The position numbers were made by a program, and so were the translations under genes. Shown in pieces: positions 1-64,000 of a stretch of 64,000 nt of DNA (positions are counted from its first letter, which is position 1; every line of letters starts with the position of its first letter). The notes under the pieces were generated by a model. It saw only the letters and a program-made list of their open reading frames with translations. It made no database searches and was not told the DNA's origin. This stretch comes from a virus, in IMG/VR virus record IMGVR_UViG_3300035670_000040, positions 66,821 through 130,820 of that record. One strand, written 5' to 3'.

Positions 1-748
1 CATTTGCACCAGCATTAGGAATTGTATATGTTCTTGCTGTATTGGTTGTATATGTTAAGGTTGCCTTGTTGGTTTGAGTACCCATCTGGATGGTTCCAGC
101 ACCGGTTATATTTCCACTAATATTAGCACTTCCATTGAAACTCTGACCCCAAATTGTTCTTGAAGTTGCAAGAATTGTTGCTGTTGCTGCATTTCCAGTA
201 ACACTAATTGGCCATGTTCCTGTAGCATTTGTTCCGTCTGTAAATGCAATATCTTTATATGTAGAAAATGGACTGTTTGAACCAAAAGATGCTTGCCACA
301 ATCTCATTCCGATAGCATCTTTTCTAATAGAAATCATATTATCATTTCCACCACCAGAAGAACTCCATGTTCTAAGTATAATATTATCAGAGTATGGCGA
401 AGCATTATTATTATTCCATGTACCAAATGCAACACTTGCATATGTTGTTCTAAATGCAGAAGGAGCAACAGTTCTATTATCTATTGCTTTAATAGCTGAT
501 ATGCTTATGTTTGATGTTCCATCAAAAGAAATATCGTTTATTGTTCTTGCTGTTTGTAATTTTGTTGCTGTTCCAGCATTTCCTGTTATAGAACCAGCTA
601 TATTTGAACTAAATGTTTTAGTACCAGCAATAGTCTGATTACCAGCATTCATAACAAAGTCCGCATTTGCACCAGCATCAGGAATTGTATATGTTCTTGA
701 TGCATTGGTTGTATATGTTAAGGTAGCCTTGTTAGCCTGAGTACCCAT
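1..748. repeat. 85-bp direct repeat (1-85 and 664-748) inside the fibre gene
   Basis: Copies differ at 7 of 85 positions by manual alignment. In frame, spacing 663 nt; encodes MGTQxNKATLTYTTNxxRTYTIPxAGAN. Confidence 0.9.
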
Positions 749-3487
749 AACAAAATTTGAAGCGGTAATATTAGAACTAGCACTAATATTTCCAAGAACA
801 GTTAATCTTTCATTTGGAGAAGAAGTTCCAATACCAACATTTCCAACAGCATTAGTACTACTAGATGTTCTGGTTAAAGTTAATAATCCATTTCCAGTTC
901 CACTAGTATTTTGTGGTCCTATAATTAAAGGTTTTCCTGATGTTGGTGTAATCTCATCTATCCACATCGCCCATCTATTGTTATTCGATGTATCGCCTCT
1001 TAAAATATATTGAGGATATGAAGTATTAGTAGCAGCTATGCTACCATTAGCAAAAATAAATCCATCTACAACAAAATTATCATTTGTCCTTAATGAATTT
1101 GCAGAATCTCTATAAAGATTTGCATCTCCACCAAGAACTATAGCATCTCCAACAGAAGTAGCATTAGGAAAGTTTACTGGACCTCCATTGAATGTTAATG
1201 TGTCAAGAGAATCCGAACCTAAAACAACATTTCCATTAACTGTTAAATTTCCAGTGGCACTAATATTACCAGAAACAGTCAATGTTTCATTTGGTGTTGT
1301 TGTTAGAACACCTATTCTATTATTAGTTGAATCAACATATAATGTATTACTATCAACATTTAGATTACCTGTTACAGAAACAGTTGAACCATTATCTGTT
1401 ATAGAACTATTACCTATAGTATTTGGACCTGTTGATTTTAAAATTGTATTTGTGGTTCCAGAACCACTTAAAAATGTAGCAGCAGTATCCCAAACTCTTG
1501 AATTTATTATTCTTGATTGAAGAGTTCCTGCATTTTGTGTTATAATATTGTTAGTAGATCCTGTAGCTAATGTAGTAGGAACAGTTATATTTCCAACAAC
1601 TAATGTATTATCTGTTTTTAATGTATTAGTGGCAGATCTATATAAATTTGTATCACTTCCAATTAATAAAGTATTATCTAATTTTAAATTACCTGATGCA
1701 GAAACATTACCAGAAATAGTCAATGCTTGATTTGCTACCGATGAACTTGTGTTTATCGAAACACCTTGATTGTTTACATATAGTCTTGGTTGTCCAAAAT
1801 AATTAAATCTTGCTGAATCCAAAGTTCCTACAAGTGGTGTTTTATTTTGATCAACCTGTAATGGAACTATATCATACAGAAAGTTATTAATATTAAATGC
1901 ACTAACATTTCCAGTTACTGTATTAACACTTGTAATATTTCCACCAGCAGTAATATTTCCTGTGATAGTTAAATTTCCTTGTGAAATGATTTCCGGTAAA
2001 TAAACCACATTATCCCTATTAACAACAACGCTATTTCTTCCTATAATAGTAACATTTGAAAAATTTGCAGTATTATTACCACTTCCACCAATAACTATTG
2101 AATTATTTTGTACAGAATTATCTTTTCCACCAATAATAATACCGTTATTTCCTGTTTTGTTGTTATTACCACCTATTATAAATGAATTATTACCATTACT
2201 TATTCCATTAGGAACATTAGCAGAAGCATTGTTTTGTCCACCTAAAAATACAGAATTGGATGAATTAAAATCATTATTTGAACCACCAATTGATTGAGAG
2301 TTTTGACCTATTATTTGTGTATTAACAGAACCGATAGCAACAGCACTTAAAGAAGCAGTATTTCCCTTACCACCTATTACAGAACTTTCCTGATAAGCCT
2401 TACTTGCACTTGAAGCAACAACAAATGAAAAATCATTAACTATATTTGAATTTCCACCCAAAACAACAGAATTACCAGTTACACTACTATTATCTGTATT
2501 AAATGCCAAACTGTTTGTTGCAATTGTGTTGTTTGAACCATTTAATAAAACCGATCTATCATTTAGAGTATTATTATTTCCTAATAAATTAATTGAACTT
2601 AGTCTAGATGTTGTATTTCTACTATTTATTAAAATAGAATTTGTTGATAAACCAGAATTAAATGTGTTTATTGCTAAAGATGTATCTCTTAAATTCGAAT
2701 CAAAAGAATTTAATGCAACAGAATTTGATGAAACTAAATTGTTAAATCCATCAATGTTTAAGGAATTGTTATAAATTTTATTATTATTAGAAGCAATATT
2801 TGTTGATGAATTTGTTACAAAATTAGAACTTCCTAGAATAGATAAACTATTGTTATCAACAAAGTTATCATTTCCATTTATTTGTACAGATCCGGAAGAT
2901 ACTGTACTATTATTTGAATTAAATAAAATTGAATTATTATTTAATATATTATTTTTTCCTAAAATATTAATAGATGAATTTGCTAAAGTATTTGAATCAC
3001 CTAATAAGGAAATAGAGTCATGTTTAGATATAGAATTTTTTGAATTTACTGAAAGAGAATTTGATGATACTGTTGAATTTGTTGTTGTTATTGAAACAGA
3101 TGTGTCTAATGTTGTATTCCCGTTATTTACAATACCTACACAAGACTTACCAACAGTACCATTATCAACGGCTTTAAAATTATTTACATTAACATCCGAA
3201 CTAAAAGAAATTACTCCATTTAAAAAACTTATATTCTTATTATTAACATCTAGGTTAATACCTTCTGTACCAAAAACATTAAATTGTTTTGTATTTCCGC
3301 TTAGAGAAATAGCATCAGTTAGAACATTAATTTTTTTATTAATAACATCTAATGCAATACCCTCTTTATCAAATAAATTAAATTCTTTTTTTGTGGTTGT
3401 TGAACTCAACGAGATAGCATCATTTAGAACGTTAAATTCCTTATTTACGGTATCTATCAAAAGACCTTCAGTTTTTATGTATTGCAT
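1..3487 (-). CDS. Long tail fibre/adhesin (partial, >1160 aa, 3' end beyond window)
   Basis: Manual translation from ATG at 3487 (MQYIKTEGLLIDTVNKEF...) stays open to position 2. YadA-like IGGxNN beta-roll repeats, GNVGIGTSSPNERLTVLGNISAS shaft motifs, and ATKLQTARTINDISFDG / ATILATSRTIWGQSFNG fibre repeats. Not in the ORF track because there is no stop in the window. Confidence 0.88.
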   Translation of the reverse strand, partial: MQYIKTEGLLIDTVNKEFNVLNDAISLSSTTTKKEFNLFDKEGIALDVINKKINVLTDAISLSGNTKQFNVFGTEGINLDVNNKNISFLNGVISFSSDVNVNNFKAVDNGTVGKSCVGIVNNGNTTLDTSVSITTTNSTVSSNSLSVNSKNSISKHDSISLLGDSNTLANSSINILGKNNILNNNSILFNSNNSTVSSGSVQINGNDNFVDNNSLSILGSSNFVTNSSTNIASNNNKIYNNSLNIDGFNNLVSSNSVALNSFDSNLRDTSLAINTFNSGLSTNSILINSRNTTSRLSSINLLGNNNTLNDRSVLLNGSNNTIATNSLAFNTDNSSVTGNSVVLGGNSNIVNDFSFVVASSASKAYQESSVIGGKGNTASLSAVAIGSVNTQIIGQNSQSIGGSNNDFNSSNSVFLGGQNNASANVPNGISNGNNSFIIGGNNNKTGNNGIIIGGKDNSVQNNSIVIGGSGNNTANFSNVTIIGRNSVVVNRDNVVYLPEIISQGNLTITGNITAGGNITSVNTVTGNVSAFNINNFLYDIVPLQVDQNKTPLVGTLDSARFNYFGQPRLYVNNQGVSINTSSSVANQALTISGNVSASGNLKLDNTLLIGSDTNLYRSATNTLKTDNTLVVGNITVPTTLATGSTNNIITQNAGTLQSRIINSRVWDTAATFLSGSGTTNTILKSTGPNTIGNSSITDNGSTVSVTGNLNVDSNTLYVDSTNNRIGVLTTTPNETLTVSGNISATGNLTVNGNVVLGSDSLDTLTFNGGPVNFPNATSVGDAIVLGGDANLYRDSANSLRTNDNFVVDGFIFANGSIAATNTSYPQYILRGDTSNNNRWAMWIDEITPTSGKPLIIGPQNTSGTGNGLLTLTRTSSSTNAVGNVGIGTSSPNERLTVLGNISASSNITASNFVMGTQANKATLTYTTNASRTYTIPDAGANADFVMNAGNQTIAGTKTFSSNIAGSITGNAGTATKLQTARTINDISFDGTSNISISAIKAIDNRTVAPSAFRTTYASVAFGTWNNNNASPYSDNIILRTWSSSGGGNDNMISIRKDAIGMRLWQASFGSNSPFSTYKDIAFTDGTNATGTWPISVTGNAATATILATSRTIWGQSFNGSANISGNITGAGTIQMGTQTNKATLTYTTNTARTYTIPNAGAN

Positions 3488-3496
3488 ATAATAATT

Positions 3497-3537
3497 TACT
3501 TATATTTATTTAAAAATTGTCCATAAAACTGTAAATA
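3497..3537. promoter_or_regulatory. Divergent T4-type late promoters (TAAGTA/TAAATA minus; TAAATA plus at 3532-3537)
   Basis: Matches the core of the T4 gp55 late promoter TATAAATA; 9 nt and 6 nt from the respective ATGs. Confidence 0.65.
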
Positions 3538-3543
3538 TAAAAT

Positions 3544-3936
3544 ATGAGTAGTTTTTTAAAAACATATAATAACATTAGACAAAAATTGTTGTCAGAACAG
3601 GAAACTCAACAACAAGAAGATCAAATTCAATCAGAACCGATAGAAGGAATGGACGACACAGAAAATACTCCAGTTAAAACAGGTCAGGAGGATGCAACAG
3701 TTTCTCCTAAATTAGATCCAGATGAAGAAGCATCAGCATTAAAGGAAGAAGAAAAGGGTCTTATAGAAAAAAATTGGATAGATAAAATCGTAAAATTATT
3801 AAATTTCTTGGATAAAGATAATGACAATGTAAAAGATATTATTAGTAAATTGTCAGAAGACACAGATAATATACAAGGCCAAAAACAAAAAATAGAAGAG
3901 CTACTCAATTCTATACCACCAGAAAAAACATCTTGA
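3544..3936 (+). CDS. Acidic hypothetical protein, putative internal head protein
   Basis: 130-aa ORF with late promoter; N-terminus MSSFLKTYNNIRQKLLSE resembles a capsid-targeting leader. Confidence 0.6.
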   Translation: MSSFLKTYNNIRQKLLSEQETQQQEDQIQSEPIEGMDDTENTPVKTGQEDATVSPKLDPDEEASALKEEEKGLIEKNWIDKIVKLLNFLDKDNDNVKDIISKLSEDTDNIQGQKQKIEELLNSIPPEKTS

Positions 3937-3961
3937 CTTTTATAATAAATTTTCGTATATT
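3933..3961 (+). promoter_or_regulatory. sigma70-type early promoter
   Basis: TTGACT-17 nt-TATATT upstream of ATG 3976. Confidence 0.65.
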
Positions 3962-3975
3962 TTGTTTCTTAATAT

Positions 3976-4251
3976 ATGGAAAATTTAAACTTTACAGAAA
4001 ATGAACTTTCGTACATCACAGAAAGTTTATTATTTTCACTGGGTTGTGATGTTTGTGCGAATTGGGACAGAGATGATATTGAAAATCTTTTTGAAATAGC
4101 ACAAAAAATAAAAAATAATTGTTCTAATTTAGAAATGAACAATATTTTTATTCATAATCCTTTACTTGAAAACGGAAATACGTATTTTGATGAAATAACA
4201 CCAAAAATTATTTTAAATTTCCCTGAAATCTTAAAGGAGGATTTAGTATGA
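3976..4251 (+). CDS. Hypothetical protein
   Basis: 91-aa ORF, coupled (ATGA overlap) to the next gene. Confidence 0.7.
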   Translation: MENLNFTENELSYITESLLFSLGCDVCANWDRDDIENLFEIAQKIKNNCSNLEMNNIFIHNPLLENGNTYFDEITPKIILNFPEILKEDLV

Positions 4252-4880
4252 AAATAGCAGTTTGTGGAACATCTTGTGTTGGTAAAAGTACATATATAAA
4301 AGATTTCTGTAAAGAATGGGCTTCTTATGAAAATCCAGAAAAAACATATAGAGATTTGATTAAATCAAAAAATTTAAACCATTCATCCAATGGTGATGAG
4401 GATTCACAGAGACAAATTTTAAATGCTTTAATTGATCAGGCAACACAATTTTCAAAAAAGGAAAATATTATTTTTGATAGATGTGTATTAGACAATATGG
4501 CATATACAAGTTGGCTTTATTTGAAGGATAAAGTATCGGATAAATTTTTAGACGAAACAAGAATCTTAGTAAGAGAAACATTAAAACTTTATGATATTAT
4601 ATTTTTCATACCACTAACAAAGGTTTCACCTGTTGAATTAACAGAATCGGAATTGAGAGACAATGATCCAATTTATAGAGAAGAAATCGATAACATATTT
4701 AAAACATTTGTTGCTTCTTATCATAAAGCAGAAGGAAAAGTTTTCCCGTCAGAAGATTGTCCTGCTATTATTGAAATTTTTGGATCTCCACAGGAAAGAA
4801 TACAAATGACTAAATTATATCTAACAGAACAAGGAACTCCTTATGGAGAAAATGAAAGTTTATTAACTGGAATATTTTGA
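4248..4880 (+). CDS. P-loop nucleoside/nucleotide kinase-like protein (AAA_28/NadR-like)
   Basis: N-terminal IAVCGTSCVGKST Walker A, DRCVLDNMAY and YDIIFF motifs. Confidence 0.75.
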   Translation: MKIAVCGTSCVGKSTYIKDFCKEWASYENPEKTYRDLIKSKNLNHSSNGDEDSQRQILNALIDQATQFSKKENIIFDRCVLDNMAYTSWLYLKDKVSDKFLDETRILVRETLKLYDIIFFIPLTKVSPVELTESELRDNDPIYREEIDNIFKTFVASYHKAEGKVFPSEDCPAIIEIFGSPQERIQMTKLYLTEQGTPYGENESLLTGIF

Positions 4881-4906
4881 GATAAATAAAAATATAATAT
4901 AATAAT

Positions 4907-5770
4907 ATGAAAAAACTTAAATTCGATACTTTATTTGAATCTCTAATGTTAAATGAAGGAACTATCTCAAAACAACAGAGGTATGGTAATGTTAATTTTA
5001 ATGTAGAAAAACTTATAAACAAACTAGAAGATTCTGAATCAGATGATTACAAATCAATCATTGATCCAGCAATAGAACGTTGGAAAGGTCAAGGTTATCT
5101 AGGAAACTTAACCACAGATAACATTAAATCTATGTTGGATGAAATAGCAACTCATTTAGAGGAAACTAAAAATGATGGAATTGACTCTTTGAGATATTCT
5201 GATATAAATTCTTTAGTAGATAACGTAACTAGAGAAAGATTTAAGGGAAATAAAGAAGGGATGTCTACCTTAGCTACTAGATGGAGTTCTAAATTGCAAG
5301 GATTGATTCAAAAGATGAAAGATACCCATGAACAGGGTTCAGGTGAACAAGAGATTTCTGATGAAAGCGATGAAGATTTTTCATCAGAACCACAGGATAA
5401 TACATCTAAAAACGAAGGTATAAAGGAAAAAGTTCTACAGACTGTTCAAGCATCTGATTCCATGTCAAAAGAAGAAATAGTCCGTTATCTTATAGGAAGA
5501 ATGGGTAGAAATGAAATATCTGCCGAAAGCATAGTAGATTCTTTGATTTCTTCTGGTGATTTAGTACAAAACGAGGAAGGAAATCTAGAAATAAGCAAGG
5601 AAACAAAGGAAATAGAGACTTTAGGTACTGTTTCAGATGAAGATTTTGATATTCAGGACGAAACAGGAATTCCATTCAGAGAAGATGATTTAACAGATGA
5701 AGACGAAGATGTTGATGCGGCATTCAGAGATGCAATTGAAAGCGATCCATATAAGAGTAGAGATTATTAA
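4907..5770 (+). CDS. Acidic protein with winged-helix-like domain, putative internal head protein
   Basis: TAAATA upstream; leader KFDTLFESLMLNE; IKEKVLQTV...MSKEEIVRYL...IVDSLISSGDL looks like a wHTH; D/E-rich tail. Confidence 0.55.
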   Translation: MKKLKFDTLFESLMLNEGTISKQQRYGNVNFNVEKLINKLEDSESDDYKSIIDPAIERWKGQGYLGNLTTDNIKSMLDEIATHLEETKNDGIDSLRYSDINSLVDNVTRERFKGNKEGMSTLATRWSSKLQGLIQKMKDTHEQGSGEQEISDESDEDFSSEPQDNTSKNEGIKEKVLQTVQASDSMSKEEIVRYLIGRMGRNEISAESIVDSLISSGDLVQNEEGNLEISKETKEIETLGTVSDEDFDIQDETGIPFREDDLTDEDEDVDAAFRDAIESDPYKSRDY

Positions 5771-5799
5771 TTGACATTATATTAAAAAAATGATAAAAA
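5771..5799 (+). promoter_or_regulatory. sigma70-type promoter of primase
   Basis: TTGACA-17 nt-TAAAAA with extended -10 TG. Confidence 0.55.
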
Positions 5800-5834
5800 G
5801 AGTCTGGCATGAAAATACCAGACTCTTTTCTTTT
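5796..5834 (+). terminator. Hairpin enclosing the primase start codon, followed by a U-rich tract
   Basis: AAAAGAGTCTGG (5796-5807) pairs perfectly with CCAGACTCTTTT (5818-5829). ATG 5809 lies inside; followed by CTTTT. Confidence 0.6.
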
Positions 5835-6768
5835 AAAGAAATTTTATAACTATAGTTATAATCCAACTTTTAAAAAAAGTGAAGGAATTTATAATGCAGG
5901 ATGTCCTGTGTGTAAAGAGGGTAAAAGTTTTGGAAAAAGAAAAAGATTGTTTTTTTATCCAAAAACTCAAAGTTTTTACTGTTTTAATTGTTCTAAGTCA
6001 TGGAATGCTTTTTCTTGGATATTAGATGTATCTAATTCATCTATTGATGAATTAAAAAATGAAATTTTACATGAATCTTCATCAGAAGAAGTTTTTGTTT
6101 TACAAAATATAAAACAAAAAGGGATTAAATCCAATGATTTACCATTAGATAGTATAAATTTAGAAGATAACTCTCAGGTTTTTTATTATAAAGACAATAT
6201 CATACTTAAAAAATGTCTTTCTTATATAAAACAAAGAAAACTTGATACAGCAATAAACAAATGTGAATCGTTTTATATAAGTTTTAATGATTATATTCAC
6301 AAAAATCGTTTATGTATACCATTTTATGAAAAAAACAAAGTTGTTTTTTATCAAACAAGATCTTTAGATGAGTCTTGTCCAAAATATCTAAGTAAAAGCG
6401 GAGGAGAAAAAGGTCTTTTTAATATAAACAATATTGATGAAGAATTTGATTATATCTTTTTAACAGAAGGACCAATAGATTCTATGTTTATTAAAAACGG
6501 TGTCGGTGTGGCTGGATTGAGTTTAACGGATTTACAAAAAAATCAACTTTCAAAATATCCATTTCATAAAAAAATCTGGATATTGGATAATCCATCTGTT
6601 GATGAAACTTCTAAAGAAAAAACAAAAGAATTTGTTTATAATAAAGAAAATGTTTATATGTGGCCGTTAGGTTGTAAATTTAAAGATTTGAACGAGTGGT
6701 GTATAAAACAAAATATAAATGGTATAGATTATAAATCTATTATAAATAACATTTATCCAACTAATTAA
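5809..6768 (+). CDS. gp61: DNA primase, T4 gp61-like
   Basis: Zn ribbon CPVC...YCFNC, RLCIPF...FYQTR, Toprim TEGPIDSMF, LDN, KDLNE. Confidence 0.93.
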   Translation: MKIPDSFLLKKFYNYSYNPTFKKSEGIYNAGCPVCKEGKSFGKRKRLFFYPKTQSFYCFNCSKSWNAFSWILDVSNSSIDELKNEILHESSSEEVFVLQNIKQKGIKSNDLPLDSINLEDNSQVFYYKDNIILKKCLSYIKQRKLDTAINKCESFYISFNDYIHKNRLCIPFYEKNKVVFYQTRSLDESCPKYLSKSGGEKGLFNINNIDEEFDYIFLTEGPIDSMFIKNGVGVAGLSLTDLQKNQLSKYPFHKKIWILDNPSVDETSKEKTKEFVYNKENVYMWPLGCKFKDLNEWCIKQNINGIDYKSIINNIYPTN

Positions 6769-7289
6769 CCTCCACTAGTTACTGGTTCTTGATCTCTTAA
6801 TTTTTTTGGAGCAAGAATAATAAATGAATTTAAAACTTCTTTTAATTTTTCAATTTCACCAGCAACTCTAGTTATACCATCAGAGGTTTTTCTTGTTATA
6901 CCACGAAGAAGTGAACCAGGTTTGTCGTTATCTGATAAAATTTTATGCAAACTTTCAGTGCTGTGAGGATCGTTTAAATAAGCAGCAAAGTCATTTAATT
7001 TATCCGAAAATTGTTTAATTTTTTTTATATTTTCTATATGAACTTCAATAGAAACTCCGTCTACATCAAATTCTTTTTCAGAAGTTTCTGGTTGTAAAGA
7101 ATTATCAAAATCTTCTTTGTTTTTTTCTGGTGTAAAATTTTCTGGGTTTTGAGGAGGTTCATCTTGTTCTTTTAAGAGACTTGAGAGAAATGTTTTAGCA
7201 AAAAGATTATTTGATTCAAATAATCCTTTTCCTGAATTTTTTTTAATAATTCTTTCTACTTTTAATTTTGTTTTTGATGAAGTCTTCAT
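6765..7289 (-). CDS. Hypothetical helical protein, putative internal head protein
   Basis: 174 aa; several TAAATA upstream; LFAKTFLSSLLKE motif near the N-terminus. Confidence 0.6.
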   Translation of the reverse strand: MKTSSKTKLKVERIIKKNSGKGLFESNNLFAKTFLSSLLKEQDEPPQNPENFTPEKNKEDFDNSLQPETSEKEFDVDGVSIEVHIENIKKIKQFSDKLNDFAAYLNDPHSTESLHKILSDNDKPGSLLRGITRKTSDGITRVAGEIEKLKEVLNSFIILAPKKLRDQEPVTSGG

Positions 7290-7338
7290 TTATTTATATA
7301 GAATAATATTTATATTTACTCTTTTTTAATGTAAAAAC

Positions 7339-7367
7339 TTGATTTTTTATTTATTGTATTATATTAT
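7339..7367 (+). promoter_or_regulatory. sigma70-type early promoter
   Basis: TTGATT-17 nt-TATTAT, 10 nt before ATG 7378. Confidence 0.55.
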
Positions 7368-7377
7368 ATTAAAAATA

Positions 7378-8052
7378 ATGAAAAAAATAATAGCAGTGAT
7401 TTGCACTTTAAGCAAGACAGTTGATGAATTTAAAGAAAGACCGATTTATAAAACATTAGAGAAACTGCATAAACTATATTCAGAATCGGAATTTGATGTT
7501 AGAATAATAAAAGATAATAAAAAAGGATTATCTGAAGTATATAACTCTTATATAACAGAAGAATATAAGAATAATATTTTAGTCTTTATGCATGATGATA
7601 TAGAGATAAACGATCTTTTTTTAATTGAAAAATTAAACGAATCACCATATGTTGTTACTGGTTTGGCTGGATCTAAAACATGTGATTTATCAAAAGATAA
7701 ATTAGCATGGCACTTATGTTGTAAAAAAGAAGATATGATGGGTGAGGTTGCTCACAAAAAAAACAATTTTATATGGACATCTGTATTTGGTCCAACCATT
7801 GGAAGGGTACTAATTATAGACGGGTTGTTTATCTCTATAAACGTCGAAGAAATTCTAAAAACAAATGCCAGATTTAATGAAAAATTTAAATTTCATCACT
7901 ATGACATGGCTTTTTGTTTAAATTGTAATAAACAAAAAGTTAAGGTAGGAGTTTTGCCTATAACAGTTGTTCATCATGGGTTGGGTGATAGTATGTTGAC
8001 ACAAGATTGGGAAAACAGTAATATTATATTTAAAAAAGAATACAAATCATGA
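7378..8052 (+). CDS. GT-A fold glycosyltransferase (family 2-like)
   Basis: GLSEVYN, VFMHDD (DxD-like), GLAG, IDGLF, FHHYDMAFC. Start reassigned to ATG 7378 because the TTG at 7339 is the -35 box. Confidence 0.82.
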   Translation: MKKIIAVICTLSKTVDEFKERPIYKTLEKLHKLYSESEFDVRIIKDNKKGLSEVYNSYITEEYKNNILVFMHDDIEINDLFLIEKLNESPYVVTGLAGSKTCDLSKDKLAWHLCCKKEDMMGEVAHKKNNFIWTSVFGPTIGRVLIIDGLFISINVEEILKTNARFNEKFKFHHYDMAFCLNCNKQKVKVGVLPITVVHHGLGDSMLTQDWENSNIIFKKEYKS

Positions 8053-8579
8053 TATATAAACAAAATAAAATAACATTTAATGGATTATTATTAAAACAAA
8101 AATTTGGTTATGATTTTTATGAGCAAAATTATAAACCAACTGGGGTTGTTGTAATATTTAGAGGAGAGATGGATATTCAATTTGATAAGGATTGTTTTTT
8201 TCATGACTATCCTACATTTAATGATTCTATAAATATATGTTGGGAAATTCCCAACATAGGACAACTCGGTAATATTTGTTTCAAAAAGCTATTCTTATAT
8301 AAGATAAAAGAATGTCTGAATGATTTAAATCTATACACTAAAGTTGAATTAAATAAAAATGATTCTATATTTGTGCATCAAGAAAATAAAAAAGCAAAAG
8401 AAGTAAATTTTTGTATGTTAAAACAACCAGATAATGTTTTCTCATTAGGATATATTGGATTAAACAATGAGAAACTTTCATTAAATGATAAACAAATAGA
8501 AGAATTAAATGAAAAAATAAACGAATCTTTTTATGAAATAATTAAATCTATATCTCTAGAAATAATAAAACCATCATGA
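8049..8579 (+). CDS. DUF366-like (biotin/lipoate ligase-fold) protein, divergent
   Basis: VVIFRGEMDI...INICWEIPN...GYIGLN pattern resembles DUF366 from memory. Confidence 0.45.
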   Translation: MIYKQNKITFNGLLLKQKFGYDFYEQNYKPTGVVVIFRGEMDIQFDKDCFFHDYPTFNDSINICWEIPNIGQLGNICFKKLFLYKIKECLNDLNLYTKVELNKNDSIFVHQENKKAKEVNFCMLKQPDNVFSLGYIGLNNEKLSLNDKQIEELNEKINESFYEIIKSISLEIIKPS

Positions 8580-8959
8580 ATGATTCCATCTTTGATTTAA
8601 TTAATTGGATTTTAAAAAAACCAAAAACAAAGTTAAATATACAAGAAAGCAGTTCGACCTATTTGTTAAATAGATGGTTAAGTATGGTTGGACCAGATCA
8701 TTCAAATATTATCAATGAAACATTGAATAGGTGGTATTATACAAATTCAATGTATACAGATACAGAGTGTGTTGCTAGTTTATATAGAATTATAATTCCA
8801 AAAAACACTAAAAAAATAAATTATATAAAAAAGAATAAGGAAAAAAAACAAAAAAGCAATTCAGATGTATGCTTTGAACACATACAAAGAGAAATATCTA
8901 AAAAAGAGATAGAAGAACAAAAAAGAATGCTTGAAGAATTAAATTCACTACATAAGTAA
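8576..8959 (+). CDS. gp62: Clamp loader small subunit, T4 gp62-like
   Basis: FDLINWI, YLLNRWLSM...INETLNR, IPK...NYIKK pattern and size. Confidence 0.6.
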   Translation: MNDSIFDLINWILKKPKTKLNIQESSSTYLLNRWLSMVGPDHSNIINETLNRWYYTNSMYTDTECVASLYRIIIPKNTKKINYIKKNKEKKQKSNSDVCFEHIQREISKKEIEEQKRMLEELNSLHK

Positions 8960-8964
8960 AACAT

Positions 8965-9351
8965 ATGATACAAAGACCAACAAACTTAGAAGACAAAATT
9001 GGTGGAATAGTTCAACTTGAACAATATCAGGGTCACGCACTGGAACTCGATGGATGGAAACTTACAAATGTATTGGACGATATATTAATGGTTCAATATA
9101 TAGATGTAAACGAAGACGGAACAGAAATAAAAAGAGGGTCTTTGTGGGTTCCTATAAATACAGTAACTTTTGTTTGGCGTGTAGGAAAGGTAATTTTAGC
9201 TGGTCCTAATTGCAAAACAGTTAAAGTTAATGATCACATTGTATTCCCTAATGATAAAGGAATACAAGCAGCTAACATAAATGATATTAAAAATATTGTT
9301 TTCTTAAGTGAAAGCAGAATTTTTGGTGTGTGTGAACCGAAGTTCACATAA
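8965..9351 (+). CDS. groES: GroES-like co-chaperonin (gp31 analogue)
   Basis: LDDILMV, KRGSLWVP mobile loop, GKVILAGP...VKVND.IVF, FLSESRIFG. TAAGTA 6 nt upstream. Confidence 0.85.
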   Translation: MIQRPTNLEDKIGGIVQLEQYQGHALELDGWKLTNVLDDILMVQYIDVNEDGTEIKRGSLWVPINTVTFVWRVGKVILAGPNCKTVKVNDHIVFPNDKGIQAANINDIKNIVFLSESRIFGVCEPKFT

Positions 9352-9353
9352 AA

Positions 9354-9740
9354 ATGAATAAACTTACTCTTAATGGACTTAAGTCTTTGTGTGAAACACA
9401 TTTGGTTGAATTAAAATTTATAAGGAGAAATAAAACATCTTCCAATATTCCAACCAGAAGAATGTTATGCACAAGAGATATGAGAATTTTGAATTCAGAA
9501 ATTGGTAAACTAACATTTAATTTTGTAGTCCCTACAAAAGCAGCACCATACAATACAGTTTCAAAAAATCTTCTTACGGTTTTTGATATTATTTTCCAAG
9601 ATTGGAGAAATATACCAGTAGAAAATACAATGGTTGTTATGGCTGTTCCAACAAATCCACAAAAATCATTTTGGGAATATTTTGACAAAGTATTAAGAAA
9701 CATGTCCAAAAAAGAAAAACAAAACTTTATAATAAAATGA
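9354..9740 (+). CDS. SH3/WYL_2-like (DUF2693) protein
   Basis: VELKFIRR...RRMLCT...VFDI...WRNI pattern. Confidence 0.6.
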   Translation: MNKLTLNGLKSLCETHLVELKFIRRNKTSSNIPTRRMLCTRDMRILNSEIGKLTFNFVVPTKAAPYNTVSKNLLTVFDIIFQDWRNIPVENTMVVMAVPTNPQKSFWEYFDKVLRNMSKKEKQNFIIK

Positions 9741-10102
9741 ATATTTCATCTTCTCTTTTAGAAAAAACATGTAGTTCGTTGTTGCAACGAAATGTTAATT
9801 TTATTATTAAAAATAAAATAATAAAAAAAGGAAAGATTGAATTATTTGTTCAAAGAAATTTTTATTTAGTTTTTCATATTTTAACAGAAAGCAAAAAAAA
9901 GGAAAAATTTGAAATACCTATACCATTTTCATTAGAAAATCACGAAGAAGATGGTTTAGTTTATTTTGATTATAGATTTAAAACAATTTCAAAATATTAT
10001 CCAGAAAGCTTAGATGTTTTACAAAAAATATTTGACAAAAATAAAAAAAATAATAAATTTGGAGATTCTATCTTAATGATAGAAACAATAAAACATGAAT
10101 AA
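9737..10102 (+). CDS. Hypothetical protein
   Basis: 121-aa ORF overlapping its neighbours in the operon. Confidence 0.7.
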   Translation: MNISSSLLEKTCSSLLQRNVNFIIKNKIIKKGKIELFVQRNFYLVFHILTESKKKEKFEIPIPFSLENHEEDGLVYFDYRFKTISKYYPESLDVLQKIFDKNKKNNKFGDSILMIETIKHE

Positions 10103-10343
10103 AGAACCGTTAATTTGTTATAATTTGTTTAATTCAAATTATTATAGTATTTTTGCAGATGATTTTAAACTATTATCAGAAGGACAAATTCCACTGAAGA
10201 AAAAACCATCATCTTCTTGCAAGAAATGTTATGGAAGAGGCTATTCTGGAAAAAATACAACAGATTTTACTTATATACCATGTTCTTGCTTGAAAAAACA
10301 AATAAATGTAGATATCCTCTTAACAAGGAATGCAAACATTTAA
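10095..10343 (+). CDS. Small zinc-finger protein
   Basis: CKKCYGRG...PCSC (DnaJ-like CxxCxGxG). Confidence 0.65.
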   Translation: MNKEPLICYNLFNSNYYSIFADDFKLLSEGQIPLKKKPSSSCKKCYGRGYSGKNTTDFTYIPCSCLKKQINVDILLTRNANI

Positions 10344-11997
10344 AGAATCAGTATTTTTAAAATTTTTTCCAAAAAATTCTAAACCAAGACAATCTCAAAT
10401 TGATGCTTTTGATAAAATAGAAAAAGCATGGAATTCTGATAAAAAATATGTTATAGCCTGTTTACCAACAGGGATAGGAAAAAGTCATATAGCAACCTCA
10501 ATAGCTAACTCCTCAAAAGAAATAGATCAATCGAGGAAAGATGATATAAAAAACTATGAATTATACAGAATGGATTCTAGTGGGAATTACTCATACGATG
10601 AAAAGTATGTAAATCATCCCAATTATGGTTCTTTTATATTAACTAAAACAAAATCTTTACAAGACCAATATCAACATATTTTTAATGATATCCATGTCTT
10701 TAAGGGTAAAAACAATTATCAATGTCAGGTTGACTTATCTCAAACTACTGAATTTGCTCCATGTGTATACTCTAGAAAGGTAAAAGATTCATGTTTTGAT
10801 TCTTGTATATGTCCATATTATGAGGCAAAAAATAAAGCAATATATTCAAATGTCTCTGTTTTAAATTATAAAAGTTTTTTTAACTTAAGACCTTTTTTGC
10901 AAAAAAGAGAATTTTTTATATGTGACGAAGCAGACGGTATAGAAAATGAACTAGTATCTCATTTTACACTAGAAATAAATTATTCTTTTCTTAAAAGTTG
11001 TGGAATATCTTTCACCAAAATAAAAGAAGATAATATAGAAAAGGTAAGAGTTTGGATTATTGATATTTTTTCTCAAGTAGAAGATGAATTAGAAAAGTTA
11101 AAGAAAAAATCTTTAACTTTATCTAAAAAATCTGAAATGGGTGATTTATACATACATCAACTTAATCAAATAAGCAAATTGTCGAAAATATATTCATCAC
11201 TAAAAAACACTATAGAGAACTGGTATGAATGCAATTATCTTATAGAAGAGATGAAAACAGACAAAATTGTTCTTGTTCCTTATAATATAAGGCAATTATT
11301 TAAATATATATTTGGTTCTTCTGATAAGGTTTTATTAATGTCAGCAACATTAAGCAATCATAAACAATTCGCTAAAACAATGGGAATAGAAGAATCTGAA
11401 TATGAATATATAGAACTACAATCTCCATTTGATTCAAAAAAATCTCCAATATATTGTTCAAGTATTTTTAACCTGTCTTATAAAAACAATAATAAAGATT
11501 TGGATAAAATGTTAAATGCGTGTCAGGAAATATGTAAATCACACAAAGATTATAAAGGACTAATTCATACTCATACAAATGAAATCACTAAAAAACTTTA
11601 TTCTGTATTGAAAGATGATCCTAGATTTCTATTTAAAATAGAGGGTGTATCAAATGAAGATATTTTAAAACTTCATAAAGAAAGTAAAAACGCATCTATT
11701 TTAGTTAGTCCATCATTAGATACAGGAATAAGTTTGGACGGAGACTTGGGTAGATTTCAAATTGTTTTGAAAGCCCCGTTTCTTCCTTTAAGCTCAAAAA
11801 GAATAAAAAGAAAATTTGAATCTGACCCAGATCAATATATGTTTTATATGCTTAATGCATTGATACAAATGTCTGGTAGATGTACAAGATCTAAAGACGA
11901 TTATTCTATTACATATATACTTGATGGTAATGCAACAAAAGCTATTAAAAAATATAAAAACACTTTACCGAAACACTTTTTAAGTAGAATACACTAA
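10330..11997 (+). CDS. DinG/XPD-family SF2 helicase with Fe-S cysteines
   Basis: PRQSQ, PTGIGKS, Cys cluster ending CPYY, DEAD, SAT, GISL, QMSGRCTRS. Confidence 0.9.
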   Translation: MQTFKESVFLKFFPKNSKPRQSQIDAFDKIEKAWNSDKKYVIACLPTGIGKSHIATSIANSSKEIDQSRKDDIKNYELYRMDSSGNYSYDEKYVNHPNYGSFILTKTKSLQDQYQHIFNDIHVFKGKNNYQCQVDLSQTTEFAPCVYSRKVKDSCFDSCICPYYEAKNKAIYSNVSVLNYKSFFNLRPFLQKREFFICDEADGIENELVSHFTLEINYSFLKSCGISFTKIKEDNIEKVRVWIIDIFSQVEDELEKLKKKSLTLSKKSEMGDLYIHQLNQISKLSKIYSSLKNTIENWYECNYLIEEMKTDKIVLVPYNIRQLFKYIFGSSDKVLLMSATLSNHKQFAKTMGIEESEYEYIELQSPFDSKKSPIYCSSIFNLSYKNNNKDLDKMLNACQEICKSHKDYKGLIHTHTNEITKKLYSVLKDDPRFLFKIEGVSNEDILKLHKESKNASILVSPSLDTGISLDGDLGRFQIVLKAPFLPLSSKRIKRKFESDPDQYMFYMLNALIQMSGRCTRSKDDYSITYILDGNATKAIKKYKNTLPKHFLSRIH

Positions 11998-12005
11998 ATA
12001 TATAA

Positions 12006-13193
12006 GTGAAAAGTTGGTCTTATAATAAAGAAATTCAAACCCTTGTTGAACAATTTGCTGGAGCGTTTAACGATATAATAATTAAACGATTTGATAAAGA
12101 TGATAATTTCAGCAATCAACAAAAGGTTAAATTTGTATATGCTCCTAAACAAAGAGTATTAGAAAGCCTAAGAACACCCGCACCAGGTGGGTTAACGGTT
12201 CCAGCAATAGCTATCAACATAGCATCGTTACAAAGAGATGGTTCAAGAGTTTTTAATAAAAATAATGGGTTTGAACTTGAAGCAAAATCGCTATATGGTA
12301 GAGATTTAGATTTTGTAAAATTTATAAGACAACCAGTTCCTATTAATATAGGAATAAACATGTCTATTATAACAAAATATCAAACAGACATGGATCAAAT
12401 TTTGTCAAATTTTATCCCATATTGTGATTCTTATATTATCATTTCATGGAAAATGCCTATTGGATATAATAAAGATTATGAAATAAGAACAGAAATACTT
12501 TGGTCTGGAACAGTAAATTTAGTATATCCTACAGATTTACCACCATCACAATCATTTAGAATAACAGCAGACACATCATTTACTATAAAGGGTTGGTTGT
12601 TTAAAAGTACCCAATACAATGAAACTTACAAGAAAATTTATTACATAAATAGTGATTTTGTTGTCTCTAATGAGGATGACATTAATAGTTGTGATCTTAT
12701 AACAGATTTAGACCAATATCAAACTTCCAGAATCAGCATATCAGCAAGACCACATGTTGAATGGGTAAGTCCATTAACTATAACAAAAAATAATATAGAT
12801 TTTTATTATAATAACAGAGCAATTTATGTTGTTGGTAAATTCTTGTCATATACTAGAGCAGTATACATAAGTGCATCTAATAGTGGATTTATGGGACAAG
12901 AACCACAGCTATTAAGTCCTTTTGCTGGTTTAACTTCATTAGAACCACATTATCCTAGTTTCTATGGTTATCCTATATCTTCTTTTGAAATTTTGGATGA
13001 TGAGACATTAACAATTTCTTTACCATTCTCATCAATAAATACCGGAGGTTCAATAGATGTAATTGTTGAAAATGAAGCTGGCTATAGGAGTTTTATAAAA
13101 GAATCAACAGAAAAATACTTAACATATAGTAATGAAGTTTCTTCTTCTCTCTATATGCCTATATCTTTAAGCGGTATAAGGTTGGTTTTTTGA
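12006..13193 (+). CDS. gp15: Tail sheath terminator/completion protein, gp15-like, with C-terminal Ig-like extension
   Basis: FAGAFNDIII, YAPKQR, PVPINI, DMDQILSNFIPY, FTIKGWLF. TAAATA 5 nt before GTG. Confidence 0.85.
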   Translation: MKSWSYNKEIQTLVEQFAGAFNDIIIKRFDKDDNFSNQQKVKFVYAPKQRVLESLRTPAPGGLTVPAIAINIASLQRDGSRVFNKNNGFELEAKSLYGRDLDFVKFIRQPVPINIGINMSIITKYQTDMDQILSNFIPYCDSYIIISWKMPIGYNKDYEIRTEILWSGTVNLVYPTDLPPSQSFRITADTSFTIKGWLFKSTQYNETYKKIYYINSDFVVSNEDDINSCDLITDLDQYQTSRISISARPHVEWVSPLTITKNNIDFYYNNRAIYVVGKFLSYTRAVYISASNSGFMGQEPQLLSPFAGLTSLEPHYPSFYGYPISSFEILDDETLTISLPFSSINTGGSIDVIVENEAGYRSFIKESTEKYLTYSNEVSSSLYMPISLSGIRLVF

Positions 13194-13651
13194 TCATTTG
13201 TTTCTAGCATAGAGACAAGATATCTTACTTTATTACATAAAGACAATAATTCTTCGATTAGATTGTTTATTCCATTAAATGTCGATTTGACAAAATCATT
13301 CATTTCATCGTTCTTTATTGTTTTTTCTAAATTTTCTATTATATAGAAAAGATCATCTATTTGACTAGCCAAACATTTTGAATCGTTTACATTTTTTAAA
13401 CTAACCTCTGGACAAGAGACTGAAAAACATATATTTTGACTATTGGATACTCCTATTATTTCTTCCATTAATGAATCAAATAAAGAATCAAAATCTTCAT
13501 AAAATTTACCAACAAGTTTGTGAAAATTATAATCCTTTGAATACCAATGAAGAATTTTAAATGAAGTTAGGATATTACAAAGATACAAAGAAAAGTCATT
13601 TATATTATTTTCTTTTATTGTCATATTTTGTGAAATGTATGTGTTTATCAT
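13151..13651 (-). CDS. Ferritin/Dps-like four-helix protein (DUF5856-like)
   Basis: KILHW...YNFHKLVGKFYE...DSLMEE...NLIEELL...KVRYL, a Dps-like HW...H...D..E pattern. Confidence 0.75.
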   Translation of the reverse strand: MINTYISQNMTIKENNINDFSLYLCNILTSFKILHWYSKDYNFHKLVGKFYEDFDSLFDSLMEEIIGVSNSQNICFSVSCPEVSLKNVNDSKCLASQIDDLFYIIENLEKTIKNDEMNDFVKSTFNGINNLIEELLSLCNKVRYLVSMLETNDQKTNLIPLKDIGI

Positions 13652-14064
13652 TTTTTCTTATATATTATTATTTTAAATATGTAATCATCAATTTCTGTTG
13701 ATGATTCACTTAATATTTTGTATTCTGGAATAGAAACATTCACTTCTTCCATAACAAGTTCTTTTATTTCTTCATCAGATTGAATTACAATATCATTCTT
13801 TGGTTCTTTTTCTTCTTCTTTTAAATCAAAATACTTTTGAAGATCTTGTAATTTTTTGTCATAATTTTCAAAAAAAACCTTCCAAAATGGAATTGGAAAA
13901 ATATAATTTAATGCTTGTCTTCTTTTATCACAAGAAAAACATATTTCTTCAGATCCAGTTATTAATTTTGTTACTGGTAATATAAATTTACTATGAAGGG
14001 TACACGCAATAAAATCACCTAACCCCTCAGAATGTCTATATTGTAGATAAGGATTCTTGTTCAT
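13648..14064 (-). CDS. Small GLGD...CxxC protein
   Basis: GLGDFIACTLH...ICFSCDKRRQALN; possible C/H/C/C metal site. Confidence 0.65.
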   Translation of the reverse strand: MNKNPYLQYRHSEGLGDFIACTLHSKFILPVTKLITGSEEICFSCDKRRQALNYIFPIPFWKVFFENYDKKLQDLQKYFDLKEEEKEPKNDIVIQSDEEIKELVMEEVNVSIPEYKILSESSTEIDDYIFKIIIYKKK

Positions 14065-14275
14065 TTAATTTTTCTATTTCTGGAGAAATCGGCCAAACAA
14101 CCTCATTAGGTACTCTATATGTCTTTGTTATATCTCTTAATTTTAATCTGTATTCTTTCCATTTACGTTTTTCTTCATCAGACATATCGACATCATCAAA
14201 TTGTGTCCAATCAGATTGTTTCAAAAAATAATTTCTTATTTCTCTTATTGTATTCCATGACATGGTATTATTCAT
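14036..14275 (-). CDS. Phage tail (fibre) assembly chaperone
   Basis: IREIRNYFLKQSDWTQFDD...WKEYRLKLRDIT...VVWP is the Phage_tail_APC signature. Confidence 0.85.
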   Translation of the reverse strand: MNNTMSWNTIREIRNYFLKQSDWTQFDDVDMSDEEKRKWKEYRLKLRDITKTYRVPNEVVWPISPEIEKLNEQESLSTI

Positions 14276-14276
14276 A

Positions 14277-14852
14277 TTATTGTGTTTCTATAAGCCAAAG
14301 ATCCGAATCAATCAGACATTGTGAAGTATTAACTGTTTGTGTAAATCTTGCACTTATTTTAAAATATCCAGAAGATTGAGGAATAAAAGGAGTTATGAAT
14401 AGACAATTATTATTAGTAATAGTACTAGGATGATTTGATATAATAAGGTTTTGGTTTTCAAAAATAGTTATATCATCTTTACCCTTTGCAGCAGGCTTCC
14501 AAACCAGATCAAATACACAAATAACACTATTTTCTATTGGTGAACCACTTGTTCTATTACATGATATTTGTAAAATTCCATAAACATTTTTTAAAGAGTC
14601 ATTAAATGTTATTAACTCATTTGCATCTGTTTTAATATCTAAAGTATTATTTTTTATTGTAACATCCACCTTTTTACTTGCATTATATACGGTATTTTTT
14701 ACAATCAAACCATTATGAATGTTCTTTTTTAAAACATCTAATGATACTCTTCCTTCAGGTGAAATTTTTTCTTTATTTCTATTAGTTATAAAAAAATCAT
14801 TCTTAGTTATACTGCTTCTTATCGGTAAATCTCCAAAAGTTTTATTAGCCAT
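14277..14852 (-). CDS. Short tail fibre/adhesin-like protein
   Basis: N-terminal KTFGDLP (KISELP-like) domain, beta-rich C-terminus; directly upstream of the chaperone. Confidence 0.55.
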   Translation of the reverse strand: MANKTFGDLPIRSSITKNDFFITNRNKEKISPEGRVSLDVLKKNIHNGLIVKNTVYNASKKVDVTIKNNTLDIKTDANELITFNDSLKNVYGILQISCNRTSGSPIENSVICVFDLVWKPAAKGKDDITIFENQNLIISNHPSTITNNNCLFITPFIPQSSGYFKISARFTQTVNTSQCLIDSDLWLIETQ

Positions 14853-14886
14853 AACATTATTTATTTTTAAAATACAAAAAACAAGT

Positions 14887-16347
14887 TTATCCTAAAAGAT
14901 AGGTATCTCCTTTTTTTGTTGTTAAAGTATCACCGGAATCTGTTAAGATAGTTGTAGGAAACTGTTTTATCTCAAAAACAGTTGGAACGGTTTTAGTATA
15001 TTTAGGAGCCTCGTCTACTGTTTTTATTGTTGTGTCTCCTTTTTTATAAGGTTTTCCTATAGAGGCATTCACAAATTCCCAAAAATTTTCTTTTTTTATT
15101 TTTGGTATAGAAGAATTTGGATTTTCAACAAACATTGTTTTTGTTTTTTTAATGTATTTTACCGTTACAATTTTTTCGATATATGTATCTTTTTTTGTAA
15201 ATTCTATATTAAATGTAGTATTTGAACTTGGTGCAATTAAATTCAATTCTCCTGATTTTATAATTTTAGTATCTTTTAAAGGTTTTATTAATTCTGGTTG
15301 TTCCCAATAATCGGTAACAATTTTTGCAGAAATACTATCATATCCAACCATATTATATAAAAAGAAAACAACATTTACAATAGTATCATCTTGATAATTT
15401 TTTGGATTATAATTTTTATTTAAAAATGTTAGAGCAAGATTATTTAATTTTGGATTGCTTAAATAACTTTCTAAAAATGAATCATTTATTTTTGTTATTT
15501 TTGACTTAAACTCGTTACTTTTGAATGTAATTATCTCTGATAATTTTTTAACAGTTGGTTTATATCTAGTAACATTTAATATTTGATTTGTATCAGACAA
15601 TTCTTTTTTTGTATCCACAGAATAAACTATTAAATTGTTATTATTTATATTGTTTTTATCAGAAACAAATGTTTTTCCAGAAACAGAATAACTTTTATTA
15701 TTAAAATCAGGAGTCAAATTTTTTGTTGATATACTAACATTTTTTGGAGCTATTATGCTATAATAAGGTATTCTATAAATATCAACTAAATTTCCATTTA
15801 GATAAAAGTTTCCGGCTATATCAATTGATAATGAAAAAAGAGAAGAATAATCAAATAAATCCCAAGAAATAAAATCACCAGAATTATCTCTTTTCACATA
15901 TATAATTTCTTTATTGGAAAGAGCATTTATTGCATCCGTTTTATTATCGTAAAGTTTATTAATAATTAATGCATCTGCTATTATATTTTTTTGTGTCTTT
16001 TCATCTGTAGAAGAATTTAAATTACCCAATTCACCAGCAGATACCAAAGTACTAACAAATCCATTAGTTGAATTAAATGGATAATTCACAGTAAACTCAA
16101 ATTTATTCCAATATGAACTTAGTAGAATAACTGTAGTTTCCATTTTTTCAAGAAAATCATAATTTATATCTTCTATTAAATCATCTAATTGAATCATTAA
16201 ATTTTCAAAATCATCTAAAAATTTTTCATTTTCAATTTTTTTACTTTGTAATTCACAATTTTCTAAATTAATATTTAAAAAATTATAGTTTATTTTTGAT
16301 AAACCATCACCAACATTATCTTCTAAACTTAAAGGAATTATATTCAT
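14887..16347 (-). CDS. Baseplate/fibre paralogue 3 (no Cys insert)
   Basis: DNVGDGLSKINYNF N-terminal motif, coiled coil, W...YP motif shared with the two upstream genes. Confidence 0.6.
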   Translation of the reverse strand: MNIIPLSLEDNVGDGLSKINYNFLNINLENCELQSKKIENEKFLDDFENLMIQLDDLIEDINYDFLEKMETTVILLSSYWNKFEFTVNYPFNSTNGFVSTLVSAGELGNLNSSTDEKTQKNIIADALIINKLYDNKTDAINALSNKEIIYVKRDNSGDFISWDLFDYSSLFSLSIDIAGNFYLNGNLVDIYRIPYYSIIAPKNVSISTKNLTPDFNNKSYSVSGKTFVSDKNNINNNNLIVYSVDTKKELSDTNQILNVTRYKPTVKKLSEIITFKSNEFKSKITKINDSFLESYLSNPKLNNLALTFLNKNYNPKNYQDDTIVNVVFFLYNMVGYDSISAKIVTDYWEQPELIKPLKDTKIIKSGELNLIAPSSNTTFNIEFTKKDTYIEKIVTVKYIKKTKTMFVENPNSSIPKIKKENFWEFVNASIGKPYKKGDTTIKTVDEAPKYTKTVPTVFEIKQFPTTILTDSGDTLTTKKGDTYLLG

Positions 16348-16349
16348 TT

Positions 16350-17114
16350 TTATGTTTTATCTACTTTCCAAATACAATCTTCTACTATAAATTTTACAAA
16401 TCCAAATTTGGTTTCAAAATATTCTTCAAATGATAATGATGTATTTGAATTTAAATATCTATTTGCTGTTTTACTTACAATATTATTATCTGAATAATTA
16501 CATGTTGCTGTTTCGGTAACTGAACAAGTAGCCTCTCCCGAACAATTTACACAACCACAACCATCAATACAAACACTTCCAGATCTCTTAGATACGCAGT
16601 TAACAGTAACATCTTTATCTGCTGTTTGGCATGGAATAGATGAAGTATTTAATTCTCCTTTTATATTCATAGTATCTTCTGCACATTTTATATAATATAT
16701 TATAGCTTTTTGACCCTCAATATAATTAGGATTAATTATTTTTTTTGGTTTTATTACATATGTGTTAGTAATCCAGTCGTGAATTATATTTTCTATATAA
16801 GTATTAGAAACTTGACGCAAATCATCTCTAAATTTTTCAGGATATATTGTTATTATAGGTTTTATATATTTGTCTTTATTATTTAAAATATCTTCCCATG
16901 TTTCCATATAAACAGGGTTTCTTTTTCTCATAAATTCATTAGCAAATTTTAATTTATCATAAATCAAAGAAATAGAATCTTTAAAATCATTAAATTCATT
17001 TAAAAAATCTTTTTGATTTTCTATTTGTGTTTTTAAAGAATTAAAAACATTATTTATTGTTTTAAGAGAGTTGCCAATATCTTGTGTTTTTTTTGGGAGA
17101 TTATATTTTTGCAT
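16350..17114 (-). CDS. Baseplate/fibre paralogue 2 with 8-Cys insert
   Basis: DIGNSLKTINNVF, coiled coil, PIITIYP, Cys-rich segment, C-terminal WKV. Confidence 0.6.
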   Translation of the reverse strand: MQKYNLPKKTQDIGNSLKTINNVFNSLKTQIENQKDFLNEFNDFKDSISLIYDKLKFANEFMRKRNPVYMETWEDILNNKDKYIKPIITIYPEKFRDDLRQVSNTYIENIIHDWITNTYVIKPKKIINPNYIEGQKAIIYYIKCAEDTMNIKGELNTSSIPCQTADKDVTVNCVSKRSGSVCIDGCGCVNCSGEATCSVTETATCNYSDNNIVSKTANRYLNSNTSLSFEEYFETKFGFVKFIVEDCIWKVDKT

Positions 17115-17117
17115 ATA

Positions 17118-17975
17118 TTAAACTCGTTTCCAACTATTGTTACTATTTATTGATAAATTAATCTTAGAATAACCAATAAAAAACTTGTCATTATTAAAAA
17201 TTATTTCTCTGGAAATCTTTAAATCCTGTCCTTTCCATAACTTTGGGTCTGTTCCAGATTTCCACCCTGAACAAGATCCAGTAGCACAATTTGAACTATG
17301 ATAGTACGCACCAGGACATCTTGAAAACATGTTTCCACAAACATGTTCGTCTTTTCCGCCCATTCTATTGCATGGCGCAAAACCACCAAAACCACACGGT
17401 TTACAGCAAACCTTGGTTGATTTCCCGCCTACTATGCATTTTTCATTATATGTTGCATTCATTTTATATTTTATAGGTATTTCTATATAAAAATAAATGC
17501 GTACTGATATATTTTTATATATACCATATTCATTTTCTGGAAATTTGCTATTAACCCAAGTTTCTATGTTATTAATAGTTTTTGCGGTTTCAACAGAATT
17601 AACCTCTGTTATTTCACCTGTTTTAATATTAAAAGACCCCCATTTTTCTATTGATAATATTTCTGGATAAAAAATCTCCATGGGAGTAGATATAACTGAC
17701 CATATATTTTTATATTGAGAATGTACTTGTTGAACATTTTCTAATGAAGAACTGAATTGAGAAACAAATGTCAAAAATTTTCTATATTTGTCTTTATTTT
17801 TCTCGTATTTGTCTTTTAAAATTTGAAACCTGTCAAATTGATCATTTGTCATTGCTAAATCATTAGAAAAAACATTAAAATTTTGAATGATAATATCAAA
17901 AGATTTATCTAAACAATAATCCTCAGATATTAATATCGCTTTCTGACAAGATGTATTTAAAAGATCAAAGTTCAT
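17118..17975 (-). CDS. Baseplate/fibre paralogue 1 with 9-Cys Gly-rich insert
   Basis: CLDKSFDIIIQNF, coiled coil, PMEIFYP, Cys-rich segment, C-terminal WKRV. Confidence 0.6.
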   Translation of the reverse strand: MNFDLLNTSCQKAILISEDYCLDKSFDIIIQNFNVFSNDLAMTNDQFDRFQILKDKYEKNKDKYRKFLTFVSQFSSSLENVQQVHSQYKNIWSVISTPMEIFYPEILSIEKWGSFNIKTGEITEVNSVETAKTINNIETWVNSKFPENEYGIYKNISVRIYFYIEIPIKYKMNATYNEKCIVGGKSTKVCCKPCGFGGFAPCNRMGGKDEHVCGNMFSRCPGAYYHSSNCATGSCSGWKSGTDPKLWKGQDLKISREIIFNNDKFFIGYSKINLSINSNNSWKRV

Positions 17976-20900
17976 AACCAGTTTATTTTATTTAAGAATG
18001 TATTATAAGGTGATATTGTGTTTATATTATTTTTTATTGATTCTTCTATTAATTTTTTAATTCTATTGGATACTTTTAAATTGTGTATATTAATGTTGTA
18101 ATAATTAGTTTTACTACCTGGTAATTGATACTTAAAGAAGTGACTTATTTTTTCTACATAATTCCTTTCACCAACACTGATATTCCAATTTAAATTATTT
18201 CTGTTTATAGATTTATTATTAGAAAAATATAATTGTTCTATTTCTGATGAATTAAAACTTTTATTGTAAATTCTTAAATCAGAAACTTTTCCTATAAATT
18301 TATATCCATCTTCTATACCAACTAAATCATTTAAAGATGTATTTTTTACTGTTGTTGCTCCTAATAATAGAGGAGATAAATATTCATAATAAATTAAACT
18401 GTTTTTTGAAATGTTTTTCTCATTTACTTTTATAGAATCTATATAAAAAACAACTTTTCCAGCTACTCCATCAAAAACCAAAGAAAAATTATGCCATTTA
18501 GGTGGCAATTGTGAAACATCATAATCTAAAGTTAAATTTTGAAAATTTTCTTTTAAATGATCCGATGTTTTAAGATTCCAACTTAATTTTTTTTCAGATG
18601 GATTTAAATATTTTCTTATATAATCAAATCCCGTAAAATCACCCTTTGCTGAAAATTTCCAATAAGTTTCAAATCTTATACTTTCATCTTGTATATATGT
18701 TCGTAAATCGGTTCTTTTTATTAATTGTCCAGATGTTTGAAAGAAATATAATTTAAAATTAATTGTATCAACCACACAAATAACATCATATAGTTGTTTT
18801 TGTAACTCTTTGCAGTTATTGAAAAATTCAGAAGCAGATGTTCTTATTATACCTATATGTGAATATGGATATGATTCATCCGTCATTTCATTTGTATTAA
18901 CAAAATCATCCAGCAATTTTTTATTAACATCAAATGAATCGGTTGTTGTATTATACTTTATAAGTGTATTGTCTTTAGTTATAAACCAAAGATTATTTTC
19001 ACTATCACATGTTATACTCTGACATTTACCAACATGTGCTTTTATTTGTTTATCTTTGTAATAATTACTATTTCCTCCAACATAGTTTGTGCATAGGTAT
19101 AAATTCTCTCCAACTATTTCCCATAAATTATCATTATTATCTATTATTGAGATATTAGAATCACATTTTACAAGATTTCCATTTGATCTAAAATCTATTC
19201 TTGGTTTGTTTATTCCTTCTGTTAAAGATACAAATTTTCCTAAAGAATTTAATTTTAACATTAAATTCTCTTCAGAATCAAGTATAACTAAATTCATGTC
19301 TTTATCTAATAAAATTTGATTTATACTTGTTATGGATTTTTTAATATTACGGTTATCTGTGTTTAATATTTTTCCATTACTATCAATTCTATATGCAACA
19401 AAATTTGAAATATCTATTAACCAATAACTAAAATCAGGAAGTCTTAAAACCCATTCAAAAAAAGAATTTTTTGGATTAATAAATCCTTCGCCTGATAGTT
19501 GATATGAATCAGTAAGACCAGATCTATAATTAATAGCATAAGATCTTTTACCATTGTTTTCCACTATTGTTAAAAGAGGTGATATCTGACCATTATTGTT
19601 TATTAATCCCCAACCACCATTATAATAATTTCCAAAAATCTGCCATCCATATATGTTTGACCAGTCATCAACATTTAACCAAAGAGATACAGTCATTCTT
19701 TGTGTTTCTAATAAATCTGATGTTGATGGAAATATTATATGATTAGAACCATATAGACTATATGAAGTTTTATCAGGTTGTGTTGTGTTTCTATTTATTA
19801 CAATACCATTGTTGTTATATTTAGATGAGTCTGTAGCTTCGTTGGAAGTCCATGTATTAATGTGTAATGTTTTAGATCCATATTTTGTTTCTGATGTATA
19901 ATCTAAATAATTAATAAACTCTTGTGAGCTTTTTATACCTTGTCTAAAGTATTTGTATCTTGCACCAGGTTCCAGAATAAGACTAGATTCAACATCATAA
20001 ATATATGGTTTAGATGGATCTAATCTTTCGTTATATTTAAGATAACCGCTAGATAAAGCCTCGTTTGTTGTTAGATATGCAGAATTATAATATCTATCCA
20101 TCCATTTCTTTGAACCGTTTTGTGACCCTTTTAACCAAGAACAAAGCCATGTACCAGTTTCTCTAAAAAAAGAAATGGGTTGTGATATTTCTGGAAGTGT
20201 GTTTTTGTAATTTACAGATAGACCATAAATTCTATCAGAAGTCAAAGGATGTTCACCAGCTATTGAACCAGATTCTATTAAATTAGATGAACTTAAAGGA
20301 ACTCTTTGTGATGCAGGAGAATATTGAAACTCGGTTTCCCTGTCTGGTCTAAGAACTAATTTAGTACTATTTGACGTGTATCCTAAATAAATATCATCGT
20401 ATCCATTTTCTTGATTTGAACCACTGTATATCTGCCAATATATTCTCCTTATGTAAGGATTGTCTTCAGCAAAATATGGACCTTTCACATAATCATATTC
20501 GGGATTTTGATAATTTTTAAGACCATTATAATCAGCAATATAAACAGCTTCATCATCAATTATTATAGGATTTTCTGTTGGAAACATCAAAAGAAAATTC
20601 TGTAAAAATGGTTTATTAAAAATACTAGAATCCTTATAGAGAGAATCTATGGGGTCTATTGGTTTATTATTATATTCTACAATTTTACTATCAACAATAT
20701 AGTCTTCATTAGAATTAATTTTATTATAACAATCTAATTTGAAAATTATCTCATTAGGTATTCTAAAAAATTGATCTTTCAAAGAAACAGAAGACAATAC
20801 TAAATTATTATTAGAGTTTAATGACAAACATTTTGATGCATTTGATCCAGCTAAAAACAATACAATTTCTCCACTATTACTTAAAAAATATTCAAACCTT

Positions 20901-21418
20901 TGTTTGTTTATTGCTGGAGTTGCTTTTGTTGTAAAAAACGTAGAATTGTCTAATTCAGAATTGCATTGTAAAATTTGACCTGATTGATCTTCTATATATA
21001 ATAGGTCTTTATTTTCTTTGTCTATAACAAAATTTAAAAGATCAACATCAGACAATTTTTTTCTTTCGGTTTTATTTATAATTTTTATATCTTTTTTACC
21101 TATTTTTACATTTAATGGAGTTAAAACAAATCCATCTTTATTAGAAATTGTAGTTTTTATTTCAGTTAACTCTGTTGAATCTTCTGGTTTACTTTTATTT
21201 TTAAAAATTTCAGAAGAAGATAATAAATCAGTTAAAAATAAACTAGTTTTATTATTGTTTTTATAATCCATTCCTTCTAATAAGAAGGCATGACCGTTAA
21301 AAACCATTCCATTATTAAAATAATATTTCTGATATATTGTTTCATAATGATTTCCTTGTAGTTCAAATTTTAAAGGATACCAATAAAATGCAGATGCGTT
21401 GTTATATATAGTAATCAT
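17972..21418 (-). CDS. Large virion protein with LamG/ConA-like domain and beta-propeller
   Basis: MTVSLWL...WHNFSLVFDG...FYIDS...FIGKVSDLRIYNK...EIEQLY (LamG); DNNDNLW and DSENNLW propeller blades. Confidence 0.75.
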   Translation of the reverse strand: MITIYNNASAFYWYPLKFELQGNHYETIYQKYYFNNGMVFNGHAFLLEGMDYKNNNKTSLFLTDLLSSSEIFKNKSKPEDSTELTEIKTTISNKDGFVLTPLNVKIGKKDIKIINKTERKKLSDVDLLNFVIDKENKDLLYIEDQSGQILQCNSELDNSTFFTTKATPAINKQRFEYFLSNSGEIVLFLAGSNASKCLSLNSNNNLVLSSVSLKDQFFRIPNEIIFKLDCYNKINSNEDYIVDSKIVEYNNKPIDPIDSLYKDSSIFNKPFLQNFLLMFPTENPIIIDDEAVYIADYNGLKNYQNPEYDYVKGPYFAEDNPYIRRIYWQIYSGSNQENGYDDIYLGYTSNSTKLVLRPDRETEFQYSPASQRVPLSSSNLIESGSIAGEHPLTSDRIYGLSVNYKNTLPEISQPISFFRETGTWLCSWLKGSQNGSKKWMDRYYNSAYLTTNEALSSGYLKYNERLDPSKPYIYDVESSLILEPGARYKYFRQGIKSSQEFINYLDYTSETKYGSKTLHINTWTSNEATDSSKYNNNGIVINRNTTQPDKTSYSLYGSNHIIFPSTSDLLETQRMTVSLWLNVDDWSNIYGWQIFGNYYNGGWGLINNNGQISPLLTIVENNGKRSYAINYRSGLTDSYQLSGEGFINPKNSFFEWVLRLPDFSYWLIDISNFVAYRIDSNGKILNTDNRNIKKSITSINQILLDKDMNLVILDSEENLMLKLNSLGKFVSLTEGINKPRIDFRSNGNLVKCDSNISIIDNNDNLWEIVGENLYLCTNYVGGNSNYYKDKQIKAHVGKCQSITCDSENNLWFITKDNTLIKYNTTTDSFDVNKKLLDDFVNTNEMTDESYPYSHIGIIRTSASEFFNNCKELQKQLYDVICVVDTINFKLYFFQTSGQLIKRTDLRTYIQDESIRFETYWKFSAKGDFTGFDYIRKYLNPSEKKLSWNLKTSDHLKENFQNLTLDYDVSQLPPKWHNFSLVFDGVAGKVVFYIDSIKVNEKNISKNSLIYYEYLSPLLLGATTVKNTSLNDLVGIEDGYKFIGKVSDLRIYNKSFNSSEIEQLYFSNNKSINRNNLNWNISVGERNYVEKISHFFKYQLPGSKTNYYNINIHNLKVSNRIKKLIEESIKNNINTISPYNTFLNKINWL

Positions 21419-22200
21419 TATAAATCTAAATCTATTGTTAATTTTTTCTGAATAATGGATTCATAGTCAACATCTGTTGTATCTTGGAATGGAAAAAATG
21501 CATTTATTGAATTAACATTCAAATTTTGGTCTTTAAGTACATTTATACTAACAAGACCAAATTCATTATTTGGTCCTCTGCATATATGTGATATATTAAA
21601 TGTTTTAGTAAATCTATTATATGACAACTTTAAAGGTTCAACAATAGGTAATATTTTGTAAAAATTCTTAATATTAAAATTAAAAAACACTTTAAAATAA
21701 TATTTTACATCTAAAACAGAAGAGTTCATATCAAACTCTTCTATTATATATCCAAGTTTTAATCCATTTAAATTTTCATATTCTTCTATCTTATTGGTTA
21801 CTATATATATTTTTTTATTATTTTCATCAAAATAATAATCAGGAAAGGTTAATCTTTTTGAAAGTAAAGACGTAGTAAAATTATTGTCTTGATTTCTTGG
21901 TAAAATTTTATTATTTTCTACTACTATTTGATCAAATATATTTCCTCTAGGTGTTTCAACAAATAAAACATCTTGAATCATATCAAATCTTAAAAAGAAA
22001 TTTCCTTCCATTAAATCCTGATAAATAGTTCTTCCAGAAGAATCTTGTTCTGATAGTTCTGATGAAACATTTTTATATTTTAAAAACACTTCAGACAAAG
22101 CTTCTTGTGCAGGAACTATTGAATTATTAGGTGTTCTGACCCATAATTCTCCTTCCTGTCTATTTTTTTCGTAAAAAGTTAATGAAAAATATTTTCCCAT
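21418..22200 (-). CDS. Hypothetical structural protein
   Basis: 260-aa ORF coupled within the baseplate block. Confidence 0.7.
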   Translation of the reverse strand: MGKYFSLTFYEKNRQEGELWVRTPNNSIVPAQEALSEVFLKYKNVSSELSEQDSSGRTIYQDLMEGNFFLRFDMIQDVLFVETPRGNIFDQIVVENNKILPRNQDNNFTTSLLSKRLTFPDYYFDENNKKIYIVTNKIEEYENLNGLKLGYIIEEFDMNSSVLDVKYYFKVFFNFNIKNFYKILPIVEPLKLSYNRFTKTFNISHICRGPNNEFGLVSINVLKDQNLNVNSINAFFPFQDTTDVDYESIIQKKLTIDLDL

Positions 22201-22201
22201 T

Positions 22202-22831
22202 TTAGATATTTAGTTCATAAGTGTTATAATCCTCTAAAGGAATAGGTGATTCTTCTCCTACTTTTGTTCTCCAATCTGTTATTACTGGAAAAATCCAAGA
22301 AGGATCTTTTCCTTCAAAAATATATAATATCTTATTATCAGGCCCAAATATCTTAGAATTAATAAGATGAAAATGTTTAAAAAAACCAGTTTTAGAACCA
22401 TCAAGTTTTGGTGCTGTTAATAAAATTCTAAATTTATAAGTTAATGGATTTTTTACACCAAACATATAAATTTTAACATTACCATTTATAACACTTTTAA
22501 ACGTATCTGTTAAATTATATATGTGATTTTTAGAAAAATTTCTAGGATCTCCTTTTTCTTTTTCTAATGGATATGATAAAGAAGAAGAAGAATTGAAGGA
22601 AGAAGGTTGTATTTTTTGTGTTTCAATATTTCCATCACCCCAATCATAAACTATTTTATAAATTTTTGATTCAAATTTAAATTGACCTTGACCAGTTTCT
22701 GACTCTTGATTAGAGAGAGGTCTTGCATTAAATGGATTTACAGTGAAATTAAGAGGAGCAAATTGTGTTATTACGGCTGTTTTATCAGAACTTAATAAGT
22801 CGAATGTTGTTTCGTAAAATTTTAAATTCAT
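22202..22831 (-). CDS. PKD-like domain structural protein
   Basis: KIVYDWGDG...HIY PKD signature. Confidence 0.6.
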   Translation of the reverse strand: MNLKFYETTFDLLSSDKTAVITQFAPLNFTVNPFNARPLSNQESETGQGQFKFESKIYKIVYDWGDGNIETQKIQPSSFNSSSSLSYPLEKEKGDPRNFSKNHIYNLTDTFKSVINGNVKIYMFGVKNPLTYKFRILLTAPKLDGSKTGFFKHFHLINSKIFGPDNKILYIFEGKDPSWIFPVITDWRTKVGEESPIPLEDYNTYELNI

Positions 22832-22835
22832 AATA

Positions 22836-24968
22836 TTATCCTAAAGGTGTTTTAATGTTTGAACAACAAATACTTGTTGCCTCTTCCCATGTTTTAGTTT
22901 GAACATAGTTTGTTGGAAATTTACTTTCAAGTTCTTTAAAAGAAATTGGATTTATATTACAAAGTCTTATAACTGGTTTTTTTATATTATATGTTGACAT
23001 GGCTTTCCAAGACCAGCAAAAAGGAGATTTACATTTTTCTAAATTTCTTCCAACATCACTTTCTGTAGATATAACTTCTACATCTAAAAATTTTTTAAGT
23101 GCTAATAAAGCATCATAAATTTTTTGAAGTTCTTTATTTATAACAGATGGTGTATGAAGTTCATTTACACCTACAGCTATTTGATTATTTTCTATTTCTG
23201 TACCTAAATTTGGTCTTGTACTAGCTTTTATTGGATATGTTCTAAAATAAGAAATTTCCCCTGCTGGAGTAAATTCTTTTGTTAGTTCTAATTTTGATTC
23301 TAGTGAGTTTCTAAAATTTATGATATTTTGACATAATCTAGATAAAGATCTATTTAAAACAATGTCTTGAACCATTTCGTCGTTTTTAATTAAAATTTGA
23401 TTCAAGCTCCAATAATTTATATCTAGTCCTTCGCCTGTTTTTAAAATATCAGTGATTTCTTGACATTTTATAATTGCATTATTATGAGCTAATAGAATAT
23501 TTCTATTTTTCCCTTTTTTTCCTGTAACATATTTAGCATTAGGAATTTCTAAAAAATCCATGTATAAACCAAGTGCTGTATATTTAAAAACTGCACTAAA
23601 TTTTTCTGTGGTAGAATTTTCCGTTATTATGTAAAAAAATTCACCAGCTTCATCAAAAAATATTTTTTTTGGTATTAAATTTTGTATATTTTGTATACTA
23701 AAAATTGATGGAGAACTTTTGGATTTGTGACGATATACATATACATTTTTTTCTGTTAAAACGTATAAAAATCTTGTAATAGGATGAACTGCTATTGAAA
23801 TTGGAATATCTGTTTTAAAAATAGCAGGATTACAGGTGTAAATCCATTCTAAATTTTCACTGTATACCTTCACACATTGATTATTATAATCCAAAACATA
23901 AACCATTTTATTATTATAAATTAATTGTGTGGGGTTATTAAATGTGAAAGGATCGGTTTCATCTCCATATGTTCCTATATTTAAAGTAAATGATAATATA
24001 GGATTATAAGATTCGTATAAACTATTAGTAGAATCAAAATCCATATCTATTCTATATACTTTATTTTGAACTTGATCCAATAAATAAATCATTTTACCAT
24101 TATCACTCACATCAAATGAAATTATTTCTGTTAAAGTGTTGGTAATCTCATCTTGATTATCAAAGTTTATTCTTTTTAATTTATTAGAATTTTTAAAAAT
24201 TCTAAATCCTTTATCATCTAAAACAAATATTAAAGAATTTGTCTCTGCTATATCTTTTATATTTATAAATCCATTATATTGTTTACCCAAAGCATTTATA
24301 ATACTTCTACCAGTATATTTATCTGGATCTGAATATGCTTCTATACTATATTTATAATCCAAAGTTTGCCATGATATACCCGATGACAAAGTAGAAGCAT
24401 TTAATCCTAACCATCCATAATATAATGAGGGAGTTTTTGTATTTAAAATTCTTGTATTATATTTTAAATACTCTAAACATTCGTATAGTTTTTTTAAAAA
24501 ATTATTATATATGGAGCTTACTCCAAATTCATTAGGATTTATTTTTATCTCATCAAAGGTATAAGGAAGTTGTAATATATTTTCACCCAAAAGTCTTATA
24601 TTTTCTTGATTAAATTTAGGCCATTCTTTATATACACGAATAGGGGTTTCTAAATAATAAATTTTTTTAGTATCATTAACATATGTTACTTCGTAACTTA
24701 TATAATAAGTGCCTTGTTCAAGATATTTATATGTAACATTGTCTAAAATAGGAGTATTTGGATCAAGATCTAATATTACTTTGCTTGAAACAACTTGTTC
24801 TATATTTTCACCAGTAAATAATTCAATTGTTTTTATATTATTTAATGGATCAATATTTGTAGGTACTTCAAATTTAAAAAATATGGATTGTCCAACTATT
24901 GTATAATATGATGATATATACAATTTTGGTTGAGAAGAATTTGAACCTGTGTTAAGAGTGTACGCCAT
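22836..24968 (-). CDS. NHL beta-propeller virion protein
   Basis: IYLLDQVQNKVYR, FNNPTQL...VYVLDYNNQCVKVY, PISIAV; Ig/PKD-like N-terminus; Cys-containing C-terminus. Confidence 0.75.
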   Translation of the reverse strand: MAYTLNTGSNSSQPKLYISSYYTIVGQSIFFKFEVPTNIDPLNNIKTIELFTGENIEQVVSSKVILDLDPNTPILDNVTYKYLEQGTYYISYEVTYVNDTKKIYYLETPIRVYKEWPKFNQENIRLLGENILQLPYTFDEIKINPNEFGVSSIYNNFLKKLYECLEYLKYNTRILNTKTPSLYYGWLGLNASTLSSGISWQTLDYKYSIEAYSDPDKYTGRSIINALGKQYNGFINIKDIAETNSLIFVLDDKGFRIFKNSNKLKRINFDNQDEITNTLTEIISFDVSDNGKMIYLLDQVQNKVYRIDMDFDSTNSLYESYNPILSFTLNIGTYGDETDPFTFNNPTQLIYNNKMVYVLDYNNQCVKVYSENLEWIYTCNPAIFKTDIPISIAVHPITRFLYVLTEKNVYVYRHKSKSSPSIFSIQNIQNLIPKKIFFDEAGEFFYIITENSTTEKFSAVFKYTALGLYMDFLEIPNAKYVTGKKGKNRNILLAHNNAIIKCQEITDILKTGEGLDINYWSLNQILIKNDEMVQDIVLNRSLSRLCQNIINFRNSLESKLELTKEFTPAGEISYFRTYPIKASTRPNLGTEIENNQIAVGVNELHTPSVINKELQKIYDALLALKKFLDVEVISTESDVGRNLEKCKSPFCWSWKAMSTYNIKKPVIRLCNINPISFKELESKFPTNYVQTKTWEEATSICCSNIKTPLG

Positions 24969-24997
24969 TTAATATACTATTTATAATTACTGTAAAA

Positions 24998-26842
24998 TTA
25001 TAAATAAAGAGGCATTTTATATATAGTTCCATTAACTTCAATATCTATCCAAGAAACGGGAGTTGTTATATCAATTGGAGCAGTCGATTCAAATTTATAT
25101 TTTAATTTTCCTTCTATTTCGATATCACCTGATGCAGAAATTTGATTAACAAATGCATTTTGTGTTGTTATATTATCTGATATTATACTTGAAGCAAAAA
25201 ACTCTGGAACATTAGCAGAAAGACCATCTAAAATATTTAAGTTTTTAATTGTAGTTATGGCACTACTATTTCCTATAAAAGTATTTGTGGTTGATAATGA
25301 ATCTGTGTTTATATAAACGGAATTACCTTTAATGTATAGCTCATTATTACCATTACCTATAAACAAATGACCGGAATAGTCTTCATTATTTATATATGTA
25401 TTTTTCTCTACACCATCATTTTGATTATTAATTTGTAAAATAACACCATTTATTTTTGTTGAGGTTTGATCCCCACCTAAATTTATATTTCCACCAGATA
25501 ATGTTGTAATATTAATATCATTAGTAGAATTCAAATTTAAATTAGAACTTTTTATATTAAATAAAAAGTTATCATTTCCTAAATTTATTATATCATCGAT
25601 TAAATTTATATTTTGAGCTTCGACTAATTGTAATACCTTATATTGAAAACTTGTTATTTGTGGATTTAAACTGTTTACATTTAATCCACTAAAAACAACT
25701 GTATTATTAAACAAAATGTCATCTATAGTACCTGTTAATGATTCATAATCAGTAAAATTAATATATATATAATCACTGGTTAATAAAGAATTTACAGAAA
25801 AAATGTTTGAATTTATTTCAGTTTTATTTAAATTATTTCCTATATATACAATACCTGTGTTATCATTTGTATTGATATATGTATTATCAATACCACCAGA
25901 ATTTATATTTATAGCACCATCAATATAGTTAACACCACTTACCAAGTTTGTTCCTAAAATAACATTAGTAGAATTTTCATTTCCTATTGAAATACTGTAT
26001 AAATCTGTAGGATTTGTATTTAAAGAAATATTTCCAGATGATGAAATTTCTTTTGTAAAAAGATATCCATTTATAAAAACATCTGAATCAGAATTACCAA
26101 TTACAGTACTAACACCTGAATATAATGTATTTAAAGTTATGTTACCATTTATATCAATGTTTGAAGAAGAATTTCCAAAATTAATTAATGAATAATCATT
26201 AACACCTAAATTAACAAAATTATTAACGTATAAATAATTGGTTTTTAAATCATTCGAACTAGCTGTTTCTATAATTGAACTTGGAGAATATATTATAGAA
26301 TTGGAACTTATGTTTCCATTTACAGTTAATGATTCATTTGGTGTTAATGTTTTTATTCCAACATTTCCAGCCCTAACAGATTCACCATCAATGTGCAAAG
26401 ATATGTTTGTTCCATCATAAAACTGAGCTATAGGGAAATCTAAAGTTTGCTCTACTTTTAAAAGAACACCTGAAGCACCACTTAAAAACATTGAAGATGT
26501 TTTTATAACATCTGTATTAATGGATGTAATACCACTTAATGCACTTAAAGAACCATTTATTAACACATTTCCATCAACATAAAGTTTGTGTCCAGTGTTT
26601 TCAAATATTTGACCAACGTTTAAAAAATTCTGAATAATAGCCGAATTAACTACATTCAAAGTGTTTATAGAAGATTCTTGGTTTTCAAAATCAACATAGT
26701 TGAAAATTTCTTTTAAGGTAGTTGCTCTTGTTTCGAAACCTTCGTTTTCGTCTCCTATTACAACCGGAAAAAGATTACTCGATATAAGAGGTTGAACGGT
26801 TTGATCTAAATGTCTAATTTCTATTGGTAAAAAATCACTCAT
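24998..26842 (-). CDS. Tail fibre protein
   Basis: IEIRHL N-terminal motif, GNVGIKTLTPNESLTVNGNIS shaft, IGN repeats, C-terminal WIDIEVNGTIYKMPLY. Confidence 0.75.
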   Translation of the reverse strand: MSDFLPIEIRHLDQTVQPLISSNLFPVVIGDENEGFETRATTLKEIFNYVDFENQESSINTLNVVNSAIIQNFLNVGQIFENTGHKLYVDGNVLINGSLSALSGITSINTDVIKTSSMFLSGASGVLLKVEQTLDFPIAQFYDGTNISLHIDGESVRAGNVGIKTLTPNESLTVNGNISSNSIIYSPSSIIETASSNDLKTNYLYVNNFVNLGVNDYSLINFGNSSSNIDINGNITLNTLYSGVSTVIGNSDSDVFINGYLFTKEISSSGNISLNTNPTDLYSISIGNENSTNVILGTNLVSGVNYIDGAININSGGIDNTYINTNDNTGIVYIGNNLNKTEINSNIFSVNSLLTSDYIYINFTDYESLTGTIDDILFNNTVVFSGLNVNSLNPQITSFQYKVLQLVEAQNINLIDDIINLGNDNFLFNIKSSNLNLNSTNDINITTLSGGNINLGGDQTSTKINGVILQINNQNDGVEKNTYINNEDYSGHLFIGNGNNELYIKGNSVYINTDSLSTTNTFIGNSSAITTIKNLNILDGLSANVPEFFASSIISDNITTQNAFVNQISASGDIEIEGKLKYKFESTAPIDITTPVSWIDIEVNGTIYKMPLYL

Positions 26843-29800
26843 ATTGTAAGCAGATAATTATTGTGTGTTGATATTGCATTATAGGTTGAAATGGTTTCGG
26901 TTTCTGATGTAATTGTATTTATCTTGGAAATAAGAATTTCATATACTGGTTTATCTTCATTCCCTATTGCTATTTGATAAACACTACCCCATAAATCTCT
27001 TTCACCAGTATATTCGGAAGAGCTATAGTTACTAAATGTATAAGGAGTAATTTTTGTTGAAACCAAAGCAGATGCTGTTAATACTAAAGTACCCACTTCA
27101 TAATCATTTATGGTTAATGGTACAAAAGCATCACCAACATTTAAATTAAATAAATCTATATATTCATTTGATGTTGCTGGAACCACAGTAGAAACAGTCC
27201 AATATAATGAACTTAATTCATAAACAACACTCGATTCATTGAATTGTATTAGATTAGGAGCATTTACAGGATCAACTTCTATTATTTGTTTTACTCTTAA
27301 TGTTCTTTTTTGATCCAAATCGAAGTTAGAAACTTCTGGATAAAATCTAAACTTAACAGGTTCATAATCATAAAGTCTAGGATTATAGTTTGCATAATTT
27401 CCTGTAACAAAACCTTCGTCATCATATTCTCTTAAATGGGTTTTAGCTGTTATTGGGTAGTTAAAAACACTTATTTCTGTTGAACTTAATTCATTTAATC
27501 CATAATACGAAACACCACCAGTTGATGGAAAAAATCTATTAAAAGCTGTAACATAAACAGTCATACCCCCCTCAGTATACATATCAGGATAGCAAGGTAT
27601 TTTAAAATCTTTTATTTTTATATCATTTGCATCTAAAGAATATTGATCAGGAGTTTCTATGATTTGTTCATCTAAAAAAACTTGTTCTTCATTTCCTACA
27701 GAAAATAAAATTTGAATAGGATCAGTTGGTTCTATATCTAAGTTTTGTGTATCGGTAATAATAATTCCAAATTCTTGGCATGACAATCTATTACCATATG
27801 TTTTTCCTGTTAAAAAATATTGATACGTAGTATCATATCCATCTAAAACAGTAACAAATTTTTCAGTCTTTTTTGACCATGCTTCTCCTAAAGTATTATA
27901 CCTCCACTTGGGAATCCATATATGTTTAGGTATTACAAAAATATCAGGATATGTTGTAAATTCTGATTCAGATGTAATAACTATCTTTCCTTTTGTTTCA
28001 AAATCATAAAGATTGTTCCAATTTAAAATTGAAACATTCTCCGCTTTCAATGTTACATCTGTTTCAAAATATGCTTCTTTTTGTATATATTGTTCTAATA
28101 ATGTATATTCAAAAGATGTTGTTTTGTTTGTTGTTGTATAAAAATCTAATAAATTTGAATTTGATACTATATTTACAGAGCTAAAATCAGTTACAGTTGT
28201 TTGATCATCGGAAATTAAAATATTTTGACCAGACAACCAAAAGTCGGCTATATATAAAATATATTCAGAAGTAAACAAATCTCCATCAATTATTTCATCA
28301 ACATTTATAGATGATGTATATAAATTGTATTTGTATAAATTATTTATTTCTTGTAAAAATGAATAATCACTCTCTTGAAAGAAAGCTGATGTATAAAAAG
28401 ATGTACTGGTTACAAATAAAGAGGTAGCTAATGGTGTTAAATTTTCTATAGAAGAAATTGATATTAATGTTGATGTAAGTGCTGTTAATCTATCAAAACT
28501 CAAATATGAACAAAGTAAATTTACATCTGTTTGTGTTAAAATAGTTGAAGTTAATCCGTTTATATACTCAAGATTTTTATATGTATTTTCTTCATAGTAA
28601 TATGAATTTAAATCTTTAAAAATTACGGAATTATAAGATCCACTTGAATCAGGTGTTAATGTTCGCGTTTCATTTATATAATAATAGGAATTTAAAGCAG
28701 AAATTGGTGAAATTTTTGTTTCAAATATCCACTTCAAAGATGAGATAGAAGTATTTAATGAATTTAAACCTAAAGCATTAAATGCAAAATAATTTGTTCC
28801 ATTTGGTGGTCTTGTGAAGGAATTTAAATTATCATTTGTATTTAATATGGAAACAGTTTCAAAATTTGGATAATATACTGAAAAATTTGTACCGAAAATT
28901 ATAGGATTTGGATATGTGTTTAGTTGAATTGTTTTATTACCATTAAAAATTTCACCTAAATCATATAATTCAACAGAAACATTAAAAGGTATTGTTTCTT
29001 CTGTTAGTGTATAATCAGTTTCTACTAAAAAATAAATACTGCTTATTAAATCTGAATAAGATGTTGTATTTTCTTCATATATAGAAAAATTAAAAACTTC
29101 GTTTAGACTAAAAAATTCTTCTAAACTATTAATTGTTAGTTCTGGAGGAACTATAAAAGCTGTTACAGGAGTAATATCTTCTATATTATTATATGACCAT
29201 TTCCAAAAAAGATTTCCTCCAGAGTTAATATCATAAGTTTTATTTAAAATAGGAACCTTACAATCGACTTTTAATAATTTTATTTTATTATTAAGATCTA
29301 TTTCATTATGATCTATGAATATGTTATTTTCAGAATATAGATAAAAATAATCAGGAGAAATTATTATTGAATTTATAGTTTGATATAAAATAGATGATAA
29401 AGTAACAACAAATTCTTTATTTGATACACCTGTTATTTCTATTTGATTTGTATAGTCGAATGAATAAGGTTCATTTTTATTTAAAAGAGAAAAAGGACCA
29501 AAATCAACAGGAGTTACGTTTTTTATTACAAAATCACTTGTATTTTCACCTTGTATATTCCAAACTATTTCACTATTTCTAAGATCCAAACCAAATGCAG
29601 AATTTTCACTAGTCAATTGTGCTATAGACAAAGTTACACTAGAAATGTTTTGATTTAAAACCGTTATAGTGGGAGGTAAAACTGAATTTCTTACAAAATA
29701 ATCGCTACCAATAGTAAAGGTTGTTGACCAATAAGCATCAAAATTTCCTACTTTTGTTGAAATTGATGGTTTTATTGTTAGACTAGTCCCACCAAAATCC

Positions 29801-31440
29801 AAATCATATTTTATTCTTAAATATGTTCCAGAAATAGCAGGTATATATGGTGAATTTACTATATCATATTCCTGTAATAATATACCATTTTCAGTATCAT
29901 TTATATTAGTCGAAGATAATATAAATGCTTTTATTTTATCTCCTCTTAAAGTATTTTGTTTATTTTCTAAACTAAATTTAATATAATCATTATGACCATA
30001 CTCTTGTAATGGAAGTTCTAATATATCATAATCCGAATATATACTTGTATATAAATCGGCTTCAGAAAAATGTTCATTTAAGTTTTCACTTGATACATTA
30101 TTAATGTTTCTAACAACAGTAGATGTTAAATTAAAATTTAAAGAATTAATATTTTCATAATTAAAAACATTAGATGCGTCTTTATAAGAATTTTTAAATG
30201 AATAATAATAAGGGGGATATTTAGTATGCCAACTCACATAATTATTGTGAGTTGAAACCAATATAGGTGAATTTAGATTTATAGAAAAAGAAGAAGGGCT
30301 TGATATAGAACAAACACTAGACATTATTGTTTCATTTTCTGAAATAAATGGCAACTCTGCTATATATCTTAAAGATAACGATGTATTAGGAATGCCTGAT
30401 ATTGGTGTAAAAATATTAGCAGGATAATCTAAATCCTTTTTACCAAAACTTTGGTAAACAAAAACACCAGTATCGAAATTTAAGGTAGAACTCAAAACAC
30501 AGTTTAGAGGGTCTTCTAATGATAAATTTTGATTTATAGAAGACTGAAGTAGCTGAAAGGTTAATGTTTTATTTAAATCGTTTTGATTTAAAATATATCC
30601 TGTAACTAATGAACTATCTGGAAAAGTTAAGAAATCATCATAAGAATCTCCTATTTCTCTAATAGAATTGTCTTTAGAAAAATAATCTATATATCTTATA
30701 AAATAAGATAACCTACAAGTATCTGGTCTAATCTTACAACCATTTTTTTCTAGTAAACTTCTATAAAAAATTGGGTTATAAGTATCGGTAAATTTTATGA
30801 TTTCATTATTTCCTCTGGTTATATTTCCAGATAAACTATACATTATATTTGTTATCTGAGAAGAATTAAATGGTATAAAATTCTCTGGGTTTTTTGATAT
30901 AAATTGACTATGTCCTTGTTTTACTCTTTCTGTGTAAAAATTATCTATAAATTGAAAATAATCAGAACTTAATAAAACTGTTGATGTTTTTAATACATAA
31001 GACTTTATTCCATTATCATCTAAAACTTCACAAGATGTTGGGTACAAAAACAATTGAGAAGGATATGAAACTATTCCAAAAAAATTATTTTCTGATGTTT
31101 GTAACATAACAGAACCTAGAATATTACCGTAATTATTTTTTCTAAAAGCAGATGGATTCCAAGAAAATGTTAATAAATTTGTTGTTAGGTCTGCATTTAG
31201 TTCATAATTGTTTGGAGTAAAAACCAAAGGTTTACTTGAACTAAGACCTATTAAATTAGTATTTAATCCAGCAGGATCATAATATTTTTTTGTATATGTG
31301 TTATCTTCGCAATAATAAGGAGAAAAAATTGCATGTATAGGCAATAAAGAATATCTATAATCAACAACGGATCTATCGACAGAAAACAAATATTTTTCAT
31401 TTGGCCATGTTCCTGATGTTGTTACTATATATGGATTCAT
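26839..31440 (-). CDS. Very large beta-rich (Ig-like) baseplate-associated protein
   Basis: 1533-aa ORF rich in S/T/N/aromatic residues, in the baseplate block. Confidence 0.65.
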   Translation of the reverse strand: MNPYIVTTSGTWPNEKYLFSVDRSVVDYRYSLLPIHAIFSPYYCEDNTYTKKYYDPAGLNTNLIGLSSSKPLVFTPNNYELNADLTTNLLTFSWNPSAFRKNNYGNILGSVMLQTSENNFFGIVSYPSQLFLYPTSCEVLDDNGIKSYVLKTSTVLLSSDYFQFIDNFYTERVKQGHSQFISKNPENFIPFNSSQITNIMYSLSGNITRGNNEIIKFTDTYNPIFYRSLLEKNGCKIRPDTCRLSYFIRYIDYFSKDNSIREIGDSYDDFLTFPDSSLVTGYILNQNDLNKTLTFQLLQSSINQNLSLEDPLNCVLSSTLNFDTGVFVYQSFGKKDLDYPANIFTPISGIPNTSLSLRYIAELPFISENETIMSSVCSISSPSSFSINLNSPILVSTHNNYVSWHTKYPPYYYSFKNSYKDASNVFNYENINSLNFNLTSTVVRNINNVSSENLNEHFSEADLYTSIYSDYDILELPLQEYGHNDYIKFSLENKQNTLRGDKIKAFILSSTNINDTENGILLQEYDIVNSPYIPAISGTYLRIKYDLDFGGTSLTIKPSISTKVGNFDAYWSTTFTIGSDYFVRNSVLPPTITVLNQNISSVTLSIAQLTSENSAFGLDLRNSEIVWNIQGENTSDFVIKNVTPVDFGPFSLLNKNEPYSFDYTNQIEITGVSNKEFVVTLSSILYQTINSIIISPDYFYLYSENNIFIDHNEIDLNNKIKLLKVDCKVPILNKTYDINSGGNLFWKWSYNNIEDITPVTAFIVPPELTINSLEEFFSLNEVFNFSIYEENTTSYSDLISSIYFLVETDYTLTEETIPFNVSVELYDLGEIFNGNKTIQLNTYPNPIIFGTNFSVYYPNFETVSILNTNDNLNSFTRPPNGTNYFAFNALGLNSLNTSISSLKWIFETKISPISALNSYYYINETRTLTPDSSGSYNSVIFKDLNSYYYEENTYKNLEYINGLTSTILTQTDVNLLCSYLSFDRLTALTSTLISISSIENLTPLATSLFVTSTSFYTSAFFQESDYSFLQEINNLYKYNLYTSSINVDEIIDGDLFTSEYILYIADFWLSGQNILISDDQTTVTDFSSVNIVSNSNLLDFYTTTNKTTSFEYTLLEQYIQKEAYFETDVTLKAENVSILNWNNLYDFETKGKIVITSESEFTTYPDIFVIPKHIWIPKWRYNTLGEAWSKKTEKFVTVLDGYDTTYQYFLTGKTYGNRLSCQEFGIIITDTQNLDIEPTDPIQILFSVGNEEQVFLDEQIIETPDQYSLDANDIKIKDFKIPCYPDMYTEGGMTVYVTAFNRFFPSTGGVSYYGLNELSSTEISVFNYPITAKTHLREYDDEGFVTGNYANYNPRLYDYEPVKFRFYPEVSNFDLDQKRTLRVKQIIEVDPVNAPNLIQFNESSVVYELSSLYWTVSTVVPATSNEYIDLFNLNVGDAFVPLTINDYEVGTLVLTASALVSTKITPYTFSNYSSSEYTGERDLWGSVYQIAIGNEDKPVYEILISKINTITSETETISTYNAISTHNNYLLTI

Positions 31441-31471
31441 TTATATTACAATATAATTAGTATTATTAACC

Positions 31472-34400
31472 TTAAATTATACCCAATCCTTTTTGAAGTT
31501 CATAGTTTATCATTCTATCAAATAATCCATTATTAGAATACCAAGTATTTTGATTTGAATTTACTTTAATTGTCGTTTGCGAATTATCCCAATCAACAAA
31601 ATTTTCTACCCTATATTTTTCGTTTAGTTTTATAAACTGTTTATACTTAATTGCTGATAATTTATTTATAATAAATGTATGTTTGTTATAACCATTCATA
31701 TCTTTTATTTCTAATAATTTATTATCGAATAGAGATAAATCTGTCATTGGTATAGAAAAAGCAGATGTTTCTATATAATAAAAAGCAGAAGATAAATTTA
31801 CACTATATGAGGAACTGAAGTTTAAAATTGTTTTTGTTTTTAAATCCTCAATGTGAATTGACCAGTCTTTAAGACTTTCTGTAGAAAATTCTGAAAATGA
31901 TGTTATTGCATAATATATACTTGAAACTAATGGAACTTCTATTTCACTAACAAATATTTCTGCACTATTACTATTAACTTTGCTATAAAATGCAGTTAAT
32001 TGTTGAGTATTGAATGCTGAAGTAAACCTATAATTTGTTATAGAATAATCATCAGGTGTTGGTTTATATTCATAAAATTGATAATCAACTCTCCATTCCT
32101 CTGGTAAACCTATAGAAGTGGCTAATTGTGTTATAGAATAAATGTTTTGATTATCAATAAAACCAGTGCTTATTTTTCTATATTTTTTATCTAAGTTTTT
32201 GTATCTTAAAACAACAGGTATTCCTGCTGTTATATTATAATATAAAGTATCTATTAAATTTCCTTTATTTGATTGTTTTTCTTTCCCACAATATGAACAT
32301 ATACCATATCCATATTCATTAGACGTAAAAACATCACCACACTTACATTTTATTCCCATCAATTTATTCGGAGAAATGGATGCATAGTCAACAATTCTAG
32401 ATATTCCTTCAGGAAATCTTACTCTAAAACTTTCATCTTGAAAATCTATTTTAGACATTACATCATATAGATGTTTTATATCACAAGTATCTATGTCGGC
32501 AGTATTATCAACAAAGTTCGCAATCTTCGAAAATGTGGATACTCCTAGATCACTTGGTTCATATGGATATGTTCCAAAAATAGATCCCATAAATCCCTTT
32601 TTATTTGTTTTAGTTAATCTTATTTCTTCCAAATCATCATATTGTTTTTTTAATTCATCATTTAAATATATTTCTAGTTCACTATTTCCTTCATAAGAAG
32701 AAGTATTTTTAATATCGTTAAGTTCTTTTTGTAATTCTCTTATCTTTTGCTTTGCTTCCGATGAAACTTCTGAAAGAATATCAGAATCATTAAATTTATT
32801 ATTATATAAAAAAGGACTTTCTTTTAATGATCTCATAAAACTGAAATCATACATATATTTTCCCATATCAAAATCTTCATTTTTTACAAATATCTTATAA
32901 CTGTCTTTGTTAGAAAAAATTATATTTTTACTTGTACCTGTCACATATCCTGTTTTATTACTATCAATCAAGTATGTATATTTATAACACCATTTCCAAC
33001 CATTTAAATCACCATTAGCTTTTAATGATTTAGAAAATTTTGAATATTTAATACTATAAGGAGTTATTATTTGTCCTTCAGAATCAATATCATATTCTAT
33101 ATTGGAAGGATTTATAAAAAAGAATGATTCTTCCTTTAAATTAGATGTATTTAAAACATGAACTTTATTCTGTAACGAATTTAAAACATATATTCTTTCA
33201 TTTAAATTGTAAGCTATACCATCTATTATTGATTTGTTTTTAGTATCATTGATATTACTATTTTTTATTTCAAATTCTTTTAATATAAAATAAGTAGAAG
33301 ATATTTTAGTTATTTTACTATAAGAATGATTAAAATATAAATTTCCATTTTTATCTAAAACCATATGTTTTATATTAGAATATATTGGAAGTTTTTTAAT
33401 TAACTCAAAATTTATTGTATTAAAAACCTGTATAAAAGAATCGTTTGTGTAAATGTATTTTAAATCTTTATTAAGATGACCATTATTAATAACATATATT
33501 TTATTTTCAGGTGATAACAATATATTTCCTAAAAAAATGTTGTCAAATTCTTTTATTAATAACTGATGTAATAATTTATTGTCATATTTTAATAATACAC
33601 TTTTTTTATTTTGGTTTTTATATATACCACTAATATATAAGTTATTATCTTTATCAGTATCTATACAAACAGGTATAATGTTGTTTAATTTTAAAATACC
33701 AATCAAATTTCCGTTATCATTAAATTTTAAAATTGTTCCAGCATTAGATAAACCAACAAACAAATTTAAATTTCCATCAACAACCAAATTATCTGGAGTA
33801 TATTTTACTAAATTAGGTATATTCAAATTTATTGTTTTTAAATCTATTGTTTTATAAATCTTACCATCAGAAGTTATTCTGTAAATTTTATCTAATTCAA
33901 CATCTGAAACCCATGCATGGTAGGTTGGAAAGTTTAAACAAGCAACAGAATGAAGTCCAGTTAAACTCTTTTTATTGTCATAATTACTGGATATATGAGG
34001 ATATGTTTTTTTATCTGTTTTAGTATTCCATAAAACAGCAGTGTCCATATTTGGATTTTTTTTAACAGATCCTTTAATTGGGATTTTTTTCTGTGAAAAC
34101 AAATCATTATAAGAATCTAAAGTACTACTATAAAAATATTGTGGCGAATCTATAATAGAATTTTTAGTAAAAACATATTGAGCAATATTAACTTCACCAG
34201 TTGTTGAATTCAATAACCATAAATTTGAATTATAATTATTAGCTTCAAGATTTGGTTTATTGAACGTAATAGATGCTGATAAATTTACAGTACTAGCATT
34301 TTTTTGTTCGTATGTGGATTTATAATAACCTCCTGTTAAAAAATTGTTAGAATCTTTATATTTTATAAAAGGTTCTTCTTGTGGTTTTAAAAAAGAACTA

Positions 34401-35788
34401 ACTGGTAAGAAATTATTAGAAAAAACAAGATTTAAAGGTATTTCTTCTTCTTTTGATATTGGTATATAATGTGCAAATCCTCCATTTTTATCAGCTAGTC
34501 TTATTGATGCTTCTAAATTATGTGGATCGGCTATTTGATGGGTTAAGTATCCCACACTAGCAATAAACGGAATATCTGAACCTTGCCATTGAATAGGAGG
34601 TATTGGATTAACTCCATTTCTTGTAAATTTTATAGTTTCTGGTTCCCTCCATAATGTTACATAAGGAACATATGTTTGGGCTGTATTATTTGCATGACTA
34701 GGATGAGGCCCATCTATATTTGTTTTTGATTGATTGTCTCTAATATTAGAACTTCTTAAGGTTGCCCATAATACAGTATATTGTTCATTATTAATAATTT
34801 GATCTTGATTATACCAATCATCAACAAAATAAAACTTTGCTTTTCCTTTTGTTCCTACTTCTATACCATTTTTATATTCTTCAGAATAAAGAATAGAAAC
34901 ACTTCCATCTGTCATGGGAAGTTCAATTTTTATATTTTTTATTTCTTCTCCGTATTCATTAACACGTATAGTGTCTTTGTCTTTTATTACTTTTATTTCT
35001 TTTATTACATTTAATGATTCATCTAAAAATCTCCACTCAGGTCTTAAAAAAGAATACTTTGTTGGTACATCAAGAGAAGGTAAAGATTTTGAAAATTGAG
35101 AATATAGATCAATATATCTATCATCATTAGTAATTGAATATGTAACTTCTAATTCAAAAGGAAATCTATTTAAATGTCCTGCATATGTTGGTGGCGGTAC
35201 TTTTGAGAATCGTATAGAATCATTTATATATTCTTCGACAATTATGATTTCAGAATATTCGTATTTTATATTTGCTGATGTATATGCAATCATTTCGACC
35301 TTAAAAACTCCAGCAGAATCAAATGTCGCATCTTTTACTATTGATCTATTTGATAATACACCATTACCAAAGTTCCATTGAATATATTTTATATTTTTTG
35401 CATCAATGTCAAAAATATCAGGATTAGGTGTAAATGTAAACTTTGTTACTCTTGAATAGTTTTTATCATTTTCGTTTCTAACTGTTCTTGTTATTAAAAA
35501 TTTCTTGTCTGGAATATTTTTTACATTAATATCTATATATTCAATTTTACTTAAAGTTTTTTTCCCTTTTTTATAAAAAATGGTGGCTTTTACTTTGTAT
35601 TTTTTTGCTTTTCCAAAAACTTTTGTTGTTGTTTTTGTTTTTACATCATTTTTAGTATTATCACCCCAAACATAAGTTACATTTGAAAAAACAGATCCAT
35701 CAGAAAAGTCATCAACAGTAAATGTAAAAACAGTATCGTTTATAAACCCCTCATTAGGTAGTAATGAATTTGAAGTTACTGTAATCAT
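31472..35788 (-). CDS. Baseplate wedge protein (gp7 position) with PKD domains, NHL propeller and Zn finger
   Basis: YVWGDN and QWNFGNG PKDs; PDNLVVDGNLNLFV, PVCIDTDKDNNLY; DIDTCDIKHL; CKC...CSYC; directly after gp6. Confidence 0.7.
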   Translation of the reverse strand: MITVTSNSLLPNEGFINDTVFTFTVDDFSDGSVFSNVTYVWGDNTKNDVKTKTTTKVFGKAKKYKVKATIFYKKGKKTLSKIEYIDINVKNIPDKKFLITRTVRNENDKNYSRVTKFTFTPNPDIFDIDAKNIKYIQWNFGNGVLSNRSIVKDATFDSAGVFKVEMIAYTSANIKYEYSEIIIVEEYINDSIRFSKVPPPTYAGHLNRFPFELEVTYSITNDDRYIDLYSQFSKSLPSLDVPTKYSFLRPEWRFLDESLNVIKEIKVIKDKDTIRVNEYGEEIKNIKIELPMTDGSVSILYSEEYKNGIEVGTKGKAKFYFVDDWYNQDQIINNEQYTVLWATLRSSNIRDNQSKTNIDGPHPSHANNTAQTYVPYVTLWREPETIKFTRNGVNPIPPIQWQGSDIPFIASVGYLTHQIADPHNLEASIRLADKNGGFAHYIPISKEEEIPLNLVFSNNFLPVSSFLKPQEEPFIKYKDSNNFLTGGYYKSTYEQKNASTVNLSASITFNKPNLEANNYNSNLWLLNSTTGEVNIAQYVFTKNSIIDSPQYFYSSTLDSYNDLFSQKKIPIKGSVKKNPNMDTAVLWNTKTDKKTYPHISSNYDNKKSLTGLHSVACLNFPTYHAWVSDVELDKIYRITSDGKIYKTIDLKTINLNIPNLVKYTPDNLVVDGNLNLFVGLSNAGTILKFNDNGNLIGILKLNNIIPVCIDTDKDNNLYISGIYKNQNKKSVLLKYDNKLLHQLLIKEFDNIFLGNILLSPENKIYVINNGHLNKDLKYIYTNDSFIQVFNTINFELIKKLPIYSNIKHMVLDKNGNLYFNHSYSKITKISSTYFILKEFEIKNSNINDTKNKSIIDGIAYNLNERIYVLNSLQNKVHVLNTSNLKEESFFFINPSNIEYDIDSEGQIITPYSIKYSKFSKSLKANGDLNGWKWCYKYTYLIDSNKTGYVTGTSKNIIFSNKDSYKIFVKNEDFDMGKYMYDFSFMRSLKESPFLYNNKFNDSDILSEVSSEAKQKIRELQKELNDIKNTSSYEGNSELEIYLNDELKKQYDDLEEIRLTKTNKKGFMGSIFGTYPYEPSDLGVSTFSKIANFVDNTADIDTCDIKHLYDVMSKIDFQDESFRVRFPEGISRIVDYASISPNKLMGIKCKCGDVFTSNEYGYGICSYCGKEKQSNKGNLIDTLYYNITAGIPVVLRYKNLDKKYRKISTGFIDNQNIYSITQLATSIGLPEEWRVDYQFYEYKPTPDDYSITNYRFTSAFNTQQLTAFYSKVNSNSAEIFVSEIEVPLVSSIYYAITSFSEFSTESLKDWSIHIEDLKTKTILNFSSSYSVNLSSAFYYIETSAFSIPMTDLSLFDNKLLEIKDMNGYNKHTFIINKLSAIKYKQFIKLNEKYRVENFVDWDNSQTTIKVNSNQNTWYSNNGLFDRMINYELQKGLGII

Positions 35789-35794
35789 GTTAGA

Positions 35795-37600
35795 TTAAAA
35801 TTGTGTTGCTTCTATTGTTGATGGTTCTTTATAAATTTCTATTTGAGAACCTATGTTTGAAAGGTTGTTGAATATAGGAAACTTAAATTCATCTAAAAAT
35901 ACATTTTGTGTATAAACCTTTTTATCATTGTCTGGATAATAAAAATTCCATGCTAGTAAACTAACACCATCTGTGTATGAATTTGTTTTTTTATTATAAG
36001 TTTTAATATCTTCAACATCATCAAGAGCGAGTATGGATGATGTTATTCTATTAATATCAATATATTGACCTAGTTTAGAGTTTTCTGGTAAAAACTGATC
36101 TTTAAAAACATCAGCAATTTGATTTATTATCATAGAATCAGAAAGAGTGGATGTTCTAGATTTAAAAACTCTTAAAATTGTTGGAGTAAGATCGTTTAAT
36201 GATATTTCAGTACCTGCCTTTGGAGGAACAAAAAAATCAAACATGATATATACGGGATCTGTTGCTACAAGTTCTGTTGTAACAATTTTCCAAGGTTCAA
36301 GTCCATTAATCATTAATTCTTTTTGTGGCGGATTTAAAAATGATTGATTTGATGTTTTTGGAACAGCACAAATATAAAGATTATTAAAATTACAAGCATT
36401 CGAGAATTTAACCTGATTAAATAAAATATTAAATTCTTTATGAGGATTTTTAAGACCTATATCATAAAAATATTTCATATATTTCATTAAATAATCATTA
36501 TTGTTTAATATTTTTACATCTCTTATAAAATTTGAATAATTATTTTTTATATAAGATTCGTAGTCTCGTTTTGTTGCTAATCTGTATTGAGATCTAAAAG
36601 ATTGCGGTGCATTTTTTCTTATTTCATCAACAGATTCTTCTTGTTTAAAATCGGTTGATGGAAATGCATTATTTATAAAAATGTTTCTAAGTTGAGAAGG
36701 TTCTAAATAATTTGCATTAACAGAATTTGTATCATCTAAAACATTAGAAAATAAAACAGAATTAAATCTAACAACGAATTGATTTCCCAATCCACCAGAT
36801 CCAATAGAAACATCATCTGGATTTATTCTTAAATAATAAACCAAAACTTCATCTCCTGTATTTAATTTTTTACCATTTATATCATTACCAAATGTTATTT
36901 CGTATCTCTTATTTTCATTATATCTTATTTCATAAACAGTTTCATTTGAAGTATGAAGAAATAATTCATTTACAGGAGAATATTTAACCCATTGATTTGA
37001 GTTTCTTTCTCTTACATATACATCGATACTATAATGATCAATAAACATTGATTCATCCAAACTCAAAAATAAACTTTCATTATCAAATCCTAATGCAGTA
37101 TAAACAGGATATTCTTCATATATACCTTGTTTTAATAAAACATTATCATTCAATGCTGTTATTAATTCATTCACACCTTCATTAAGTTTTGTAAAAAAAG
37201 TATCCTTTGTAAAAGAAAATGCACTACCACCAACATTAACATAACTATATCTAGGAATTGTGTAATTGTTTGCTGGAATAGACAACCCAGCAATTATTCT
37301 TACAGGAACAACTGAAGCTGTTTTACCTATTGGTTTATATCCCAAAATCTTAACTATTTTATTCATGTTCTCATAAAGTTGAGCTTCAGAAAACATACTT
37401 TCAGATGAAGTTTTATTTAAATAAAATAAAAGATTACCAAAAACAAGACTTATAACATCTATTAAAGCAGAAAGATTTGACCCTTGATAGTTTTGATCAG
37501 TAAAAACCTTTCCTTTGTTTAATCTGTCAATTATCAATGACTTTAAGCTCAAGGCATCAAAGTTTAAGTATGTATTTTTATCAAAATATATTTCGTTCAT
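35795..37600 (-). CDS. gp6: Baseplate wedge subunit, gp6-like
   Basis: FTDQNYQGSNLSALID, LGYKP, FGNDINGK, ESVDEIRKNAP...QYRLATKRDY. Confidence 0.92.
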   Translation of the reverse strand: MNEIYFDKNTYLNFDALSLKSLIIDRLNKGKVFTDQNYQGSNLSALIDVISLVFGNLLFYLNKTSSESMFSEAQLYENMNKIVKILGYKPIGKTASVVPVRIIAGLSIPANNYTIPRYSYVNVGGSAFSFTKDTFFTKLNEGVNELITALNDNVLLKQGIYEEYPVYTALGFDNESLFLSLDESMFIDHYSIDVYVRERNSNQWVKYSPVNELFLHTSNETVYEIRYNENKRYEITFGNDINGKKLNTGDEVLVYYLRINPDDVSIGSGGLGNQFVVRFNSVLFSNVLDDTNSVNANYLEPSQLRNIFINNAFPSTDFKQEESVDEIRKNAPQSFRSQYRLATKRDYESYIKNNYSNFIRDVKILNNNDYLMKYMKYFYDIGLKNPHKEFNILFNQVKFSNACNFNNLYICAVPKTSNQSFLNPPQKELMINGLEPWKIVTTELVATDPVYIMFDFFVPPKAGTEISLNDLTPTILRVFKSRTSTLSDSMIINQIADVFKDQFLPENSKLGQYIDINRITSSILALDDVEDIKTYNKKTNSYTDGVSLLAWNFYYPDNDKKVYTQNVFLDEFKFPIFNNLSNIGSQIEIYKEPSTIEATQF

Positions 37601-37605
37601 ATTTA

Positions 37606-38109
37606 TTATTTAGAATCTTGCACGTTGGATTTTAATACTATATCAGTAGATGTTTGTTTGTTTAAACTAGGTATGTCATAAAAAACAGAAATTCTGTAAA
37701 TATTTTCGTCAAATAGAACATTAACAAGTATCTTTGAGATATTTATTCTTTTTTCTAAACCAGATAATCTATTTAACACATATCTACCTATATAATCACC
37801 GTTTGTTTCACTCATTGGTTCAAACAAAAATTTATCTAAATTCATACCAAAATTTGGATCAAGAACTTTTTCGTTTGGTTTTGTATTAATACAATTAAAT
37901 ATAGAATTTGCTATTGCTGATTCGTCAAAAGAAACCTTAATATCATTAGATACACCTGACTTTAATCTAGTTCCAACAGCAACAGACATTTTTATATCCA
38001 AATGTAAATCGGTATAAGTAATATCATCATAAGTATCTTCGGATACTTTTGTTTGTTGTGTATTAACCTGTTTTGGTTTTATTATGTTATCTAAACGAAC
38101 TGTAGCCAT
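37606..38109 (-). CDS. gp25: Baseplate wedge subunit/sheath initiator, gp25-like
   Basis: YTDL, DESAIANSIFN...TKPNEK...PNFGMNL...LFEP...EKRI. Confidence 0.9.
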   Translation of the reverse strand: MATVRLDNIIKPKQVNTQQTKVSEDTYDDITYTDLHLDIKMSVAVGTRLKSGVSNDIKVSFDESAIANSIFNCINTKPNEKVLDPNFGMNLDKFLFEPMSETNGDYIGRYVLNRLSGLEKRINISKILVNVLFDENIYRISVFYDIPSLNKQTSTDIVLKSNVQDSK

Positions 38110-38145
38110 ACTAGGATAAATATACTTATAGAAAAACTAAATATT

Positions 38146-38676
38146 ATGGCAAAATATAATTCATTCGACGTTATTTATGAAAAGGCATTTTCAAAATATG
38201 CCAATGGTGGTGCATTTAGAGAAAATACACCAATAAAAATAAAAGACACTTATTTTAATAGTGATTATTATAAAGAAAGATATTCTGGAGATAATGGTTT
38301 CACAGATTGGTTAAAAAATATGATTAAACAAGGTATATTCTTTTTTATTCATAAAATAAATGCTAGTGATACAACTGGTGATGCTAAAGATGCGGTAGAC
38401 TATTCAGGGGCAAAACACTTGTTTTTAACAATTAAAACAGATCCAAGATGTCCTGCATATTCTACTGAATATAACGAGTTTGATGTTCCAGCAAATTTTA
38501 AATATTTAGAGGTCTTAGATTTTGGTCCAAATCTTCCACCAGTTCAGGGTGTACCTAATAAATACGAAAAACCCTTTACAGATCATACACCACAAGAAGC
38601 ACCTGATTTTATGAATTTAGGAAATAGACCTAAAGATGATAAACTTACTGTTAAAAATATAAAAATAAAAGTTTAA
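38146..38676 (+). CDS. Hypothetical late protein
   Basis: 176 aa; TAAATA upstream; leader SFDVIYE. Confidence 0.7.
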   Translation: MAKYNSFDVIYEKAFSKYANGGAFRENTPIKIKDTYFNSDYYKERYSGDNGFTDWLKNMIKQGIFFFIHKINASDTTGDAKDAVDYSGAKHLFLTIKTDPRCPAYSTEYNEFDVPANFKYLEVLDFGPNLPPVQGVPNKYEKPFTDHTPQEAPDFMNLGNRPKDDKLTVKNIKIKV

Positions 38677-39611
38677 ACTTTTAAAGTATTTTCTATCGAA
38701 TAGATACAACAATAGAAATTAATTTCGTGATCAGTTACAAAATTATCTTTATACATATATTCACCAATATCCAATAAAATCATCTTTTTAAGATTATCTG
38801 ATAAATCAGATTCATAGAATATCTCGAAAAGATTTTTTAAAAGTATTTGATAATTTGAATTAAAAAGATTCTCAGATTCGATAATATATTTTCTTATATT
38901 TAAAGAAGAAGTTTTCTGAATTATCTTTTTATATACAGAATTAGCAAAATCCAATACTTCATCATTTTCTAGAATAAAAAGATTTCCTGATATAGAGAAT
39001 TTTTGTAAATCGTTTATTGTTTTTCTTATATCAGGAAATCTTGAAGATACGAAATTATTTATTTTCTTTTTTTCATCATCACTTATTTGAATTTTCTCTT
39101 TAACAAGTATTGATACACATCTTTTAATAACATCATCTATATTAGATTTTAATTCAAACATAGAACACCTTGATTTAATCGGTTCTATAATTTTTTTAAT
39201 ATAGTTCGCTGTTAATATAAATCTTGTCGAATTATGAAATTCCTCCATGACATTTCGAAGAGTCTTTTGAGCATCCAAAGTCATTCCACAAAACTCATCG
39301 AGTATGATAACCTTTTTTCTTCCATCAAATGATCTAACCTGAGAAAAAGACATTACCTTACCACGAATTGTGTCTATACCATTCTCATCGCTTGCATTGA
39401 TGTATAAATATTGACAATTCAAAACATCATTAACAAGTATTTTTGCTAAAGTAGTTTTTCCTGTACCAGCATCACCATAAAACAAAAGGTTTGGTATATC
39501 CTCTTCTAGTGAAAGAAAGTATTTCTTTGTTTCTTCATCTAAGATAAGATCATCTAGTTTTTTTGGTCTGTATTTTTCAACCCACAAATCGTTATAATGA
39601 GATATTTTCAT
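38673..39611 (-). CDS. gp44: Clamp loader large subunit, gp44/RFC-like
   Basis: LWVEKYRP, GDAGTGKTT, NASDENGID, ILDE, SRC, FPDIRK. Confidence 0.95.
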   Translation of the reverse strand: MKISHYNDLWVEKYRPKKLDDLILDEETKKYFLSLEEDIPNLLFYGDAGTGKTTLAKILVNDVLNCQYLYINASDENGIDTIRGKVMSFSQVRSFDGRKKVIILDEFCGMTLDAQKTLRNVMEEFHNSTRFILTANYIKKIIEPIKSRCSMFELKSNIDDVIKRCVSILVKEKIQISDDEKKKINNFVSSRFPDIRKTINDLQKFSISGNLFILENDEVLDFANSVYKKIIQKTSSLNIRKYIIESENLFNSNYQILLKNLFEIFYESDLSDNLKKMILLDIGEYMYKDNFVTDHEINFYCCIYSIENTLKV

Positions 39612-39623
39612 TGAATTTTTACA

Positions 39624-39652
39624 ATATTACTATATTATTATCTCAATGTCCA
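39624..39652 (-). promoter_or_regulatory. sigma70-type promoter of gp44
   Basis: TGGACA-17 nt-TAATAT on the minus strand. Confidence 0.5.
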
Positions 39653-39703
39653 TTAAAAATGGAAAAATATTCAAAAGCAAGTAAATATATATAGTTCATA
39701 AAC

Positions 39704-40180
39704 ATGGATAATTCAAACGAAATAGATTCTATTATAGATCAGTTGAAGAATGATTCTGTTCAAAATTCAACAAGTTCAAAAAGAAAACCAACACTAACAG
39801 GATTGACTGATGAAAATGTAAACGATTATGTTTATAATAAAACAGCAGAAGTCATTGAATCTGGTTTAGATGCTATAAGCAATTTAAAAGACTCCGTAAT
39901 GACAGGACAAGACCCAAAGGAGATATCGGCCTTGGCGCAGCTTATAGGAGCAACAACAAAGGCAATTGATGGTCTTAATAAGATTAATCTACAGATTAAA
40001 CAACATAAGAATAATATTGAGGTTGCTAAACTTGAAAACGAAAGTTTAAAGAAAATGCAAACATCAACAACAAATGTTCTTGCTATAGCAACAAGAGAAG
40101 AAGTAATGAAAAAACTTTTTGATAAAAATCCAAGAACAGATAAAGTTGAGCTTATAGAGGATGCTGTTGTTGAAGATTAA
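39704..40180 (+). CDS. gp16: Terminase small subunit, gp16-like
   Basis: Helical core G..AI..L...DPKEISALAQLI, C-terminal TTNVLAIATREEVMK; late promoter. Confidence 0.7.
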   Translation: MDNSNEIDSIIDQLKNDSVQNSTSSKRKPTLTGLTDENVNDYVYNKTAEVIESGLDAISNLKDSVMTGQDPKEISALAQLIGATTKAIDGLNKINLQIKQHKNNIEVAKLENESLKKMQTSTTNVLAIATREEVMKKLFDKNPRTDKVELIEDAVVED

Positions 40181-41214
40181 GAAGATGTTAATCCAGCCTT
40201 GTCCATACCTCTATAGAGTTTAGCGAATCTTTCATCTGTAGGTGGATATTTTTCTTTGAATGCTTTAAATGCTTCGTCATTTTTAACCATCTGTTTAATT
40301 TCAGTAACAGTTTTTCCAATCATTGATCTAGGACCATAACCAAATCCTGCTGGCGGTGGTGTTCTTTGCCCTAACATGGTTCCACCACCTTTTTGAAAAG
40401 GAGGTGTGGTTAATTTAACATTATCTTCTTTTTCTTTTAAGGTAGAGTATTTTTGAGATTCTACTGGATCAATAGTTACTAATGATCTAAACGGATTTCC
40501 TTCTCTATCAAAGAAGAAAATTACAGATTTATCTCTAGATTCAAGACCAGCAATTTGTTTTCCTGATGTTTCACTATCAGTTGAAATATCAGTCTTTGAT
40601 TTTGGTTTATAATATTTTACAATTTTTGGTTTAATGAAGTTTCTTTGTGCAACCTCACCCATATTATAAAAATCCTGTTCTGTAATTCCATATTCTGATG
40701 GATTTTGAAGAATATCTAGTTTGGTTAAAAGAAACGCAATATTAAAATAAAGACCGTGCCACTGTTGAAGATTTTCAATTAATTGTTTAGAAACATTCGG
40801 TCTTAATTTAGATTCACGTATTTTCTGTGTATTATAATATTTAAATTGAATTACATTATTTTCTTTAACCTGATCAAATGAATGATAAGGTGAAGTTGTT
40901 GCATTTATAAGACCTTCTACCAATTTTCTTTTTGTCTTTTTGAGTTCCAAATCGGGTAAATTATTAATTAAATTGAATAAATTAATAGCTTTATCAATAT
41001 CATCATTTCCAGATAAAATTGATTTTGATAATTCAGCAAATACAGCCTTGTCTTTTCCACCAGCAAAAACTGCTTTTGCTTTTTTTATAGCATCTTTCTG
41101 TGTTATTGATGCTCTTTTAATTCCAGTTTGCTCTACATCAGCCATCTTTGTTTTAAGACGACTTCTTGCCATTTCATTTACCAAATCTTTATAATAATCA
41201 TTAAACAAATTCAT
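40177..41214 (-). CDS. Basic hypothetical protein, putative internal head protein
   Basis: TAAATA 6 nt upstream; leader MNLFNDYYKDLVNE-MAR. Confidence 0.65.
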   Translation of the reverse strand: MNLFNDYYKDLVNEMARSRLKTKMADVEQTGIKRASITQKDAIKKAKAVFAGGKDKAVFAELSKSILSGNDDIDKAINLFNLINNLPDLELKKTKRKLVEGLINATTSPYHSFDQVKENNVIQFKYYNTQKIRESKLRPNVSKQLIENLQQWHGLYFNIAFLLTKLDILQNPSEYGITEQDFYNMGEVAQRNFIKPKIVKYYKPKSKTDISTDSETSGKQIAGLESRDKSVIFFFDREGNPFRSLVTIDPVESQKYSTLKEKEDNVKLTTPPFQKGGGTMLGQRTPPPAGFGYGPRSMIGKTVTEIKQMVKNDEAFKAFKEKYPPTDERFAKLYRGMDKAGLTSS

Positions 41215-41231
41215 ACTATATATTTACCAAA

Positions 41232-41465
41232 TTACCAGTACAGGTTGTGATGTAATGCTTCATCAAGAAAACCTTCTTGTTTCAAATAATCTTTAAGAGA
41301 ATTTAACAAAGATTTATCAACAACACTATTAGAAATCATTTTTACATTAAAATCTTGAAATGTAGTATTATCTATTGTAACGGTAAAATCAGTTCCTTTA
41401 TATGTCAATTTAACTTTATATGGTCCTTTTGGATTTTTGATTTTTTGGATTGATTTTTTATTCAT
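41232..41465 (-). CDS. Small early hypothetical protein (77 aa)
   Basis: Start reassigned to ATG 41465 (MNKKSIQK...), 7 nt after a -10 box; ends YLKQEGFLDEALHHNLYW. Confidence 0.65.
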   Translation of the reverse strand: MNKKSIQKIKNPKGPYKVKLTYKGTDFTVTIDNTTFQDFNVKMISNSVVDKSLLNSLKDYLKQEGFLDEALHHNLYW

Positions 41466-41472
41466 CGTATGA

Positions 41473-41501
41473 ATTTTAAAAATAAAAAACTGTATTGTCA
41501 A
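41473..41501 (-). promoter_or_regulatory. Near-consensus sigma70 promoter
   Basis: TTGACA-17 nt-TAAAAT on the minus strand. Confidence 0.75.
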
Positions 41502-41550
41502 GTCAAAGATTTTTCTTGAAGTTACGATACAGGTAATATAATTATAATAT

Positions 41551-43002
41551 ATGGAAATTATTAAAAATTGTGCATGTGGATGTGGAGAAATATTAAAAAA
41601 CCCAAAAAACAAATATGTAGTAGGTCATTCAAACAGAGATCCAGAAGTAAAAGCTAAAAAAGAAAAAGCTTATTTGGAAAAATATGGCGTAACAAATCCT
41701 AGCAAATCCAAAGATATTAAAACTAAAAAAGAAGAAACCAATTTAAAAAAATTTGGAACAAAATATGCAGCACAAAGTATAGATGTAAAAAACAAATTAA
41801 AAGAAAAATGGTTAGAAAAGTATGGAGTAGATAATCCTTCAAAATTAGATCACATCAAAACTTTAATTTCAGAAAAAGTAAAAGCTACAAGAGAAGAGGT
41901 AAGAGAAAAATCACAGAAATCATTTTATAAAACTATCCTAAATAGGTTAAAAGAAGAAGGGAAAATGGGAACATTAGAACCTTTGTTTGATATAGATGAT
42001 TATCAAGGAAGACTTTTAAAATACCCATTTAAATGTAGTGTTTGTTCAACTGTATCAGAAACCAATTTAAGATTATCATCAGAATCATTGAGATGTTTTA
42101 CATGTAACCCAAAGATAACAACAGGGGGACAATCTTTATTAGAAAGAGATATATGTGATTTTGTAAAAATATTAGATCCAGATATTAAAGAACAAAATAG
42201 AGATATTATATCACCATTAGAATTAGATATAGTTTCAGAAAAATATAAATTAGCAATAGAAATAGATGGATTATATTGGCATTCTGAAATAACAGGAAGA
42301 AAAACAAAATTCTATCATTCACTAAAAAGAAAAAATACCAATAATAGTGGATATAAATTAATACAAATATTTGAGGATGAATGGATAGAAAAACAAAAAA
42401 TTGTAAAATCCAGAATTAAAAATTTATTTAATAAGAACCTTAAAAAAATATATGCTAGAAAATGCGTAGTTAAAGAAATATCATCAGAAATTAAATCTAA
42501 ATTTCTAAAAAAATACCATATACAAGGAAATGATAAATCTAATTTACACTTAGGTTTATTTTATAAAAATAGATTGGTGTCTGTTATGACATTTAATCCT
42601 TATAGAGTTGCACTAGGAAACAAAGCAAAAGAAAATTGTTATGAATTAACTAGGTTTTGTTCAAACTTTAACTTCTCTGTCATTGGTGGTGCATCAAAAA
42701 TATTAAAATATTTTGAAACTAAATATAATCCAAAAGAAATAATTTCTTATGCTGATAAAAGATGGTCAGATGGAAATCTTTATAAAATACTAGGATTTAA
42801 TTTAGTAGGAGAAACTCAACCTAATTATTGGTATATCATAAAAAACCAAAGAAAACATAGATTTGCTTACAGAAAATCTGAACTATCAAAGTTGTTAAAG
42901 ACATATGATGGAAATCTATCAGAATGGCAAAATATGCAACTAAATGGATATGATAGAATATGGGATTGTGGAAGTTTTAAGTTTGAAAAAACTTATACAT
43001 AG
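41551..43002 (+). mobile_element. Free-standing Hef-like homing endonuclease gene
   Basis: CACGCG, repeated LEKYGVxNPS units, CxxC...CxxC ribbon, ELDI...LAIEIDGLYWH (Vsr/DUF559-like), C-terminal IYARKC...YELTRFC...GGASK...SYAD...IWDCG domain; antiparallel to gene 23. Confidence 0.8.
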
Positions 43003-43007
43003 AAAAT

Positions 43008-43044
43008 AAAAAACCCGTTGATATTTCTATCAACGGGTTTTTTT
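43008..43044. terminator. Bidirectional intrinsic terminator between gp23 and the endonuclease
   Basis: AAAAAACCCGTTGATA-TTTC-TATCAACGGGTTTTTT. Confidence 0.92.
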
Positions 43045-43059
43045 GAGGATTCTATCAAC

Positions 43060-44502
43060 TTAGAGATAGAGACGACCAGCAGTTTGAGCAACATTGTCGG
43101 TACCAAGTCCCTTAACGATGATAAGGTGGTAGTATAAGCTCGCACCGAAGATATGATCAACAACACCATATCTAGTCATAAGACCAACTCTTGGGGAGAA
43201 GTCGTTAGGACCGATAGTGCGCTGAATCATAACCGGAATATACGGACAATATACAATACCTGTATCATAATATTCAGAACCTTTGTAACCTAAAAGTGCA
43301 TACTCAATTGCATCAGCTTGGCTTCTTGCGCCAGCAAGGAGTTGAGCTTCGGTACGAGTATCACGGTAGATGGTGAAACGTCCACCAACAGTACCAACCT
43401 TGGCAATACCAGTAGGTTGAGTGTTGACGTTGCCGTTTACAGGCATCCATTGAAACTCTGGTAACATCTCCAAGATTGTGCAAACGCGAGGAGTGGCAAC
43501 GATGAAGTTGGCAGATCCACGGCGGTTACGAATTGCGATGCGGTTAGCCTCGACAATAATCTTGCTGTAGAAGTCACGGTTGCGTTCGCCAAGCCAACGG
43601 GCATCAGCGGAAGCAGCGTACCAGAAACTATATCCATTACCTTTACCTGCATTAAGAGCGATCTGGACCATTCTCATGATCATTTCACGGTCGATTTCGG
43701 CCTGAATTTCATACGACATAGCGTTTGTTAATTCAGAATCAACATCGAGTCCGTTCATGTTCTTCATGTCCTGCTCAAGTTCAACAGACCAGCGAGCAGC
43801 AAGACGACGAGTCTTAGCTTCAACAGCTGTTTTAGCGAACTCAAGAGAAACTTGAGGAATATTTCCAGTTAACTCAAACTGACTTAAAAGTTGAGCAACA
43901 CCTTGATCTTCGGAGACGTACTTGAAGTCGTCATGACCGGAGAGGAATGCACCACTAGTGCCAGTAAAGCGGGTATCAAGGTTTTGATAACCAAGTTCAC
44001 CACCGTTATTTTGGCGTGGAACGCCATCATTTCCGACGGTTTGTGGTCCAAGTGAGCCGTATCCGTCAACACCTGTTCCACCTAAACTTGCGGTATCATA
44101 CTTGTAACGCATAGCGAATGCCAAACCAACTGGACCAGCCATTGGCTGAACACCGACGATTTCGTTAGTGATAAGCTCAGGGAATGTACGACGAACCATT
44201 GGTATTAATACCTTTGGAAGTCTTGCATCACCTGTTGCATAACTATCACTGTTAGAAAGACCAGTCTGACCAGGTGCACTTCCACCGTAAACACCACCGA
44301 GAACTCCTGCGGTATTTCCAGCTTCTTCAATGCACCAACGCTCTTGGTTTTCCATGAGAATAGCCGTAGCGAGACGAGAATGCTCGTCTTCGATAGGCTT
44401 CACACGATCTGAACTATAGTTCAAAACGGGTGCCCATTTCTCTAAGAGAGTGTTAGCACGACCTTTGTCGATAAATCCTGTTGAGGGTTTGATTGTATTC
44501 AT
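43060..44502 (-). CDS. gp23: Major capsid protein, gp23-like
   Basis: LLEKWAPVL, LMENQ, VGVQPMAGPVGLAFAMR, AKTRRLAARWSVELEQD, EIQAEIDRE, YCPYIP, PRVGLMTRYG. Confidence 0.98.
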   Translation of the reverse strand: MNTIKPSTGFIDKGRANTLLEKWAPVLNYSSDRVKPIEDEHSRLATAILMENQERWCIEEAGNTAGVLGGVYGGSAPGQTGLSNSDSYATGDARLPKVLIPMVRRTFPELITNEIVGVQPMAGPVGLAFAMRYKYDTASLGGTGVDGYGSLGPQTVGNDGVPRQNNGGELGYQNLDTRFTGTSGAFLSGHDDFKYVSEDQGVAQLLSQFELTGNIPQVSLEFAKTAVEAKTRRLAARWSVELEQDMKNMNGLDVDSELTNAMSYEIQAEIDREMIMRMVQIALNAGKGNGYSFWYAASADARWLGERNRDFYSKIIVEANRIAIRNRRGSANFIVATPRVCTILEMLPEFQWMPVNGNVNTQPTGIAKVGTVGGRFTIYRDTRTEAQLLAGARSQADAIEYALLGYKGSEYYDTGIVYCPYIPVMIQRTIGPNDFSPRVGLMTRYGVVDHIFGASLYYHLIIVKGLGTDNVAQTAGRLYL

Positions 44503-44586
44503 ATGTTTTTTATTTTACCTTTCTTTTTTTTGGATTATGTTTTTCTAGAAAAGAACCATTCTCTTCTACAACTTTAAATCTTTTTT

Positions 44587-45474
44587 TTATGATCTTTTGA
44601 GTTCTGTTAAATAATCAGTTACAGGGTTATAATCCTGTAAATTTGGTTTTACAGATTCAACTACTAATGAAGGAACTTTTGCATCTTTTGATACAGATTT
44701 TGTCTTTGCTTGTTCAGCAAGAACTGTTCTTTCTTCGTTTTCGTCTTTCTCAAACATATCAACAACATAATTGAAATTTTCTTCAATATATTCTGGAGAT
44801 TTGTCACATAAAATTTTTCTTAAATATTCCTTTTTGGATGAACCCATTCCTTTTGTTTTCTTTTCAAGAAGAAGTGCTGAATTTGATTGTTCTACAAGTG
44901 TAGAAAGTTTAGCATTTTCATTGTAGGATTCATTTAGTTTTTCTTGAAGTTCATTAATTTGATTATTTCCTTTTTTAAGAACTTCTTTTACATTTTCATT
45001 TAATTGTTCAGGATCAAGATTAAGCATGTTCTTGATTTTTTCCAATTGAGTCCTTGCGTGTGTATTTGCAACAGCTTCTTCTAATTGTTGAACTGGCATT
45101 TGTTTTTCTAAATAAAGATCCAGATAATTGCTAATTTGATTAATTAAATTATTACTAAATTGTTCAGCTTTTTCATTCAAAGAATTTTTATAAAGGTCTA
45201 TAACTTCTTCAAGCTTTGTTGTATGGTTTTCATTGATTGCTTCAACTACTTGCTTTAACTTATTGGTGTGATCAAGATCCAATGCTTCTATTAAGTTCTG
45301 AAGTTTTTCTGCGTGTTCTTCATCTTGTTTTAAAAGAGCAGATTCTAATTGTAAAGAAACTTTTGTTTCTACCTTTTCATTTACCGCTTTGTTAAAAGCT
45401 TCTGCAATTGCGGAAGCGGTTTCTTCATTAAGAACGGTTTGATCCAAATTTTTGAGAATCGATGAAATATCCAT
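44587..45474 (-). CDS. gp22: Prohead core scaffolding protein, gp22-like
   Basis: Coiled coil, AFNKAV, NYLD, many LNE sites; directly before gp23. Confidence 0.85.
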   Translation of the reverse strand: MDISSILKNLDQTVLNEETASAIAEAFNKAVNEKVETKVSLQLESALLKQDEEHAEKLQNLIEALDLDHTNKLKQVVEAINENHTTKLEEVIDLYKNSLNEKAEQFSNNLINQISNYLDLYLEKQMPVQQLEEAVANTHARTQLEKIKNMLNLDPEQLNENVKEVLKKGNNQINELQEKLNESYNENAKLSTLVEQSNSALLLEKKTKGMGSSKKEYLRKILCDKSPEYIEENFNYVVDMFEKDENEERTVLAEQAKTKSVSKDAKVPSLVVESVKPNLQDYNPVTDYLTELKRS

Positions 45475-45487
45475 AAGTTATATAATT

Positions 45488-45706
45488 TTATTTACCTTTC
45501 TTTGATACAGTTTTGTTATTTTTTTTACAGTCACTACAATGTTTTTTCTTTTTTTTACAATCATCACAGCAATATTCTTTTTCTTTAACTATTTTTTTTA
45601 CCTTTTGTTTTACCTTTTCTGTCAAAATAGTTTTCAATAGAGAATCCGCTAAAGAATAATTTTTTTCACAAATAGCTGTTATAAATTTTGAAATGTCATT
45701 TCTCAT
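45488..45706 (-). CDS. Small prohead core protein (gp67/68-like) with Cys/Lys-rich tail
   Basis: FITAICEKNYSLA...; CCDDC...HCSDC; position between gp21 and gp22. Confidence 0.55.
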   Translation of the reverse strand: MRNDISKFITAICEKNYSLADSLLKTILTEKVKQKVKKIVKEKEYCCDDCKKKKKHCSDCKKNNKTVSKKGK

Positions 45707-45716
45707 ATTTTAATAC

Positions 45717-46388
45717 TTACAAAGTTTTGAGTGCATTAATAAACGCAATTACTTGTTCTTTTAAATATTGATTTTTATTGTTTCTTGGAAGATTACCAAT
45801 ATTTTTTTCAAATCTTTCAAACAATGGTTCAAAATTTCCATTTTCAGTTAAAATCCATTGTTTTGATTCAAGAATACCATTAACAAATGCTGTTGGAACG
45901 GATGGATCAGCAACAACATCAACAGCAACAAGTCTAAAGTCTGAAACTTTATTGTATTGACCATCTGAATCAAGTCTTCCTAATGCTCTAGAAGAAACAC
46001 CTAATTTAACTCCATCAAGAATAAGTGATCTAACAATTTGTCCCATAGGGGTAGAAAGAATTCTGGATTTTCCTTCAAATATATTTCCGTTTTGTTTTAA
46101 TTCTGTCACCATATGACAGATTCTTTCTAGATTTATTTCTGGCGAGGAAGGATGGTTTAATTCTCCTGTAGACCTTTTTCCTAAAATCATCTCGTTAGAA
46201 TATCTATCGACCTCTTTAACCATTTCTTCCAATGGATAAATTCTTTTGTTTTTGTTAGCTTCATTAGCCATCAAAAATGGACCATGAATAAATAAATTAG
46301 AAGGAGAGTTCCTGTTTTTTTCTTCAACTAAATATTGAACTTCATATGTTGGTTCTTCAACTAAAAGTCGATAGGCGTTATTCTGCAT
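45717..46388 (-). CDS. gp21: Prohead protease, gp21-like
   Basis: NKNKRIYP, GELNHP, ILSTPMG, LGVSSRALG, DVVADPS. Confidence 0.96.
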   Translation of the reverse strand: MQNNAYRLLVEEPTYEVQYLVEEKNRNSPSNLFIHGPFLMANEANKNKRIYPLEEMVKEVDRYSNEMILGKRSTGELNHPSSPEINLERICHMVTELKQNGNIFEGKSRILSTPMGQIVRSLILDGVKLGVSSRALGRLDSDGQYNKVSDFRLVAVDVVADPSVPTAFVNGILESKQWILTENGNFEPLFERFEKNIGNLPRNNKNQYLKEQVIAFINALKTL

Positions 46389-46411
46389 AATATATTATAT
46401 TATTATTTACA

Positions 46412-46882
46412 CTAGTTAAGTGTAATTTCATTCTCAGTTAGTATTAAAAATAAAAAATTATTTTTTTCGCACCATTTTTTTGCTGCATTAAACTTAGCTG
46501 TATTTGTAGCATATTGAACATTTTCATATATTGTTGTCTTCTGTGACTTTTTATTAGAAGGAATAGGAGGTTGTGTTTGTTTAAATGGTTTTACTTCTAT
46601 TAAAACTTTTTTTATACTACCATCTTTCTGTTTTATACTAGCTACCATATCAACAAAATATCTATGTAATTTATTATCAAGAGGAGAAATGTACGGAATA
46701 ACAACAGATTCAGAACCCCATGTTAATACATTTGAATTGTTATCTAGCATTCTCATTGCATTAAGTTCCATTTTAGATCTATATATAATAGGAAGAGTTC
46801 CTTTATATTTTGATGGATTTAGTGGTCTAAATCTACCTTGTTTATAATTTGTATTTTTTTTAATTAATTGAGGTTTTATCAT
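46412..46882 (-). CDS. gp4: Head completion nuclease, gp4-like
   Basis: QGRFRPLNPSKYKG, YRS, WGSE, HRYFVD, IEVKP, N.AK..AA, ILTE. Confidence 0.92.
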   Translation of the reverse strand: MIKPQLIKKNTNYKQGRFRPLNPSKYKGTLPIIYRSKMELNAMRMLDNNSNVLTWGSESVVIPYISPLDNKLHRYFVDMVASIKQKDGSIKKVLIEVKPFKQTQPPIPSNKKSQKTTIYENVQYATNTAKFNAAKKWCEKNNFLFLILTENEITLN

Positions 46883-47778
46883 CCAACAAAAAATGCTGTT
46901 ATTGGTTCTCTATCTATTAAGTCTTTTGTAATTTCTTCTTCAAGCTGTTGTTTTTCTGCTATACCTTGACTCATTACATCTTGATGATTAACTGTTTGAT
47001 TACCAAACAAGTTAGTTCCACTATATTTCCCTCTTACATGACCAATTGTAATTTTACTAAGAGCAAGAACATATCTATAAATCCAAAGTTGACTAACAAT
47101 ATCTCTGATTGGTTTTTGTACATGACAACCAACTAATCCATAATATATTTGTTGTGTTGATGGTTCTGGAATTAATCTTAAATATTGTGTTTCTGGAGAA
47201 AATCTAAAATATGGTTTTAGTGCTAATAATTTCTCTCTAGTATCTAACCATTCTTTTAGTGCATTCCATGTAATTAAATCATATCCAACATTTCCTAATA
47301 GATGACCAAAATATGCTTGTTGTGCTATTGTATGTTCTATTGTAAAAAGTGTATTAACACCAGAATTATTTCCTTCCATGAACGAGAATACATCAATAAC
47401 CTTTCTATAGTCATCCATGTCGAAATCATAAGCAGCACTTAATCCAACAGAATCGGTCAGTATATCGTTTCTATTTGGATTATACATCTCTGGTGTTACA
47501 CTGAAAAGTTTATCCATTCTAAGACCTTTTCCTGGTTCATAAAGGTCTGATCTAAATACTAAATATTCTTCAGTGGTCCCACCAAATTTCGTGAAATATT
47601 CACAAGCAATATCTATATTTTCATACATTTGCTCACTGCTTATTTCTACTTCAATTAAAGGTTCTCCTAATGATCTTCTAACTCTTTGAGCTAAGTGATC
47701 ATAACTTTTAATTTTTGAATTAAAAGTTGTGCTTCCATGAAAAGGGTTAGGTAATACTGGCTGTGGAGGATATGACAT
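46879..47778 (-). CDS. gp13: Neck protein, gp13-like
   Basis: RSLGEPLIEVEI...Q, W...Y.LAL.K...G..RGKY, FFVG end. Confidence 0.9.
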   Translation of the reverse strand: MSYPPQPVLPNPFHGSTTFNSKIKSYDHLAQRVRRSLGEPLIEVEISSEQMYENIDIACEYFTKFGGTTEEYLVFRSDLYEPGKGLRMDKLFSVTPEMYNPNRNDILTDSVGLSAAYDFDMDDYRKVIDVFSFMEGNNSGVNTLFTIEHTIAQQAYFGHLLGNVGYDLITWNALKEWLDTREKLLALKPYFRFSPETQYLRLIPEPSTQQIYYGLVGCHVQKPIRDIVSQLWIYRYVLALSKITIGHVRGKYSGTNLFGNQTVNHQDVMSQGIAEKQQLEEEITKDLIDREPITAFFVG

Positions 47779-47788
47779 ATTATATTAC

Positions 47789-50700
47789 TTATATATTTGT
47801 AGTGTGTGGAACCAATATACTAGCTTTTTGTATACCTTGGTTAATAACCTTTTGATTGTTAATAATCTGTTGAAGGGTTCCAGTAGTACCAAACTCTAAT
47901 TCATTTCTTCCAGTTGTAATTGCATCTGAATAAAGCAATATCGTACCAGCAACATCTACCTTTGCATATATAGTACCGCTTAAGGTAACACCACTAACAA
48001 CATCTCCGTATAGGAATCTATAGATTGTTCCGGTTAAAGTATCTCCTTCATTTGTATTATTGTTTCTGTCGTTTTCGGTTGGGAATAAAGTTAAAGAAGT
48101 TACACCACCAAGTATTAATTCGCTATTAATATTTGTTGCTCTTATCTTAACGTCATCAGAATAAGTTGTTCCGTTTTGAGCAATTATATTTCCATTAGAA
48201 ACAAAAAGAATATCTTCACTTAAACCAGAACACTTTAATGTTAATAAAGTAGAGCCGTTGTATGTCAGTATACTTCCAGAAGTTGCATCTAATGTAACGT
48301 TTTTATTAATAGTTATCGAACCAAATGCTTTACCATAGAACGGAACGTAATCAATACCAGATGTTGTAGTGGTCCAGTAGTTTAAATAATTGTAAATTTT
48401 TTCCGATGTATTTAAATCTGTATAAGCCGCAACGGTTGCTGGATCAGATGTAACAAAGTTATCAGGTGTATAACTAGGAGCAATTTCTATTGTAGCACCT
48501 GTATTACCATCAACTACAAAGGAACCTTGAATAAACTGATAACCGTATCTTGATATTTTATATGTCCAAGTACCCGTAGCATTAGAAGGTAACACAATTG
48601 TGCCATCAGTATTTTGATAATATTGTCTCGTTCCTGTATCATCATATATTGCTAAATATCCACCATTTAAAGTTACATTTAAAATAGTTGGAATAAAGTC
48701 AACAATCTCAGCATCCGATCCATTAGCTATTGTAGAATTAGTTTTTTTGACTGTAACAATTCCACTACCATCATTCTGAACAGTATCCATTGTACAATCT
48801 GTATATTCTATGGTTGTATTAGAATTAGTATTATATGCAAGAGTTCCTTCCATATAGATTCCAGACAAGCTTACAGGAGTTGCTTGGAATACATTTCCGT
48901 ATATATCAATTTCTCCAATTGTTGAACCGCTCGAAAGGTAAATGTTGCCAGTTGTTCTTAAACCAATAAAATTACTTCCACTTGATAACAACGGAGTTTT
49001 AATAGTTAAAGTACTAGAAGCTTCCACATATGAGAGCGCTTCAGAAACAGAATTATCAATAACAATATTTTTAGAACCAAGGTCTAAAATATTTCCGTCC
49101 CTAGTATGCAAATCTACGTAAGTGGAAAGAGATGGATTTGTAACAGACCAGTAGTTAGAAACATCGTATAAATAATCTAAATTATTAACTACAGAAATTG
49201 CAGACACTTGATTTTCGGTTAATGTTGTTAACGTATCTACGGTTTTGTATGTAAACGGATCAAAAATAAAACCATAATGCCTAGAACCTGGGTTAATCGG
49301 GTCGAAAGTTAGTCCGTCTAAATATATATTGGCTGTTATAGATGAAGTCTGACCAAATACAGTCATTGTTATATCTCCGTCATTTACTGGAGTTACTGTT
49401 AAATCAAATTTTTGCCATTGATCAGGAAGAGGGTCACAATTAAACTCTTGGGTGACAGCAGGGTTACCAAAATCATCAGTAAATGTGACATAAGGTAAAT
49501 TTTGATCACCGTAAATAGAATCGTATTTTAAATATCCAATGTATCTTTGCGAAATATTGGCTTTTGCTGGAATTTTTTCAGAAATATAAAAAGATTGGTT
49601 CGCTATTCTTGAGTTGAATTGATACGAAGCTAATCCTCTATTTCTAACTGAATAATTTCCACTCAATGCAACCCAAGAATTATTTCTGCTGTTAGATAGA
49701 GGATTTTCTTGCAGAGAATACGCGTTTAATACAAATTGTTTGCTCGTTTTTAATGTGCCTACTGTAATCAACGAAGGAGATAAAACGGTTGTACAATTTA
49801 TAAAATCCATTAACCCAGTGGAAGATTCTGATATAGCAACCAGAGGGCCATTTACTGATTCGAGGTATGTATTTCGTACTGTAACCTTATCAAAAATACC
49901 AGGTCCGAGTCTAAAATTACTGGCATTGCCGTTTATTCTAAAATAGGAATCTAGAATGTTAATTCTTGCTGCTTGGAGGGCATCACCAAAAAGACTATTA
50001 GTGGTGAATGTTCTAAGATTATTAATATTTAAATCGAAACAGCCTCTACTGTCAAAACCATAAGCTGTTCTATATATACAAGAATTAGATACATTTGCCG
50101 AAGAACCAGAACCCAACCCGACACCTCTCGCAACACCTTGAATACCATAAGAAGCTATGTTATTAATAGTTGTTGGAAATGACACACCTCCTCCGAGCGA
50201 AAGTATTGTACCAAATACGTTGCGAGGGGAATAGAATGATACACTATCAATGAGCACTGACCGTCTTGCGTATGTTGCAGCGACATATATGATACCACCC
50301 CCACCATAAACACCATGAAAATTAGTAAAGCTGCAGTTTTTAAATTCATATAAAGAACTGTTACCGTTGGTATTTATAAACACCCCATAACCATTAGAAG
50401 AACCGCCAGATATAGAATCAATGCCGGGTCTTATTGTTACGTTGCTAGAAAAATTACCGACATATACACCTGATGGAAAATTTGCATTTAGTGTGTTGCT
50501 TATTGTCACAACATTGCCGTTTATATTTGTAATTGTTGCTAAGATATTAGGAGTAGCTGGTGCTGGTACATAAGGAGGTTCTAACACTACAATATCTCCA
50601 ACTTCCCAGTTAGTACAATCTAATACCGAAAGCGTGTTAGTTCCAGTTGAATGTGGTCCGTCTAATTGCGTGTTTCTGGTTTTATGTTTGCCGCAGAATG

Positions 50701-51199
50701 TAACACTACTATACTCAACTCCATTATCAGGGCTTTGAGTAGATCTGACGCTAATACCAAACCTTGTTGCTATTGCAGCAACTCCTTGTACTAATTCAGC
50801 AGTTACTCCATTAGCAGATATTGGATCCGAAGAAGTTCCCCAATCAAACCATGCTCCATCGCGGTTATTAATCGAAATAGTTCCGTTAGCAGTAAGAGAT
50901 GTGGAAATAGTTCTGCTTGCTTTTAATTTTCCACCAGACAAGCATATTGCGTTTGATAATACTTGAACATCAGTCGATATTGAGGTAGGAGCAATTGGAG
51001 AAACAGTACCATCACCAAAGACACCATTAACGTCATACTCTACAACTGTATCCGCGCCACGAATAATAATTTTATCGCCTCCACCAGATTGCGGTGGAGC
51101 ACCTGCATCAGCAGTAGGAGTAAAGGTACCAGCAGCTGCTGTTAGCCAAGTTGTTGCTGAACTCCAAAGACCAGATTGTTTAGAAATATACGTTGCCAT
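47789..51199 (-). CDS. Large beta-helix fibre/spike protein (G8-like N-terminus), putative glycan binding or depolymerase
   Basis: SKQSGLWSSATTW...GDKIII, NWEVGDIVVL, VGNFSSNVTI, parallel beta-helix-like repeats, CBM-like WQKFDLTVTP. Confidence 0.65.
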   Translation of the reverse strand: MATYISKQSGLWSSATTWLTAAAGTFTPTADAGAPPQSGGGDKIIIRGADTVVEYDVNGVFGDGTVSPIAPTSISTDVQVLSNAICLSGGKLKASRTISTSLTANGTISINNRDGAWFDWGTSSDPISANGVTAELVQGVAAIATRFGISVRSTQSPDNGVEYSSVTFCGKHKTRNTQLDGPHSTGTNTLSVLDCTNWEVGDIVVLEPPYVPAPATPNILATITNINGNVVTISNTLNANFPSGVYVGNFSSNVTIRPGIDSISGGSSNGYGVFINTNGNSSLYEFKNCSFTNFHGVYGGGGIIYVAATYARRSVLIDSVSFYSPRNVFGTILSLGGGVSFPTTINNIASYGIQGVARGVGLGSGSSANVSNSCIYRTAYGFDSRGCFDLNINNLRTFTTNSLFGDALQAARINILDSYFRINGNASNFRLGPGIFDKVTVRNTYLESVNGPLVAISESSTGLMDFINCTTVLSPSLITVGTLKTSKQFVLNAYSLQENPLSNSRNNSWVALSGNYSVRNRGLASYQFNSRIANQSFYISEKIPAKANISQRYIGYLKYDSIYGDQNLPYVTFTDDFGNPAVTQEFNCDPLPDQWQKFDLTVTPVNDGDITMTVFGQTSSITANIYLDGLTFDPINPGSRHYGFIFDPFTYKTVDTLTTLTENQVSAISVVNNLDYLYDVSNYWSVTNPSLSTYVDLHTRDGNILDLGSKNIVIDNSVSEALSYVEASSTLTIKTPLLSSGSNFIGLRTTGNIYLSSGSTIGEIDIYGNVFQATPVSLSGIYMEGTLAYNTNSNTTIEYTDCTMDTVQNDGSGIVTVKKTNSTIANGSDAEIVDFIPTILNVTLNGGYLAIYDDTGTRQYYQNTDGTIVLPSNATGTWTYKISRYGYQFIQGSFVVDGNTGATIEIAPSYTPDNFVTSDPATVAAYTDLNTSEKIYNYLNYWTTTTSGIDYVPFYGKAFGSITINKNVTLDATSGSILTYNGSTLLTLKCSGLSEDILFVSNGNIIAQNGTTYSDDVKIRATNINSELILGGVTSLTLFPTENDRNNNTNEGDTLTGTIYRFLYGDVVSGVTLSGTIYAKVDVAGTILLYSDAITTGRNELEFGTTGTLQQIINNQKVINQGIQKASILVPHTTNI

Positions 51200-51200
51200 G

Positions 51201-52307
51201 TTATAAAATTATTGCTTTTGTTGCTATTAGATTACTTAGGGTTGGACTAGAGAAATTACCATAAAAAGAATCCTCGCTTCCGTTTGTTTCTATGTATCTA
51301 TAATATGTTATGTCGGCTCCAGTAGTTGCGTATACATAAGTGTATACTTCTCCTCCAGCTATAGTTTCTAGTAAGGTTGGTGTTGTCTTATAACCTCTTA
51401 CTAATGTCATCCAATCGATTAAAGTACCTTGAAAGTGTTTTGCAGATACTGTATCTGTAACAGTTAAATTATTATTTACAAAAATATTAGTAGCTGTCAA
51501 ATTTACAGAATTTGCACTAATATAAGCATAAGCACTTTGCCAATTACCAGAAAGTTCTTTTATATCTGTACCTTGATAGTTCCAATTAGCAGAGTTTGAA
51601 CTAACTGTTGTAAAAGTAGAATCCCATATACCTGTTAAAGATCTAACCTCTAAGTCTAAACCAGAACTATAAGCAGAATCCCAATTTGCGCTATTATTTT
51701 GTACTGTTGTATATGTTGATTCCCAATTACCTGTTAAACTTCTAACTTCTGTATCAGCACCAGAACTTCCACCAGCAGTTATTTCAACTCCATTTGCGTA
51801 TATTTTTCCACTGGAACTTAAATTATTTACATAGGTAAAGTCAGATGAATGAGAACTTAATCCAGTACCTAAAACAAATACATTTGAATGGTTTACTAAA
51901 TTTCCAGATCCAGCAGCAATAAAAGAATAATCTCCATTAGAATTTATTTTGTTTTCTAAACCAGAACCAATTATCGAGAAATCTCCTGCAATATCATTAT
52001 CTTCACCATTTATTACAGTAGATCCCCCACCAATAATATCATTATTATATCCTCCTAAAATAGTAGCAAAAATTTGTGAAATGGTATTGTTACCGTATTG
52101 TGGTAAAACACCACTTAAACTTTCATTCAACAAAAAAGGTCTACTTCTATCATTAGAAAAAGATTCAATTGTATTATCAATTGTCTTTATGAATAATTTA
52201 CCATCAGCTGTATTAAGAGCTAATTCACCAGCACTTAAAGAACTAACAGAAGGTGTTATTCCCGATGAAGGATTTCTTTTATGTAAAATAATGGAACTAG
52301 GAAGCAT
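51201..52307 (-). CDS. Fibre protein with Mtd/hyaluronidase-like N-terminal domain
   Basis: ILHKR...PSVSSLSAGELALNTADGKLFI; ILGGYNN beta-roll repeats; Trp-periodic coiled-coil repeats. Confidence 0.7.
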   Translation of the reverse strand: MLPSSIILHKRNPSSGITPSVSSLSAGELALNTADGKLFIKTIDNTIESFSNDRSRPFLLNESLSGVLPQYGNNTISQIFATILGGYNNDIIGGGSTVINGEDNDIAGDFSIIGSGLENKINSNGDYSFIAAGSGNLVNHSNVFVLGTGLSSHSSDFTYVNNLSSSGKIYANGVEITAGGSSGADTEVRSLTGNWESTYTTVQNNSANWDSAYSSGLDLEVRSLTGIWDSTFTTVSSNSANWNYQGTDIKELSGNWQSAYAYISANSVNLTATNIFVNNNLTVTDTVSAKHFQGTLIDWMTLVRGYKTTPTLLETIAGGEVYTYVYATTGADITYYRYIETNGSEDSFYGNFSSPTLSNLIATKAIIL

Positions 52308-52330
52308 CTGTTTTTATTTATCTTTAAAAT

Positions 52331-52522
52331 TTAAATATGTTTACGAGATTTTATGTTTTTCTTTTTTAAACGTTTAATCATAGATTTTTCTTTTAATTGA
52401 ATTTGATCACAATCTGAAACATTTTCTTCCTCTTCTTCTTGTTTGTTTATTTCAGAAGATTTAAAATTAGTTTTTTTTATAACTACATCAAAAATGTTTT
52501 TAATACTTTTCCACATATTCAT
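52331..52522 (-). CDS. Small charged hypothetical protein
   Basis: ~61-63 aa, with its own TAAATA upstream. Confidence 0.5.
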   Translation of the reverse strand: MNMWKSIKNIFDVVIKKTNFKSSEINKQEEEEENVSDCDQIQLKEKSMIKRLKKKNIKSRKHI

Positions 52523-52547
52523 ATATTTAGCTTATTAAATTTTAGTT

Positions 52548-52589
52548 AAAAAAAACTCTAGAATGGAATTAGACCATTCTAGAGTTTTT
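52548..52589 (-). terminator. Intrinsic terminator (likely bidirectional)
   Basis: AAAAACTCTAGAATGG-7 nt-CCATTCTAGAGTTTTT with A/T tracts. Confidence 0.88.
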
Positions 52590-52618
52590 GTTTTAAGTTT
52601 TAATATTTAAAACTTTTT

Positions 52619-53752
52619 TTAGAACGATCCTCCATCAACAATGAAGTTTATAAGCTGAGATACTCCAGCAGTACCAGTAATTGTACCAGAACCATTGGTT
52701 GTTATCGTACCATTATCAAAAGAAGATGTACCAGTAACAATTAAATTATTGTTAATAGTAGTAATTCCATCTACAGTTAGAGTTGAATCAAATTCAACTG
52801 CACCAGCAGCAGAAACGCTAGAAGCAAATGTTGCAGCATTAGTTACATATAAAGTTGATCCTAATGTAGCAGCACCATCAGCATCAAATGTTCCAGTGAA
52901 ATCACCATTTACAGCATATATAGTTTGTGAAGCAGATATATTACCAGAAACAGTTAATTTTTCATTTGGATTTGCAACATTGATACCAACATTACCACCA
53001 TCTTTGATAATTAATGCTGTAGTAGAATCATCAAGAAAACTAGCAATATCATTAGCACCAGTTTGAGTAACTGATAAAGCTGGTCCAGAACCAGTATTTG
53101 TAACGCTAAATGCACTAGCAACAGTAACGGTTGTTTCAATGGTAGTGCTGCTACCATAAACAGTCAAATCACCTTGGACAGTTAAATCTCCACTAGCATC
53201 GATGTTAGCAAAACTTGCATTCTTAGAAGAATCAATTACAGTATCACTATTGATATTGTAAGAATTAGCAGAAACACCTTCGGTAACTGATAAACCTTTT
53301 TCTAAATTGACTTGTGATTTAAAAGTAGAAACATCAAAGAAAGTTTTAGAACCAGAAACATCTTGATTGCTTGTACGATCTACGAAGTCTTGAGATACTG
53401 TAGAACTTAAATCATCTACATATTGTTTGGTCGCAGCATCTGCGCTAAGAACAGGAACTGAAAGATTTCCTATTACATTACCACCAGCATCAATCACTGA
53501 ACCAGTTGAGAATGTGGTAGAAGATAGAGTGGTTAAACTAGAAAAAGTTTTATCACCTGCTATTGTTTGTGACAATGTTCTGCTTACAAAAGCACCATCT
53601 CCACCAATTTCTAATGTACCAGATGATGCTCCGTAATATAGAGTATTGTTTTTCTCACTGAAAGCCAACTCACCACCACTCAATGTTGGTATGTTGTTGT
53701 ATGGACTATCAGGTAAACGACGTTTAATTAATATTGTATTTATTGTTGACAT
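52619..53752 (-). CDS. Fibre protein (Mtd-like N-terminus, DGGSF C-terminus)
   Basis: TILIKRR...LSGGELAF, QTIAGDKTF, DAATKQYVD, GNVGINVANPNEKLTVSGNISAS. ATG 53752 preferred over TTG 53758. Confidence 0.75.
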   Translation of the reverse strand: MSTINTILIKRRLPDSPYNNIPTLSGGELAFSEKNNTLYYGASSGTLEIGGDGAFVSRTLSQTIAGDKTFSSLTTLSSTTFSTGSVIDAGGNVIGNLSVPVLSADAATKQYVDDLSSTVSQDFVDRTSNQDVSGSKTFFDVSTFKSQVNLEKGLSVTEGVSANSYNINSDTVIDSSKNASFANIDASGDLTVQGDLTVYGSSTTIETTVTVASAFSVTNTGSGPALSVTQTGANDIASFLDDSTTALIIKDGGNVGINVANPNEKLTVSGNISASQTIYAVNGDFTGTFDADGAATLGSTLYVTNAATFASSVSAAGAVEFDSTLTVDGITTINNNLIVTGTSSFDNGTITTNGSGTITGTAGVSQLINFIVDGGSF

Positions 53753-53806
53753 AGGCAATAATACTTATTCAATCAAATGGACAATTTAAAAAAAAATGAA
53801 TAGTTT

Positions 53807-54148
53807 TTAAAAAAAACCTGCATCAACAACACCATCTTGAATATACTCTGTTACTTCTTGCCAACCACCAGAAAAATTTTGTTGTATAGTATCCATTTCT
53901 TCTGCCGTTTCCATCCATTTTCCTGTCAAGGTTTGCATCAAGTTAACTTCTTCAACTTCTTCTGGATTAAGATAAAGAGCAGAATTTGCTATTACATTGT
54001 TTACTACAGTATCTATTTTAGTTTGATATAGCCCTATAGCAATATTTAAAAGATCATTGATTTCATCAAACTGGGGAGCTTTATCATTAACAACAACTGT
54101 TACATTGCATTCATCTTCTTCATTTATTATTACAGTTTTATAACTCAT
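53807..54148 (-). CDS. Small acidic coiled-coil protein ending DAGFF
   Basis: LTGKW...SGGW repeats like those in 51201-52307. Confidence 0.6.
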   Translation of the reverse strand: MSYKTVIINEEDECNVTVVVNDKAPQFDEINDLLNIAIGLYQTKIDTVVNNVIANSALYLNPEEVEEVNLMQTLTGKWMETAEEMDTIQQNFSGGWQEVTEYIQDGVVDAGFF

Positions 54149-54172
54149 TTTTTAATTAATTATTAGTTGTAT

Positions 54173-56089
54173 TTATGCTGGTGGAGTTGTTTCTGATTGA
54201 GCAGAGGTTTCTGATTCCGTTCCTTCTGGTGTTGTTCCTTCAGGAGAATTAGCTGAACCAGCCACAGGTGTTTCAGAACCTCCACCAAATTCAGGAATTT
54301 CTGATCCAATAGATCCTCCACCACCTTCTCCACCCATTGGTGCTGCTTCACCAGCAGCACCAGCTTCTTGGGCAGCATTTTGGGTAGCTTCAATTTGTTC
54401 TCTCCAATTTGGACCAGCCGCTTGAATCTGTTGAAGTTCCCAAGTTAAAGCGGCATCTTTTCTTTTCCATTCCATGTTTTCACTTATTGAAGAATCTGAC
54501 ATTTCTAGATAGTGTCTTTGTGCAAATGTATTAGATATACCTTCATTTTGAGACATATCGCTAAAGTTTTTAAGTTTTAATTCTAAAAGTTGTTGTTGTC
54601 TAATAGCAAAGAAATTAGAAGGAGGAACCATTTCAAGATTAAAATACGATTCTTGAAGTTTATATTCTTTCCATAAACCAGTTAATTTTAAATGAGTTAT
54701 GAAAGAAGTTTTAATTCCGGATGAAAATTGATTTTGTAATCTGACTATGAATTTAGCAAATCTTAATTCTTCTTTTAAAATTTCAGCACCATCCTTAAAT
54801 GATTCTTGTGGATTTAAACGACTTGTTGGAACTTTTAAACTTTTATATAATTTTAATACAAAATAATTTAGATCATCTAATTGACCTAAGTTTTGTCCAC
54901 CTTGAAGAACTTGCACATCTGATCCTTGTTCTCCTGCCCTTTTTGCAAACCAGAAAGAATCAAGCATTGATTGTGGATCATATATATTTCCAGCAGATCC
55001 TCCACCTGATGCACTATTTGCAGATTGACTATCATATGTCTTTTTAGACCAATATTTTTGCATCAATTGTTTTACATATGCTTCTGCTTTAGCTGGAGGC
55101 ATGTTTCCCACATCTATAACAAATTTTAATCTTTCTGGTGCGCGAACCATTCTATAAATGATAATAGCATCCTCAAGAAGAGACAATAATTTATATGCTC
55201 TTCTACAATTTTCAATAAAAGGAAGCTTAATAGTAACATTATCATTCCATATACCCGAATCAATATAAGTTACTTGATTACCCTCTAATGTAATCATTTG
55301 ATGTTGAAGAGCATTCGCACTTCCTGTATTAGTAGGAAGATTGTTTGCATTCGGAGTAAAATTAGGATTTCTTGGATCTGCCTGATTTACAAAATTAATA
55401 GGTTTTTGAAATAAAAAATTTTGAATAATATTATTTTGAACATTGTCGTAAATGGGGTTTATAAGCTCACCAGGTATAGAAAGAACACCTATAACCCCTT
55501 TATCCTTTCTTTCTTCATGTACAATGTTTTCAAAGAAAAGTTCGCCCTCCGTCAAAAGTTTTCTACAATAACCCCATCCCTTTGAATCAAGATCAAAACA
55601 TTGTACAAATTTATAAAATTCTTTTTGTATTTCTGATTTTGTTTCTTCTTCTATTTTTGTTATGTTAGTAAAAATTATTTTTATAACTTTTCCATTATCA
55701 TCTTTTGTTATGAATTCGTCACAAATTTCATCCAAACAATCAGATACTTCTGCAAATGCTGCCATTCTTCGGTATTCGGATAGCCTTCTTTGTTTATCAA
55801 CATCTAAATTCGCATATATGTATTGATGATATCCTTTGTCAGAACCAAAAACATTTGCAGGGTTCATTTGATTAAATCCATCCTGATTTAAGTATGGACC
55901 AACCAAAACGGATTGTTTCATAACGTTCATTTGGTATCTTTTAGATAACCTATCAAACAATTCATATTTTGGATTGTTTGTTTCTGTTTCCATAACATCA
56001 TTTATAAAAGGAAGTTTTGAAACTAGTGAACTCATGAAAGATCTACCATTATCTTTTTGTATATTTGCTTGTGGTGTTATTTCTGACAT
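54173..56089 (-). CDS. gp20: Portal protein, gp20-like
   Basis: YRRMA..EV, LLEDAIIIYRMVRAPER..F.IDVGNMP, GGQNLG, LYKSLKVP.SR, EELRFAKF; G/E-rich tail. Confidence 0.97.
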   Translation of the reverse strand: MSEITPQANIQKDNGRSFMSSLVSKLPFINDVMETETNNPKYELFDRLSKRYQMNVMKQSVLVGPYLNQDGFNQMNPANVFGSDKGYHQYIYANLDVDKQRRLSEYRRMAAFAEVSDCLDEICDEFITKDDNGKVIKIIFTNITKIEEETKSEIQKEFYKFVQCFDLDSKGWGYCRKLLTEGELFFENIVHEERKDKGVIGVLSIPGELINPIYDNVQNNIIQNFLFQKPINFVNQADPRNPNFTPNANNLPTNTGSANALQHQMITLEGNQVTYIDSGIWNDNVTIKLPFIENCRRAYKLLSLLEDAIIIYRMVRAPERLKFVIDVGNMPPAKAEAYVKQLMQKYWSKKTYDSQSANSASGGGSAGNIYDPQSMLDSFWFAKRAGEQGSDVQVLQGGQNLGQLDDLNYFVLKLYKSLKVPTSRLNPQESFKDGAEILKEELRFAKFIVRLQNQFSSGIKTSFITHLKLTGLWKEYKLQESYFNLEMVPPSNFFAIRQQQLLELKLKNFSDMSQNEGISNTFAQRHYLEMSDSSISENMEWKRKDAALTWELQQIQAAGPNWREQIEATQNAAQEAGAAGEAAPMGGEGGGGSIGSEIPEFGGGSETPVAGSANSPEGTTPEGTESETSAQSETTPPA

Positions 56090-56106
56090 TTTGTTATTTT
56101 TATTTA

Positions 56107-59100
56107 TTAATCTTCTTGTAAGAATTCAAGATAATCTTGTTCTTTATCGTTGTATGTTATATTTTCATAATTTTCCGGATTTTGTTGATCTTTCGGATAA
56201 TCATCTGTTGATAACCTAGATTTATCATATTCTACATCATTATAATTTATTTTCAAATAATTTTCATCTAATTCTATAAATCTTGAATCAATTTTTGATT
56301 TAAATAAAGAATAATTGTTTCCGTATAAATCCATACCCCAGTTTGTTACAATACCTAAATCAACCAAATATTTATTTCTTCTATCTAAATAAATATCTTT
56401 TGATACTTCTCCTCTGAAGTTTAAACCACCACCAGTCCATCTTCTATTTTCATTATAAAACTGAAATTGATCAGTTGGTCTACTAACTCCATACTGATTT
56501 ATTCCTAATATTTCATATTCACTTTGATATGGTGTAAATTTTTGCGTATTTTTTGTATTTGTTATTATACCAGAAACTTCACCTGACCCATAAGGAAGCA
56601 TCATCCACCTATTATCTATAGAAGTTATTTTTGTTGGAGATAAATTATCAACATTTGAAAGTCCTCTTGTAATGGGTCCATACTTTTCAGGATCTAAAAA
56701 TATAGGCTCTATTCCTTTTTTTTCAAGTTCGTATACCTTTGCTTCATCTATTTGGATATTATATCCTATACCAGCAAAAAAAGGAACACCTAGTTTTGTT
56801 GGTAATAAATAATGACCAGTTTGTTTTTTGGAAACAAAATTATTTGTATAAGGAAGAATTGCTATTGTAGGGAAGTTTACATTATCCAAGTGTGCATATG
56901 GATTTTTTGCTTCTAATACTTTACCAGAAAGCAACTGTGCATATGTTGGATTACATTTATATAACAAGAAAAGATCCTGAGTAAACGATAATGCATTTCT
57001 GGCAAAATAGTTATATTTAGCTGGTTTAAATTCATATGTTTCTTCTAATACAAAATCAGATTTTTGAAAGGTTCCTTTCGCTATGTATTCTAAAGAATCG
57101 TTTTTAAATAATTTAGATAAATTTGAATATTGTTTAGAAAATTCTAATTTATTCCATTGATAATTTGTTTTAGATTCTTTCATTGGAATAATATGAGAAA
57201 ATTTAACTCTTTCTGGGCTTCTTCTTACATATTCAATATGATCACTGTGTTCAAAAATCATTTCAGAAACTTCTGGTTGTTTTATTGGTAGATAATCCAA
57301 CCACCTAACATGACCACCCATGTATATAAGTTCTTTATTAAAGTTATTATCTTTGTCTTCATCTACATATGCTTTACCCCAGAATGGTTTAGCTCCTCTA
57401 TACACAATTATATTATCTTTAACATATTTGTTTGTTAAGTAATCCCATCCTCTTAATGGTATTTTTATTATAAAATTTTTAGATGGAGTTGAAAAGGAAA
57501 TGTATTCATTTAAAGGCGAAGAGTAGTTTACTGCATCCCTGTGAACATATGCAATATTATCATTAGGTCTTAAAATGATGTCAGTTTCTTCTTCTGTAGA
57601 TATCCAATCACCATTTCCGTTTCTAATCATTTTCATCCATCTTGATCTGATATCTCCACACTGAGATATTTTATAAACAATATCTTTTATAATTCTTTCA
57701 ACATTATCAATATCATTCGTGTTTAAATATTTCTGTAAATTAAAATATAATCCTTTTGTTGATATATTTTCCATTACATTGTTTAAAACAGACATAGGCC
57801 CAAGATCAATCGATTGAATCTGAATGGTGGAATCCTTTGTAGTTACCCATCCTGAACCATTCCATTTATATAAAGTATCAATATCATCAATATAATATGC
57901 ATCATTTTTAGATGCATCTGTTATATTGCTTAAATCGGAAAATGTATTAAGACTGGCTATTAAATTTAAATTTCCTGTAATTTGATCTATATAAGACGGT
58001 AACAATAAATTACCATCTTTATCTTTTGCTAATTCTGATGTTTCGTTTCCATCACTTATAATAATAATTCGTTTTATTGCATCTTGTCTAGGTTGATTGT
58101 AAACAGGAACTCTTTGTGCATTTACAATTGTTGCATTAACATCAGAACAAAGTTTTTTTAAATCTAAAACACTTTTTTTATTATTTTCCGTTATTTGTGT
58201 TGTTAAAAGATAATATGCTAATTTTACAGCTTCATATATATTTGTTCTATAAGTAAATTCGTTATTTTCATTATAATCTTCTAATATATTTAAAAAGGAA
58301 AACAAGTCAGGGAATGTTGACATATAAGATGCTCTTATTTGTCTAGAATCAAAAACAACTATTCCTATTTGAACATTATCAGAAACATTTGAAACAATAG
58401 ATTTTACTATTTCTTTAGATGTATCTAAATTGTATTTTTGTGATTGACTTATATCAACACATAAAACAATATCATATGGTACAGAGGATAAACATTTTGA
58501 TTTTTGATTCTTATAATCATAAGAAATTACAAATTTTGGTCCAGAATTGTCTACCTTTTTGAGATGTGATCTAAAATATGTATATCTTCTACCAGTTTTT
58601 AGAACCATTTTTGCGTTTGTTGATGTTTTCCAAGAACCTAACCCAAATCCAACTAAGTTTGAATTTGAAGAATTTAATTTAAAAAAAGAAAATTGAGGAC
58701 TTGATTTATAATCAAGGCATCTTGTATCTTGCCAAGTACTAAAATCAAAATCTTCAGCAAGACCTTGTGGATCAGCATAAAGAACATCACACATTCCATC
58801 ATAATCAGTAACATTGTTACCCTTATGTCCTATTGGAGAATATAAAACAGATTTACATGTACATAAATTCCAAAAATCTATATTATCTGTTATTGGTTTT
58901 GGATTTGAATAATCTTGATTTATATAGTAATCTCTTTTTTTATCATCATATTCACAATTGGTTTGATGACTAGAATATTGAAAAACTTCATCAGCTAAAG
59001 TGTCTTCTCCACACCATATAAACGATATCCTTTGACCTGATTCTATAACAGTATGTAAACCATTTTGATTAGGACCATCTGTATATTTTTCACAACAAGT

Positions 59101-60870
59101 TGCTTTTGTTTTATACACAGGTATTTCATTTTCAAATATATTTAAATCATTAATACTTATATTTTTAAGCCAAGCAGCTTCTATTGGTGTACCACTTCTT
59201 TTATCCAATTTATATATTAAATCGGATTCTTCCATATCTCTACCAGCAACAGCACCCCTGAAACATTCTTCAGTATCTAATGTTTTTAATTCAACGGGAT
59301 CACAAAAATCATTTGAGATTGTTAATGGAATATTTTTAAAATCATTCTCAACTTTCATTAAGGGCCAAACAATATTGTTTAGTCCTTCTGATATTGGTAT
59401 TTCTGTTTCTTCAAATTTATACAAAAAAGCTACTTCTGTTTTACCAATTAAGTCATTATATGATGTATATACACCTGGTATATGTTTTTGTTTTATAATA
59501 ACATCAGAATCCAGTGCCGTTTTATCGGAATAAGCACCTTGTTTATAAAAATCTGTTTGATTTAAATAAATGTTATCACTTGATAAAGAAGGTAGTGGCA
59601 GAGTATAATAATTGTTCAGAATTATACTTTTTTCTCTATCTGATAAAAAATAAAAGAATTTATTAGAATCATCATTTGTTAAAAACCCTCTCCACTGATT
59701 TGTGTTTTTTGTTAAATTAAAACCAGTATAAGGCCAAATAAATCTTCTATTTTCATTTGGATCTACTGTAAATGAAACAGTTTTCTCACTATATTCTGTT
59801 CTTGGACCCATCAACCAAGCACCTTCTACATAACCTTTTTTATCTGTTAAAATTATATCAGATTCTTTAAAAGAACCTCCACCAGTTGCCCCGTTTGAAA
59901 TTAGATTTGAGTTGTTTATTTCTATAGGATAATAGATATTATCTATGTTTTCTATAGAATAAACTTTATCTCCACTTGGCCAAAAAAACCAGTTATTCCC
60001 TTGTTGCATGTTTATAACTGTTGTGAAGTCAGCAGTTATTTCTGTATCAGTTTTTACAGCAGTAAGACCGAAAAGATCATTACCCATATATTTTTCATTT
60101 AATGCAATTGTATTAATAGCATTTAAATATTCATATTCTGTGGTATCATCCTCTATATCTGCATTTAAATTTAAAAATTCTTGATAAAATTTTGATAAAG
60201 GATCATTTGCTCCTCTTTCTTTAACTGATGTTGATAGTAAACCGAGAAGTTGATTTCTGTTTATCTTACCTTTATATGGAAATGTGTTTAATAAATCATT
60301 TGTTTTAACAAAATCTTCAATGTTTGATTTGGGAGATTGATCAAAATAATTTGATTTGTCATAAAGTTCTTCTATTTCAATGTAAAACAAGCTATTTACA
60401 TCTTTTAATTCTGGTACAAGACCGGTTAATTCTTTGTAAGGAACAGGAGATATTTTATCTTTAGATGTAAAACTCCTTAAAATATATTCATATAAAAGTT
60501 TTTCTATTCCTCTATTAGAAGAAGTTAAATTATATTTTAATTTCGAATCTTTTAATGCTTTTCTTTTTTCATTAAAAGACTTTGCAAGTTCTTTAATTTT
60601 TGTTGTGAAATAAGGAAGAGAATTTATTAAATCTTCTCTATTATTAAAATCTATTTGAGATAAAAATCTGTCTCTTTTTTCATCACCAAATACATAATTT
60701 ATTTCTTTTAAAAGTTGAACATATTCGTTTCTTAAATTTGATTTTGGTGATTTCTGATTATTATACCATTCTACTAAATAATTTGAATAATTATAATAAT
60801 CATCAGTAGCCGAAAGTCCATTTTTGGCTAACCAATCAGTATAAGATAATGGTTTATTTTCATCATTCAT
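56107..60870 (-). CDS. Giant virion protein with von Willebrand A domain
   Basis: DIVLCVDISQS (MIDAS DxSxS), IGIVVF, TNIYEAV, IIIISDG. Confidence 0.75.
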   Translation of the reverse strand: MNDENKPLSYTDWLAKNGLSATDDYYNYSNYLVEWYNNQKSPKSNLRNEYVQLLKEINYVFGDEKRDRFLSQIDFNNREDLINSLPYFTTKIKELAKSFNEKRKALKDSKLKYNLTSSNRGIEKLLYEYILRSFTSKDKISPVPYKELTGLVPELKDVNSLFYIEIEELYDKSNYFDQSPKSNIEDFVKTNDLLNTFPYKGKINRNQLLGLLSTSVKERGANDPLSKFYQEFLNLNADIEDDTTEYEYLNAINTIALNEKYMGNDLFGLTAVKTDTEITADFTTVINMQQGNNWFFWPSGDKVYSIENIDNIYYPIEINNSNLISNGATGGGSFKESDIILTDKKGYVEGAWLMGPRTEYSEKTVSFTVDPNENRRFIWPYTGFNLTKNTNQWRGFLTNDDSNKFFYFLSDREKSIILNNYYTLPLPSLSSDNIYLNQTDFYKQGAYSDKTALDSDVIIKQKHIPGVYTSYNDLIGKTEVAFLYKFEETEIPISEGLNNIVWPLMKVENDFKNIPLTISNDFCDPVELKTLDTEECFRGAVAGRDMEESDLIYKLDKRSGTPIEAAWLKNISINDLNIFENEIPVYKTKATCCEKYTDGPNQNGLHTVIESGQRISFIWCGEDTLADEVFQYSSHQTNCEYDDKKRDYYINQDYSNPKPITDNIDFWNLCTCKSVLYSPIGHKGNNVTDYDGMCDVLYADPQGLAEDFDFSTWQDTRCLDYKSSPQFSFFKLNSSNSNLVGFGLGSWKTSTNAKMVLKTGRRYTYFRSHLKKVDNSGPKFVISYDYKNQKSKCLSSVPYDIVLCVDISQSQKYNLDTSKEIVKSIVSNVSDNVQIGIVVFDSRQIRASYMSTFPDLFSFLNILEDYNENNEFTYRTNIYEAVKLAYYLLTTQITENNKKSVLDLKKLCSDVNATIVNAQRVPVYNQPRQDAIKRIIIISDGNETSELAKDKDGNLLLPSYIDQITGNLNLIASLNTFSDLSNITDASKNDAYYIDDIDTLYKWNGSGWVTTKDSTIQIQSIDLGPMSVLNNVMENISTKGLYFNLQKYLNTNDIDNVERIIKDIVYKISQCGDIRSRWMKMIRNGNGDWISTEEETDIILRPNDNIAYVHRDAVNYSSPLNEYISFSTPSKNFIIKIPLRGWDYLTNKYVKDNIIVYRGAKPFWGKAYVDEDKDNNFNKELIYMGGHVRWLDYLPIKQPEVSEMIFEHSDHIEYVRRSPERVKFSHIIPMKESKTNYQWNKLEFSKQYSNLSKLFKNDSLEYIAKGTFQKSDFVLEETYEFKPAKYNYFARNALSFTQDLFLLYKCNPTYAQLLSGKVLEAKNPYAHLDNVNFPTIAILPYTNNFVSKKQTGHYLLPTKLGVPFFAGIGYNIQIDEAKVYELEKKGIEPIFLDPEKYGPITRGLSNVDNLSPTKITSIDNRWMMLPYGSGEVSGIITNTKNTQKFTPYQSEYEILGINQYGVSRPTDQFQFYNENRRWTGGGLNFRGEVSKDIYLDRRNKYLVDLGIVTNWGMDLYGNNYSLFKSKIDSRFIELDENYLKINYNDVEYDKSRLSTDDYPKDQQNPENYENITYNDKEQDYLEFLQED

Positions 60871-60884
60871 TTTATAAATTATTT

Positions 60885-61859
60885 TTAAACAAAAAACCCC
60901 TCTAAATACATATGTACATTAATTTGCCAATATCTTACGTCTTTATTTCCTGCACTTGCCATAACTCGCCAGTTAAACTTTTTATTAGTTTTATTAAATT
61001 CAACAATAGTTGTTAAAGCATCTTCACCTTCCCAATCAGTAGTTCTAGAACTACCAGTAGGATCAAGGCTTATTTTATTATTCCAAGCAGAATCTTCAGT
61101 AGATTTTACACTAAGATAGTGGGGAATATTATCTGTTGAATTAACATTTAACCTAATTCTAACAAAAGCCAAACCTTTTTCTGCTAAATTTAATGATTCT
61201 TTTAAATCAGATGGTAATGTATCTATTATAGAACTTAAATCAACTTCTTGTGTTCCGGAACTCCATTCGGGAGTATAGTAATTTCCTAAATCGGGGGTTG
61301 CTATATATCCATCAGAACCATATTTTTTGGTTAAAATGTTTGGATTTGATGAAGGATTGCTTGGGTTGGCTGGTATTAAAAAATAATGATTTGATTTAGG
61401 TGAAACATAAGCACCAGTAGAATCGGATCTACATGTTATTCCTTTTTCACCAGAAATACTTTTAAATTTTAAATTTGAATTTGAAGTATTTTTACCAGCA
61501 TAAATACCGACAACATTTGTTGCTTCGCTTTTTGTATTTTCACCATCAACCTTTGCATCTATCAAGATATTATCTGTTTGTTGTGTTAATACAATATCAG
61601 TTCCTGCTTTTAAACCCCTAAAATTTAAAACAGTTGTTCCTTGTTTACTAGTTGTAGAATTTTTATATATTTGAACTCTTCCGTCATCGGAACCAGCATT
61701 ATCCGCTTCGGTTTTTAGTTTAAGAATATAAGAAGCATTGAGTTGTTTAGTAGCGTAAACACCTTCTCTAATTTTTTCAGCAATAACAAGTAAATCTCCC
61801 GTTTCTAAATTATTCTTGTCTACTTTTGGTAATTCGCTTATTTTTAGTCCTTGTGCCAT
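60885..61859 (-). CDS. Short fibre protein with KISELP N-terminus
   Basis: KISELP...GDLLVI; two LxFxxLxxGxxI fibre repeats; beta-sandwich C-terminus. Confidence 0.65.
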   Translation of the reverse strand: MAQGLKISELPKVDKNNLETGDLLVIAEKIREGVYATKQLNASYILKLKTEADNAGSDDGRVQIYKNSTTSKQGTTVLNFRGLKAGTDIVLTQQTDNILIDAKVDGENTKSEATNVVGIYAGKNTSNSNLKFKSISGEKGITCRSDSTGAYVSPKSNHYFLIPANPSNPSSNPNILTKKYGSDGYIATPDLGNYYTPEWSSGTQEVDLSSIIDTLPSDLKESLNLAEKGLAFVRIRLNVNSTDNIPHYLSVKSTEDSAWNNKISLDPTGSSRTTDWEGEDALTTIVEFNKTNKKFNWRVMASAGNKDVRYWQINVHMYLEGFFV

Positions 61860-61877
61860 AAATTATAATTATCTTTT

Positions 61878-62153
61878 TTATATAACAGGATACAATGCAC
61901 TTCCATCCAGTTTTCGTATTTGTTGTTTTTTTGTACTATCTGTTTGTGTTAGAATAAATTTCGGATTCTTATTAGTAGATTCTGACATCTCAAGTTTTAT
62001 TATGTCATCTTCGTCAAGTTCTTCTATTAATTCTGTTCTAGGAACAAACACAGAAGTAGAAGGAGAATCTACAATAGAAATGGGGTATCTTCCTTTATAT
62101 ATTCTATTTTTATAATAATATTCTTCAGCTATGTAAAAGGGAATATCAAACAT
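61878..62153 (-). CDS. Small hypothetical structural protein
   Basis: 91-aa ORF at the head of the late block; TAATTA upstream. Confidence 0.6.
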   Translation of the reverse strand: MFDIPFYIAEEYYYKNRIYKGRYPISIVDSPSTSVFVPRTELIEELDEDDIIKLEMSESTNKNPKFILTQTDSTKKQQIRKLDGSALYPVI

Positions 62154-62184
62154 TATAATTAATTATCCATAAATACTAAATATT

Positions 62185-63153
62185 ATGATAATGAATAAAT
62201 TTGATAAAGTTTTAAATGAGGCATCAGAAGGAATAATCAAAAGTTCAAGTGGTTTAGGTGGAATAACAAATAGTATAGGAAATGTATACAATACAGCAAA
62301 ACAAGTTGCAACAAACCCAAGTTTAAGTCCATTATTAAATATCGCATCTTCTTTTTTTTCTGAAACAAATAAAATAAAACCTGTTGAAAGATCATCAGTA
62401 GAAAATATGCTTAGGGGGTTAAGCATAGCAGCAAATAGGTTTCTAAAAAATCCTGTTTTTTCACCAAATGCAGTCGTTTTATATGATTCAAATGTTACAG
62501 ATAAAAATGTACCAAATAAAGGAAAATTAATAGGTAGAGCAGTATCCCAAAAGGATACAATTGTTAAAAACTTTTTAGATTATTTAACAAAAAATAATTA
62601 TAAACTTCCTCCTATTGATAATAACGCAGGAAGAAAATTTTGGGTTGTTTTATCTCCTAAAGGAAATTCAACATTGAATACAATTTTAACAAAATGGCAA
62701 CAATTTTCTGAAGATATAAAAGATACGGTAAAATCAAAATTCAATAGTATAATTGGTAAATCAACACCACCACCACCACCAACAACAGTAAAAACAACAG
62801 GACGTTCAATCATACCAGACAATGAAGAACAATATTATACTTTTTATTTATCAGAAAGCATATACCCTAATAACATTGGAAAATTCGTAATATCAAGAAA
62901 TCCTAATTATAATAATAATGCAACATGGGATTCATCAAACACTTATTTAGAGTTGTTTGACCAAAAAACCGGAAGTGTACTTCATAAACTTGTACCAGTA
63001 AAAGAAAAAAATCAGTTTAGTGGACTTTTGCAAGCTGGACCAGAGACTGCATATGGAGTTTGGTATTTCTGTAAAGATTTAGAAGAACTACAATCAAAGA
63101 ATAAAGAAGAAAAAGAAACAACATCATCGTTTAATTTAAACACAAAAATTTAA
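62185..63153 (+). CDS. Hypothetical late protein, putative internal head protein
   Basis: Two TAAATA upstream; leader MNKFDKVLNEASE-G; PPPPP linker. Confidence 0.65.
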   Translation: MIMNKFDKVLNEASEGIIKSSSGLGGITNSIGNVYNTAKQVATNPSLSPLLNIASSFFSETNKIKPVERSSVENMLRGLSIAANRFLKNPVFSPNAVVLYDSNVTDKNVPNKGKLIGRAVSQKDTIVKNFLDYLTKNNYKLPPIDNNAGRKFWVVLSPKGNSTLNTILTKWQQFSEDIKDTVKSKFNSIIGKSTPPPPPTTVKTTGRSIIPDNEEQYYTFYLSESIYPNNIGKFVISRNPNYNNNATWDSSNTYLELFDQKTGSVLHKLVPVKEKNQFSGLLQAGPETAYGVWYFCKDLEELQSKNKEEKETTSSFNLNTKI

Positions 63154-63161
63154 AATTTGGT

Positions 63162-63190
63162 TTGACATTACAAAAAATTGTTCGTAACCT
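63162..63190 (+). promoter_or_regulatory. sigma70-type early promoter
   Basis: TTGACA-17 nt-TAACCT. Confidence 0.6.
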
Positions 63191-63199
63191 GTGAGGAGT

Positions 63200-63427
63200 A
63201 TGAAAAAAATACTCCAAACAATCATTCTAACATCAATATCGTTCTCATTTGTTGGTTGTGCATTCCATACAACTAGATCATATACATATGGCTCAACAGA
63301 ACGGTTGGTTGTTGAAAAACAACCAATAATTATTAATCAAACACCATATTATCAACCAGCTAGAAGAGTGTCTCCTGTATATTCACCAGCACCAGAATAT
63401 CAAAATGTTTCTCTTGTGTGTTATTAA
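63200..63427 (+). CDS. Small lipoprotein
   Basis: MKKILQTIILTSISFSFVG-C signal II with lipobox; Pro/Tyr-rich mature part. ATG 63200 preferred. Confidence 0.75.
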   Translation: MKKILQTIILTSISFSFVGCAFHTTRSYTYGSTERLVVEKQPIIINQTPYYQPARRVSPVYSPAPEYQNVSLVCY

Positions 63428-63441
63428 TTTTATAAATGACC

Positions 63442-63472
63442 TGTTTTATGTATAAGTATTATACATAAAACA
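63442..63472 (+). promoter_or_regulatory. 14-bp perfect inverted repeat centred on a TAAGTA late promoter and reaching the start codon
   Basis: TGTTTTATGTATAA-GTA-TTATACATAAAACA; the last A is the A of ATG 63472. Confidence 0.75.
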
Positions 63473-64000
63473 TGAAAAGAAAAGATGATTTATTGTTAGA
63501 AAACCTATATCAAGAAGGTATACTTGATAGACTTCGTGGACAAGGTTCTGGCTTATTACGCGGTGCTGGCGCAACCTTACAAAAGGTTGGTTCAAAAATA
63601 TCAGGAACCGAATCCCCAAAAATATCTGCAAGAGCAGAATATGCAAAAGCACAACAAAAATCTCTTTTAAATTCTTTCAAGAAAAAAGTAGAATCTGAAA
63701 TAAACGATTTCTATAATGATCTTAAATCATTCAAGGTCGATCCAGACCCCAATCAATTGGAAAAAGATTTTCCTGTAATTGCTCAAAAATTAAAAGTAAT
63801 TCAAAATTTAAAAAATTATCTTTCAGATCCGAACAAATATCCAAAACCATCTACAATATCTCCTGATTTTGAGGTTCTTCCACCAGAAGGTGTTGCTCAA
63901 CAACAGCAAACTCAACAGAAAACTCTTCCATCAACCGGAGAAAAACTGGGTTTACCTTCAAATAATAGAATAGGACTTCCTGCTCCAGAGGAGAAGGAAG
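63472..64000 (+). CDS. Hypothetical late protein, putative internal head protein (partial)
   Basis: Manual translation MKRKDDLLLENLYQE-GILDRLRG... is open to the window end; not in the ORF track. Confidence 0.8.
   Translation, partial: MKRKDDLLLENLYQEGILDRLRGQGSGLLRGAGATLQKVGSKISGTESPKISARAEYAKAQQKSLLNSFKKKVESEINDFYNDLKSFKVDPDPNQLEKDFPVIAQKLKVIQNLKNYLSDPNKYPKPSTISPDFEVLPPEGVAQQQQTQQKTLPSTGEKLGLPSNNRIGLPAPEEKE

Follow-up and report, generated by a model that had tools for sequence, protein, structure and literature searches.

A tandem gene trio of an uncultured T4-like phage may encode the three chains of one tail tip

Do the three consecutive genes P0003, P0002 and P0001 encode related proteins, and would these serve as separate tail components or as the chains of a single one? 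The window analyzed here is a stretch of 64,000 nucleotides (positions 66,821 to 130,820 of IMG/VR virus record IMGVR_UViG_3300035670_000040), in which the ORF list places the trio, with intergenic gaps of 2-3 nt, at the end of a gp25-gp6 baseplate block, where gp25 is followed by gp6, six more ORFs and the trio, all in the same direction (Table 1). The stop of the 1148-aa gene before the trio overlaps the P0003 start by 4 nt, and a homologue of this protein was found upstream of the trio in 27 of 27 trio loci. The initial annotation had read the three genes as paralogues with one frame and swappable Cys-rich inserts, and had suggested a heterotrimeric receptor-binding tip and an associated downstream module.

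Table 1. Features of the trio and its surroundings, in window coordinates
Feature	Position	Strand	Characteristics
gp25	37606-38109	minus	
gp6	35795-37600	minus	
1148-aa protein	17972-21418	minus	C-terminal concanavalin-A-like lectin domain (Laminin_G_3 at 2e-7)
P0003, position-1 paralogue, 285 aa	17118-17975	minus	N-terminal C10/C21 pair, cap motif, long heptad helix, YP strand, W helix, beta frame, Cys ladder, terminal WKRV
P0003 Cys ladder	17271-17438	minus	Residues 180-235, 9 Cys
P0002, position-2 paralogue, 254 aa	16350-17114	minus	IGNSL..IN..F cap, heptad helix, YP strand, W helix, beta frame, Cys ladder, C247-I-W-K terminus
P0002 Cys ladder	16500-16631	minus	Residues 162-205, 8 Cys in 44 aa
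P0001, position-3 paralogue, 486 aa	14887-16347	minus	Cap, heptad helix, YP strand, 207-aa insert, frame, W423-E-F-V, 60-aa tail; no Cys ladder
P0001 insert	15451-16071	minus	Residues 93-299, between YP strand and F...P..Y...hhY block
191-aa protein	14277-14852	minus	Near-clade-specific, no known family
79-aa tail-fibre assembly chaperone	14036-14275	minus	Phage_tail_APC, PF16778
138-aa protein	13648-14064	minus	C-x2-H ... C-x2-C
166-aa DUF5856 protein	13151-13651	minus	PF19174 at 1.4e-9; last gene of block

Pairwise BLASTP among P0001, P0002 and P0003 gave nothing significant (E >= 0.1), the family HMMs gave no cross-matches between the three families among the genome's 541 ORFs, and shallow profile-profile comparison reached probabilities of only 30% and 18%. 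With a profile of the 109-sequence P0002 family, hhalign placed P0003 17-285 on P0002 9-252 (97.1%, E 4.7e-11, 233 columns) and P0001 1-160 on P0002 3-150 (95.0%, E 3.7e-8), and intermediate proteins were matched by two or three of the family HMMs. By these comparisons the three proteins are homologous beyond chance, a relationship visible to profiles only, and the reading of three tandem paralogues on one frame holds. Each chain has an N-terminal cap (consensus across chains IGDSLxxINxNY; DNVGDGLSKINYNF, QDIGNSLKTINNVF and CLDKSFDIIIQNF in the three families), a stretch of about 70 residues in which the 3-4 heptad pattern is unbroken, and a beta "frame"; the YP strand occurs as FTVNYPF, IITIYPE or MEIFYPE, and the W/F...P..Y...hhY block and a terminal W-K/E-x-V are also common to all three. 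All the shared motifs named initially were recovered, and the cap, YP strand, W/F block and terminal motif are invariant or nearly so inside each family. The insert of about 200 aa in P0001 is real, since the 519-aa relative P0048 matches both of its flanks (P0048 residues 13-101 to P0001 9-92, E 4e-16; residues 121-154 to P0001 300-333, E 5e-5) with only about 20 residues between the two matches, which bears out the insert first described for the third paralogue.

All three genes were present in the same order in 20 of the 25 viral loci found by motif, with one further locus ending after gene two, and likewise in the close loci L001-L005, with L006 ending after gene two. A tree of 47 N-terminal regions has one change per position, the groups of position 1 (15 rows), position 2 (15 rows) and position 3 (13 rows) having supports of 91/91, 99/96 and 97/88. 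Copy number is constant in the trio loci, one of each in the same order at divergence down to about 20% identity, and the caps are position-specific and do not interchange between positions. The fixed order and the separate tree group of each position indicate that the triplication is old, and in these alignments the three gene positions correspond to distinct orthologue groups, each conserved across a wide phage lineage. A search of 1.84 billion proteins at E <= 1e-3 gave at least 101 members of the P0002 family, counted as representatives at 50% identity, and the database names of the relatives are all "hypothetical protein". Locus scans with P0058 and P0053 gave no confirmed locus, and a scan for loci with the pattern PNYVE...AIVY found none.

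PHROG and Pfam scans gave no real match for P0001, P0002, P0003 or the 83 members of alignment A5; PDB sequence searches with alignments A2, A3 and A4 and with P0048 returned nothing or coiled-coil noise only, and the ESM Atlas had no usable match for P0003. Among cultured phages, neither a megablast search with 14000-22000 nor tblastn searches with P0003, P0058, P0076 and the 1148-aa protein as queries found a match, and the phage's major capsid protein shares only about 34% identity with its counterpart in any cultured phage. The trio is a new protein family, and triplicated tail proteins are a kind already known. Sigma-70-like sites and TATAAATA occurred at chance frequency.

Downstream of the trio, the 191-aa protein had no match in Pfam and PHROG scans, and its homologues are confined to L001, L002, L003 and L005. 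The 79-aa protein matched PF16778 at E 3.2e-16 (59.4 bits, gathering cut-off 26.6) and phrog_4912 at 3.4e-18. In the 138-aa protein, C21, H24, C42 and C45 are invariant (alignment A6; 34-39% identity to four distant loci) and likely form a metal-binding knuckle. The DUF5856 protein also matched phrog_858 (7e-12), whose members are annotated as starvation-inducible regulator, and from this annotation we infer that it may be Dps/ferritin-like. The C/H protein and the adjoining DUF5856 gene follow the trio in 21 of the 21 loci that reach far enough; the chaperone is found only in the near clade of the window (4 of the 21 loci with downstream sequence). Of the downstream module first suggested, the CxxC and ferritin-like genes are constant neighbours and the chaperone is not. 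Searches for thioredoxin, glutaredoxin and radical SAM proteins, the last of which had been considered in the initial annotation, found none in the 130.8-kb record (CheckV 61% complete), and the Erv1 search of this record is uninformative, as its control matched nowhere.

When characterizing relatives of the third paralogue, we observed known adhesin domains. GP38 (PF05268) was above its cut-off in 4 of 10 position-3 relatives (32.5-44.1 bits vs 25) and Gly_rich_2 occurred in another three, giving one or the other in 7 of 10. In these four relatives the GP38 match is nearly complete (profile positions 11-216 of 218 in locus L028) and begins past the frame, so the frame is not the Gp38 attachment domain; the adhesin or glycine-rich domain of the relatives is C-terminal. 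One position-2 relative has Gly_rich_2 at 8.8e-18, and P0048 matches tail-fibre PHROGs. P0001, P0002 and P0003 themselves had no GP38 match in Pfam at E <= 0.01, and the window proteins had neither a Gly_rich_2 nor a GP38 match that would mark a polyglycine sandwich; the Gly-rich Cys region of P0003 instead finds its counterpart, by alignment, in the P0002 ladder. The adhesin domains on the third paralogue of relatives would place the complex at a fibre tip, in support of the receptor-binding role suggested initially.

Structure prediction covered the mixed heterotrimer, and gave ipSAE values of 0.75, 0.73 and 0.72 with the best of three controls at 0.01; the mark used is one that 116 of 157 solved complexes attain, along with 2 of 215 mismatched pairs, and close cousins of a true partner, as the three chains here are of one another, can pass it. 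Partner pLDDT lay at 80-81, and the runs shared at least 90% of their contacts. The predicted interface residues are heptad-spaced in all three helices, and the YP strands and both Cys regions are included. AF2 monomers from shallow alignments were poor (pLDDT 48 for P0002 and 60 for P0003, the latter confident only at 97-178 and 250-285 and low over the Cys ladder), and these values are not like for like with the pLDDT of about 80 in the complex, as program and alignment depth differ. The prediction supports binding of the three chains to one another as a heterotrimer and, together with the strict one-of-each co-inheritance in fixed order, strengthens the initial suggestion of such an assembly.

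The eight Cys of P0002 have exactly the nested spacing first described (C162-x10-C173-x8-C182-x3-C186-x-C188-x2-C191-x5-C197-x7-C205); residues 180-235 of P0003 hold, also as described, 9 Cys, with 10 Gly among the 56 residues, and P0001 has a single Cys, C31. Cys content is 3.9% in P0002 and P0003 against 1.13% across every ORF of 80 aa or more in the 130.8-kb record. In the P0002 family, Cys is found at 162, 173, 186, 191, 197 and 205 in 90-105 of 109 sequences and at 247 in 98, and the six-Cys core of P0003 (C180, C191, C202, C213, C220, C235) is complete in 33 of 33 position-1 sequences and aligns to the P0002 core (hhalign with the deep P0002-family profile). The core Cys are thus near-invariant among homologues, and the two Cys regions (45-55 residues) are by this alignment homologous, not independent inserts, so that the notion of swappable inserts has to be given up. 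Optional Cys appear only in pairs: 170 and 200 are both present in 34 P0002-family sequences and single in none, 182 and 188 both present in 17 and single in none, and C190 and C230 together in 13 position-1 sequences and singly in none. The P0002 pair positions have a constant sum (170+200 = 173+197 = 182+188 = 370), as across a hairpin. A lost core Cys is replaced by F, L, S, Y, T, V, I, W, K or G, and His takes the place of Cys at position 247 only, in two sequences. Of 16 distinct complete trios, only 11 have an even total of Cys (8 of 13 once near-identical trios are merged), and since totals are often odd, not every Cys can be in a disulfide. The strict pairing of the optional Cys favours nested disulfides in a hairpin, and the sequence pattern favours these over metal for the ladder Cys.

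We propose, with about even confidence, that an old triplication produced the three chains of one distal tail-fibre or peripheral baseplate tip in an uncultured T4-like myovirus. The chains would assemble 1:1:1 into a pseudo-threefold heterotrimer, with an interdigitated beta head and a three-stranded coiled-coil stalk by which it attaches to the virion. The Cys regions would be long hairpins stapled by nested disulfides (a cystine ladder), which would arise after the particle has reached oxic water and would stiffen the tip. Through the heterotrimer, exactly one monomeric adhesin could be mounted on a three-chain fibre; in P0001 the adhesin domain would be replaced by the 207-residue insert and a short tail, and the clade-specific 191-aa protein, with the chaperone, may contribute to host binding. 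Virophage DSLV2 is described as having tripartite heterotrimeric tail proteins at a receptor-binding fibre tip (PMC12724248), and the trio resembles these in its three consecutive paralogous genes and in same-position proteins that are closer than neighbours. For DSLV2 a heterotrimer is favoured by structure prediction, and the prediction made here for the mixed complex supports binding of its three chains; the DSLV2-type collar domain PF07484 was absent by Pfam from P0001, P0002, P0003 and the 83 A5 members. In T2/T6/S16-type Straboviridae, a monomeric Gp38 sits on trimeric Gp37 (PMC12032242); the position-3 relatives likewise have one adhesin per three fibre chains, here fused to one chain, whereas T2 and S16 dock a separate protein. 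The initial view that such Cys density is unusual in cytoplasm-assembled virion proteins is tempered by the disulfide-stabilised tail reported for Agrobacterium phage Milano, where the network prevents tail contraction (PMC10811340); high Cys density in such tail proteins is not unheard of, and unlike in Milano as described, the Cys here lie in a small hairpin region of two tip proteins, with disulfides suggested by sequence.

An improbable alternative is that the Cys clusters are sites for metal, be it zinc, iron or an iron-sulfur cluster, with the C/H and ferritin-like DUF5856 proteins perhaps helping to load it. The subgroup of 34 sequences with two C-x2-C pairs (170/173, 197/200) and the frequently odd Cys totals would fit it, as would the Zn on the gp12 axis and the metals that stabilise T4 fibre proteins (PMC3004832) and the constant presence of the two downstream genes; constant synteny inside one viral lineage is, however, no proof of a functional link. 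Moreover, 170 and 200 are gained or lost jointly while 173 and 197 stay, a pattern closer to that of an extra disulfide rung than to that of half a four-ligand site, His, Asp or Glu hardly ever stand in for a core Cys, and an axial site would be short of one third of its ligands because chain 3 has no ladder Cys.

The architecture itself might instead be that of three separate homotrimers side by side at the baseplate periphery, interacting in series, which we consider rather unlikely. The precedent is T4 gp10, gp11 and gp12, described as products of gene triplication encoded sequentially on one polycistronic mRNA, with a core fold of a helix, a 3-stranded sheet, a 2-3-stranded sheet and large inserted loops, and as peripheral baseplate homotrimers that interact at the periphery (PMC3004832). 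Like these, the trio consists of three sequential genes that follow gp6 in the late structural block and lie at the corresponding end of its gp25-gp6 part, with a probable core of helix and beta sheets, insertions at differing places and mutual sequence similarity almost erased, and position-specific conservation fits serial homotrimers equally well. Against this stand the three-chain score (0.73 vs 0.01) with all helices in one heptad-spaced bundle, the lack of a Pfam match to the gp9/10, gp11 and gp12 families or a fold match, and the monomeric-type Gp38 domain on one paralogue, which fits a single copy per tip better; further, T4 has homotrimers where a mixed trimer is predicted here, and the T4 triplet, as described, has no Cys ladder, gp12 holding its Zn through His. 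Finally, the proteins might be three alternative receptor-binding homotrimers docking by their shared cap at equivalent sites and giving several host specificities. Exchangeable phage receptor-binding proteins usually have a conserved N-terminus and a variable distal part, and the C-terminal parts do differ here, relatives ranging from 212 to 536 aa at position 3 and from 244 to 541 aa at position 2. The constant one-of-each copy number and order, the position-specific caps, and the conservation of length and Cys core at positions 1 and 2, unlike fast-evolving specificity modules, make this very improbable.

Returning to the mixed trimer, we tentatively extend it, with more doubt than conviction, to an obligate pseudo-threefold heterotrimeric tip widespread in uncultured T4-like phages, whose three paralogues would have held distinct roles ever since the ancient triplication. 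Two chains would contribute cystine-ladder hairpin needles and the third a single monomeric Gp38-type adhesin; triplication, rather than the docking of a separate protein, would then solve the three-to-one symmetry mismatch between fibre and adhesin, and the C/H and ferritin-like proteins might be dedicated assembly or redox helpers. For the outer baseplate and fibre proteins of T4-like phages beyond the enterobacterial group there is no annotation, and the trio is a first handle there through the size of its family, its fixed three-gene architecture and clear link to a host-recognition domain. From the strictly paired Cys comes a disulfide map open to testing, in a hairpin module small enough that it could be produced in the laboratory. 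Should the mixed trimer be real, it would be a second independent fibre tip from triplicated genes, after virophage DSLV2, and would show a way to mount a monomeric adhesin on a three-chain fibre.

The window covers the latter half of a linear virus record (130,820 bp, GC 28%, CheckV completeness 61%) that belongs to a T4-like myovirus. Pfam and PHROG scans gave a Gp23 match at 3.4e-91, and gp15, gp25, gp6 and the clamp loader were present too; the capsid protein is at most 33-35% identical to those of cultured phages, with cyanophages as the best matches. The tail block with the three adjacent paralogues P0003, P0002 and P0001 (positions 1, 2 and 3) is listed in the table.

Genes of the tail block around the three paralogues (window coordinates)
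Feature	Position	Strand
gp25	37606-38109	minus
gp6	35795-37600	minus
Six ORFs (1438, 1533, 614, 710, 209, 260 aa)	between gp6 and lectin protein	minus
1148-aa protein, C-terminal concanavalin-A-like lectin domain	17972-21418	minus
P0003, 285 aa	17118-17975	minus
P0002, 254 aa	16350-17114	minus
P0001, 486 aa	14887-16347	minus
191-aa ORF	14277-14852	minus
Phage_tail_APC chaperone	14036-14275	minus
138-aa Cys/His protein	13648-14064	minus
DUF5856 protein	13151-13651	minus

GC rises from about 25% in the tail block to 30-36% in the head-gene region (window 42000-56000). The only sizeable gap within the tail block holds the T4 late-promoter consensus, TATAAATA (24978-24985, minus strand; about 10 nt upstream of the 710-aa gene start), a word that occurs in the window at chance level (23 observed vs 22.9 expected). 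Next to the gene for the major capsid protein (43060-44502, minus strand), a 483-aa ORF (41551-43002, plus strand) combines DUF7487 with Mom-family and REase_MTES_1575 regions and a PHROG homing endonuclease match (2e-117), so that we regard it as a probable mobile endonuclease that has inserted by gp23. A 128-aa ORF (8965-9351, plus strand) matched GroES/Cpn10 weakly (PHROG 1e-6; Pfam 9.7e-4, below cut-off).

The initial annotation was exact in its coordinates and in the number and spacing of the Cys residues, and the motifs it named are present and invariant or nearly so inside each protein's own family. Pairwise BLASTP among the three proteins gave E values of at least 0.1, the family HMMs had no cross-matches among the 541 ORFs of the genome, and shallow profile-profile comparisons returned 30% (P 5.5e-4), 18% (P 1.3e-3) and nothing. 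When 1.84 billion representatives were searched with a P0002-family profile, 101 proteins scored E <= 1e-3, 64 of them E <= 1e-10; these hits together with close relatives made a deep alignment of 109 sequences. Against this profile, hhalign matched the P0003 family at 97.1% (E 4.7e-11, 233 columns, nearly the full length of both) and the P0001 family at 95.0% (E 3.7e-8, first ~150 residues), with a weaker collinear match for the F...P..Y...hhY block of P0001, so the mutual homology that had been proposed was borne out. The ~200-aa insert noted in the third paralogue corresponds to P0001 residues 93-299, because the relative P0048 (519 aa), which matches P0001 at 9-92 and 300-333, has only ~20 residues between the two segments. 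Another P0001 relative, P0044 (778 aa), carries a ~290-residue K/E/R/N/Q-rich low-complexity insertion, ending in a poly-Gly run, just ahead of the conserved C-terminal tail.

A scan of viral contigs with the N-terminal cap motif identified 25 loci, 20 of which have P0003-like, P0002-like and P0001-like ORFs in that order; at one the contig ends after the second gene, three have no family member, and one (L012) has four members in another arrangement. Among the close loci, L001-L005 have all three genes and L006 (39% identity) ends after the second. In distant loci the position-1 ORF is matched by the P0002-family and P0003-family HMMs at similar E-values (2.5e-21 and 2.8e-20, respectively, in L009). 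When the first ~115 residues were used for a maximum-likelihood tree (47 rows: 15, 15 and 13 by position, and four from L012), each position fell on one side of a branch (support 91/91, 99/96 and 97/88), and therefore the triplication took place before any of these phages diverged from one another. The caps also differ by position: C-x10-C ahead of the motif at position 1, IGDSL without Cys at position 2, and mostly C-VGDS with a second Cys 20 residues further at position 3. The L012 proteins were placed beside position 3 on the tree. That locus (2054-9214, plus strand) has no trio; its four paralogues (472, 486, 355 and 402 aa) are interleaved with a 656-aa ORF, with C...C around the cap motif in all four and Kelch motifs in two.

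The Cys-rich regions had been described as swappable inserts, a view that does not hold, as they are homologous: P0003 C180, C191, C202, C213, C220 and C235 align with P0002 C162, C173, C186, C191, C197 and C205 (hhalign). The cysteines are conserved in homologues. Of the 109 P0002-family sequences, 102, 105, 98, 100, 90 and 100 have Cys at these six positions, respectively, and 98 at position 247; in the position-1 family the six core Cys and C21 occur in all 33 distinct sequences and C10 in 32. The optional Cys occur together (P0002-family 170/200 in 34 sequences and 182/188 in 17; P0003 190/230 in 13 position-1 sequences) and singly in none, counts that are not independent events as relatives share them, and this is the pattern disulfide partners would give. 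Paired positions in P0002 are mirror-symmetric (170+200 = 173+197 = 182+188 = 370), in register for an antiparallel hairpin. Where core Cys are lost in the P0002 family, the replacements vary and are hardly ever His, Asp or Glu, and about eight representatives lack the whole ladder yet retain the N-terminal frame. From these alignments we read the region as a putative long hairpin with nested disulfide rungs; AF2 model confidence was low there.

GP38 (PF05268) was detected in four of the ten position-3 relatives scanned (32.5-44.1 bits vs a cut-off of 25; profile positions 11-216 of 218 in L028), Gly_rich_2 in another three, and neither domain in three. P0048 matched the PHROGs "tail fiber protein" (5.4e-14) and "tail fiber protein; host specificity" (8.2e-6), and the position-2 relative P0053 matched Gly_rich_2 at 8.8e-18. 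Gp38 of T2/S16-type phages is described as a monomeric adhesin docking on the trimeric Gp37 tip (PMC12032242). Therefore, we place the shared frame at the fibre tip, with its C-terminal side facing the host. The receptor-binding tip of the initial annotation is supported by these domains in 7/10 position-3 relatives. In the window's own P0001 the Pfam scan found neither domain; the protein has its insert of 207 residues and a tail of 60 residues instead.

A homologue of the lectin-domain protein lies directly upstream in 27/27 trio loci. Downstream, the 138-aa protein followed by DUF5856, flagged earlier as CxxC and ferritin genes, recurs in all 21 loci with enough downstream sequence (the remaining six end too soon). 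The 138-aa protein has no known family in Pfam scans; its C21, H24, C42 and C45 are invariant, as are the motifs GLGD..AC.LH and PC..CS.R..ALN..PIP.W across loci 34-39% identical. The chaperone drops out of the proposed module, since both it and the 191-aa ORF are restricted to the four loci of the near clade to which the window belongs, and a small unrelated gene takes that place in distant loci. Constant synteny inside one viral lineage would not prove that the neighbours act on the trio. The search for radical SAM enzymes suggested in the initial annotation found none, nor any thioredoxin or glutaredoxin gene, in the available 61% of the genome.

Complex prediction covered one mixed three-chain combination, P0003 (family alignment A2), P0001 residues 1-460 (A4) and, as partner, P0002 (A5, 83 rows). 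The ipSAE values were 0.75, 0.73 and 0.72 (median 0.73) against 0.01 for the best of three controls, at a score mark reached by 116/157 solved complexes and 2/215 mismatched pairs, counts that hold only roughly for user-supplied alignments and three chains. pLDDT was 80-81 for the partner and 76-79 for the other chains, and contacts agreed by at least 90% between runs. In the model, each of the three chains shows an uninterrupted 3-4 spacing of its interface residues for ~70 residues, the predicted signature of a three-stranded coiled coil, and the interface extends along the YP strands, the two Cys regions and the C-terminal strands. The model supports binding without demonstrating it: the heterotrimer suggested earlier gains from these scores, but these chains are related to one another, and close relatives of a true partner can also pass.

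We give one mixed trimer an even chance, and favour it because one-of-each inheritance is fixed, the caps are position-specific and the monomer-type adhesin domain sits on a single chain only. Three separate homotrimers, an arrangement that has a homotrimeric precedent in T4 (PMC3004832), we regard as less likely. The mixed trimer also has a parallel in virophage DSLV2, for which three consecutive collar-domain tail proteins, with positional orthology like that of the trio, are described as a heterotrimer predicted and confirmed by co-purification (PMC12724248).

Neither Pfam nor PHROG has a model for the trio family, which also has no structural match (solved or BFVD-predicted), no cultured representative and no name in the sources examined; a literature search on triplication of baseplate genes, on heterotrimeric fibres and on Gp38, rather than on the family motifs, gave no description of it. 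Peripheral tail proteins from triplicated genes, adhesins at fibre tips and tail disulfides are already known, and what is new is their combination: two chains with a putative cystine-ladder hairpin, a third with a fused Gp38-type domain, and a likely mixed trimer.
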